A stretch of DNA of 64,000 nucleotides from Sphaerodactylus townsendi (Eukaryota), in the NCBI RefSeq assembly GCF_021028975.2, contig NC_059428.1, forward strand, positions 27,962,001 through 28,026,000, read 5' to 3'. The notes under the pieces were generated by a model that saw nothing but the letters and a program-made list of their open reading frames with translations, was not told where the DNA came from and did not search any database. Below are positions 1-64,000 of the stretch, piece by piece. The first letter of the stretch is position 1. Each line of letters begins with the position of its first letter. The position numbers and the translations under genes were made by a program.

Positions 1-724
1 CTGAATTAGATTTATCTTAAATAGGCACTAGGTTAAAATTACAGGTCAGGAATTTTCAGGGATCAGTAGCTAGGCTCAGCAGAATTTACATTCAAACAAT
101 TCCCATTGCACTTATCCTCCAACCCTCAGTTTATTATGAACAAAAAGTACATTAGCTGTCAGCCTCAGCATTCTAAAGTTTCCCATCAGTTTTTTCCTCC
201 AATAAATAAGTAATAAGAACTCACTTAAATTATCTGCATTGCTAGTTCTAGCAAGAATGCTTTCAGACTTAAGAATTCAATAATCTGATTGATTTTTACT
301 TGTTTAACAGCGACAACTTCAGGCGACATCTCCCATTAAAATAAAAACTGCATCATCGAGCATGAAAAAGGTTACAAAATCACATTGTACAAAAAGACTT
401 ACCTGAACTTAATGTATATTAAATAAATCATTCTTTGCAGTATTGTAAAGCATCAGCTCATTCTGCAGCTAAGATTATTGTCCTGGATTTAGGAGACAAG
501 CTAAAAGTCATATTTTAAGTCATTTTAACTAACTGAATTACAGCGGAGTAAAGTTAAAGTAGAATGTGACAATCTAAGAAATCACATGCGAGTTCTGGTA
601 GAAATAAGGAACTATAACAGGTATGCAAGATGAGGGCAGTACATAATCTTCATTATACCTTTTGTTCTTGGCTCATTTAATCCCCATATTTCTTTTGACA
701 CTGGAGCCTTTGAATGATAAACTC

Positions 725-2197
725 AGGGTGGATTTTTTTAAAAAAATTGAAATAGGGTTTTAAAATTTTTAAATCTGATTTTAAAAATTAAATGTTTCTG
801 AGGGAAAATCTATAGTTTAGAAGTTTTCTGTTCAAGAATTTTTTTGGTAAATGAATTGCATTAATCCATTTACAATGTCATGCTTTTCCAAAGGTTTCTG
901 TAAATTTTGGGCCATTTTTCCATCTAGCAGATATTATCACAGATGCTTGGTTTTATACTTCTCAAAACTTTGAATTTGTGTCTGTCTCTCCTTCACAGGA
1001 AAAGTTATAAAATAAATGTACAGAGTTGAGAAAAAGACTTTAATCCCATTGTTCCTATGCAAATATATGTACACAGATGCAATCCCTTACTTCTCAAATG
1101 CTAAGTTTCAATGAATACGAGATTGTTTGGAGTAGAATAGACCTGCACAAGGAGATGGGCAAGCTGTAAAAATGAAAGTAAAACTTTTTGAGCAGAATAC
1201 CTCACAAGTCTTGGAATCTTTGCCTGTGTAGATCTAGGTTTAATATTAATAGCTCCCTGGAGGTAAAAATCTACAGCTGCAGATCATAAGAGAGACCCAG
1301 TTTGGGAATATTTTAATGAAGTTCCTCTAATGGGTATTCAGCTATGTGTGCAAAATGCAAACACTGCAACTATGAAACGCAAGGCCTAGTGGCCTAAATG
1401 AAACTCAGGATAATTATAAAATTGAAAAATTATTATTATGAAAAAAATTAATGAAATTATTCTAAAAATGAAACTTTCATCTAGTTGTAAATATTAAGAT
1501 TATACCAGCAAGAATGAGTCACCTACAATCACTACTTCTGACCTGAAAATCTACATGACTGAGGTACCACTATAGGACACTGTTTTACCAGAATTGAGCC
1601 TGACTGAAAATACTGGCACACCTTAAAAGAGCAATAGTTTCAAAGTGAAGACCTGGGTTATAATGGTGCTAAACTTTTCAATATTTACCTCAGTCATTTT
1701 AAGACACTTTTTGACAACAGTGTAGCATTTTGTCTGATTGTAATATTTTTTAACATTATTTTTGACCACTGAAGAAGGCCTTTGAGCCAAAACACATCTG
1801 GGTCTAAAAGTGTTGCATAAGACTTGATGTGTTATCATTTTGTGATTTTCACTGATGTATGTTTGGAAGCCTATTTAGGGCCATTCACTATATTTTTATT
1901 ATAATTTAAATAAACACACTTGTATTTTTGCTACATAGCACTTTCCATTTTAAAAGATCCAATTTCATCTTAACCTTTTGGTTCTTTCCTCTATTGCTAC
2001 GAGGTGAACCATCTATCTTTCTATTTCTAATAGTATAACCAAATCTTTAATTTTTGATATTAATGTAAAATTAATTCAAAAAATGAAACCATGTGGTTGT
2101 GAATATTAAAATTATACCAGAAAGAATGAGTCTTTATGTAGAAAAATATGATTTAAATCAAGTCTTAGTGGCTATGATTTAAATCAAATCTACACTG
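725..2197 (+). mobile_element. hAT (Tip100/Zaphod-like) non-autonomous DNA transposon relic, interrupted
   Basis: Ends CAGGGTGGATTT... and ...GATTTAAATCAAATCTACACTG. Decayed BED-finger start (RDPVWEYFNEVP...AKCKHC) near 1290-1400. Homologous inverted copy at 44929-45556. Confidence 0.6.
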
Positions 2198-3267
2198 GAT
2201 AAACTTTTCAAATATTTAATGCTATTATGTACTCTGACCAATAGGATTAAGGTAAATTATACATTTAATCAAAATTGAGAGCATAATTTACTATTAAATC
2301 TCAACAAAACCAAAGGGTTTGCCCATGCAAGACTCAAGAAATTCAGTGAGATCTTAGTATTTAATTAGCACGTTTTGATGTTGTTCCACAGCAAAATGTT
2401 CTAAGCTATTCTCAATAAAATGCAAAATTAAAAGAGAATGCCACCATAACGAATGAAAAGAAGAATTTTTTAAACTGGTATACAGTATTTAAACTGGTAT
2501 ACAGTTTAAAACCTCAAGCTTATTCTCAGAAATTAAGCTTTTCACAACTAATATTCCAGCTATCACCTCTGTTTTACGTGCATAGAACTTCATCTTACAT
2601 TCAGCTCATTACCAAGTCTTCCAAGATGTTGGATGGGCAGTACTCTAGAAGAATCCAGTATGAACAAACGTTCCAGATTATGCTGTTTATGGAATGCTGA
2701 ACATTTTTTCTTTAAAAAATCAAATACATTTTTAGAACAAACCTCTATATTCACAGGATGCTCACTGGTTATATATTCAAGAAAATGTCAATCATATAAA
2801 ACAAATCCTATGCAATTATTCTTGATTCAGTAACATTATTTTATATGGCACAAACAAAATGATGGAAAGAGGTAACACACTTCTACAGCAGCTTCTACCA
2901 ACTTTTAAGTTATATATAGTTTTAATGAATAATTTAATTAACCATTTAATTAAGAATTAGCCATTTAATTAACAGTTAAAACAGAATAAGATACCAAATC
3001 AACTAAATTTGTTTTAATACACTTCAGAAATAAATGTAAGTTTAAAACATTCTTTTAAGAGCTGCTAATGTCAAACTAGAATTTACAATGTTTCAAAGAT
3101 CTCTGCACAGGGTCACATCCCCTCAACATGGCAGAACAGAGATCACAAGGAAGATATTAAAAAGGAGAAAGCGCACATTTGAGCCGTAGCACCAAAGCAT
3201 GTTTTTTAGACATCTGACCCTAAATCTGCAAAGCAATTTAATATTCTAAACTTTTAGAGATCATACT

Positions 3268-4878
3268 TGTTTCTCCAGGAGCAGGGACAACAGGCAGCAT
3301 TTGGTGGGAGGACATCCTTGCAACACCCCCTATCCTGTGGGGCTCCTCAGGGGGCAATCCTCTCATCAATGTTATTTAATATCTATATGCAGCTCAGCTG
3401 GTTCAGAGCTTTAGGCAGGGTTGCCCTCAATATGCTGATGACATCCAGCTCTATGTGTTGATGGAGGGCTAGTCAGTCTCCGCCTAGATATGCTGGCCAG
3501 GTGTTTGGGAGCAGTGGCAGAATGGTTGAAGAGTAGACTGAAATTAAATCTATGGAAGACAGAGGTTCTATGGCTAGGCCAGGAGGGTCCAGTGCAGGGG
3601 TAGGGAACCTTTAACACTCAAAGAGCCATTTGGACCCGTTTTCCATGGGAAAAGAAAACACTTGGAGCCGCAAATAATTTTTGACATTTAAAAGAAAGAT
3701 AACACTGTGTATATTGGGCTTTTTTACCTTTTACTCCACTCATTCTGAGAAGCACATGGATGCACCCGCCCTGCTGCCTGCAGGGCGGATAAGGATGGGG
3801 CCAGCGGCTCGGCCTTGCTGGCCGCCAGGAAAGAGCCCGCCCCGCTTGAACAAGGCGGGTGAGAGGGGAAGTCGCGGCGCAGCCCACCCGGCCGCGGGCA
3901 ATTGGTGCGCCCGCCCTGCTGCTTGCAGGGCAGGCAAGGATGAAGCCGGCGGCTCGGCTCGTGGAGCCACAGTGCAAGGGCAGAAGAGCCGCATGCAGCT
4001 CTCGAGCCGCAGGTTCCCTATCCCTGGTCCAGTGGAAGGCTTCCAGTTGCCAATTTAGATAGAGAGGTATTAACACCTGCTTCCTCCATTAAATACTATA
4101 CAGAAAAGGGACAAGTGCAATAGACTTATACATCCTCCTTCAAAAGCCTGGGTGTATTTTGCTGGTGTCCTCCTTATTGATGGAAACCCAGGTTGCCTAT
4201 ACGGCTAAAGTGGCCTTTTCCAATCTTCATCAGGTCAGCCCCAATCAGATTTGGTGAAAGTGATCCAGGCAATGATCACCTCTAGACTGGACTAGTGTAA
4301 CTTGCTCTACAATTCCAGATCATTTTCAAGGTTTTAGTATTAACCTTTAGGACCTTGAGAGGTGGGGACCATTGTATCTTCAGGACCCTCCACTCCCTAT
4401 ATCAACCTGAAGGACATTATGGTCTCTGGAAATAATCTCCTGGTAGTCCCCGGTCCCAAAAGTGCCTGGCGCACCTCAACCAGGGCCAGCGCTTTTTTGG
4501 CCCTGGTCCCAGACCGGTAGAACTCCCTCTCTGCTGAGACAAGGGCCCTGTGGGACCTAGCACAGTTCCACAGGGTCTGTAAAACAGAGATGTTCCACCA
4601 GGTCTTTGGTTAAGGCCTCTAAGGCTTATTCCAAACACTGCTGGCCTCTCAAACCTTTCCCCCACCTGGGCTTTTTCTCCTCCCTTTCCTTTTTATTGAG
4701 ACAAATTTGAATGAGGAAGGAAGGGAGATGTTAGGAATGGAAGAAAATGTTTAATATGTCTGATGAACGCTATCTTAGTGGGATAGTTTTTAACAGGCTT
4801 ATGAAGTTACTTATTGATGATTGTTGAGTCCAGCCTTGTGCTGGGAAAGGGTACAATATCGAATCTAATAAAATAAAA
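3268..4878 (+). mobile_element. L2-clade LINE 3' fragment (decayed RT), interrupted by a hAT MITE
   Basis: CGAPQGAILSSMLFNIYM and YADDIQLY-like motifs at 3336-3460, L2-like C-terminal segment, AATAAA-rich tail near 4866. Confidence 0.75.
3595..4026 (+). mobile_element. hAT-family non-autonomous element with GC-rich internal repeats
   Basis: TIRs CAGGGGTAGGGAACC / GGTTCCCTATCCCTG; perfect 8-bp TSD GTCCAGTG (3587-3594 and 4027-4034). Confidence 0.9.
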
Positions 4879-7827
4879 ACAAAAACATTATAGCAAATAT
4901 TCCAGTAGTTCACAGCTCTACTAGACAAATGTGAATTATGAACTGTTTGCATATTGTTCAATTCTTAGTACAGGATGGAGCAACTTTTTCAAACAGAAGT
5001 GGTTTGCTCAATGTATCAGGTTCAATTCAGACATGACAACAAGCCATAGTTTAGGAACTTTAATTTATGGCTTGGCATAAGCACTGAATTTTCAAACCAA
5101 TTACAGCCTACCTCCAGAGGCTGTTTTACTGGACAAGGTAGAAGTTCAGAACAAACAGAAAACAAATAAGAGCAGGCCCCTCTATGCCATGGTTTGGTTG
5201 CAAGTTGAAAAGTTAAAATTTTGTTTGGGTTCTACACTATGGTTCAAATAAGATGTTACTTGTCAAAATCTTAACTCAGATATTAAGAAGCTGTGATGGA
5301 TCTAATGAAAATAGTGTGTCACATAAACTCTGAAAATAGCGTGTCATAAAAACTGTCCTGTACAATGCTGTTTCAAAGCTAGGACGATGCAGAAGCAAAA
5401 AAAAAAGGGGGGGGGGACCTGACTGTGAAGGAGATGGTATCAATGTCTAACCAGGAGAAGGGGGAAAACTTAATGTGGGAGAAGAATTCCCTTCCCTAGT
5501 TTTGAGGTGGATTTACTTCAAAAGTTCTGAAGTAATCCTATAGGTTGGGTCTGGAGAGTCTGGAGGAAAAAAAGGGAGTTGGATGACTACTACTCCATTC
5601 GTTCTAGATTCTGGGTATCAGAGGTTACACATGAACCTCTTAGTGCAAGTCTGAGTCAGAGCTGCATATGTCTCTTATTCCAAAGAATGTCTCTTATTCC
5701 AAAGAAATGTAGAAATCTGTAACAAATTGAAATCTTATCAAACATTCAAATGCCATCTGAGCTTTACTATTAAGAACATCTTAATCTTTGTATATGTTTG
5801 CTTCTTTCCTTCTCATCAAATTTCTCCACACCCTTATCCCATTCCCCTGAGTCCAATAAAATTCTCATGTTTTATGGTTGACCTATGAAAAGCCTCTAGC
5901 ATGATAATCTCCAAGATCACATACAGCAGAGAAAAAAGAGGGGATCGCCTCAGTTCCTTGAGGAGATCAACAAGAGTTTCAGAGTACAAGCTTTCAAGAG
6001 TCAAAGCTCCCTTGCTTAGGCACAGTAGAAAGATGCTACTGGACTCAAATCTAACCATTCCACTAACATGCTGCACCTGTAGCATTGAAAGGTTTTGGTC
6101 ACAAAGTATGTTTTCCATGCAAATATGTTTCTGGAGAGAAGACCCACTTTGTGAATCATCATGGAACTGTGAATAAGAATGTCCCAATTCTGTTTATCAC
6201 AAGATCAATTCTTAGTCCCAAACCAAATCCCAACACTGGTGTTGCTTCCCAAGCACTTCTCCCTTCTCCACTTAAAAGACAAGGAAGATGTGAATGGAGC
6301 GAATAAGACAGAACACTTTTTTATGCAATCCAGGGGATCCAGCTTTAGCCACAATGTGCAAGCTAACATTAGTGCCACGGTAACTTTACAAGGTCCAGTT
6401 ATTATGCATAATTTTCTTCATTTTACCTCTAAGAATTTCCATGCTCTTGCAAGAACTGTGAAAATGTAATATAGGCCAGAGACATCCCGACTTCTGTACT
6501 GCTGGGATCATTCTTCCAGGGACTACTCCAGGGGCTGGAACCATCCCGCTGCCTCATGAAACAGCAGCTCCTATAATCGAGTTGCCATATCCTAACAGTG
6601 AAGCCTTTAAAGATACATGGTTCGCATGATTATGCAAAGTACTTATTGACCTGCTTTCCATAAAACATGTTCAAAGTTTCAAAGGCATGAGCTCAACTAT
6701 TGTGGGCAAGGAGCAAGTATACTTCCACAAAGATCCCTTACAGACGGACAGTGGTTTTCTATCTTTCCAGAATATGCAACAGAAGCCCAATAACTTGTAT
6801 ATGCAGAATACATGAAATTCCATAGTTTCCAAGTAAAAGAGAGCAAATACAAAATGAAATATTAAATATTTGCGATGGAGAATGGGGTTGTAGAATGTAA
6901 GGAACTAAAGCACAGGCATTCAAAATATATGATCCAAGTAAAAATCACAAGACATTATTTCAGTAACATTTCACATTATTGTGATGCATCTTTCCCAAAC
7001 AATAGCAGTTTCTGCAATTTTGTAGGATCACTAAAATACATAAGTTTAAACTGTACTCATGAGCATTTTTCTGGAATCAAGACTTATTTTTAAACAACAA
7101 TATGGGTATACTGAGAAAAACATCAATGTCAGTTCATGATTTAATTTAAACCCTGCCTTATGATACAGCTGAACACATTTGGATGAAATAATTTGTAATA
7201 TTAAATTAAACATTAAAATTGTTTCACTCATTATTAATATTTACAAGAAGTTTATTCTTCATTGGTTGATCAAACTATACCTAGATGTTTCAGCGGATCT
7301 TGGAAACCACAAAAAAGGCTGTGCAATCTGACTACACCTGCAACCCATTAGGTTCCTATGTTTATATTTTGCTTAGAACCAGGTAATCCATTAATAAGAA
7401 CTTCCATACTAAAAATGATTGCAAGTCAACCCTTGGAAGCCTATCACATGTATGGCCAAGAAAAGGGTAGAAATGGAAAAGTACATTTCATCCACTGTAC
7501 TATGTGGATAACATTTATTTACTGATATTTTCAAAGTTCCTTTTGAATGTACCTCCTACATCTAGCTCTTCTATTATGCTAAAAGTAATCCAGTGTTCAC
7601 CCAAATGATTCACTGTCTCAAATACATTGGTTACTAAGTTTTCTATTTCACATTAAGAAAACCAATATTGTGAAATTCCACATTTCTATCAAAATTTAAA
7701 GTTTAAAAAGTAAAATAAAAGTGTAAATGGAAAAACAAATCATTTCAAAAACTATATGTGGGAAAGTAGTCAGAGAATTACTTTTTATCTCTGAGATTCA
7801 AATGTTTATTCTCTTTAAGACTCTGAG

Positions 7828-8398
7828 AGCCCCATCCAAAGGAGGGGGGCGCTATGGGAGTGGCATGCCAGCAAATTTGCCCTCCACAGGGCACTTACTC
7901 CAGAAGAAGGACAATTTTGCCAGCATGCAGTCAGTGCCACCCTCCCCTGGCGCTGGGATGTAGTGCTGGCTGTCACCAGCATCCCATGATCATGCCACCT
8001 TGCATAGGCGCAAGTGGGGGCAGTCCAGGGGCATGGCTAAAAGATGTCAACTTTAGTCGACTCTCTCCTGGCCACAGTACACCAGCTGCGTCTGGATCAG
8101 ACTTAAGCCTCACCAATTTTCTTTTTATAACATCAATTTTAACCATAACCTTTACCATCATAACCTATCAATGTTTCTGACTATATGTATATTTTAATTT
8201 TATGTCGATAAAGGTATTTGTACTTGTACTTATTAAGCCACTGAGAACGGTGGGTTAAGTCTGAGCAGCCCCATAGTCGCTGCTCAACAGCTGGGATGTT
8301 TTTTTGCAGCCTCCCCATACCACTTGGAAACCCCTTCGAAATGGCAGAGCGGCGCAGTTGCAGTTTTGCAGTCAGATGCTGACTTGTGGATGGGGCTG
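7828..8398. mobile_element. TIR-bounded MITE-like repeat with an internal AT-rich insertion
   Basis: Inverted ends AGCCCCATCCA / TGGATGGGGCT. Internal inverted pair TCAGACTTAAG...CACC / GGTGGGTTAAGTCTGA around an AT-rich insert at about 8115-8248. Confidence 0.45.
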
Positions 8399-9780
8399 TG
8401 AATGTTAATTACTCTTACCTTCCCTGTCTAGAATAGTAAATGAGAACAGAAGGAAGCAATTTGTAGTTAATTTATATGACTAGCATATTTCTCTTTTATC
8501 ATGCAATGTGGGCATTTGCTATCTGAAAAACAAAAACTCTGCTGAACGTGGGCTTAGTTATTACACTGGTTCTGTGGACAATAATCCTTGTGAGAAAATT
8601 ATTTTTATTATGTCAAAAAGGACACTGTGAACCTAGTGAGAATTTAAGAATTTTAAAAATTGCAATTTTGCCTGAAACAGGGTCTCTTACTAGTTGTAGA
8701 TACCTTGGAAGGGGCTGAGACAATTTTATTAGTAATAGGTAAAGATTCCTGGCCCCAATTCTATCAAATCATCTTATATGAGGGAATTACTTTAAAGTTG
8801 AAGGCACTACTTCAAAGTTATTCTGATCAAAGTATGGTCTTACCTTGATAAGTGGATCAGAAGTAGAAAAATCTCTCTTCCAGTTGCTTAAAATGAACAT
8901 TCTTGTCAATTCAACACCAGCAGGAAAAGTAAGCAGATGTTCTAGTTTGATTATTATACAATCTTTCTGCATTCATGGCCACTGTTCCATATAATGTCAA
9001 TATGCTTAAGGTTGTTTATATGATAAGATGTACATCAATCAGTAATTGTTTGGCATGTGAACATCCTCAATATTTACATGTATGCAAAACCTTTTATAGG
9101 ATTATTACAATATACTTTGCACGTCATAGAACCCATATATACTAGCACAAAGACCATAAAGAAGAATATGTGTTTCTCTACCATGCCAGTTTCCTACTAT
9201 GACAGTCCCTTCATTTTTCTGTGAGAATGAAATATCCACAATAGCATCAATAGTACGGAAAAAGATTTCTGGAAAAAAACTGGAAGTCTTGAGAAATACT
9301 ACCCACTATGAATCCTATAAGGCAATACCACAGGTCCTTAAATAAAAGTATAATGTAACATCTATGAAATGTCAAGGTTTAGTTTGCAATTTGTTTTGCA
9401 AAAAGTTACCATTTTCTATGACTACAAAAACCACAGGTGAATATTTACTGCTTAGAGAAGTTTCAACTCAAAGTGTTTATTTAAAAGTTAAACAGAGAAT
9501 ACATTCTGATGACAATCCAATTGCAACTATATTTGTACACATTGGTGGGAATATTTTTTTACTCATCTAAAATGGCTGCAGATGTTCTACAGATGCAATA
9601 GCCTGAACATTTGTTCTACTGCATATCACAAACTGCATCATCACATGTATACAATGGATAAAACATTTTATTTTGAGAAAGTAGGCATTATAAAAGAAGG
9701 AAAAAGTATGCTTACAATTAAAATTAAGGACAATATTCATAACAATGATTCAAAAGTGTCTCAACTGATTTGTTTTATAT

Positions 9781-9786
9781 TTTATT
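9781..9786 (-). terminator. Proximal polyadenylation signal AATAAA of PSPC1 3'UTR
   Basis: First AATAAA on the minus strand, about 265 nt after the stop codon; another lies at 9667-9672. Confidence 0.6.
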
Positions 9787-10049
9787 GTAAGCATGGAACT
9801 GCACAAATATCACAGCATGGTCACACTAAATTCTACTGGTCACAAACATCTGACGTACAAAGTGAAGCACATCATTTCTGTTCTACACTAAAGCCTCTGA
9901 CCATATACAAAAAAAGTCTAAGTCTTACAAAACAAAAAAATATTTTAATGACTACAGAGACAATAAAACCGTTTAAAGTAATAGCTAAAATGATAAAGGC
10001 ATACACACCAGATAGTCAGTGATTTTTTTTCTCTTAAGGAATGAAAATT

Positions 10050-10235
10050 TCAGTATCTGCGACGCTTGTTAGGTCCTTCAAAGTTGCCCCCTGGGTTTCC
10101 TCTACCAAAGCCACCAGGTCCGCTATTGACACCACCTACACCACCCATAGATGGTTGAGGAGTTTCAGAGCCTGTTCTACTAACCATAGCTGAACCCATT
10201 TGTGGAGGGCCTCCTGGAGGGAATCTCTCAGTGTG
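10050..10235 (-). CDS. PSPC1: PSPC1 coding exon 9 (last; C-terminal NLS and stop)
   Basis: TGTTAG|CAC; [61 protein letters not shown]; TGA at 10050-10052. Confidence 0.96.
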
Positions 10236-10469
10236 CTAACACAGACAATATTAAGTCCATTTGGAATGAGCCAGCATTTAAAAAGGCCATTAAAAAAAAC
10301 AGACAAAAAAGTGGTGTTTCCATGAAGTTCAGCAGATAGTCCAGCAGAGTCAGATGACACATAGAAGGAAGAAAGGAGCAATTAAGTTAGTCATTACCTT
10401 AACAGTAAGCTGAAAAAGTAAGTGTCCACTAGTGTATTCAGATAAAAGCAAATAAAGTTTAAGATCATA

Positions 10470-10592
10470 GGCCCCTTCCACACACGCAAAATAATGCGTT
10501 TTCAAACCACTTTCACAACTGTTTGCAAGTGGATTTTGCTATTCCACACAGCTTCAAAGAGCACTGAAAGCAGTTTGAAAGCGGAATGAGCC
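10470..10592. mobile_element. Short MITE (PIF/Harbinger-like), internally deleted copy
   Basis: Near-identical to 52779-52919; starts GGCCCCTTCCACAC and ends GCGGAATGAGCC. Confidence 0.65.
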
Positions 10593-11814
10593 CAAGTGAA
10601 GCAATATATAATTTTATTCCACTCAGAGCTCTCTCTAAAGGAAGAGTGGTACAGAAGTGTGTTAAATATTCTGAATTTTAATTCTGTAGAAAACTGAATT
10701 GTATGTAAAGAAATAATGTAAGCTACCTAATATCAATTTATCAATATTAAACAGAACCAGTCCCACTAGGTTTTGGAAAATCTATTCCCTCAGAAACAGT
10801 AAAAAAAAAGGAGTTTAGGATAGCAGACTAATAAAAGATGAACCCAGTTTTACAGTTCTACAAACAAATATATATAGCTAAACGTCATTTTTCACCTGAG
10901 CCTTCAACCTGCAAATTCGGCAGACACCTTTTCTTTAATAATATTAACTGCCAATATAAAGAACGGTAAGGATTATCCAAACTGAGATCCACTGTTGTTA
11001 AAAAGGCAACTTCTAAATTATGGCTAAGATCTAAATGGCTGTTCCACCAGGGTAATGGCAGTTCACCAGGTTAAACTATGCAGGCATTTGCAGTGGCCAG
11101 CCACCACAGGACCCAGCTTCTGGGTTTGAGTGCTGCAGCGGTCAGTCACTGTGGTAAGGCTCTAGGCGCCAGAGCCCGTGCCAATTTGCACAGTGCTGGT
11201 GGCACAGACACCAGTGCAACTCTTCCGCCACTTCCAATGATTTTCAGCCCCTCCTTTGGATTGTACAGTTAGTCTTCCTGAGCTTTACCAGAGAAGATAC
11301 CAGTTTAAATAGCTACAAAAATGAGAAAGACCAAGTACAGAAATATTTGTAAATTTGCTTTAAATAGGTCTGCTGTTTCCATGATTTATTCTAAATTAAT
11401 TTTAGGGTGTTCATTATTTTCTTGCGAGTAGAGGACTAGACAGATTCATAGAGGATAGTCTATCACTGCCAAATAGCAATGATGACTAAATGAAATCTCC
11501 ATTTTCAGAAGCTGCATCCTAGTGAAAACCAGCCACTGGGGAACAATGTGGGGGACCTCTCATTCCCATTCTCTGCTTGTCGGCTTTCCAAAGTCAATTA
11601 GATGATTACTATACAAAGCAGGATCCTAGATAAGAGGAACCTTTGGTCTGATCCAACAAGACACTTATGTTCCTAGATTCACTTGTATGTTACTTGTAAT
11701 TAAAATAACTAGTTGTCATGCATAGTGGTACAGTTGATTTCCAATAATTTATGAATACTTTGTAAAGGGGTGTACTACTGGAGTTATGCACAAAACAGAT
11801 TCTATAGTTTAGAG

Positions 11815-12000
11815 CAGTGGTTCTCAACCTGGGGGTGGGGACCCCTTTGGGGGTCGAACGACCCTTTCACAGGGGTCGCCTAAGACTCTCTGCATCAGTG
11901 TTCTCCATCTGTAAAATGGATAAATGTTAGGGTTGGGGGTCACCACAACATGAGGAACTGTATTAAAGGGTCGTGGCATTAGGAAGGTTGAGAACCACTG
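11815..12000 (+). mobile_element. SPIN (Space Invaders)/URR1-like non-autonomous hAT MITE
   Basis: TIRs CAGTGGTTCTCAACCT / AGGTTGAGAACCACTG. Arms GACCCCTTTGGGGGTCGAACGACCCTTTCACAGGGGTCGCCTAAGAC and GGTTGGGGGTCACCACAACATGAGGAACTGTATTAAAGGGTCG match SPIN/URR1 as I recall it. TSD GTTTAGAG / GTTTAGAA. Confidence 0.85.
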
Positions 12001-13358
12001 GTTTAGAATGTACAGCTCGATTCCTTTTTTCTTCCTTAGTTAAGTAAACACCTCCTTTCAAGTTAAAATGCTACACTAAGAGTCCTATTAGTGAAAGAGG
12101 CCATCTCAGTCCACTTGCCTTCTACTGGTCTAAAAAAAGTCATCTTGTTATGAAGATAAATGATTCTATTTGAGAAATCAGTTTGGCTCTTGAGAAAAAT
12201 AAGTATAAATCCTACAACATAAAAAAGATTTCTGGTTCTCAAGCTACAGTATATTTCAGATATATTAACAAGACCAAACATCCATCTTCTTTAATGTATG
12301 AAATGTCAGATTCCTTTTAATCTGTCATTCTATACAACCCAATTTCACAAGGAAATCCACCTACCTATTTCAGTACTGTGATATAATGGACCTACTACTT
12401 GGCAACTCATTAAATTGTCCAATAAGATACAGCCTCCCCAGTCCCAACAGAATATGTTTACAAAAGACATTAGTAGAAAGTAAGCCAGGATTCAAAAAAG
12501 TGTCACACACACATAGTGGAGAATTATATGCACCACTGGAGCCCACTTTGTTGTTTCTGGTTGTAACTGTTCCCACAACTACAGTGAAAGTCAGCTGGAT
12601 GTCTCTTCAAAAATGGGAAATATACCAAAAGCGACAACAAATCAAGTTCCAACGGCATACATCATTCCTTCCAGAGCTTGGAGAAAAAAAATTTTTTAAT
12701 CCCAGGCATAGGATGAAAAATACCATTAACAGAGCTATGAAAGTACAGTTCAAAATGCATATCTGAGTTTCAACTGACAAAATATATTTATATTGCCTAT
12801 GAAATTAATACTTATGAAGCAAGTGCTTCCCAGAATTCAGCCTCACAAAAGGCTTCGTAATCATTCCCTCACCCATATTCAAAGCATCATGCGAAGTAAC
12901 TTGCTTAAAACATTATCCAAAGATACCTTCACACTATTAATTTCCATAATCACCACTGTAATAATCTCATAATCATACATGCGCCTTTAAATATAGAACA
13001 AAAGTTCTTTCAAATAGTCCTCATTTAAATAACATATCCTCTACCATTTTGTTGCAAGAAAAATAGACTTTTAGTGCAAAAGAATTCAGTGACTTTGGGG
13101 TTTAAATGCAAAGTTCACTTGCAAGTGATCAAGGAAAAGCATTTGACAAGCAACATCGCTAGCAATTAGATCTTACTGCATTTTCAAAAATAATGACGTA
13201 CAACTTTTAATGTACCTTAGGTAAAAGTATAAACACCATAACATGCTTCACAATTGTGTTTGAAAGCATCAAAAGACTCTTAGTGTGAAGTTATCCTTGC
13301 TCCAAAAGATGTGCAAGGATGAATCAAAAACAAAATTAAAAAGTTTATGATACATTAC

Positions 13359-13537
13359 CACAGCTCCATTATCTGGCATCATTGGTGTCCCAATGTTTGC
13401 AGCTCCTTCTGGCCCCAAGGAAGGACCAGGACCCATTGCAGGGCCAGGCATTGTTCCTCTGTTGTTCATATTCATACCCATCATTGGAGGAGGAGGAGGA
13501 GGACCTTGGTTTCCAGCAGGTGCTGGGCTAAAGGCAT
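13359..13537 (-). CDS. PSPC1: PSPC1 coding exon 8 (Pro/Gly/Met-rich low-complexity region)
   Basis: TTTTGCATAG|AT; [60 protein letters not shown]; donor GTG|GTAATG; 179 nt. Confidence 0.95.
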
Positions 13538-14178
13538 CTATGCAAAACAGTCTACACTTAGAGCTGTCCTAGCTGAATTTGAAATAATTAAAAATATACA
13601 ACAAATAAAACTGTACAAAACATCCATTATTTGAAATAAATTAAGTTTGATTCTTTGAGACTGTACATTTACTTCCACTCTCTGCCTTGAAGCAGGAATT
13701 ACTGAAAGTTACTGCTGCAATGAAACTGAAAGCTTCATAACGAATTCCATCCAGACATCTTTTTTACTATGTGTCACCCAATTCCCCTTTTTACTACAAC
13801 TCTTGTTCGTTTTGTTTACACATAGCTCTCAACATAGCTTTTTCTTTCAGTCATCAAAGGGGAGCCCTCCTACCTTTTACACCAGCAGAAAAGGTGGTCA
13901 GATCCAACCCACTGCCTGCAAGAAACAGCTGAATACAGAATACTACGGTTACTGTCCACAATAACTTTTTCATATGCCCCAATTTAGAGTACTTTTATAT
14001 GGCTGTCCTGGGAGAGCAGTATTATTTCCCTGGCAACCTTCTTGAGACATGGTACAGAATGTTAGGAAAGTGGAGGAAAGCCAGATATATTTGCATTGTA
14101 TCTAGATTGGGGCTTAATTTGAAGTTGCTGCTCAATTTGTTACAGTTTTTACATGTTGAAACTGACGATGTCACTAAA

Positions 14179-16840
14179 TATTTATTTATTTATTTATACC
14201 CCACCCTGCCCCCAACGGGCTCAGGGCAGCTTACAATGGCATAAAGCCAAAAATCATCCACAAAATTCCTATAAATAACAATCAATAAAATAAAATCATA
14301 AAACGATTTAAAACAATCCAACTAAAAACTCAGATGGCAAGACATGCTGTTTCTCCCACAGGAGGTTCAGGGGAGATATCGTAATCAGGAAACATCTGGC
14401 TGGCTTGATAGAAAGGCCTGGCAGAACATCTGTTTTATAGACCCTGCAGAACTGGGTAAAGTTCCACAGGGCCCTGATGTTATATGGCAGCATGTTCCAC
14501 TAGTTACAGCCAGCCGGATATCCCTCAGGACTGGGACCACCAGTAGACTCCCCTTCGCTGAGCAAAGAGATATCTGAGAGCGGTATTGGGAGATGCAGTC
14601 CTGCAAGTATGTGGGTCCAAGGCAACATATGGCCTTATAGGTTAACACCAAAACTCTGAAGATGATCTGGTACTCGACAGGCAGCCAGTGTACATATTCC
14701 AGGACCGGAGTTATATGGTCTCTGCTGGCTGCTCCTGTAAGCAGCCTCATGGTTACATTTTAGACAAGTTTTAATTTCCAGATCAGCAACAAAGGTAAGC
14801 CAGCGTACAGCGAGTTGCAGTAATCTAGTGTAGAGATGACAGTTGCATGGATGACTGCGGTGAGGTCGGACTAGGAGAGGTAGGGGGCCAACTGCTTAGC
14901 CTGGCGAAGGTGGAAAAAAGCAGCCTGGGCTGTTCTTGTGACCTGGTCCTCCAACCAAAGGACAGAGTCCAAGGTCACATCAAAACTCTTCACTGATTAA
15001 GTCAGATGTAGGGCCTCAACATCTAAGGCTAGCAGTTGGAAGTTCCCCAGCCTCTCCCCCCAACCCAGCCACAGTATCTCAGTCTTTGCTAGATTCAGTC
15101 TGCTCGTTTTCAACCAGCCAGCCACAACTTCTAAACAATACTGGAGATCATCAGGGGCAGAGTCCAGCTGACCCTCCATTGTAAGGATGAGTTCGGTGTC
15201 ATCAGCAAACTCATGGCACTGTAAACCACAGCTCTGTATCAACAGGGCTAGGGATCGCTTGAAGATGTTAAATAACATTGGGGAAAGGATGGCTTCCTAT
15301 AGCACTCCACACCTGATGGGGTGTCTCTTTGATACACCCCCCACCCCCCGGACATCACCTGCAATCCTGGGCCCTGGAGGAAAGAGGTCATCCAGCGCAA
15401 GGCTGTCCCTCTAAATTTGGTGTTGGCGAGGCGGTGGACCAGATATTCATGGTCTGCTACATCAAATGCTGCGGTAAGATCTAATAATACCAGCAGCGTA
15501 GTCCCACCTTGATCCAATTGGAGCCAGAGCTCATTTACAACGGCGAGTAGCATGGTCTCCATCCTATGACCAGCACAGAAACCGGACTGGTAGGGATCCA
15601 ACACCTTTGTGTCATCCAGGAAAATCTGTAGCTGTTTCGCAACTGCTCTCTCAATTATTGTCAAAGCCAAAGGATTTCAAGATGGTCTTTTTAGAGTGAG
15701 TGGACTACTGTCTCTTTTAACTGCCCTGGAAACACTCCTTGCTCAAGGGAGAAGCTGATAATTTTCAGCAGAGGGTCCCGTAGTACTTCCTCACTGGTCT
15801 TCGCCAGCCAGGATGGGTATGGGTCAAGGGGACAAGTAGTAGATCGAGTAGCAGCCAGAATCCTGTTGACATCAGTGTGGTTAAGAAGTCTGAGTTGGTC
15901 TAGACCAGGGGTAGGGAACCTGCGGCTCTCCAGATGTTCAGGAACTACAATTCCCATCAGCCTCTGTCAGCATGGCCAATTGGCCATGCTGGTAGGGGCT
16001 GATGGGAATTGTAGTTCCTGAACATCTGGAGAGCCGCAGGTTCCCTACCCCTGGTCTAGACAAGGACCAGAAGACGGGCAAGGGGCCTCTAGTTCATTTA
16101 CTGTGTTAAATATGGCAGGAAGGTCGTGGCAGAGAGACAAGATTTTTATCTGCGAAAAAGCTTGCAAACATCTCACAGCTAAATACCAATCCCTGAGATT
16201 TGGGACCTGTATTCAAGATCGTAAGTGTCTGAATAATTGTGCCGGGTGTGAGCTTGCATTCTTGCAGGCTTTCATAAGCGTCCTAAATGAGTGCCTCGAT
16301 TCCTTGTCACGAGTATGCCACCACACTCACTCCAGTTGTCTCAGTTCCTATTTAGTCCTCCTCAGCGTACCAAGGGGCCAATTTGGACCAGGGATGGAGA
16401 GGATGCCTTGGTGCAACAATCTTGATCACTTGAGAGAGCTTGGTTTCCCAGCTCCCTATCAGCTCTTTCAGAGTTGCCAACAGGTGGTGACTCCCACAGG
16501 ATGTTCTGGAACCCAATCGGGTCCATAAGTCTCCACGGGTGGGCCCAAATATGCCCATCACTTAAGCGGCTGGGGTGAGAGAATAGCTATTTCAATCCAG
16601 ACCTTCAGAGCGAAGTGGTAGGACCATGGCATTCTATCTATGGAGGATAGGACCACACACACACCCCGCCCCAGAGATCAAATCCAGAGTGTAGCCACCC
16701 TGATGAGTGGGGCCCTTGACATTCATAAGGGAGAGACCTAGTGTTGCCATGGATGACACTAGATCCGTGGCCACTGAAGATGAGACTCTGAAGAACAAAG
16801 TCATTTGGAATGATGTAGAAGATCAAATCAATTAAATCCC
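14179..16840 (-). mobile_element. L2-clade LINE, 5'-truncated, decayed ORF2 (APE end plus RT) in PSPC1 intron 7
   Basis: ORF fragments LDPYQSGF...ETMLL...LLVLLDLTAAFD, FADDTEL, HITPVLEYVHWLPVEYQIIFRVLVLTYKA and GPTHQGGYTLDL; (ATTT)n tail at 14179-14196. Confidence 0.88.
15906..16053. mobile_element. Palindromic 148-bp hAT MITE nested in the L2
   Basis: Almost perfect inverted repeat over its whole length; TIR CAGGGGTAGGGAACC; perfect 8-bp TSD GTCTAGAC (15898-15905, 16054-16061). Confidence 0.92.
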
Positions 16841-17326
16841 AAGGCTTTCAATAAATGTAAAATGCACAGAGGCAATAAACCAGCTGAAACCAGTCAGGAG
16901 CACTTATATTGAAGATATAAGCAATACTTCAATTTACTGATAAGAGCAATGAGAGGTTGGCTCACAATTAGAAATCTAAAAAGACACCACGGTAATGTAA
17001 GAATACTTTCATTACATTTTTACACAAAATTCAAGTATAGCTATTCCACCAGTAGATAGTCTTGTACAATAAAATTATTCATTGACAGGTAGTAATTGAG
17101 TTCTAATTACCTTGTTGGCAATAGTCATCCTTATGGCATTAGTCATTTGAGCAGCACTAATGCCATAAGAATGATGAAACAAACGTGAAACAATACTACA
17201 AAGAAAAACGAAGAAAATTAAATTCCTCTTTTAAGACTGAACTAGATGCAACTGTGTTTGTTGTAGACATATGGGGGAAGAGATCTAATTTTTACCTTAA
17301 GGGCAATATGAGGTTCACTCCAGGCA

Positions 17327-18243
17327 CAGGAAATCGGGAAACCCGCTCACTGAAAGGCCGCGATAAGCTGCTCTTCCGCCGCTGTTCTGGCGGCTCCATT
17401 ACGGAGCCGCCGCCGGCCCCATCCTCTCATCAAAGCATCTATCGCCCATCGCCGGGCTAGAAGCTGCTACCGCCGCTGGCTTGTTTCCCCGCTTCTGCCC
17501 TTCTACTTGCAGGGGTAAGCCCGCCCCAGCTGTCGGCTGCCGGTTTCACCGGCTCCCATCTTCGCCTCGCTTCCTGCAGGGGATGGGCAGGGCGCATCCA
17601 TCGCCTCAGTGCTGGAGCAGGCCGCTGGAGCTTGCTTCCCGCTTCTCGCTGGTTGGCGGGTGAATGCGCTTCCCGCTGCTGGCTGCTTGCCGCCAGTCGC
17701 TATCTTCGCCTCGCCCCTGCAGGGAGCAGGGTGGGCGCATCCATCACCCAAGGCCAGCTAGGGCGTAGTGTTCTCGGGCGGCCGGCGTACCGCTGCCGAA
17801 CTGTCCGCCAGCCCCATCTTCGGCCTCGCCTTTGAGGGGCAGCAGGGCTGGCGATCCATTGCCTCGTCATTGCCGGGCTAGGCTGGCGCCCGCTGGCTTA
17901 GCTTTTCGCCCGCTTAGTTGCAGGGCGAAGGCTTCCCGGCGGGGTTACAGCCGAAATGGTTAACACGGTCTTCTATCTTTGCCCGCCTTCCGTAGGGAGC
18001 AGGAGCAGGCGCATCCATCGCCTGCCTGCCAAGCTAGAATAGCCGCTGCTGGTTTTGCCTCCTCACCGCCTCTGCTGGTTATGGGTTGCCAGTTGCCCCA
18101 TTCCTCACCTTCCGCCCTGCTGCAAGCTGCGAGGCTGGCGCGCGGGCGGAGCCGCGGGGGAGGCGTGCGAGCCAGCGGGTAGGGGGGTGAGAGGGGAGGG
18201 TGAGCCAAATGGCTCTTTGAGGGGAAAAGGTTCCCGACCCCTG
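17327..18243 (-). mobile_element. hAT element of the same family as 3595-4026, with expanded GC-rich internal tandem repeats
   Basis: Right end GAGCCAAATGGCTCTTTGA...GGTTCCCGACCCCTG is the reverse complement of the start of the 3595 element. Repeated CCTGCAGGGAGCAGGGTGGGCGCATCCATC-like units near 17573, 17716, 17835 and 17990. Confidence 0.7.
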
Positions 18244-19881
18244 ACCTAGCATGATAAAGAAAAGGATGTTATCATGATGCAGGATACAGACTCCTTTCCC
18301 CTTATATCTGAATAGGGCACACATGGGAACAAACTTGCTGGCCTCCATCACGTCTACGTTAGCTCAAAAAAGAAATTATAGAATTCTAATCATATCAAAC
18401 CAAGAAAGGTACATGAATATAGCTTTTTCATGCATTTAACATATAAAACGATCACCAGCTACCATTTTATAGTCTTTCAAATGCCATCATTTCTAAAAAT
18501 TCTATTTCTAGTAGGGTTCACAAACAAGAAGCTGCAAAGTTCAAAAATTTTAGAGAGAGGAGAGAAATGAAACAATTCTTCAAAAATATATTGTTTTAAA
18601 AATAATTGTCAAACTACATAAAGTGAACCAGGAGATGAAATCCACCAGTAATTTCCATGAATGAAAAGGACTCCTGTTCATGGTGCGGGATTTTGTCACC
18701 GCCTTCCTGATGCAGCCTAACCTCACCCCCCCCTCCTCCACCCACAGAAGAGTACTGCTCTTAGAAGGTGCTCTAGAAACCACATGAAGGGGTAATCAAC
18801 AAAAATCATACCCTACACATTACAGGAATTAGTGCCAGCTTACACAAAGTCTCTCAACCAAGCATTTTTCCTGCGAGAGATCATATGCTTCTATCTGGTA
18901 GTATGGTGTTTGAATTTCAGAAAAGTCAAGGGACTGAGTGGAAGCAGAAATGCTGTGCCTCTATTATGAAGCACCATTATGCCCAGACCAAGGATATAGA
19001 TTTCCACAGTCCCACACTTTTAAGGTTCCATGCTGTCGTCATGTTCCAATGAATTAACCACACAAGCTTTGAAAAGCATCTAATGTGTTAAAACAGAACT
19101 CACCAAGGTGTTCTAGTATGCTATCACCATGCTCCTCACTGAGCTGTTCACAGTAAGTGGTTTTGTTTTAAAGTGATTTGTAAACTAAAGGGTATTATTA
19201 AAGCAATCTATAAACTGAGGCAGGATATTAGTGAAATGAGAAATCTGCCATGAAGTCAAATATTTTCCAGTAAAATCTGAATATGGTCAGACAATACTAA
19301 AACAAACCTAAGGGAAGCAGGCTGAATGTAAGTATGAAGCACTGTATGACCCATACCCAGTCAATAAGTCTTGTTTAGCAATCACTGAAGGCTGTGCCTG
19401 TAGACTGACAGTAGAAGACTGCACTTCTGTAAATTCTGAACAAGCAGTTCTACCTGTACTCAAGGCATACAATCATCACAATGACAATCACCATAAATGT
19501 GTTTTGTTGGCTAATTAAATGAAAAGGTTTTAAAAGACAGGCCAAAGGCAACACACGGGCAAGAGCTTCTCATATCAAAGATGAAAGCTCTTGAAATGTA
19601 AACTGTTACTTGTGCTAGACATAAATGACATTTTGCTTTTCTTTTAAAACTTTCAAGTATTTATGGCAGCCCAGAAATCCATGCTTTTAAAGATCTGTCA
19701 TCCATACGTATCATGTTTACTTGCACTTTACCAATTAATTAAGATACTTATTGAAGTCAAGATTTACCAGATTGAGGTTTGTTGTAAGAATGTTCGACAT
19801 ATGATACTTGTAAGTAACATGTACAGTCTCAAAGAAGATTTTTTAAACAAACAAAAAGAGCCTTTTGCTTTGGATCCGTAC

Positions 19882-19939
19882 CTCCCATGTTTATTGCTCC
19901 ACGAGGACCCATATCACCCATTCTCATTTCCTGTTCTCT
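19882..19939 (-). CDS. PSPC1: PSPC1 coding exon 7
   Basis: TTTCAG|AGAGAACAG; REQEMRMGDMGPRGAINMG; donor GAG|GTACGG; 58 nt. Too short for the ORF track; read manually. Confidence 0.95.
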
Positions 19940-21647
19940 CTGAAAGTAAACATAATTTTCATCATCAACCTACCACTTTATTACTTCAACGTTCTCATCT
20001 TTTCAAGAAATACCAAATTGCAGTTAGGCCATCACTTTAAGAAACAGAACTAATTCTCCAGTTTACATAGGTCTAAAATAAAACCTCCACAAAATTGAAT
20101 TAAAACATTAACAAAAAAAAATAAAGTCAGTTTTGACCTGTCTGGACATTATTGTGCCATCAGGTATTTGTTGACATATATCCTTTCAATAGTTAAAACA
20201 AATGGTGGGAGGAAAAGGGCAGGAAATGCACAACCTGAGATCTTTCAGACCTAGCACCCAGAAGAATCCAGGAAGCACAGTAGTATCTGTTCAGTTAGAA
20301 ATGATCCATAAATTTAACTGAAATCTCTATAGCATAAGGCTTGTGTATTTCTGGTCTCTATGCATGCATCCATAGCTCCACAGATAATGTCCAGGGTGGG
20401 AACAACATTTCTTAATCTCATAAACCGTGGCTACTTCTATACTGGACTACTAAGTACGCATGCCATTCTATTTTCACTGAGTGCAGCAAACCTTTATATA
20501 CATGTATGTCATAGCATGTATGTCCTAGAATGATTTTGGGTGAGTGCTGTCACAGGCATAAACGAGACTTAGGTAACCACTACAAAATCTATGGCCAACT
20601 AAACAACAGATCACAGAGAACATGTTTTCATAGTTCCTATTTTTGTGTTAAACTGTTATGGTAATCATATGTCAACCTTATTGCTTAAAAAAAAATCAGG
20701 TCCACAAGAAATGAGGTAAGAAAGTACAATATTTACCAAATGCCAAGATAGGACTCACCATCTATCTTGCATTTAAGGCAATACAAACAATAACACACAC
20801 TATTTTTAAAAAGTTAAAATTAAACAACTGCCATCAGGATGAGTGTAGAAACCTTAAAATTCTATAAAATTAAGTGCAGAAAGCCCTATTACATTTCACA
20901 AACATTTAACAATAACGAAAAAACAGATTGCATATTAGCTTCAATGTGATTCAGAACAAAATTAATAGTCATGAACCCAGTGAGCCACACTACAACATCT
21001 GATGTATAAATATCAAAACTGTAAAAATGGAATTACATAAGTGCAATCAGTGAAGAAAGACATCTCTGTGTCTTTATTTAAAACATCATGTCCGCTTGTT
21101 CTTCGACAATACATCATGCTGCATTTTCTTCATCAAAACATAGTTGTTTTCACAAAACATAGTTAGTTTCTTTTTGGTAATATTTAAAAATACAGCATAA
21201 ACCTGCAAAGAATAATTCACAAGTCCAAATCAAAAAAATTTTTTATAATGCTTAAAAATGACAGAATATCCAGACAGCTTACATGACGTTGCTCAGCCAG
21301 TTTTCACTTGGCACACAATGGGAATTTGCAATGTCAATGGTACAGAAATAAGGCACCACAAGATCCAATGATTTTTCCAGGACAAGACAAGCATGAATAG
21401 TACAGCAGAAATGCAGGCAGAAGGCACTTGGATAAGTGAACATATTAAAAAAAAAGATTTAGTATTTGAAAGGAAAAGGTGCCATGATTTGAAGTAGAAG
21501 GCAAAACTCAGGATGCTTGTCTACAGAAAATGCATGAAGGCTTTGTTAAAACAAGACTGCACATGCCTGTCAAAAATGCTCAGTATCCACCTTGGAGACC
21601 TCGTACTGCCTTTGTTTCTGTAACACTGCCCTGCTAGCAGCCTTAGT

Positions 21648-21845
21648 GGTCCAATCCAATCAGACCTCAGAAGGTGAGCAGGGTCAGTTCCTGGATGGGA
21701 GACCACCAAGGAAGACTGGAGCTGCTATGCAGAGGAAGGCAAAGACAACCCACCTCTGCTCATCGCTTGCCTTGAAAACCCCATGAGGTGGAACTTTCAT
21801 AGGGTCACCATGAGTCCATCACAACTCCAGCACACTTTACCTTTA
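21648..21845 (+). mobile_element. 5S rRNA-derived SINE with Sauria/BovB-like tail
   Basis: Decayed 5S head (CAGGGTCAG...GGATGGGAGACCACCAAGGAA) plus GAGGAAGGCAAAG...CCACCTCTG...CTTGAAAACCCC tail; same family as 63722-63925. Confidence 0.6.
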
Positions 21846-23546
21846 AACCCACACTCGAACTGCCTTCCTTACCTTAAACAAAACTTCCACTCAAAATAGA
21901 ATCCATATTTACAACAGGAAAAAACCCCACTATTCTTAGTTCCATATAGTGATGTAGATTTAACCCCTGGGCTGGATGCAAGATCAGGTAAAGAGGACAA
22001 TAAGAAAATCAAAACTATCTAATTTCATAGCTTGTCACTTCATTTCAAAATGTCACTGATTTTCAAAAAAGTATCTTTCACGTAAGCAGGCTGAAGTTAT
22101 TTTCATTGAAGCTCATAATGGGGAATTCAATACTCCTCAACATTTGGATAAGTTTTTCAGTTTTCCAAAAGCAGAAGTGGCATTTCACTCTAAAAACTCT
22201 TGAACACACAACTAAGTAACCACTTGGCCACATTAGCCACTTAGTGATCAGATCCCCACAATTACTATTAGACAGCTCACTTTCTTGAGGTAAAAACAAC
22301 GTGACACATTCTCAGATATTTCGTACTACTTTTTACCTAAATCAGCATTTTTCTTTATCCTCAGACTGCAGAAATATACAGCATTTCACCTGCAGCAGAA
22401 GATCCCTAAAATCTACTGCATGTTCTCCTGTCTTCCCAGTAACTCCTCACTGCAAGAGCATTTAGAACACTTTTACAGCAGCATTTTCAAATGCTGTCCT
22501 CAGGCCTGAAGTACAAGGACAATTCCAGAGGGTGCACAAAGCTTAATTCACAGTACTTCCGTCTGGATTATTATTATTATTACAAACTTCTCAAACAAAA
22601 GAATGATAATAGTCCTATTCATTGGGGCTCAAGAAACACTGGTGAGTAATGAGGAACAGAACTCCTGGTCAGCTCGTTTTCTTTACCACTACAAAGACTG
22701 TCATAGGGAAGATGGGGAGTTTCCTACATGCCACATTAACCTGTTCAGGGGCACAGAGTGCAGCGCTTTAGAGTTAGATCTTCACTAGGTAGGATGGGAG
22801 CCAATGATTCTTTGCATGCCCTGGCCCCAAGCCTTTTAGAGCCTTGGAAATAACAACCAGTGGTTTGAATTGTGCCTAGAAACAAATGGGTAGCCAGCGC
22901 AGACCTTTCGGCACAAGAATGATACAATCCCTGTAGCTAACCTCTGATAGCAAGTAGCCTGTCTCTTGCACTGTGGACCAACTGAAGTTTCCACACCATT
23001 TTCAAAGGCAGCCCCATGCTTCTCTCGTCTAAAAAGGACAACTGATCACATGAACCGACCATTACTGAAACTCAAAGCAGCTCACTAATTTGTTCGTTTT
23101 AGTACCCTGCTAACAACTAACTCATATCATACCTTGTCTTCCTCCTCCTCCCAGATGCCCACATTGGCATGCAAGAATTAAAGGTGCCCACTGAGGGAAA
23201 CGACTCCTCCCCCCTCAATACCATGTCAACAGTTCCCTCCTGCTTGTCATTCTGTTCACAGATGCCTGCCCCTCTTCCCAGATCCCTGCATCACCATGCA
23301 GCAGTTAACAGCAGTTGTGGCTGCCAGCAGTCCTGACTCTCCCCCAGAGAACAGCCAATGACTACTCCTCCTTAGGCAGTTGCACACAGTACAGTGACTG
23401 TAGTTATTCAGCACTGGGGGAGAATGGCAAATACATGAGAGAGTAACTACCACATTCCGCTGTTTTGTGCCTATTCTGTGTAAGCTCCACCCCCAAACCT
23501 GGTGCATGGTAAGGCAGGGTAATCGGGAGCCCAGGAGGCTGACCAT

Positions 23547-23647
23547 CTCATCAGCCTCTGTCAGCATGGCCAATTGGCCATGCTGCTAGGGGCTGATGGG
23601 AATTGTAGTTCCTGAACATCTGGAGAGCCGCAGGTTCCCTACCCCTG
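23547..23647. mobile_element. Partial copy of the palindromic hAT MITE
   Basis: CATCAGCCTCTGTCAGCATGGCCAATTGGCCATGCTG...GAGCCGCAGGTTCCCTACCCCTG, near-identical to 15955-16053. Confidence 0.8.
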
Positions 23648-24513
23648 GTGTAGCCTAACCTGTGATGGAATTAAGAGGGAGAGAATGGTCTTTCTACCTG
23701 GAATGCTGCCCTCTGACCTGGCAGAACAGTGCCCTGAACATAGGAGTCTGTTTGGATTCAGAACTCCATCTTGGGACTATGTCTGACCTTTTGGACAAAA
23801 ATGCCTAAAAGACCTCCTCCCTCAACTTCACCTCATGCCTGGCATGTACTCAGGAAACAGCATTTGAATATGAACAACAGCACATCTGGGCAACATCAGT
23901 TCTCTTTTGTCTATATCTCTTAACTCAAGGGTCTTCCTCTGACTCACCTTCCTTGTGACCATCTATGCTGTAACACTCATTAAGAGTCGTTACCTGTTTA
24001 TTGTCCACGCCCAGCGAAACCCATTCAAGACAATGGGTTAGCCATCAGGTCAATAGTCTGACACTCAAGACTATTGCCTCACCTGGAACAACAGGAAAAA
24101 TCAGTTGTTCAAGGATTTCCTTTGCCCCAAGACATGTTTCTCCCTATAAAAGCCCACCTCAGACCCCAGTTAGGTGTTCAATATTAATACTACACACCAC
24201 CATAGTGCTCGATAATATTGTTCCATCAGCACTGATCATTTCAGAGCCTAGTGCTGGCCCATTAGGTCTCTGTCTCCTGGACATCTACTACAAGACTGGT
24301 AAATATAAACTTTAATGTCCCATCCCTTCTCTATATATAACCAAAACCTGTCTTTCACCTCTAAATTACATCCTAGGAAACCTTGTATGTGTGTGTTTTT
24401 CCCCAAAAGCTGAATGATTGCGAGTGTGGTTTTATTTTATTTCATTATTTTCTCAATAAAACCCTTAAAAAATTTATTTTTCTCTGCTGCTTTCTTCTAA
24501 AGAGCTGAAACCC

Positions 24514-24794
24514 GTGATAAAGGTAGTTTCCTTTCAGTCCTGGTCCCACTCCTGCAGTACCACTGCAAGCAGGCATTTTACAGGCAAGCCGCTTTTGTGG
24601 GTAATCTGCCACGAGCTTTCCCTGCTGTTCTTTTACCCTCTAGCTATGAGCTAGGTACTCATTTACCGACCAAGCAATGGATTGATGGCTGAGTTGACCA
24701 TGAGCCAGCTGCCATGATATCTGACCCACAGGGGGTTCGAACTCCTGACCATGTGAGTGGCAGTGCAAGCACTAATCACTACGCCACGCGGCTC
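24514..24794 (-). mobile_element. tRNA-derived SINE (Sauria-type)
   Basis: Minus-strand head GGAGCCGCGTGGCGTAGTGATT (A box) ... GGAGTTCGAACCC (B box); flanked by direct repeat CTGAAACCC (24505 and 24795). Confidence 0.7.
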
Positions 24795-25368
24795 CTGAAA
24801 CCCATATACACAGGGAATATATATCGTGCTAAATGACCTTGTACTCTATAGCTAATTTCCCCAATCAAAGAGGGTTGTGTCATCCCATCATTTTGGGTAA
24901 CAATAGTGATTAGCTGGAAGTGAGTTGTTATCACCAGAGCCACTCTTCCTACCAGATATTTGAATCTAAGGCTAAAATTGAATCTCTAAGAAAAAATTGG
25001 CCTTAAGAGTACAGGAATAAAGGGAAGAAGCATTCTTCAAGGAGATGCTTCAACAGGGGGAGAGCAAAAGCTACAGAGTAAAATTATTACTGTTGGGGGG
25101 GAGGGGAAGAGGAACAGCAGAAAGACCATGGTGAAGAGAATGATCGTAGCATGAAATAGTGAGTTAGGAACATGATGGATTAAACAAAAGCAATATGTAT
25201 ATTCAAAGAAAACTTTTTCAAAATAACCACGACAATCCTTTTAAATTGCATTTTCCACCACTTCTTTTCAAGAAAAACAAACAATAAACTCAGTAGAAAA
25301 TAAATCACACATCTCTAGCTTAATCTTAGTTTAGCTTACCTGGAAGTTTCCTAGATAAAACATGGTCC

Positions 25369-25461
25369 GCTACAATTCCCATCAGCCCCTGTCAGCATGG
25401 CAGGGGCTGATGGGAATTGTAGTTCATGAACATCTGGAGAGCCGCAGGTTGCAGACCCCTG
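25369..25461. mobile_element. Partial palindromic hAT MITE
   Basis: CTACAATTCCCATCAGCCCCTG...GGGCTGATGGGAATTGTAGTTC...GAGCCGCAGGTTGCAGACCCCTG. Confidence 0.75.
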
Positions 25462-28400
25462 GTTTAGGGAAATGTCTGTGCCAGATTCCTTCTTCAGTAT
25501 ATATACAAATAACAAATACTGGACTGCTATATTCATTACAGATATGATGAAGTAGTAGACCAGTGAAAATGCAGCTTCTCAACCCTTAATTATATCAAGT
25601 TGGGAACAGACTTGTTTTCTCTTCCTCCTCTACTCTCCTTCAACTGAGAATTCTTCCATAACTCCTGAACATCTTCCGAACAACTAAAGGAAGTATGAGG
25701 TGATAAATCTTAATACAAGGAAGAAATATTGTTGAGTAAGAGGTAAGGCTGTTGAGTAAGAGGTAAGGCTAGTCTGACATTATATCTACAACATTTCTAG
25801 ATCCAGAATTACTGTTTCAAATGCAGGTTGAGGAGGCATACTGGCCTATTTTTCCAAATTAGGTCCACTTGCCAGGTGTAGCTGTTACTAGAAAGAGCTG
25901 ATCTGGTCACTATCATCCATGCTATGCTAACATTTAAAACATTCTACAAATGATTCCACTCTGCAGCCTTTTTATGCCAGTGAATGCTCTTTTCAGCATT
26001 TCAGAACATAAACTGTTACTTATACAACCCTATATTTTTTTGTCTCTGGGCAGGATCGTAATATGTTGGAGGCAAATTCCCTTCAGCAAAGGCATAGCTT
26101 CACGCAATATCCCTTTCTTTTCAGCCAAGTTACTTCCTGTGCTGGCCAGCTGACCAGTTATCTCAGCTGGCCAGTTATTCCTTTAGCAATTTTGTATAAA
26201 GTTAAAACCTTGGGCTCATCAAAAAAAGTTTTGTACTCCTGGAGTTTTTCACAATTCTAGGAACTCTGTATTAACCCATTAATCAACCCATGCTAGCATC
26301 AGCCATTGTTAACAGCAGGGTAGAAATAATACCAAACAATAACTTGCTGAAGAAGAGCATGAGACTCTGCAGCCCACTCTCATTAATGAGTGTGGGCAGG
26401 CAAAAAGATTTCTAACAATTCTTCACACCACTTCAGATCCCTACTTTGCTCCCTAAGCTGTTCGTGCTCAGTGGGTAGCAGCAATGGAGGTCAAGGTAGG
26501 AGTCTTATGCCTGTGATGGACCAAAGTATCACTGGAAAGTATCATTATTTAACATTTACATAATGCACTGAAGCACTCAAATTGCTTCTATTGCATTATA
26601 TCAGCAATCCATAATAATTTTTAGCATAAGCAAGAATTATGTAAATGACTCACCAAAGGTCACTGAGCTAGTGGTGGTTGAAGTAAAATTTGATCTAGAA
26701 AATGCCCAGTTCACACAGTTAACAACTATACTTTATCATATCCCATATCTTTTTAATGTCATAGCTGGGTGATGAATATTTCTTCTGTAACAACAATCAT
26801 ATGGCAGGATGAGTAGTATGTAGCATGCTAAATCTTTAGCTTTTTGTTCTCTAAACAATAGCAAATAACTCTCAGATATTTAAACAGAGGAATAAATTCA
26901 AATACTCACTGTTCACCAAGTGGTTTTGCCAAGTGCAACATGTGAATTCAGAATATAACAGTTGCCTTACAATACTTCAACATTTTTAAAAGCTTATAGT
27001 AAATTACATAAAAATTATAAACATTAATCCCTTCAAAGATATATTTACAAATGAAAAATGAACTGCCACACCATACAACTGAAAGATTTCAGTTCCTTCA
27101 GATTTATAGGCATTTTCAATGAAAATCCAAATATGTCACATGTCACATGGTTCTCTGATTGAATTGCATATTAATCAGTTAACATTATCTTACAAAATTT
27201 CTGACTATTTGAAACAAAGTATTCACCCCTAAAAGTAGAAATTAAAAAAACTTTACACAATCAATAGCAGCCCTTGTATTCACTGATACACAATACATGT
27301 TAAATTACGAACAGCAGTACAACCAATTTGGGTAAGCTCATTTTACCAATCCACTCTTTAAAGAGCCCTCAGCCACACCCACTCCAGATGAGGTTATGCA
27401 GGGAGTTAGCTTCCCTAGGTGGGAGTTAGCTTCTCAAGATCAAGATTGTTTGCTTCACTCACCACAGAGAATTAAAGCAGCAGAAATGAAATACAAGGTT
27501 AAAAGTGAAACAAGCATGTCTCTGATTTAAGTGTAACCTACTATGAAATACAAATGACATACAACACAAAGGATCAGAAGTTTTTTAACTATGCAAGTAG
27601 TTTCACACTGTGGTCTCTCCAGCCACAAGTTCTTGCCTAAGTTTGAGGTAAAAATAACAAATCCTTCCTTGTGCAGATAGAACGTGCTTTATGCAATTAC
27701 TAGCAATCAGACTCTTACCTTAACAGAGACAATGCAGAATCCTGTTATATAAACAACTATATACATAAAATACCATACACAATGCACACAGCGTCCTCCC
27801 CGGTAGAGTAATACAAAAATCAGACACATGTCATTTGTGGAACCCTTCACTTACTAGCTATTGTTACAGAAGAGGGGAATAATCAAAACAGACTGGAAAA
27901 TATGAAGCAGAGAGATGTTAGTCTTGCTTGCTGAAAATTGAGAAGTATATATTTTCTGGAATAGAAACTTGGGCAGCAAGAAAGAAGCCTCCCAGGGCTG
28001 ATGACATAATGCGAGGGAGCCACTTGGTAAGAAGCAGAAAGTAGCAGGAGTGTCTGAATTTCTCTATAATGATTCCACATGTTAAGTTATACCACTGGCT
28101 ATAGGTTTCCAGTTATACCAATAATGAACGTGGAATTGACTTGAGCTATATTCTTAGTATACCACTGTGGCTCTAACAAAACTAATTCCACAGTCCCTTC
28201 TAAAATTCTAACCATCCCAAATTGAGTAACTGAATGAAACAACCAGGTCACACATTCATCTTTCTCAAAAACTGCATGCATGATTTTAGTTCATGATAAG
28301 AATTTAATGTCAAATTGTTCAACGGTAAATAGTGCTTACATGCAAAATTTCTTCAAAAAAAGAAGCATCCAGCATATATTTAAAAATACTGCTCCTAGGC

Positions 28401-28774
28401 CTGATTCTGAGGAACACTAAGATTTTAAGCCATTAACTGACATTCCTATAATTTCCGTTTTTACTTAGCAGAACAATTAGATTTTAGAACAATCATAGCT
28501 GACAATGACAACTTGGAGTGTCTTGTAACTTGAAAAAATAACTTTAGTACGTTCTTTAAATGATTCTGCTGACATCTTTTCTTCATAGCTGTAAATCTAG
28601 ACTTTATCTTTAATAAGAAAAAGCAGGAAGACTCTGCAGACATGTCAATTCGCTATACAAAGGCTAGTACTTAGTAAACCATCTTGGGGGTCACTTGAGT
28701 GGAAAAAGGTGGCATCAAAATGGTTTCATAAAATGATGTGCAAGAAGTGTGTATGCCATATGCAAATATGAATA

Positions 28775-28847
28775 TTGGCCATGCTGGAAGGGGCTGATGG
28801 GAATCATCATCCATGAACATCTGGGGTGCCAGAGTTGGACACCCCTG
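28775..28847. mobile_element. Half copy of the palindromic hAT MITE
   Basis: TGGCCATGCTGGAAGGGGCTGATGGGAA...GAACATCTGG...GTTGGACACCCCTG. Confidence 0.6.
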
Positions 28848-30233
28848 ATCTAACACATACACATAGCCATTTCTACTGCATGATGAACATCCAGGGCTGA
28901 CTACTACCGGTACGTGAAACAGGATGCGGGACTAGCTGGATCATCCAGCAAGGCTCTTCCTACATTAGCATGAACAAGGGAATGCTAGAATCCTTTCATT
29001 ATTTGTATATGTATTCAATTTTGATTACAGATAAAAGAGTAAAAATATTTTATTCACTATGCTTTTGGAATATCTGGAGAACGTTTCAATGTTTATCACA
29101 GGCAATTTCCGCCAACTCCATCAGACAAGTTAAAATTGTGCCAAACATGCTCAAGGAATTAACTTGCCTCCCCCTCAATAAACTATCATGCAAGTCCCCC
29201 ATCCAATCCCCCAGGATCAAAAATTTCTGTCGTTGTCACCTGCATTGTCATATTTGATACCGGGTGGGGTAGGAACAGAACAGGAGAAGGGCTTAAGAAA
29301 ACATCATGTTTTCAGTGCAGTTTCTCAGATAGTCACCCTTTTGGTTAACAATGATGTGAGGCTGAACTAGCACTCCTAGTGGAGATGCACTTTGTGATCT
29401 GGGTTTGTCAGCGCAAAACAAACTGTCAATACTGGACAAAATATCTAGGTTCAATAACTTATGAGCTGTACAGGCAGAGAGAGTCTGGAATAGTCCCCCT
29501 TCTTGTAAGTAACTGGCATGGTATGTCATGCTGGCTGAAATAAGCCTGTGCTGAAAATCTAACAGGCATATCAGTATCTGCCTAAGCAAAGTCTCTTAAT
29601 TGCATTTCTTTCCATCACCAACCTTCTGTATCTGCTTTAGAAATTCCTTGGGAAGATTTATAGGTGTGAGAGAATACCGGCCTGTAATAGGCTCTGTTTT
29701 ACAATCCTATACTACTGTCCTTAAGAACTGCAACAAAGTCGCCCCCATGGGTTAATTAATGTCTGTGCATTGATCAACTAACTTTCCAACACACAAGAAG
29801 CTTCTTTGGGACACATTATCCAATTTGAAATTAAAGAAATCAAAAGATTTTTCCTCCTTTTGGAGTTATAAAGATGATGGCGGCAGCTGTTTTTGAACTA
29901 TTTTGACGTGGGATGAGGATGACACAGCTGGAGATAAGGTAAAGCCTTGCCTAAACCCTCAGTTTATTACACAACACTGACACTTAGAAGCATTTAAGAA
30001 CATGAGTCAATGAAAAAATTCAAGAAATACCAAGGCAATGGATATAGTACTTTTCCAGCTTAATGAGAGTTCTTCCCTTTTTAATTCTACATTTTAAAGT
30101 ATCTTTTATTTAGTCCACACATGAACACCATGCATTGCTCATTTTAAACTGTCCTCCAAAATGAAAACGTTAATTATATCAAATGATTAATAGTTCCAAC
30201 ATTCACTTGATCTGTAAGATCAATTCAATGAAC

Positions 30234-30724
30234 TTATTTATTTATTTATTTAAATTTATAGACAGCCCAATCCCCAAGGGGCTCTGGGCGGTGCACAACA
30301 TAATCTATGTACAATATATAACAAGGGTCGCAATAGTGACCATATATACTAAAATTCGTTAAAATCATTAAAACCATGTAAACAGTGGTCAAAACAATAA
30401 CAATAAAAATGGCATCCCGCAATCCAATTCCTTTAAAAACCACCCCAAAAAGAAGGGAGCAACCAAACTCCTCCCTAAAAATAGCAATAAATATGCAAAA
30501 ACAGATTATAAAATAGGGAGCAAGAGAACCAGGGAGCAAAGCAAGGAAGGGGGGGGGCACACCTCAGCGACTGGACGCTCCAAAGGCCCGGCGGAACAAC
30601 TCAGTCTTACAGGCCCTGCGGAATTCACCAAGGTCCCACAGGGCCCAGACAGCTGGAGGAAGAGTGTTCCACCAGGCCGGGGCCAGGGCTGTAAAAGTCC
30701 TGGCCCATGTGGAGGCCAGCCGCA
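30234..30724 (-). mobile_element. L2 LINE 3' end
   Basis: RLASTWARTFTALAPAWWNTLPPAVWALWDLGEFRRACKTELFRRAFG C-terminus, 3'UTR and (ATTT)n tail. Confidence 0.8.
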
Positions 30725-33700
30725 TTTTGATTACCATCACCCATTTGCACAAGTGACTAGTAACCAAATATCCCATTTTTGTCTCCAACAGAGGAAGAAA
30801 TGCCTCTTAAGACACTGTCAACTACACTTTAAAAAAAGCATATGGGTTTTTTCCCCTTCAAAACTGATATTTTGTTTATACACTGAAACATTTCAAATCC
30901 TCAATCCAGCATAAATTCGGGCCCCAAAATGTGCAAAACCTACTGTATGTAGAAAATGAGACTCAAAATTCTGGGCCTCCTTCCACCAATAACAATGAAA
31001 GGTGAGGAAAAAGTAGAAATGCTGCATTCAATCCTCCCTTGAAGCCCCAAACCTTTCTCATAGATTCAGCTCAGAAGTGCAAGGGATGATGAATATAGAC
31101 CAGCAATTTTCAAACTTTCTGATGTGGTACCATACTTTGATTAAATCATATGTTTTCTTGCTGGTCCTGTATGTTTTCATGTAGTGGAGAGCTCACATCA
31201 GGTTCATGGTCAAACTGACAGCATAAGGATTATCTTTTATCTCTGATTATTAACTACAGACTTATTGCCTTTAGTTTGTCCTACTCTTGCTTTAAAAGGG
31301 TAATTGGCATTTCATCAGATGCGTTTTACATGCATCTGTTTGATAGGGAGATGGCGAGCAGTCTTCAAGCAACAGCTGGACAAATACTTGTCAGGGGTTC
31401 TCCAGGATGATCTTGTATTGTGCAGGGGGTTGGACTGGATGGCCTGTATGCCCCCTTCCAACACTACGATTCCATAATACCTCATTGATAGTTAAGAACC
31501 AATCATATATCTAGATTCTCCAGATGATGAATATTTGTTTGTCAGAAAGACCCACAGTCCAATCTAAAGCTGTTGGGCGGGCAGGGCTCTACCCACTCCA
31601 CAGTAGTTTCCCATGGTGTGGGAAGCCTTTAAAAAAGTAAAAAAACAAAAAGAATCCCCCATGGCCAAGAACAGAAATATGCCATGATTTCTGCCAGCAG
31701 CTACAGCGGCACACAGGGGCCCATTGAGCACTGGAGACAAATTAAGGTCAGCCTCCCGCTGCCACACCTGCGAAGCGTTTCTCCTTGGCAGGCCTTGGTG
31801 ACAACTGCAACTTCCTGGTCAGGTGCTACAGAGTCATGCAGTGCCCAATCACCCAGATAAGTTCCCCTTTACACCAGCAGAAAGGGCATTTCCACCATGC
31901 TGGGGTGTGCCAGCTCCAGAGGGAGATCTGATACCCCTACCCCAATTGGGTTGCCCGTCTAAGATTGCTATTTTTCTACTTGTTGATGCAATAATAAAAT
32001 TTACCTAGTAATTAGCAAGATCTCTGTTAGTGTGTGTGACTTTGTTCATTGAAAAATACTGATTTGCTTCAAATTTTATTTATTCAAATTTAGTAGAGAA
32101 ATACTAGGAGATCTGATTTCATTGTTTTTCCAGCAGCTATAGGATTAATTACCCCTTTTAAAAAACTTGTCTAATAAAGAGAATTGTTTCATTTGTAAAA
32201 TAAAAGACAGTAACCCCCTGAAAGTTTTCTGCCTGGTTTGCTGGTGAGAACCCAAAGAACAGAAAACACAATTATTTTTTAATCAAAATTAAAAGTTGCA
32301 AACAATGTTAATCTTAATACATCCTGTAGATATCCGGGACTAAATAGCTTAGACAATAGATCACTGGGAACTAACTAATCAAGAGTGTTTAACTCTAACT
32401 GGATGTGAGAGTACATTATCTCATTATAAAGTGGGACACATTTTAATTTGTGATAGTTTTTGGGATCCACTTGCAAAGTAACTCCATGCCACTTTCCTTG
32501 TTTTTGACAGAAACCACAGGAATCTTACAACAGTAGCATTACACAATTTCAGTGTTTCTTCTTCATGTTTAACATTTATAAACATTCAGCTTTACTAAGC
32601 AACAAGCTGTATTTCTGGCTTTTTTGCACATGAAGAAGCAAATCTTAAATGTGCTTCTAAGCTTCCCACAGCCTCCCCTCTGAGCTCATGGCCGTTCCTA
32701 CTCTTCCTTCATGGGACTGAAACCCACAAAATAGTATGCTGTGAGCCACTTTCAGGACCCAATCAACAGTTCTATCATCAAAGGCACAGGTAAAGCTATT
32801 GCTCACAAGCAGCACAAATATGATAGTGCAAGTTTAGAAGTGAATCCCCCATCAAAATGGACATTTGAATCAACTAAGATTTCTTTAATCTGCTGACATC
32901 TCAAGTAGTGTTACCATATCAGTTTTAGAGAATTCTGAAATACTGATGCTGGAGCTACAAAAACTAGATGTACAGAATTCATCAACTGAAGACTTTGCTG
33001 TTGGCATGGCAGGTAAAGATGAATTAATTAATTTAGGATCTAGAAAAAAACTTCAGAAGGAGAGGCAAACTCCCTAATGAAAAAAAATAATTTTCAGACA
33101 CTGAATGTAATAAATGTGCATAACATCCAAATGAACAGAAAAAAACAAGCACTGATTAAAGAATAGCATTTTTGGGAAAAGATGCAATTGTTCTAAAACG
33201 CATTAACTAATTTACTACTTATACATCTAAAGTAATTTTTAAAAGCAGCTGATTTTAGTAGCAATACACCCAAATCTTAATCTGTATAGAATTCTGCATT
33301 TTCAGAGTAGATTTTTCTGCCACTGACAGCAAGTAACTGTGTTAACCTATGAAATTCCTGAATTTCATGTCAGGGAAGTAAGATAACAGATCACATTTTT
33401 ACTACCAGTTTTTGTTTTGCAAAGATAAGAGTCCAACCATTATTCTGGGCCAAAGATATACTTAACTAATTTGATATGAGGCGAGTCAAATAACAAAAAA
33501 CCTTGGGGACTCCAAGGACCATATCACCAGTTGCCAAGAAAAAGAGAGTAACCCTTTATTAAATGTTCGTCCATTAGCAGTTAAAAAAAAGAGTAGCAAA
33601 AGCAGGGGAACTAATAGTCAAAAATACAATTTTGTCAATTTTACTTTACATGCTAACTTCAGTGGTTAATGATCCTAAATAGTATCAGAGTAAAACTGTA

Positions 33701-34920
33701 ATTTACAAAAAGTTACCGGGGGGTGGGGGGGGGTGTTAATAAAGTTAATAAATTCTTCGAGTATGGAACTGTAAAAGATTTAGAATATTTCATCACATAC
33801 ACACCCGGAATTTTCAGTAGGCAATATGACTCAATTGCCAGATTAGAGTAGAGTTAAATAAAATAGTTAATATGCTGTATAAGAATGACTTTCAGTGGCT
33901 GTACATTTTCCCATACCATGGTGTGAAGGCAAGTATCTTTAAATAGCAAATTTACCCCACCTAAAGTGTTAATTTTTATTCTAAACAGAACCATGACTTT
34001 AACATTTTCACCTCTTGTTGCCAGCTTCAATGGTAATAAAAACCATTCAGTTACTCATTTTAATACGATTCCTTTCAGAGGGAGTCCACAGTGCTGCTTC
34101 GACTGAAAAGAGTATAAAACAGCTTGAACTTTGGAGAAAAAACTGCCAAGCCCTGAAAAAAACAGCATTCTGAATCATTATATAAATAGTTTTGAATTTG
34201 ACCATGGACTACTTTTTGATCAGGACAAGTTTGAACAGCACTTGTTGAAGTTGCTAAGAAAATGATTAAAATTCATTTGCTGTATCATTAGCATTACAAT
34301 CCTCCATCTTGTAACTCAAATAAAGAATTTCATACTACTATTAAGGATCCTGAACTAACTATATACAATGTGAACAATATACAATGTGAACAAGTATCTA
34401 ACGGGATTCAACATGGGCTACAATAAAAAGCTTTTCTAACAATTACTGGAAATTCAATCAGTATTCTATACTGTATGTTTTCAAAAACCAGTATAGAGCA
34501 TTGTTTCACAGAAAGCAGATTAATACACATACCCTAAACAAGGAAGCTTCAAGCTTCCAACATAGAAGGCAATATACTTACCATTTAAATCCTTAAAAAT
34601 CAAGTGGTGAAAGAGGTTAATTACAAACTGACTTATTTCAAACCTTCTAAAAGGAACAAAACAAATATTGACAGTTATTTACAAGAGTATACAGAAAAGA
34701 GCTTAACAAAACTCATTCTGAAGATAGAAATATGCACTGAGTGACAAACTAAATCCTAGACTAGCATATCAACAGGGATCAGTTACTGGATTCAAGAAAA
34801 TGTTGCTTATTCTGCATTTTTATGTGTCCAAAACAAGCTGACGGAAAACATTTCCTTACAAGAAGTCAATCTAAGCTGTGGTGATATCCATTACTAGAGG
34901 ATTATAACTGAATTAGAAAA

Positions 34921-35057
34921 GAGCAAGAGTCCAGCAGGATCTTAAAGACGAACAAAATTTCTGGCAGGGTATGATTTTTTGTGAGTGACAGCTCACTTCA
35001 GAATTAAAGCTCATACCCTGCCAGAAATTTTGACAGTCTTCTATTGGACTCCTGCTC
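34921..35057. mobile_element. Penelope-like (Neptune-type) inverted relic with decayed hammerhead core
   Basis: Inverted arms AAAATTTCTGGCAGGGTATGA / TCATACCCTGCCAGAAATTTT and GAGCAAGAGTCCA / TGGACTCCTGCTC; minus strand CTGAAGTGAGCTGTCACTCACAAAA. Confidence 0.6.
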
Positions 35058-37049
35058 TATTCTACTATACTTGCAATGAACTCTAGCCATGTCCCCCCCT
35101 TCCCTTTTCTCCTTAATTGTCCCATACATAAATACTCTCTCTTGCCCCAAAATTCAGATGGCTTTAGGAGAGTTTATCTGGGGCAGAGTATGTGGCTCTC
35201 CTTCAGATTCAGGCCAAGCTCCAAGGCAGAACAGAACAAGTATCATGTGCTGCTCACAAGGCAAAGCCTGTATGAAGTACTCTGGTGAGATTCTGCATCA
35301 AGGTTTTGATATGGCATTATTTTAATGCAGGCACAGGGGCCTTGCCAATATATTTAGAGACAGGAAAGTGGGGAGCTGAAAGCTAGAATTTTCTACAAGA
35401 AAAAATTAGAAGTGAAGAGATCCCCCTAGATAAGGGGTAAGACTAATCAAGAACCACAAGCATTCAGGACTTAACCATATTGATAAATCAAGATTAGAGA
35501 AAGTGCCCTACAGCATGTGTCCTAAACTGCAATGCAAATGGAAGCGAAAATTTGACCCTGTATTTACATTTTCCAAAGTGCCCTACATCTCACTCCTCTT
35601 TTTTAGCAAGATGTCAATTGCTCTGCATACACACTGTACACATGCCATATATTCTCGTTCAGAGGAAAAAATGACAAGCCCGTGGAGAAACAGGACTCTC
35701 CACACAACAGTAGAACAAATGGGCTCAGATATACATCTAAAGGAAAAATTATAGTTTTTAGTTTCTTTTTTTTTTTCAAAAAAGATAATCTTATGAGCAA
35801 ATGCCAACTCAATGTCCACGCCGTCAATCAGAAAATAATAAAACCAAACAGTTAAGAACTGAAGAATTATAATTTGAGCGTATTATTCTGAATACAATAT
35901 TTGTATATAAAATCAGATTCCACAACATGAACTTTACTTCATACCTGCTCTACAAAATGTAGCCATAAAAATTTGTAGCAGCACCTCATCCTTAGATAAT
36001 GGCAATCACTGTTACCAGCACAATGCAGTATCATGCATCTCTTAGCATCTTGGGACAGCCTTCTTTCTCAAAATACCTTTGAAAGCAAACTGTAGTTAAA
36101 ATGGCAAAGTGAAAATTCTGCCTATGATATCTTTCTGCTAGCCATTCCAGCAACTCATTTTTCCTCATGTGAATGGTAAAGCCTGTAAAATGATCAGGTC
36201 ATCAACTTTTAGACCTTAGTTCATAGTTAAAGGTTAAGATGCGGACCTTCACATTACGAAGTGAACTGTGTGTACATGAGACAGTTCAAGAATTAAGTTA
36301 CGAATAGCATACTAATTAGAAACTGAAATGCCTAAACTCAACTAGTATACTTGCATTTGAAAATCTGTCATCCATTAAGCTCTGAATGGATAAAAAGTAC
36401 ATGACAGTGATATAGTATTATAGCACATTAGAAACGTTTACAATAATTCGCATCAAAACTACATTTCCCAGTTCTTTCCTAATTATTTTTTACCCCAAAT
36501 GAAGTTTGAGAGTAATATAGCTTTTTGATCACATCAACTCTCCTGAGTTCATGCATACATGTTCATCATTTAACACCAGATGTCTTGCATGTATGAGCCA
36601 ACTAGCACAAATCAACCCTGGGAAGATATTTCGTGCCTTCTTGTATCATCCTGAGCACAAATTGTTTTCCACTGGAGGCAGTTCACACATTTTACTGCAT
36701 GTAAGTAGGTGATGCATAAGCAAATGTGAATCAACCCTAAGTTACATTAACAAGTTTTCAAGTTTTAGAATATGGCAAGATAAAGACATGAAAAATATTA
36801 CATCATAAATACATTTGAAATTTTCAAGTGATCTGAGCTAAAGATTTTTCCTAGCCAAAGTCAGAAGAACTAATGCAAACAGAATCAATTCATGCCTATC
36901 TTGAACATGTTACAACAGTCCAATGGTACACCACATTTGGTAACTTGCATGGACCAATGTGGGCCCAAAGGTGCAGGAATACCATGACAAATGCAGCAAA
37001 ACTACATACAGAATTAGGCAGAAGACACTAAGAAAGGTACAGCTTGAAG

Positions 37050-37310
37050 CAGGAAGAGGAGATGGATTTATATCCTGCCTTTCTCTCCGGTAAGGATTCT
37101 CAAACTGGCTTACAAACTCCTTCCCTTTCTCTCTCCACAACAGACACCATGTTAAGTAGATGTAGTTCTGAGAAAACTGTGACTAGCCCAAGGTCCCCCA
37201 GCAGGCTTCATGTGCAGGAGCAGGGAAACAAATCCACCACTCATGTGAAGGAATGGGGAATCAAACCCAGCTCTCCAGAGTTCACCACTCTTAAGTGCTA
37301 CATCATGCTA
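37050..37310 (-). mobile_element. SINE with L2/MIR-like tail
   Basis: GATTTATATCCTGCCTTTCTC...GGCTTACA...GTGACTAGCCCAAGGTC...GGAATCAAACCCAG pattern of a reversed CORE/L2-tailed SINE. Confidence 0.55.
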
Positions 37311-39687
37311 TAAAACGCAGAAACACTTGATTTTTGGTGGATTGAAAAGCGTGAACTGCAAGATCACTGGAAGTACAACTACTTCCTTTCAACTACCTTC
37401 CTAAAACATGAGTCCACATTTACACAAACTTAAAAGGACTCAAGGAGAGTCAAAATAATGAAGTTATAGGGTCTCCTCAGCTACTCATATAGCCATTACA
37501 CCAATACAACAGAGTTAACGCACACCTTACTGGAAATGAAAGGATAGGGATAAAACTGAATAGGCCAAACGTCAACAAAAAATTTTTGGATCTAAGAGTC
37601 AGTTCAAAAATTTAAGAGCTAGGCTTCCTTTTCAGTATTCAGGGCATCATCTTTTAATTACCATGCTTTCAAAATTATTGGTACTACGAAGTCCAATATA
37701 ATGCAATGTCCTCATAATGGCCAGATAAAGATTGCACCCTCACTTCTCTCCGCTATCAGCGTGGACCAATCAAGACTCAACCAGTTTGAATGGAATGTTG
37801 AAGTGGAGGGGAAAAAATTCCCGAGGGAAGTCTAAATGCCAAACATCAAGAGAAAAACAGGAAGTTAGGTTTCGGAGAGAGGAGAGAGAGGAGGTATCCT
37901 GGAGTAGGCAGGGAATCCACTGGGGTCTGTAATGTATTATTTTAGACCAGCACAGTTTGGATGCTGTTCTTCAATTAAAAACTTTAAAAGCTGTCCAGTT
38001 ATTGACTTTAGATTTTATACCAGAAAGAACCAGCACTGTAACCATTCAGTACACTACACCTCCCAACGCCAACAACTGTATCAGCTGTCACACTGGAGTG
38101 GGAGAGCATTACAGATCACACAAACTAAATAAACTTGAGCGTTTTGTTATATATAGTACCCAAAGAAAAGTCATCTGGATTTGTAGCCAATGTGTTCTCT
38201 GGTACAGGATTAAGGAATACTCTCTCTGTGGGTGTGAAATAACACACACTAATAAAAGAAATCCATTTTACCTCACAAGCCTGAAGTTAACTGTGGAACT
38301 GGTGTATAACAGAAGAATGTTACTGATGGTGAGGTGGGTCACAACTCTCCAGCCTGAAGGACTTGTTATTGGCAAAGTGGTATAAAAAATAACAAGAAAA
38401 ATGCCTGAATCAGAGGTGGGGATAATCTATATGATAAAAAACACTACCACCACAACAAAGAACTAACTGCTCGTTCTAAACTTACTTCTGTTGCCTGCAT
38501 TCAGGTGATCTTATTTTGCCATTAAACTAGGTTGCTCCAATTTCAGCAGCTACCTTTGAGGTCTCCTGAGGAGCCAGGATCATCAGACTTTTCTGCTCCA
38601 ACAAATTTCCTGGCAGGTCTGGCATGCTTGCTGTAACCTGTGCTGTTTTTTCATCCCTCTGCTTGCTCTGGGATGTGGCCTACAGTGTCTTCCTTCTGGA
38701 ATGGCTGTCACTGCATCGCTCCCACACCATCTGGTGATTACATTCAGAGTATGTGGCTGCACTGCAATTCCTCCCACTACCAAGGTCTACTACAATAAAA
38801 TCAGTCTTCCGACATCAGTTTCAGATTTATAGATGGAGATGACACTTTTGAGAATTCAAAATGCCTTTTTTTACTTTCTGCACTATTTCTATTCTTCTGT
38901 ATTTATCCTGTGCCTCTAATGACCTAGAGGCAGTTTGCTTAATGCTTTGGATGCACAAAGGATGTATCCTGCTATCTTTGTGGTTAAACATAAATATGCA
39001 CCTATTTACTTTCAGCCATGTATTTTGGAGATTTAACCAAAGCTTAACAATTCTGCAGGAGAAAAAATTTGTTTCTCTACTTTTACTCTTCTTACATAGA
39101 AGAGGAAAGCACAAATGTGGAAAGAACAGTCCTATTCATTCCAACTTTTATGAACTGATCTCTTATAATCATGTCTTATCTATATTCAGAGTCTTCCAAA
39201 TCAGACAAGAGTTTAAAATACAGAACTTTGTCTGCACAATTTTAACACATTTTTAAAGGGAGAGGAATCGTTCAAGCAGGTGTTGTAACCTTCCCCCCGC
39301 AATGTTGTGATGTGGTAAAATCTCAGGAGGGCTATGCTACATGCTTTATATTTTAAAATGCAACCCTCTACAGGCCTTCCAAATGAAAGAATTATAGTAC
39401 TTCGGCTGACAGTAATATTAATCATCCAAGACTTAAATAGCAGAAATTAAATATAAACATGAAAATAAAAAATGTTATTGTCATTAGTTTACAAGGCATT
39501 CAAGAGTTATCTCCATTATGGAAAATTATTTCATTAGGATGAGTTCATCACAGATTCCAGAGATAACTTAAAGAAATTAATTTTCAAAAGAGATGTACAG
39601 CCAGAAAAACATACCACTTCAGTAGATGCTTACGAGTATAGGGAAAGAACCAAGTGTCTATTTTTAGTTACAAAATAAATCACTTAC

Positions 39688-39796
39688 ATTGTCAATGAAA
39701 TTTGGCTTAAATCCTCCCTCTTGCTGTCTCCTGAGTTCTTCCTGTTCTCTTTGACGCAGCATCTCTTCTTCACGTCGTCTATGCTCTTCTTCATGT
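39688..39796 (-). CDS. PSPC1: PSPC1 coding exon 6 (end of coiled coil)
   Basis: TTTAG|A; [36 protein letters not shown]; donor AAT|GTAAGT; 109 nt; ends in phase 0. Confidence 0.96.
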
Positions 39797-40060
39797 CTAA
39801 ACATTATAAACATAATATAATTTTCTAAAACGCTTACTACTCCTTCCAAGCCAAAAACATTCCCAGTTCATTAAGATATAGCTCAAATCTTCCGTTTGCA
39901 TTAATGACAGTTATAAGTATTAGACCTTCCATTCTGGCATTCTACCACTGGGGAGAAGAGGAACCTCATGAAAATTAAATAGGAAATCACCAGCAATTTC
40001 CTTCATTTATTAATAAGTCCGCACTAGTTCAAACATTGGTACTCAACCGTGAAGGGTTCA

Positions 40061-41618
40061 TGAAGGACATCTGGGTTTCCCCATCAGCCAAGCACAGGGA
40101 GGCAGGAATAAAGTATCTTGAGCCTCCCGGTCTGGTGGGGGCACCTTCTCCAGTTCTGGGATTCTGAAAAAGTTACACCCACTGGATTGAAGCAAGCAAA
40201 CACCTCTCTGCCTGAAGGAAGCAATGAGCATGTAACAAGAACAGAACAGAGGGAGACCGCAACTTGGAGGATAAATGGAGCAGCCCAGCAAACACTGACA
40301 GAAGAACAGGCTGGGAAGCTCAACACCAACAGAATACAGTTACAATAACAGTCACAGTCGCCTGATTTATGTGGGGTATCAACAGGCATCTGCCGAACTG
40401 AAAACATTCAACTTGTAATGGCGCACAAAGGTGGAGATGGAAGACCACGTCGCAGCCCTGCAGATCTCCTCCCCCGATGCATTGTTATTGAAGGCAGCGT
40501 TGGTGAAGGCATTTCTCACTGAATGACCTGCAATCCCTACTGGTACAGTCAAGTTCTGTGACTTGTAGGCCTCAGCTATGCACTCCCACAAACACTTGCT
40601 GATAGTCTGAGCTGACAGCTTGAAACCTCTGCTATGACTTACAACTGATATATACAGCGCTTCTGATTTTCTGAAGTCCTGTGTTCTGATAAGAAACACC
40701 TTAAGGGTGCGCCTTATGTCAAGCTTGTGCCAATAAACCTCCTTCAGGTGCCGAGGGTTTGGACAGAAGGAGAGTAAGAAGTTCTCCTGCTGGCAGTGAA
40801 AGGTAGAATGAATCTTCGAGGTGAAGGAGGGATCCATCCTAAGGACCACCTTGTCCTTGTGGAAGACGCACAGGGATGGTTTGACTGACAGTGCCACTAA
40901 CTCTTGACACTCACTGTGCCAAGATGACCACCACAAGGAATATAGTCTTCACTCTGAGATGCTTGAGCAAAGTGTCCATAATTGGTTGAAAGAGATGCTT
41001 AGTCAGAGCATGTAAAACTGAATACAGCTTCCAAGTGGGAAAGCGGTGCCTAGTTGACAAGGACTTAAAGGATACCCCTCTAAGGAAGCGTTTGATGTGA
41101 GGATGCAGAGATGGAACTCTTCTCTCTAAGGTGTGTACCATGGACGATAAAGCCACTAACTGTCTGCATGGGGTAGAAGCACGGAGATCAGCTTCCAGTC
41201 CATTCTGGAGGACGTGCCCATCCTTTCTGCTGCTAAATCTGCTCCAGCTGCCGCATTTTCCTCGTACGAGGAAAGGAACAGTTGCTCCCTTTGAGGCATT
41301 TTTCCCCTTCCGTGTCTTTTCTGAAGCCAACTGGCCAGCCTAGTGCAAAGGAACCTTCAGTCATTTAAACACAGTCGCCAAGAGAGAACTGTGCTTCTCT
41401 CTCGATAGCAAGCCAAAGAAATAGAAGCAGAGAGGAAAGTTAAGAAGGAAAATGTTAGATCTTTAGCAAGGTAAAGGAGAAGGTGACTGAACCCAACTGC
41501 ACTCCCCGGAGGCAGGAGAGAACTGGAGAAGGGGAGGGGCCCCAGCAACCCAGGAGGCTCAAGATAGTTTACTCCTGCCTCCCTGTGATTGGCTGATGAG
41601 AAAACCTAGATGTCCTCA
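40061..41618 (-). mobile_element. DIRS1-like tyrosine-recombinase retrotransposon, internally deleted, ITR-bounded, in PSPC1 intron 5
   Basis: Frameshifted YR ORFs 40911-41330 and 40379-40936 (HPHIKRFLRG...FPTW...FHKDKVVLR...LDIRRTL...GHSVR...ICRAATWSSISTFVRHY). About 100-bp inverted terminal repeats at 40061-40157 and 41519-41618. Confidence 0.88.
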
Positions 41619-41692
41619 AGCTCAAATGGAGAACAATGCTAGTTAAAAGATGCAGCCACTTCTCTCCAACATTACCTTCAAATGAAAAATAC

Positions 41693-41777
41693 CTTAATTG
41701 TATTTGCTTTCGTTTCTGTAGCTCCTGATTTCGAAGTTCTTCCAAACGTCTCAGTTCTTCTTGACGCCTCATAAGAT
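41693..41777 (-). CDS. PSPC1: PSPC1 coding exon 5 (coiled coil)
   Basis: TTTTCACAG|AT; [29 protein letters not shown]; donor AG|GTATT; 85 nt. Confidence 0.96.
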
Positions 41778-42438
41778 CTGTGAAAATGTCAAAACAGCAG
41801 CTAGCAATTGCCTTTGAAACACAAACAGGTGTACATCAGACGTAGTCAATAAAATAAATATTTTAAAAGGGCTTGAGAAATTGTCCTATAGTGAAATAAT
41901 CTTTCTTTTATTGTTTAGAAGTTATACTTTATAAGATTTACAAATGCATTTCATGTGCTGATAGCTTTCCTGATCTCCTGAGAAAGGGTGCAGTCCATCT
42001 CTCAATAATGATTAAAAACGCAGATTTCTGCCCAAACACCTATAAATGCTGCACTGGATTTCACCAGTGGACAGGGATTGTCATTTCTGGTCATGAAACA
42101 GAAATTACTAACAATTTTCCTAGCAAAAGTAAACTACAGTTTCAAGGCACATATGGATAATTCCCATATCAATGCCATAATGCAAGGTCCCCATTAAATT
42201 ACTTAAAAGAAAAGAGTAACTATATGTTTACAAAATGTCATGAACAGTAAAAGTGTTAAATAATGAGCTTATTTGGAACACACACACACTCTCAACTTCT
42301 TCTGAAACATTAAAATCTGGATGATTTTAAAATGTATTATGACAATAAGATAACCTGTCATAAGAAAGGTATCTTTCACGAGACACTTTCTAGACCCTCA
42401 GCCTACAAGATAGAAACTGAACCAAATATATTATGCAC

Positions 42439-42635
42439 CTTGTCTCATCAACATTAATTGATGCTCATGTCGAGCTGCTTCCATCTCTGCCTCCAGTTTT
42501 TCCTTTGCTTCTCTGATGTTTCTGTCAACTTGCTCCCGCTGTTGCTTTTCCATTTCATCAAGGGCCTTCCACCGAGAAGCATACTCAAACTCAAAAGTTC
42601 CAGGTTGGGCAAAACGCGGTGGCTGCTCCCTTTCC
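42439..42635 (-). CDS. PSPC1: PSPC1 coding exon 4 (NOPS / coiled coil)
   Basis: TGTAG|G; [65 protein letters not shown]; donor AG|GTGCAT; 197 nt. Confidence 0.97.
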
Positions 42636-42738
42636 CTACAAAGGAAAGCATAGTCCACATGTACAGGTTTAATTCAAATAAATCTAACAGCAGTATACTA
42701 ATCTTTGACATTTTGCTTTTTTTGCTGTCAAATACAGA

Positions 42739-42808
42739 CCAGGGTCAACCCTACTTAGCTTCTGAAATCTGATGAGATCCAACTAGTCTGGGCTATACAA
42801 GTCAGGGC
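42739..42808 (-). mobile_element. 5S rRNA-derived SINE head fragment
   Basis: Minus strand TAGTTGGATCTCATCAGATTTCAGAAGCTAAGTAGGGTTGACCCTGG resembles the 5S internal control region. Confidence 0.5.
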
Positions 42809-43050
42809 TAACCTCTGACGTTCAAAGAGGAATGGTTTCTTCAAGCATTCCTCATGTATTTACAAAATTAACCATCATGGTGAAACTTGATACAACAGGA
42901 GTTATATGTTGAAACTAAGAACAGCCCCAATCTTCCAGAAGAAAATGGAGGGATTAAAAAGCAAAGCTTATTTGATTTCAGCACTTTCCTCCCACCAACT
43001 GCTATCTCCCTACAAGTGCCCCTCTCTCAGATGAGAATGCATGAACTTAC

Positions 43051-43146
43051 TTATGATACTGTTGAGTTTTTTGCATTAATTTCTCAGGGAGTCCATCTTC
43101 ATCATCAAATTGTTCCATAGGCTCTACAATAACAGGTCGAGGAGTT
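43051..43146 (-). CDS. PSPC1: PSPC1 coding exon 3 (NOPS domain)
   Basis: Acceptor TTTTTTTAG|A; [31 protein letters not shown]; donor AA|GTAAGT; 96 nt. Confidence 0.96.
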
Positions 43147-43784
43147 CTAAAAAAAGTGATCATACATTTTAATAAATCAGTCAGAATCTGTTAAAACTAA
43201 GTTGCAACCCAACACACATGCCAACAGTTCGTCACCCAACAAAAGTCAAGTTTGCCTACAGAACATTCCATCAAGGACTGAACTTTTCTACTTTGCAACC
43301 AGTAATTATGCAAGCTGGCTGTGGAATTTACTTATAACTTCATTCCAAATTCTTCAATTGTTTTTCTGAACAAGAGTCTTCAAATTCACATTTCATTTTA
43401 ATTTTATTTCACGCAATTGAGACCTGTGTGAAAGAACATGGAATAAAGGATGAGGTGTTGAAATTTGACCAGAAGGTCCACTATCGAGTCAACTGCACAA
43501 TACTGGGCTGGTCATACTCTCTCCATTTATCATTACCCTCCCTTGAACTAAATACAGATACCAATTCAGATTTCCAAGTACCGGTAAGAGTTTTGTGCGA
43601 CCGAACAGTTCTATCAAAGATGGTATTTGAACCACTTTGGGTAGTATTGCCAAAAAGTAACATTTCAGTTCTCTGCTGTCACACAACAGAACTTGCTACC
43701 AGATTGGATCAAAGTATAACCTTAGCATCTAGGTAGCTTTCTATTTGTATAAACAAGCATTTAAATTCACCAAAGTAAACTTAC

Positions 43785-44086
43785 GTTGTCAGCAGGAACG
43801 CTCCATCATTGCATCTTTCTAGTGCCTTCCGAGCTGGAGGTTTTGCAGCAAATTCTACAAAACCTTTTCCAGTTGCTCGGCCACGATCATCTACGACAGC
43901 AACAGCTCTTTCCACAGGGCCAAACTGAGAGAAAGCTTGTTCCAGAAGCTCATTGGAAACAACAGGTGAAAGATTCTTCACTGTTAAAGCAGCCCCATGG
44001 GTAGCAAATCGAATTCGCAGTGGTCTGCTCTTCAGAATAGTTCCATCAAGTTCCGCCTTGGCAATTTCAGCCAGTGTCCGTGATTC
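43785..44086 (-). CDS. PSPC1: PSPC1 coding exon 2 (end of RRM1 and RRM2)
   Basis: Acceptor AAAG|GAATCA; [15 protein letters not shown]...[65 protein letters not shown]; donor AC|GTAAG; 302 nt. Confidence 0.97.
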
Positions 44087-44928
44087 CTTTGAAGAAGAAA
44101 TGTATCATTTTTATTACACGTTATTATGTCAACAGGTTGCTTCGGGTACCATAAGTTTACGAGACTAATACCAGACCATTTAACATTAATCAATGAACCC
44201 CATATCTGGACCTCTGATACCAATTCCATCCTCCCAAAAATAACTTGAACTTTACTTAACTTCTGCAGCATGTAAACAATTACTCCAGCTTTAACAGGTT
44301 TGTGCTACTGAATATTCTTTTTTGCCATCTAACCATAAGCAAGTGATCAGGGGAACAAGGCTTCTCTTTTAAGGAACAACATGACCCCTATTATAACAGG
44401 AAGTGTTGTATACTTTCCCAGAATGGATCAATTCAGACATGCCAAGCTATGACTGCAGACACCTAACTGGATTGTCCTTGATAAGCTATGGATGCTTTGC
44501 ACTACCAAACTTGCCCAGAAAAAGAAAAAAATGGAGAAAATGTGCTAAATCCTGAAGAACTTCTAAAACAGATCACTTAAAAGAAGGCTGCACGTGCATA
44601 ATTTTCTGACAAATTATATTGATTCAAGGCCAAAATAAAAAATGGAACAATTCTCAGCATGAAAACACTGCTTGTATTATGCATAGTGATATACAGTGAA
44701 CACTTTCTTAAAGAAAAACAGACCACAGTTTTCCAATCCTTCTGCAGAAGTATTAACAATTTCTGGATAGGATGGAACATACACACAGATCATGAAGTAA
44801 GGCTGCTCTTCCTTGCCTTAAGAAGTGGCACATCTTGGAAAAAACAAGAAATTATAGTTTGGCATTTAGTGAATTTTGGGTTCCAATGTTCCCACCCTAC
44901 CTTTTCCCCTTAAACATGGCTCAGAAAT

Positions 44929-45556
44929 CAGGGTGGATTTAAATCATGGTTTTCTACATAAGGACTCATTTTTGCTGGTATCAATCAAATGAAGATTTCA
45001 TTTTTAAAATAACTTTTCAGATTAGTGTTACAGTTATAACAAAAATTACTGATTTGGTTATATTATGACAAATATACAAATAATTACAAGATTACTGCAA
45101 ACTAACTCCAGTTTTATTTGGGCCACAAGGCCTTGCATTTGTTTACTGCTGTGTTTGAATTCTGCACATATGCCTGAATTACCCATAGGTAAAGGAACTT
45201 CATTAACATATTCCCAAATTGGGTCTCTTTTACAGCCTGCGGCCATTACAGATTTTCTCCCCCAGGGAGAGAATAATGATAAACTTTGGGCTACACACAA
45301 GCTTGTGGAATATTCTGCTCAAAAGTTTTCATTTTTATTACTTGTCCTTCCTCACATTCAGCTGCTTGTATAGATCTAGTCTCAAGCTACATAACTAAAA
45401 ACTTATTTCATGATAATCTTTGCACTCTCTTAAATAGAAAAGTAAACCATATTTAGAGATTTTCCTCAAAAAGCATTTCCTTTTTTAAAATCCAATTTAA
45501 ATTTAAAAATCTGATTTTAATTTTTTAAATACCATAACTGATTTTAATCCAGTCTG
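44929..45556 (-). mobile_element. hAT (Tip100/Zaphod-like) non-autonomous relic in PSPC1 intron 1
   Basis: CAGGGTGGATTTAAATCA terminus; BED-finger-like remnant MAAGCKRDPIWEYVNEVPLPMG; inverted homolog of 725-2197. Confidence 0.65.
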
Positions 45557-46007
45557 ACAGAAAGCCAGTTTGTTTCCTTCAAGCTACTATGGTTTGTTCT
45601 CTTCTCTACTAGGAAAACCGTGTTGTTTAGATGTCCTTACTATTTCACTACATACATTTAAATCGCTATTTAATCTGATTTTTATTAAACATCAAGTTCA
45701 AAGCATTGTTAACCAATAATAATTGATCTTTTTTTCCTTGAAGAGAACTTCCTTTTGAAACTCCCTGAGGCAAAGGAAGGCCGAAGGAAGGCAGAAAGTA
45801 CCAAGTTAGAAGTATAGTAGACCAAGTACAAAAAAGTAGTATAAAACATTGGGAATACACCTAAAGTATCCACTACAAAATGTACCAATTCTCCCCTACC
45901 CAGTACAGTTGAGGTCTTCTTAAGCAACAAGGCAACTTGGTTCCAGATTTGGTGCGTATTGGGTTGGATCTTGTGATTTGAAAGCATAAGGATCATGTGA
46001 TCTAGCA

Positions 46008-46077
46008 TGCTATGGGTTTTCCGGGTTGAATGGCCGTGTTCCAGTGATTCCGGCCGTGAAAACCTTCAACAATACAT
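46008..46077. mobile_element. Tiny Penelope (Poseidon-type) terminal relic
   Basis: GGGTTTTCCGGGTTGAATGGCCG (inverse of the CGGCCATACAGCGCGGAAACC segment at 56209) joined to CCAGTGATTCCGGCCGTGAAAACCTTCAACAATAC. Confidence 0.5.
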
Positions 46078-47679
46078 TGATCATGGGATCTTCTACACCC
46101 TCCCCACCCTTTGAATCCTGGGTAAGTTTATTGTTGAGGGATGAGTGTGTACTATGGAGGTTGGGGGCTACAAGGGGGAGGAGTTGAGGTAAAAATCTTC
46201 CTCAGATCCCCCCCCCCCCCACACACACACACACAGGCTTCCTTAACTTTGCAAATCGGCTCTCCTTTCTCATATATTCCCCATACACACACACCACACA
46301 CAGGCTCCCCTAACTTTGCGAACAGGCTTTCTGACTCAGCTGTAGTTCAACAGAGTTTGTCCTGCGTCCACAGGCAGGAAGTTCTTCAAAGTTCAGCAAA
46401 GGGACATAGTTCTGGTAGGGAGAAGTACATGGTGGAAAGAGGAAAGGAGTATGGCTTCCTCCTTCAGTTTTCCCCCTTTTCAAGGGTTCCCAACACCAGG
46501 GACAAGTATACCATGGGGGAGGAGGGGAGTGTGGCTTCCTACAGCAAAGGCTGCTGGGAAGCATAGTTCTGGTTCACGCTGATCAATTATACAGTAAGAT
46601 AAGCATACGAAATCGTATTAATTAGCCCATATATGGTATTTAAAAGAATAAATGCTGCAGTTTTCAACAAGCAAAACTGCAAACATACTCAAAATAGAGA
46701 GCTGCGAACTACCGCATCCTTGCTACATTATCACATTTTACTCATTCCAAAAGAGAAAATCTATTTCATAGGAATTTTCTGAAACAGGACTTCTCAAGAT
46801 TTCCTTTTTCCAATGGAAAAATGAGAGGAAATGTCCTGACATATTTTTATGCTATGCATCTTGAATGAGCAAAATCTTGTCTGGCAAAGCATTTTACTCA
46901 GTCCAAGAAATTATTTTCAACACTTTTAAAAATATTTCACTTTTTCCATCAAAAAAAAAATGATTGGGAGGCAGAGAGATGAGGGTTTTTGTCCTCCTCC
47001 TGAATTGTCCAGGTTTTTCTCAACTGGCCTTCACATCTCCTGAAGTGGACAAAGAACATCTGGAACAAATTTTAATCACCTCATAATTTTAAAAAAGAAA
47101 ATGGAACCAGAACATATTGAATACTACTGTCTCAACAGAAAGGGAATTAACACAGAAATAAGTATGGTAACAAGGAGATGCAGCATATTTGGCGTTGTTT
47201 AAAGAGGAGGGATACTGCTGCACATACAAATAAATAAAGGAGTCAGTGTAGGAGCGGACAGATCGGATTGGAGAAGAAGAAAAAGAGGGCAGCGGCTAGA
47301 ATTGGCAGGAAGATGGTGAGTTGTCTATTTGAGAGAACACCGAGACAAGTAAATGGGGAAGCAGCCATTTGTGCACATGGCAACAGGGAAGCTACTTTTT
47401 CTCTCCGAAGTATGAAACAAATAACAAATCCTGGCTACGATTGTGTTTTACGACTGTTAGCTGCCCTGGGGTGCCTCGATGAGGCTGAAAGGCGACTTCC
47501 CAATTAACAAAACCCCACTGAATAAAAGTGCGCTGATTTGCTTTGTAAAAAAGATATTTCTTCGGTGCACCTCAGAACATCTAAGCAGCAGAAAAGCCAG
47601 CCGGACTGTACGAACAACCACATTCATCCCACGCAATAAATTGCAAAAAAAAAAAAATCGGAAGAGCAGGAAAAAGCTC

Positions 47680-48800
47680 TTGGGGGGGGGCAAAAGGGGG
47701 AGTCCGGGTGATAATAGGCAACACATGGCAGGCATGGAAAACACCGGGGTAAAGAAAAATGCAGTCTTTTCGCGCTTGCGCAGATAAGGATGGGGAAGGA
47801 GCCTCGTGCGGCGATGGTTGGGGGGTCGCGCGCTGTGAATGCCGCAGAATCCCTCTCGGGGGAAGGGGCGGGACGGGGCAATCCCGCCTCCAGCGCACTC
47901 TCTCTCTCTATATATATATATATATTTGGGGGGATATTTATCACACAAACGGCTTATCATATGGTATCGAAAGCATTTTCTCCCTACCAACCCCCTTCCA
48001 CTCTCACAGGCACGGGGTGGGGGCCGCAGGGGAATCAGGAGGTTCTCGGGGCGGAGGCTCCTCACCAGGCGGATGAAGCCGAAGCCGCGGTCCCGGTTGA
48101 TGAAGACCTCGCTGGGCTCGCCGTAACGCTCGAAAAGGCGCTTGAAGTCCTCCTCGGTGATGTCGGTGGGCAGGTTGCCCACAAAGAGGCGGCAGCGCTG
48201 CGTGTAGCTCTTCTCGCCGGGCTTGAGGAAGCTCTTGATGTCGACCGTGAAGCCGCCGCTGCTCGCCTCCTCGTCCTCCGGGAGCCCCAGGGCGGCCGCC
48301 GCCCCTTCATTGTCAGGCGGTGGCGGCTGCTGCTTCTGCTCCAGACCTCGCAGCCCCTTCATACTGCCGCCGCCCACCATGCTCATCGGAGGGGCAGCCG
48401 CCGGGGAGTTGTTCTCGATCCGCACTTGTTTCAGGTTCCTGTTGGCGGACATTTTCTCAGTTTAGGGGAGGGGAAATGATTCAATGAGGGTGAGGATTCA
48501 AAGCTCGCAGCTCGGTCCAGCCGCCACTTCTTTCGGCCACCACCGAGGGTTAAAAAATCAAAATGGCGGCAAGACCACTACCCACCAACGACTCATAACG
48601 TCGCTCTATTCTGATAGCCCCGCCCCCTTTGCTGGGATCGTTACTGCGCAGGCGCAGGAGGTTTGGCTCGTGAACGGGCAGTTAGTTCGGTTACGAGACC
48701 TAATGCGCATGCGTGCCATCCTTTCGCTTGTACGTAGACAAGCCGGGGAGAGCCCCGTCATACCTCTGGGGAGAGCGGAGGTGACACGAAAGCGTTTATT
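47680..48800. promoter_or_regulatory. CpG island / PSPC1 promoter and first exon
   Basis: High GC and CpG density around the start codon. YY1 CAAAATGGCGGC 48559-48570, GC box GCCCCGCCCC 48617-48626, NRF1 TGCGCAGGCGCA 48645-48656 and TGCGCATGCGT 48704-48714; no obvious TATA box. Confidence 0.85.
48066..48452 (-). CDS. PSPC1: PSPC1 coding exon 1 (N-terminus and start of RRM1)
   Basis: [15 protein letters not shown]...[48 protein letters not shown], followed by donor CTG|GTGAG; phase 0. Confidence 0.96.
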
Positions 48801-49251
48801 CGTCTTAAAATAATATTACTTCCCAGCAATCTTAGTTAAGTAACCATAGTAGTATGTTTTCTTTTTATGGCTTCTTGAGTCAATGGTAATCTTCAAATAT
48901 CTCTAGCACTGAAAGGTTTGGGACAGAATTCGAAGTTCCCAGCCTTTGTGGTAGAGGAGCCCGAATGTGGTGACCCATCCAGCATGGCCCAAAGTTGTTG
49001 GTTTTTTTGAGCCCTGGGCAAAGTATGACCTTGGGACCCATCTAGTTTGGCATTCCTTTTACTACTGTGGCTAACCAGATGTTTTTTGAGAAACCAGCTA
49101 ACATTGTACAAAGCATGCTGCTGCCCCTACTAAGAACCCCAAGCAAGTGACATTCTTATTCATTCAGCCTTTGAATATGGAGGTTACATTCCAGCCTTTT
49201 ACCACCCTCCCATTTTCCATTACTCCCTCTAATCTATCCCAAGAGTCTAAA

Positions 49252-49350
49252 CACAGGTGTCAAACTCGTGGTCCTCCAGATGTTATGGACTACAGTTCCC
49301 ATCATCCCCTGCCAGCATGGGAACTGTAATCCATGAGTTTGACACCTGTG
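49252..49350. mobile_element. Palindromic hAT MITE variant upstream of the PSPC1 promoter
   Basis: TIR CACAGGTGTCAAACTC / GAGTTTGACACCTGTG; GTCTAA in both flanks; internal ACTACAGTTCCCA. Confidence 0.75.
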
Positions 49351-49470
49351 GTCTAAGAAATTCACTTTAGTAACAATCTGGGCACATTTTATTTGACTAA
49401 CTTGTATATGCAGTGAGTAAAAAATACCAACTAATTTATGAAATGGAAGATACTGTTTTTAGGATCAGAT

Positions 49471-50204
49471 TGTTACCACGCTGCTCAGGTAACACTTTCC
49501 TTGCTCAGAAGTATTCCCGCTCTCGGCAGCGCCCAGGAACCCAAGCAAGAACCAACACGGCTCGGATGGATAAAGGTGATTTATTTGAGATGCTGACCTG
49601 GGTGTCAGCACCTCCGTTCCACACAGCAACTGCGCTGCCTAGCAGCCTTACAACATCTTAAATACATTTCCTCCCGTCGGGAGCCTGGGAGAATACAAGA
49701 CAGCCCACCACCATTCATTAGCACAATTCAAAGTAACCAATCATACACCTGCAACATGCAGGAACCAATCAGGGTCCGATAGGCATCCCCTTCTCGAGTT
49801 TCGCGCCAGAGTAGGGCGAGGCGATGACGTGTCCACTGGCGGGGGAAACACAAAGGTTTCCCCAGATGTCCGGGGTCAGGAAGCAGAGAGTGATGACGAG
49901 AGCTTCCTTATCTGCCTGCTGACGGGATTAGGCAGGGCGAGGCGCTTCGACGGAGGTCTCCCTTTGTCCGCGTGTATCAGGAGCCTTTACACGTGAATGG
50001 GATGGGCCCAGGTGGAGCGGAGATGGCTCTCTGCCTTGGGCCAAGGAGGTTCCATACAGTTACAAATACAGGGAAACTTACAAATCCTATTTTCTACCTA
50101 ATACAGTCAGTTTCTACCTAGCTAATACCCAAAACAGAACAAAACTTCTAATCTTTAGTCCAGACATAACCCAGGAGTGGGATTCTCTCCTGGCTCCGCT
50201 ATCA
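49471..50204 (-). mobile_element. Solo LTR (734 bp, 4-bp TSD; ERV1- or gypsy-like)
   Basis: TG...CA ends; TSD AGAT (49467-49470, 50205-50208); minus-strand AATAAA 49580-49585 and TATTTAA 49658-49664; two CCAAT boxes; CpG-rich. Confidence 0.75.
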
Positions 50205-50277
50205 AGATCTTGGTTTCCAAAATGCAAAAGAGAGCAACGGGAAGGGCAGGGATGGCCATTAGGGGGGTTTGCAACCC

Positions 50278-50425
50278 ACTTGGTCAGTAGTTAGTTGGGA
50301 AACCACCAAGGAATACCAGGGTCTCTACAGAGTCAGGGAATAGCAAACTACTTCTGAATGTCTCTTGCCTTCCTTAAAAACCTACAGGATTGCCGTAAGT
50401 TGGCTGTGACTTGACAGAGGAAAAA
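50278..50425 (+). mobile_element. 5S/Sauria-like SINE fragment
   Basis: GGTCAGTAGTTAGTTGGGAAACCACCAAGGAATACCAGGG followed by a Sauria-like tail (AAAACCTACAGGATTGCCGTAAGTTGGCTGTGACTTGA). Confidence 0.5.
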
Positions 50426-52105
50426 AAGGATAACATGGCCTTTACTACCTTGTTAGACCTAGAAGGAAAACAGGGTCAAGTTTGATTGGTATTTCAATCC
50501 AATCCAAAAACCTTTATTAGGCATAAAAGGTTGGTATTTAAATGGTTGACCATGAACGTAGTAGAGCTCTCTTATGAGACACAGGCAATAGCCAATCATC
50601 TCTGTTTTTCTCTTGTTTTGAAATCTCTATGGGGTTGCCATGTTGCAGCTAAACACCACTTTATACACACTCAATAATAAAATGTTGCTAATTGACAGGC
50701 AAAATACCCCTTTTGCCTATTTTCCTGTAATATCCACAATTTAAGTAAAGTCTACAAAGTCTTGCCCAAATAGAAAACCACTGTGTCTTGGTATAACAGG
50801 ACAGGTTTTATATATGGATGGTTATATGGAATACTCTATTAAGGTGAAGGAAAAGTATGGAGGATGTTCAAAATAAGCTGCTAACAATAATTGAACTGTA
50901 TTGAATATTGGATGTGGTTCAAAGGTTTTCTGGAAAGCATTATGTGAAAGTCTGCATTTAATGTGGCAAAATCTCAAAAAGTTGCTGAGTGATATATTTT
51001 CTCCTATCCAATTTTTTCTTTATTAAAAATTCTCTCTTTGGTGCATCAAAAAATTTTTTTGCATTTTGTTCAACTTGTTATGGAATCCTGCTTGCCTACA
51101 TTGTTTTGCCATGATGGATCATTATACTTCTCAGGTTTTGAAATGAAAGCCATCCTATTTTGTTTGAAACTGGTTTATCTGGATCTCAAAGGATACATTT
51201 TTGGAAGTCTATGTAGTTTGACATAAGAGTCCTTACTGCCCCCTAGTGGGCACCTGTGTGCATATGAAGCCTATCATCACCATCTTAGCAAAATTTTGGT
51301 CAAATACCCAACAACCAAGACAACTCTCACACAGAAAAGGTAGAACTTCCCAAGTATGCAGAAAAAGAGAATACAGAAAGTGCTATAAAATTGGGGTTTT
51401 GTAAAACAAAACAAAAAAGAATTGTTCAAGGTCTACACACAACATATGGTATTCTGGAGAGTGCGAGACTCATCCATGTGTCCAAAGTCACCCATACAGC
51501 ATAGGGCAGGGAAGATAAAATATCTTCCTTCATTCAGCTTCAGGGCCAGATATGGAGTTTTCTGCTCATTTAGCTCCAAATCTCTGCAGTAAGCACTATA
51601 TTGCAATTGTGTAGCTCTGGAACTGAACCATGCTGCACTATGGAGATAAATTGTTCCCCACCCCACACACATGCACACACGCAAAGCTTAACTAACACTA
51701 CCTTTTATTGTTAGTGTTAGTTAAACTTTGTGCCTGCATACATGTCAGAGGATGATTGCAAGACCAGGTTGTAACATTATAGCTTAAATTTTTAGTTTTC
51801 CATTGCCCTTGCCTTTTCAAATTTTGTAAAATGAAGCCCAAGCAGAAGTCGTGCTGACCTCAAAAGCTTTCACAATGTTTTGTGTCAATTAAGCTGGCTA
51901 AAAAGTACTACATGCATTTTGTATTTTAAAAATTTCCATTGTCTGCTTGCAATTTTGTGTGGACTGCTTATGGCTGTTTACTTCCCCCCCCCCCCCTCTA
52001 ATGTAAGGATATCTAATTTCAATCAATCAACAGAGAGAATTGTCAACACAGAGAAAGCAAACCTGGGGAAAGACTTTACAAATCTGGCTTTTATAGACTG
52101 TATAC

Positions 52106-52469
52106 CAGGGGTTCCCAACATGGTGCCACTGAATGCCATGTACCTGTGGACACTTTTCCTGGCACCGACCAAATGTTTTTAGAAAGTGATGGGGACAGGT
52201 GGGGCTTTTGATTGGCACAGGAGATCTAACTGGCTGTGCAGACTGAAGTAACATTATTTTAGCAGCAGTTGCTATCACAGTGTTGGTTTTATTCTCCCTC
52301 GCTTCTCTTTCCCAGTTAATTTTTTAAACAACACCTCTTCTGCCCTTTACTTGGACTTCCTCTGTGTGATTGGCTCCACCTCCCACAGCAGCCATTTTGT
52401 GGTTGTGCCCACCATCCTTGTAAGAATTCCAAAGATGCCCACAGGCTCAAAAAATGTTGAGAGCCCTCA
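52106..52469 (+). mobile_element. hAT non-autonomous element
   Basis: Starts CAGGGGTTCCCAAC, degenerate right TIR GTTGAGAGCCCTCA; TSD CTGTATAC / CTCTATAC (7/8). Confidence 0.65.
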
Positions 52470-52778
52470 CTCTATACCTTGTGTGTCACCTGAACTTAAT
52501 TTTAAACATTGCTAATTTAAAACTACCAGGTGCTTCCTTTTGCTGTCAGTCTTCAAGGTAGTTGTCTCTTTTGACATTTGAGAGCAACATGGTTGGATTA
52601 TTGCTGGTTTTTGCATTTCCGCAGAGTGGGCACCAGGAAATGCAGCCCCTTCTCAGAGGGTTACTGTATTGTAACACTGGCAATAAAGTTAAGCTTTGTG
52701 CATTAATGCATTTAAACGAGGATGCTTATAAAAACAGATCATAACATCACAGCCTGAAAAATTGGTTTCTGTCCCTTG

Positions 52779-52919
52779 GGCCCCTTCCGCACACGCAAAA
52801 TAATGCATTTTCAAACCACTTTCACAACTGTTTGCAAGTGGATTTTGCCATTCCGCACAGCTTCAAGGAGCACTGAAAGCAGTTTGAAAGTACATTATTC
52901 TGCTTGTGCGGAATGAGCC
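52779..52919. mobile_element. MITE (PIF/Harbinger-like)
   Basis: TIR GGCCCCTTCCGCACA / TGTGCGGAATGAGCC; 3-bp flanks TTG / TTG; second copy at 10470. Confidence 0.65.
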
Positions 52920-53819
52920 TTGGTTTTTTTAAATTTTTATAACATCCAGCCTGATCAAGAGTTCTGGTAAGATGAAGCTGAAACACAATGTGTTGGGTCT
53001 ATTTGGGTGGTCTTAATAAAAGATTATGAACTTTGTTTTTGTTGGTGAAATCATATTACACCAATACTGAAGAAATTGCACTGGCTTTCCAGCCAAAGAA
53101 TCTTTGACTTTAAAAGCCCAAATTGGTTTTACTGTGTATGCCAAAAAAAAAATATCTACTCCAGTATAAATCTTTGCAAGAATCTGGTTTGAGTTCCGTA
53201 TCACTGGGAGAGCTAGAGGTTGGACTAGGCCTGGAAAGGTACAGGATCAAACTCCTACTTGGCCCAGATACTTTGACCCAGTCATAATTTCCTCAGTCTA
53301 ACTTACAGGGTTATTATGAAGATGGCACTGAAGAGAATGGAGGGATAAAACAGTTTACTGGCTGTATTTGACAACAGACTAAAGGTTGAATGGTCCAGCC
53401 AGCCTTCCTGTGAGTTTCTCCTGTGAACTTTCCAAGATGTATAGACAAGTGGAGATGAAGAGAATTTTTGAGATGTTGTCAAAGAAGGACCAACCCCACT
53501 TTCCCCTTCTTTTAAGTTTTCCAAATGTTCATCTCCCATGAGGGCTGGGTAAATCACAGATAAAAACTGATAGGAGAGTATTTGACTCATAAATTTGAGT
53601 CTTTGAAGCAGAACTGGCAATCACATGCACATACACATGTATATCAATGCTATCTAGATTTGGATATGCTATGGGACAGCCTTCCTTGCAACATTTCTCC
53701 CTTTCCTATAAGGCTAGAGTCAGGAGTAGCCAGTTAGATCTGCGTCCAGTAGCACCTTAGAGACCAACAAGATTTTGGGGGCATAAGCTTTTGAGAGTTA
53801 AAGGTCCCTTTATTAGGTA

Positions 53820-54125
53820 ACAGGAGTTGTCAATGAAGATGTTGGGGAATAGGTTAAGTACAGACAAAAGGAAGTATTTCTTTACTCAATGAGCAATTAA
53901 ACTGTGGAATTCACTCCCAGTGGACATAGTGATGACCATGAGGATAGACAGCTTAAAAAGAGGGTTAGATAGATTGGTGGAAGGGAGGTCCATCAATGTC
54001 TACTAGCCATGGTGAATAGAGGGAACCCCTGTATACAGAGGCAGCAAGTCTCCTGGATAACTGATTGGCTACCACAGAATGCTAGGCTAGCTTGACCACT
54101 GATCTTGCAAGACGTTTCTTAACCT
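53820..54125 (+). mobile_element. CR1 LINE 3' fragment
   Basis: TDKRKYFFTQ*AIKLWNSLP-like C-terminus and CR1-type 3'UTR. Confidence 0.7.
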
Positions 54126-54374
54126 CTTAAGCATTACACATTTCCCTTCCTTTTTATCTACATAATTGAAAATAATAACAGAATATAAATGTTGATCATA
54201 CACTGGTTATAAGTACTGTAGCTCATGATAGCAATGATGGCAAATACCTGTGAAGTATATTCACCAATCTAAGTGGAGTATTTGTTGGCTCTACTCCTAA
54301 AGAGTGTATATTTATTTATTTCAAAAGAACACTGAAGGCAGCTTACTTCCTATTATGAAATAATACAAATGGCA

Positions 54375-54834
54375 TGTAGTCATCCCCGCAGGGTCGTCGC
54401 TAAGGAATAGGCGAGACGCGGAGGAGGTTTCATCTGGTGGAGAGCGTCAGCAACAGGAAGCGCGGGATTTCGTGATCCTGACAACTCTGCCCTGTGCTGG
54501 TTTCTGGCACCTTTTATTAGGGTTTCATTGTGGGCGTGTAAAGGAGGTGGGTAGGGAGATGAGCGGGAGACCGGGAGACCTGGAGATCATCATGTGATGC
54601 ATGATCTCACCTGGCTACGTGCGGAGAGGAGCGTAAGCGTCTGAGCCTAATCCTCACCTGGGGGCAAGACCATTGTCCCTGGCGCTACCGTGACTGGAGA
54701 GCTTTCAGACAGTTCATGACCCGTGACTCATAGGGGGATGAGGAGTGGGGGTGCGGTGCGACCAGAAGGCCGTAGGTCCGTTGGCGTCCCAACGTTCTAC
54801 CACGGCGCTGCTGGGTCAGCAGTGCATTACTACA
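54375..54834 (-). mobile_element. Solo LTR (460 bp, 6-bp TSD; ERV2/betaretrovirus-like)
   Basis: Perfect terminal inverted TGTAGT...ACTACA; perfect TSD ATGGCA (54369-54374, 54835-54840); many CpGs retained. Orientation inferred from AATAAAA on the minus strand near 54512. Confidence 0.85.
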
Positions 54835-55299
54835 ATGGCAGCAACAGATTATCCACAAAATCAATAAAATAGGACTGAAACTGACAACACTGAAATGTCA
54901 AATAACAATTACTTTCAAAAGCTCTCTGAATTTTTCAGAAAGCTCACAAGGAAATACTATTTACTATTCTTCAGCAAAAGAGAGTTCTGTAATTTAGAGG
55001 TAACAGCTCAGAAGACTTTCACAATTTCCCACCTGTCGTATCTCAGACCCAGAGCATATCCATAAAAAAGCCTCAGTAGCCAACTTCAAAAACCCAGGCA
55101 GATACTTATGAATATAATCATGTCATCATGTAGTTCAATGTCAAGGATATTTCATAATACATCTGGAAATAGTAGCATGTATCCAATGGTGTGTATCCAT
55201 CCATGGCTTTGCAGAGTCTGACTCTCCTATCATCCCCTCCCACTGCAACACATTAAGTCCCCACCCCACCCCGTTTTGTCCCTGGGCAGCCAGTTAACC

Positions 55300-55655
55300 C
55301 TCAGAAACAGTATGGGGGCAAAGCAGGAGTCTGTGATGGGAGGGCAGACTTTGGTGCTGCTAGCTTAACAATTGCACCCCTGACAGCAGGCACCCCCCAA
55401 TTTCCCCCAGATTCTTCTTTTAAATTCACCCCCTTCGGCATGGATTTAAAGGGAGAATCTGAGGTCCCCAGTTTAAAAATTGAAAGTGATGCTGTTTCAG
55501 GGTGGGAGATAATCCACTCCCAAACAGCATCACTTTTCAATGTTGTTTTAACTGGGGCCCACAGATTCTCCCTTTAAGGTGGATTTAAAAGAGGAATCTG
55601 GGCTCCCTAGTTTAAACACCATTGAAAGTAATGGTGTTTTGGCGGTAGATTCCAG
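55300..55655. repeat. Internally repetitive element running into the assembly gap
   Basis: Direct and inverted units GGATTTAAAGGGAGAATCTGAGGTCCCCAGTTTAAA...TGAAAGTGATGCTGTTT at 55442 and 55581. Confidence 0.55.
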
Positions 55656-55805
55656 NNNNNNNNNNNNNNNNNNNNNNNNNNNNNNNNNNNNNNNNNNNNN
55701 NNNNNNNNNNNNNNNNNNNNNNNNNNNNNNNNNNNNNNNNNNNNNNNNNNNNNNNNNNNNNNNNNNNNNNNNNNNNNNNNNNNNNNNNNNNNNNNNNNNN
55801 NNNNN
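55656..55805. other. Assembly gap (150 N)
   Basis: Run of N. Confidence 1.
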
Positions 55806-56245
55806 AGACTGGATCAATGATAAACTGAGAGGCTTGCAAATCATGTATTTGAACTATGATCAACTTCCTCAAAGATATCCTATATGATTGCAACCTTAAA
55901 ACAATGATTGCAACCTTAAAACAATCAGCTCCACACAAATACAGGATGACTATAGACAATAAACAAAGGGAACAAAGGCCAGACTACTTCTATTCAGATG
56001 CCTCACCTATTGACCTTGTTATCTCCATTGTTACTCATATGCTACACTTCATTGTTACTCACTTGCCAGGCCACGCCTATTCAGATGCCTTCACCTATTG
56101 ACCTTTACTCACAGGTATATATACTCCACTTGCTTTCCTTTCCTACTATCAGATCCTCTGAAGATGCCAGCCACAGGCGAAACATCAGGAGAGAATGCTG
56201 CTAAAACCCGGCCATACAGCGCGGAAACCACACAGCACCCCAAAA
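55806..56245 (+). mobile_element. Penelope-like (Poseidon-type) element 3' end with minimal hammerhead motif
   Basis: TCCT-CTGAAGA-TGCCAGCCACAGGC-GAAA-CATC-AGGA at 56154-56190, followed by GAGAATGCTGCT...CGGCCATACAGCGCGGAAACCACACAGCACCC; local duplications such as ATGATTGCAACCTTAAAACA x2. Confidence 0.7.
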
Positions 56246-56429
56246 CAATGATTCATTGTTTCTACAAAGGCTGGGTAGCCAGCAAGTGGTAAATGTTAGC
56301 AAACTATACCCTTTCCCACCAAAAAAGTGCAGTCAGTAATAATGTGGCAGAAGAGGATGCTTCCACAGTAGAAAATAGTCCTGAACTGCGGGGAGGGGAC
56401 TGTGGGTGAAGGAATGTGAAGGTTTTTGT

Positions 56430-56710
56430 TGGACCTGGCTTGGTGTTTGGCCTGGGGGAGAATGTGGAGGCTGTTGCCCGGCACTGTGAGAGGGAGGCTG
56501 CTTGCTTTGTGCTTGGGCTGGAGGGTGGGTGGGGGAATGGGGAGACTGTTGCCAGACCCAGCTTGGTGTTTGGGAGAGTGGGAGAGTGGGCAAGAGAATG
56601 GGGAGGCTGTTGCTGGGCTTGGTGTTTGTAGTGGTGGGAGGGATGGAAAGGCTGTTGCCAGGCCTGGCAGGAGTGCTATTTGCTATGTTTGGCTGTTGCC
56701 AGGCACTAGG
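56430..56710. repeat. Degenerate G-rich minisatellite (about 55-65 bp unit)
   Basis: Recurring GCTTGGTGTTTG...GGAGGCTGTTGCC units. Confidence 0.55.
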
Positions 56711-57213
56711 ACTCAATGGGAACATTCCAGAACAAAGAAGGTCCAGGAAGTGATTGAGGATGAATTGGATCTTTCAGTGGGAAGTCATTTGTAGATCTTG
56801 GATCATAGGTGTAGCTGCAACGGGGACATGTGGGGACATTTGCTCCGGGCAGCCCCGTTGCATCATGTGGGGTGACTGAAATCACCCCCCACACTTCCGG
56901 GAATGAGAAGGGACATGGCTGGGCCTGGGCACAATGTGCACATGCTGCCCAGGAAGAAACCTGCGCCTGTCAGCCGGCCTGGTGGGCCATGGGCGTGTTC
57001 TCCATCTCTCTAGAGAGCATGTCCTTAGCCCACCAGGCCGGTTGACATCACGCCCAGACCCACCCACGCCCCTCATCCTTCCCCCCTCACCCCGCCAGGC
57101 CAGGCCACCATCTAAGGTAAGTAGAGGGGTGCAGGGGACCCATGGGGGGCCCCTGGAAAATTCCATGGGCTCCATTTTCCATAGCTACGCCTTCAGGGAT
57201 TGGGTGGTATATC

Positions 57214-57216
57214 AAA

Positions 57217-57272
<56 letters not shown>
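57214..57272 (+). repeat. (AAAT)n-(AAT)n microsatellite
   Basis: Seen directly. Confidence 0.95.
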
Positions 57273-57273
<1 letters not shown>

Positions 57274-60200
57274 TATGTAATATGTAATAATTGTGTGTAT
57301 TGTGTATGTGTATTATGTGTGTGTGTGTGTGTCGAATGTACCAAAGGTCTGGAAGGAGACTTCACCTTGAACTTACAGAAATTACTGAGCAAGGAGCTTG
57401 CTGATCCAAGAAGATATATTGAAAGAAACAAAGAGTTTTTTGGTGCACTAGAGCTAGCAGAGAAATCCAGCAGAGAAAGCACAAGACAGTGGTGACTGAA
57501 AACATGCAAGGAACTAACTCAAAGAAATTCAGCAGAATTGGCAACAATTCAAGGGACTACAAGAGACAGAGGAGGAAGAGGAGGAAGAAACAACAGTGTC
57601 ACTTACTCCCAAGGGAGCCAACCCAAAACAACCCAAAGAGTTCCCAATTGACAAAAAAGCAAGGAAAGAACTGATTACAGAGAGATCCTAGGAACACATA
57701 TGAGCAATACAAACGAACTGACATTGAGATTGCCACCATAGTGGATTGTTCAAAGGGAGGATCTGCTCAATTCCCTGAAGGGATGCAAACAAGGTCACAT
57801 TGCTGGAATCCAAAACAATGTCACTGCATGAAACAAACCAGCTTATGTACAGCACTTTCTACGAAGTGATTACTAAAAGAGCTAGGGGTAAAGATTCATC
57901 ACCCAGAAAGAAGGCCGAAAATAGGTACTCCAAAGTGGAAGAATCAGACTGGGAAGAAAAAAAATCAACAAACTAGATGGGATGCCAACAAACTGAAAAG
58001 CATGAAGGGAGAAGAAGCTGAAAAATGACAAAATCAAAGCAGACCTAGTTAGGAGAATTTCCACCTGGACAAGAGGAAACTCAATGAGGCAATAGGGGTG
58101 GTCAAACAACGAGATGGTGGTAGTTTTCAAAGAAGATTGCAAGATTCGAAGCAAGGGTTGCTCAATTCAAGCAGAATCAACTTTTCTACTCCAACCAGAA
58201 GCGATTCTACCAGAATGTAAGAAGTGGAGATGTGAAACGAAACACAGGAGAGCCAGACAGAAGGGAGAACAAGCAATTGAGTTCTGGAGAAACATTTGGG
58301 ACAACCCAAAGAACTTCAACCAAAGTACAGAGTTGGGCCAAAAGATGTGGAGAGCTGAACTGAGCAGCAACAACATGGACAACCTGGTAATAACAACTAA
58401 AATATGGTTGGAAAACGAGCAAAAAAGGTGAAAGAACTGGACTGCCCCAGGCAGTGACGAACCACATGGATTCTGGCTGAAGAAGCAGACCAACTTGCAT
58501 GAAAAGAATTGCCCAACAGTTGAATCAGGTGCTGCAAACAGGCCAAATTGAAGAATGGATGACAACAGGGAGAAAGCGTTTCCTGATAATGAAAGACCAA
58601 GAAAGAGGAGCAATCCCTAGCAATTACAGGCCAATCACTTGCACTACCAACAACCTTTAAACTTTTTACTGGCATATTGGCTGATGCAATGAGACCACCT
58701 GGAAGGGGAAGAACTTGCTGCCCCCAGAACAAAAAGGAAACAAAGCGAAACAGTAGGGGAACAAAAGATCAGCACTCATAAGATAAAATGATCCCTTGAG
58801 TGATTGCAAAAGAAGGAAAACCAACTTGCATGTAGCTTGGACTGATTAACAGGAAAGCATCTCGATTCACTGCCACACAGTTACTTGGATACTTCATTGC
58901 CTGGAGATAATTGGAGTCCAATGAGAAACATCAAGAAATTGGTCAAGAGAATGCAATGCACACTTGGAAAACACAGAATTAATAGTCAATGGAGCAGGAA
59001 TAGGGGAAATCAACATCCAGATAGGGGAATATTCCAAGGAGACTCCCTGTCCCACACTACTCTTCATCATTGCTATGATTCCGCTCTCTATAATTCTGAG
59101 AGAAAACAGGTCAAAGGATATCAGACAGCAAAGAAACTCACCAAAAATTTCACACCTTCTATACATGGACGACCTAAAGCTATATGGAAAATCAAAAGCA
59201 GAGATTGAGTCACTACTGAACACAGTGAGAGTCTTTAGCACTGACATTGCAATGGATTTTGGACATGCCAAGTGTGCAACTTTGGAACTCAGTAAAGGAT
59301 GAAACTTTTGCAACATGCGAAGGTGTGGAATATGCCAAATGACATAGGAAATAAAGGAAAGCTTACCAAGTGAATGAAAAGCTACAAATACTTGGGGATA
59401 CTGCAAGCAGAGAACATTAAGCATGCAGAAGTCAAAGGCGCACTTAGGAAGGAATATCTTAGAAGGGTAAGAAAAATACCTTTGAAATCAAAAGTTAAAT
59501 GGAGGAAATACAATAAAGGTATTAAATACTTGGTAGAGTTGCCTGTAGTACGCTACACTGCTGGCATAATTGACTGGACACAAGCTTCTAATTGGACATC
59601 CTGGACAGAAAAAACAAAGGAAGAATTATGACCATCAATCCAGAAAGCACTGCATCCAAGAAGTGATGTAGACAGACTCTACCTAGCAAGGTCAGAAGGA
59701 GGAAGAGGACTGCTCCCACATCAAAGCTAATCCCAGTAGAGGGAAAGAAAAAAAGAGGGCCTGAAAAGAATACATCCAAGAGAAAGTCAAAGAGCCAGCA
59801 TTGAAAGAAAGAAAGTCCACAAGGCTACAGAGATGCCTGAAAGCCAAAGAATCAAAAAAGAGTATAGAGTCCAACAGTTTAAAACACGAAAGGAGCAGTG
59901 GGCCCCTAAAACAAGCCACTCCATGGGCAGTACTTTAAGAACATTGAAGGGAAGGTTGACAGCAAGAAAACATGGGAGTGGCTCAGAAGGGGAACTCTAA
60001 AGAAGGAAACGAAGGCCTGATTTTTGCTGCCCAGGAGCAAGCATTACAGGACAAATGCAATAAAGACAGACTAATCTAAAAGTCTTACAATGACCCAAAG
60101 TGCCCGCCTCTCTGCAAGAGAGGGTGATGAAACTCGTGGAGCACATCATCTGCTGTTGTAAGAAAAATAGCCCAAAACTGACTATCTTGAACGTCAACAA

Positions 60201-60777
60201 TAGGCTAGCAGCAATGGTGCACTGGGAGAAACCTTTGCAAAAAGTACGGCCTGCCCTGTAGCAAAGACCTGAGTAATGGAGCTACAAGCTTTCAGAAGAC
60301 CACAGAAACAGTTGAAGAAGCAAAAATACTCTGGGACTTTTAGAATACAAACAGACAGACACCTGGCACACAACACCCCAGACATAACAGTGATAGAGAA
60401 AAAACATGTTTGGATCATAGATGTTGCTGTGCCAGTTGACAGCAGGGTAGAGGACAAAGAGCTGGAAAAGATAACAAAATACAAGGACCACCTACAAATT
60501 GAAGTTGAACGATTGTGGTACAGAAAAAGAACAACAGTAATCCCACTAGTAGTCGGTGCTCTAGGAGGAATCCCAAGAAATCTTGAAAAACATCTGGAAA
60601 GCCTAAACTTGGACAGAACATCAGTCCACATGCTGCAGAAAGCAGCACTTCTAGGAACTGCACACATTCTATGCAAATACCTCTAATATCCTAGGTCCTT
60701 GGGAAGGACTCGATATTCAGAGATGAATTCCAGACACTTGTGCTGTGTTGTTATGTGTATAATAATAATAATAATAA
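57273..60777 (+). mobile_element. Dong/R4-clade non-LTR retrotransposon (RT, CCHC knuckle, restriction-like endonuclease), near full length, frameshifted
   Basis: SNYRPITC, GTKDQ, RGIFQGDSLS, ISHLLYMDDLKLYG, YKYLGILQ; CCHC remnant near 60100-60160; RLE segment FRIQTDRHLAHNTPDITVIEKKHVWIIDVAVP...EKITKYKD...IPLVVGALG; stop at 60686; (AAT)n on both sides. Confidence 0.9.
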
Positions 60778-61522
60778 AAACTCCACCTACATCCCCTCTT
60801 ATCCCCTTCTGAGATCACTCACTTTTTTCATAATCCACTTAAGTTTCATCAATATAAAAGTATGAAGGTAGTTATATCAACCAACAGACTTTTTTACAAT
60901 CCCTTTTGGGTACTCAAATTCCAGAGAAATTATAAAATATAAAGATAAACTGGATTGATATACATCAAATTAGACATTTTATTACACATCCTATAATTTT
61001 ACATCAATTTAAATTTCCTTTGCCTGTCTGAATTTCTGATTCAATTAAATTCAGTTCGTTCAAAAGAGATGGCTTTAAGAATACACCATTCCACAGCAGC
61101 TTTGTTAGTTTTTTGAAAATGGAAATAAGAAATAGACATGCGATGAATTATTTTCTTATTAGTAGTAAGATCCATCCTAGCTTAGCACTGGAAAGCCATA
61201 ACAAGAATGATGAAAGATGGTATAAGCATTTTTGGAATATTGTTGGAAAATTTAATTAATCAAATTAGATTAATAAAAACCTGGTTGATTATGGATGCCC
61301 TTTGTGCTGTTTGGAATCCATTTGTCTCTTTCAGTTTATTTTTTTCTCTTCATTTTTTTCTCTTGATTTGATTGTATTTCACTTCTTGGTTTCCCCCTCT
61401 TTGTTAATATAAAGTTATATAAAAGAGTGAGCAACTTAGGCCCAATTTAGACATTACATCTATATGAGTTGTGTTTCCTCTGGTTTTTAATAAACTTAGA
61501 TGAGACACAGGAAAAGGTAAGT

Positions 61523-61722
61523 GGGGCTGTGGCTCCGTGGTAGAGTATCTGCTTTGCATTCAGAATTCTTTCCCATAAATCTCCATCCAAAGGGATCAGG
61601 TAATACAGTGGGTGCCATGAAAAAAATCTCTACCAGAGACTTTGGGGAACTGCTACCAATCAGAATAGTTAATACTGTCCTTGATAGATGAATGGCCTGA
61701 TTCTGTATAAGGAAGTTTCATA
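61523..61722 (+). mobile_element. tRNA-derived SINE (Squam3-like)
   Basis: GGGGCTGTGGCTCCGTGGTAGAGTATCTGCTTTGCAT head without an intact B box or acceptor stem, followed by SINE body. Confidence 0.55.
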
Positions 61723-62849
61723 TTTGTTACGTGTTTTAATGCTGTAAGGGTGTAAAATGCTCAACCCAAAACAGCCTTGCTGTGCTGCATCTGATATTTT
61801 CCTCCAGGTCAAACTGACAAGTGACCTTTAAGTTCTTTTTTTTTAACCTCCTTTCTAATGTTTCTTGCTTGCTTCATTTATCTGAACGTACACTGTCTGA
61901 TCAGCCTCACCCATATACCTTCTTAATTATGGCATTCTGCTATCTGGATTACACAGGATGATTTGTGGGGAGACAGGTTGATGGATGATTAGGACTGGAA
62001 TGTACAAATGTGTATATTTTTGCTTCACTTTTCTTGTAGCAATATACGTAAAGCATTTTCAACAGCGAAAACTCAGAACACACTTGCAATTTGTTTAGGT
62101 ATAGCTTCGCTCAAGGTTCTTTAGATTCATTAATGGGAGATGAAGAAAGCTGTAGAAGTCAATATCTGTGTTTAAGGGATAAAGGGAATAAATCCTTGAG
62201 ATCTGAACTTCATACACAAAGGTTGATCCTTATTTTTTTTAATTAGTATTACATTTTTATCTTCTAGTTCCACCAAGACGGTCAGGATAAAATTAATGGT
62301 TTCCACAACTTTATAAGATGAATTAGGTTGAAAGAGAGTAAGTGACAGACAAAGTCATTCAGTGAACGTCATGGCTGAGTGAATATTTGCATCCAAACCT
62401 GCAGTCCTCATATGACATTCTAAACTGCTAGAGCCACACTGCGTCTTCTTCAGAATGGCACATCTGCTGCTGGACTTACTGTGACAAGTAAGACAAACTA
62501 TTTCTTCCAAACTTCTGCTTGCATACAGATGCTTCGTGACCTCTATGTTCCTAGTACCTGGAAGAAGTAAGGAAACAAATAATTGAGAATAGATGGAAAT
62601 GTGATGCTTGTCAGAAGCAAGCTTAGAGTATTTAACACTTAAACGATTACTTAACACTAATTGCATACTAGATGCTGTACAAGTTAGAAATACTATGACA
62701 CTTGCCTGTTGGATTTACAACGTAAAGACAACAAAGTCTTGTGTTCTCTTAAATGCTGTATTGTGACATAAGCTTATGCAAGTCATGGCCCACATTGTTA
62801 AGATGTGTGAACTGGACTTTGACTCCCAAAATCTTATGCCACAATACAT

Positions 62850-63470
62850 TTATTAATCTTTTGCAATGGAAAGTCAGCCTTCTGGAGTACTTGGAGAAGG
62901 TGAACATGTCTGTGGACAAGGATTATTCAGTAGATATTATATACTTGGACTTTGAAAACACCTGACAAAGCCATTTGTTAAAGATGGCTAAGGAAGCTTC
63001 ACAGGTAGAAGATGGATTAGAAACTGGTCACATGATAGGAAGAAGAGAGCAAAAATAGATGGACAGTTCTCGCAATGCAGGGATGTAAGCTGTAGGGTTC
63101 CTCAAAGTCTGATGTTGGGTCTAGTACTATTTTGTTTATAAATGATGTGGAATTGGGGGTGAGCAGTGTAGTTGCCAATGATATGGATTGTGAAGAGCTC
63201 TAGGAGGGTCTGTCTAAATTGAATGATAACAATGTGGCAAATGAAGTCAATCCAGGTAAGCGTATGGTAGTGTATATCGGAACAAAAAAACTAATTTAAA
63301 TATTTGCTGATAGGATCTAGCCAAGACTAAGGGGAAAAGAGATCTTGCAGTTGTGCACAGCTCAATAAAAATGTTGTCTGTGCAGCAGTGGTGAAAAAGG
63401 CAAACCCAATGCCTGGGACTACAGGTATTAGGAAAGGGATTGAAAATATGAAGGCTAGTATTATAATACA
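62850..63470 (+). mobile_element. CR1 LINE RT fragment (old)
   Basis: VDIIYLDFE..., RVPQSLMLGLVLF (decayed GVPQGSVLGP), INDVELGV motifs. Confidence 0.7.
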
Positions 63471-63721
63471 ATTTAGCTATTTCATGTTATCTGTTAGATA
63501 TTTGTATTATACAGTTTTAGTGCATAGTTCTCTAATTTGTCATCTAATTCTATCCACCGCTGGTAGTTGTCTTCTGTTGTTATTGTAACACTTTAAATTG
63601 TATAATCCACCTTGAGTCTCAGCAAGACAGGCTGACTATAAATGAAGTAATTAAATAAAGAAAATAATCCATACTCCTGTACAGATGTATGGGTCAGCCT
63701 GATTTGTTCGGACCTGGTCTG

Positions 63722-63925
63722 GCCCAGGCTAGCCTGATCTTGTCAGATCTCGGAAGCAAATTAGGCTCAGATCTGGTTAGTATTTGGATGGATGACCACC
63801 CAACAATACCAGGGAATTAGGCAGAGGAAGGCAATGGCAAACCACCTCTGTTAATCTCTCACCTTGAAAACCCTTCTGGGTTGCTATAAGTCCGCTCCAA
63901 CTTGCAGGCACTTTATACACACATA
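63722..63925 (+). mobile_element. 5S rRNA-derived SINE with Sauria/BovB-like tail (5S-Sauria type)
   Basis: GCCTGATCTTGTCAGATCTCGGAAGC...CTGGTTAGTATTTGGATGG...AATACCAGGG (5S A/IE/C boxes) plus GAGGAAGGCAATGGCAAACCACCTCTG...TTGAAAACCC tail. Confidence 0.75.
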
Positions 63926-64000
63926 CAACCCCATTTGGATTACTGTGTACAGTTCTGGCTGTCATATCTTAAAAGGAAAAAACTGTCGCAGAGCTTGGAA

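Follow-up and report, generated by a model that had tools for sequence, protein, structure and literature searches.

An exon-like segment behind the canonical last exon of PSPC1 in the gecko Sphaerodactylus townsendi, and the distal exons of its relatives

The PSPC1 locus and the segment behind its last exon

The stretch analysed here (the window) comprises 64,000 nucleotides of Sphaerodactylus townsendi contig NC_059428.1, and its minus strand carries a squamate PSPC1 gene. The initial annotation had named this gene from the letters alone, and protein searches bear the name out, the best named matches of the exon-1 protein being lizard paraspeckle component 1 at 84-86% identity. RRM_1 and NOPS domains lie on exons 2 and 4, and the closest protein, judged by eye, is that of the gecko Paroedura picta. 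Exon-end mapping established that the donors at 39688 (exon 6) and 13359 (exon 8), named earlier as possible upstream partners of the segment considered here, are genuine and in phase 0. An assembly gap, a run of 150 N at 55656-55805, lies upstream of the gene. The features to which we refer are the following, with splice scores taken from an approximate splice matrix:

48452, minus strand: PSPC1 start (exon-end mapping)
39688..39796, minus strand: exon 6, with a phase-0 donor at which the short isoforms of relatives diverge
from 19939, minus strand: exon 7 (exon-end mapping)
13359..13537, minus strand: exon 8, with a phase-0 donor used for the distal tails of relatives
10236..10416, minus strand: 3' part of intron 8, conserved in a bird locus (L001 alignment)
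10050..10235, minus strand: coding part of exon 9, the canonical last exon, ending KRRRY*
9781..9786, minus strand: AATAAA common to the bird locus, with conservation ending about 25 nt further
8523..8536, minus strand: CAG acceptor (10.5 bits) preceded by a short T-rich tract, with an AG-free zone of only 12 nt
8419..8522, minus strand: exon-like segment of 104 nt (sequence, translation and stop-to-donor distances)
8519..8520, minus strand: second AG, 4 nt downstream of the first, 4.5 bits, required for the DKR reading
8411..8418, minus strand: donor GTAAGAGT, 10.5 bits
7828..8397, no strand assigned: stretch of about 570 bp with 11-nt perfect inverted repeat ends, starting 21 nt after the donor (inverted-repeat scan)

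A metagenome scan yielded one confirmed PSPC1 locus (L001) out of 174 pattern matches, with an exon 9 of bird type. It aligns with the window once, at 10416-9761, with 76% identity and an E-value of 2.6e-128, and the alignment spans exon 9 together with the adjoining 180 nt of intron 8, and continues through the 3' UTR until shortly after the AATAAA at 9786. This hexamer is probably the main poly(A) signal. Further AATAAA hexamers are found on the minus strand at 9672, 9481, 8730 and 8609, between 9786 and the candidate acceptor and outside the bird alignment. The acceptor of exon 9 scores only 3.2 bits on the same approximate matrix and has a 160-nt AG-free zone; together with the conserved end of intron 8, this weakness suggests that the choice of exon 9 or a distal exon is regulated.

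The 104-nt segment is present in the sequence as it had been described, with the acceptor TTTTTGTTTTTCAG-ATAG opening at 8522, the donor AAG-GTAAGAGT closing at 8419 and a second AG opening at 8518. The canonical stop ends at 10050, which is 1528 nt before the acceptor and agrees with the earlier figure of about 1.5 kb. Translated in phase 0, the segment reads IANAHIA* from 8522 and QMPTLHDKREIC* from 8518, with stops 80 and 61 nt ahead of the donor, respectively. By the general 55-nt rule both distances predict NMD, and both give the layout of a poison exon (in which the stop precedes a junction by more than 50-55 nt), provided that donor 8419 is used. Potential acceptors that score well are predicted downstream of it, for example at 4576, 4840 and 1142. 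No match to a branch-point pattern was found in the stretch before the 8522 acceptor, tandem repeats were not found at the segment, and Rfam gave 0 matches at gathering score within positions 1-12000.

On the approximate matrix, the 8522 acceptor is stronger than six of the seven genuine PSPC1 acceptors scored and the 8419 donor is stronger than all seven genuine donors. Counting the candidate, the window has two pairs this strong at a spacing of 50-250 nt in the sense orientation and none in the antisense. An order-4 Markov simulation produced 0.58 such pairs per 64 kb, with at least one pair in 28 of 60 runs, and our own scaling of this rate to the 10 kb that follow the stop gives an expectation of about 0.09. 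The candidate pair is thus modestly notable, yet within reach of chance. The other strong sense-strand pair, at 24082-23948 (minus strand) in intron 6, encloses 135 nt and scores 11.6 and 12.0 bits, above the candidate's values; CTGAT stands at -19 and the AG-free zone measures 35 nt. The phase-0 reading of the enclosed sequence is VRQ*, so its use as an exon would make it a poison cassette.

The stretch at 7828-8397, which contains a second inverted pair of 13 nt (8097-8109 and 8252-8264), is probably a mobile element. Elsewhere in the window, broken retroelement frames lie at 15000-15676 (minus strand), 58925-59299 (plus strand) and 40382-40948 (minus strand), with RVT_1 matches at E-values of 5.7e-7, 1.2e-5 and 1.9e-5. 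A near-perfect palindrome of 164 nt (96%) at 15898-16061 sits within a reverse-transcriptase remnant region and has related copies at 23546-23659, 25370-25467 and 28774-28852, and intron 5 contains a weak tyrosine-recombinase-type Phage_integrase match below cut-off (E 0.008).

Alternative C-terminal tails in relatives

Protein searches and cluster look-ups gave 463 proteins, and all counts given here are counts among the matches listed. The exon-6 end motif is present in 281 of them, and the 182 proteins lacking it were left unclassified. In rough, pattern-based bins, the 281 comprise 96 that continue to canonical exon 9, 27 that read into intron 6, 20 with a tail of the K-[IM]-L-K-C type, 5 with GDKRK[CR]G, 2 that end at the motif and 131 others. 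The last bin, which includes some fish proteins as well as the near-members DDKRKRG (manatee), EKRKHG and VTIKIITCR, holds 111 distinct tails; relatives thus have many tails annotated that are unrelated to one another, and lineage-specific exons are common at PSPC1.

The 20 listed holders of a K-[IM]-L-K-C-type tail are birds, a turtle, a python, a lacertid, a monitor, a skink, an amphisbaenian, anoles and the gecko Paroedura. Variants include VTIKILKCR in birds, VKIKMLKCR in the turtle, EAVKILKCG in the python, EMVMMLKCS in Podarcis, ERVKMLQCS in Varanus, ETKMLKCH in Tiliqua and GTVKMLMLKCC in Paroedura (example accessions: Paroedura XP_077197765.1, Tiliqua XP_066474824.1, Liasis KAM6446822.1 and Gallus XP_040556118.1; the listed proteins concerned include P0255, P0154, P0139, P0225, P0003, P0030 and P0038). 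In the annotated proteins, the tail joins exon 6 or exon 8 in phase 0. As judged from these sequences, the K-[IM]-L-K-C exon is a conserved sauropsid distal exon of PSPC1. Passerine annotations contain a frameshifted, longer version of the distal tail, one of which ends DKRES.

The mammal-type tail GDKRK[CR]G was found in five sequences with a mammal-type exon 6, and in each it follows exon 6 directly. This agrees with the earlier statement that the short isoform leaves at the end of exon 6; the ending GDKRKCG proposed for the human isoform was not seen in the two human-named short forms retrieved (P0058 and P0190), which end differently. Mammalian and sauropsid tails have a terminal K-C-G/R in common, but a K-[IM]-L-K-C profile gives GDKRKCG only -0.7 bits.

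The same profile, which scores its own members at 14.1-22.2 bits when each is left out in turn, gives the two candidate readings -13.6 and -18.6 bits, and the motif is missing from the candidate in all frames. Nor was a K-[IM]-L-K-C exon found elsewhere in the window, no more than 6.3 bits being reached by any of the 1479 stop-ended windows that follow exon 6. The genuine sauropsid distal exon of this gecko therefore likely lies past the left edge of the window (position 1). Two further sequences that resemble such a tail, FKILKFS (8657) and DKMLHCC (1734), were rejected: in a scan of 6406 windows they scored 9.2 and 6.6 bits, short of the 14.1 bits of the weakest member, and neither is followed by a stop. 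A tblastn search of the window with 19 squamate alternative tails gave no convincing match on the minus strand and none at the candidate, the best E-value being 0.012 under permissive settings.

None of four candidate 4-mers occurs within the last 60 residues of any of the 463 listed proteins. Annotations often omit NMD transcripts, however, so that absence from protein sets is weak evidence. At the DNA level, the candidate scored 32 on one strand and 43 on the other in a comparison with the one bird locus, where 200 shuffles gave 32.5 +/- 4.0 and at most 50, and no counterpart of the candidate was found in the 2.36 kb that follow the stop in this locus; the bird's own distal exon is also not in that stretch. 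The tail comparison includes one gecko.

Rival readings of the segment

One possible reading, which we consider less likely than a cryptic exon, is that the segment is a gecko-specific poison cassette in regular use, spliced from exon 6 or exon 8 to 8522 and from 8419 to a further exon, such that decay of the product tunes the level of PSPC1. The two 10.5-bit sites, which form one of only two such pairs in the window, and stops placed well ahead of the donor are consistent with this, as is the regulated choice suggested by the weak exon-9 acceptor and the conserved intron before it. There are also precedents within the gene family. Passages of a study of SFPQ (PMC12372870) describe distal exons that yield an NMD-sensitive, autoregulatory and partly translated isoform, the first distal exon being well conserved and expressed, and passages of a second report (10.64898/2026.06.30.735642) describe a human PSPC1 poison-exon isoform that is stabilised and increases under cycloheximide. 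Like altSFPQ as described in those passages, the candidate belongs to a DBHS gene, SFPQ being its paralog, and would form an exon past the canonical last exon with an early stop and possible downstream junctions; altSFPQ has two RefSeq forms differing by a 3-nt shift, and the candidate has two AGs 4 nt apart (PMC12372870). The candidate is a predicted exon, whereas for the first SFPQ distal exon conservation, expression, NMD sensitivity and autoregulation have been demonstrated according to the same passages (PMC12372870).

The tail of the Paroedura X3 isoform (SNVHLFRCHE...) offers some further encouragement for regular use in geckos. Its start, SNVHL, is the best match to IANAHIA among non-canonical tails (score 17 of 34) and, as a likeness to ANAHI, ranks 27-55 of 2558; over its full length the tail ranks only 1526-1911 of 2553 and 187 of 359, and we rejected a relationship as unproven. 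Against regular use stand the absence of detectable conservation in the bird locus and the tail alignments, the short AG-free zone lacking a branch-point match, the frequency of chance pairs in simulation and the absence of the segment's peptides from the 463 listed proteins.

The initial annotation had hinted instead at a conserved exon; in this reading the segment would be orthologous to the exon of the mammalian short isoform and would have kept DKR..C since the amniote ancestor. The mammalian short isoform (391 aa in mouse, of the GDKRK[CR]G type) derives from the same gene, and the candidate would use the same exon-6 donor; its product, like mammalian short PSPC1, would be devoid of the putative C-terminal NLS described in passages of PMC4395133. 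In phase 0 on exon 6 or exon 8, it would also resemble the sauropsid K-[IM]-L-K-C exon in giving a short, stop-ended tail. In protein and DNA tests, though, the segment showed no significant match to either the GDKRK[CR]G or the K-[IM]-L-K-C tails. In an acceptor-anchored, frameshift-tolerant DNA alignment with five tails it ranked 103-2327 of 2553 AG sites, while the same alignment with bird and mammal exon 9, used as a positive control, placed 10235 at rank 1. Against mammal-type tails, the anchored rank was 337-1155 of 2553 at the DNA level and, at the protein level, 381 of 1014 for IANAHIA and 30 of 1014 for QMPTLHDKREIC.

The likeness to DKR is best seen when the comparison is freed from the junction. 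With GDKRK[CR]G as the query, TLHDKREIC then comes third of 1823 stop-ended windows and leads those located past the stop, but two intronic windows score higher, and DNA tiles for four mammal-type tails rank the candidate 38, 12, 2 and 26 of 359, never first, with rank 2 for the manatee DDKRKRG. No GDKRK[CR]G-like residues directly follow the exon-6 junction in the candidate: its DKR lies six codons past the weaker acceptor, compared with one residue past the junction in the mammal-type tail, and orthology would hence require six additional codons as well as use of the second AG with its 4.5 bits. The passerine tail that likewise ends DKRES might seem to support an old DKR ending, but as a relative of the candidate it ranks only 31-37 of 359, and squamate tails, a gecko's included, are of the K-[IM]-L-K-C type. 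The DKR similarity thus appears weak though not nil, and inside the noise of intronic DNA. We consider it improbable that this segment and the mammalian GDKRK tail go back to one ancestral exon, such that geckos would have retained the segment as a genuine distal exon alongside the K-[IM]-L-K-C exon; owing to the weak DKR and X3 hints, orthology is kept as a roughly one-in-ten prospect, and on these comparisons the interpretation as a conserved exon is not supported.

Finally, the donor at 8419 might serve a micro-exon of 9 nt (8427-8419, Thr-Gly-Lys in phase 0), which would make the 104-nt reading wrong, and for which the following acceptor zone could be used:

8419..8479, minus strand: inner acceptor zone with a branch-point-like TTAAC at -40, a 50-nt AG-free pyrimidine-rich zone and TAG (sequence scan)

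This is the least likely of the rival readings. The inner acceptor does score 8.8 bits over a 20-nt tract against 5.5 for 8522 on that measure, but similar micro-pairs number four on the sense and three on the antisense strand, and no Thr-Gly-Lys tail start was seen among the relatives' tails inspected by eye.

A probable cryptic exon on a proposed distal splicing path

The best explanation, to which we assign a probability of about 0.55, is that the 104-nt segment is a lineage-restricted cryptic exon that is mostly skipped and would trigger NMD if included. Intronic pseudo-exons and cryptic exons of vertebrates have strong site pairs, in-frame stops and no conservation, and the candidate resembles them in all three respects and adjoins a probable mobile element. 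Unlike typical pseudo-exons, it is located past the probable main poly(A) signal, and only transcripts on a distal path could therefore reach it. The lack of matches in relatives, a similarity to the bird locus at shuffle level, the 0.58 chance pairs per 64 kb and the many unrelated tails annotated at this gene all count for a cryptic exon. Counting against it are sites stronger than nearly all genuine PSPC1 sites in a 10-kb region where so few pairs are expected, together with the high placing of TLHDKREIC, the second rank with a mammal-tail DNA tile and the likeness to the X3 start.

As a cryptic exon, the segment would fit into PSPC1 expression as follows. In most transcripts exon 8 would be joined to exon 9, with the 3' end close to the AATAAA at 9786. 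A minority would skip the weak exon-9 acceptor and splice from the donor of exon 6 or exon 8 to the conserved K-[IM]-L-K-C exon past the left edge of the window. The 104-nt segment would sit inside that long intron and be picked up accidentally. A transcript including it would gain 7 or 12 residues and then meet a stop, which would lie 80 or 61 nt ahead of a junction; its product would have neither the KRRRY end nor the C-terminal low-complexity region, and the transcript would be degraded. A selected function is unnecessary for a cryptic exon, and the segment would at best be one more lineage-specific NMD-type exon, of a kind already known.

Among the titles and opening lines of abstracts listed from the open-licence literature, none dealt with PSPC1 isoforms of reptiles, no paper on PSP1beta was found, and the short PSPC1 isoform was not found in passages of PMC10984136, PMC9214724, PMC12063141 and PMC2742191.

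If the segment is a cryptic exon, it is itself of little importance. Were it instead the ortholog of the mammalian exon, an SFPQ-like distal-exon decay switch in PSPC1 would date to the amniote ancestor, and such a switch would extend outside mammals, where paraspeckles were described. A more useful by-product of this analysis is the distal K-[IM]-L-K-C exon of PSPC1, which is recurrent across bird, turtle and squamate annotations. In light of what passages of PMC12372870 describe for SFPQ, this recurrent distal exon and a weak exon-9 acceptor preceded by 180 nt of intronic sequence that is conserved in a bird locus suggest that the choice between the two ends of PSPC1 may be conserved and regulated.
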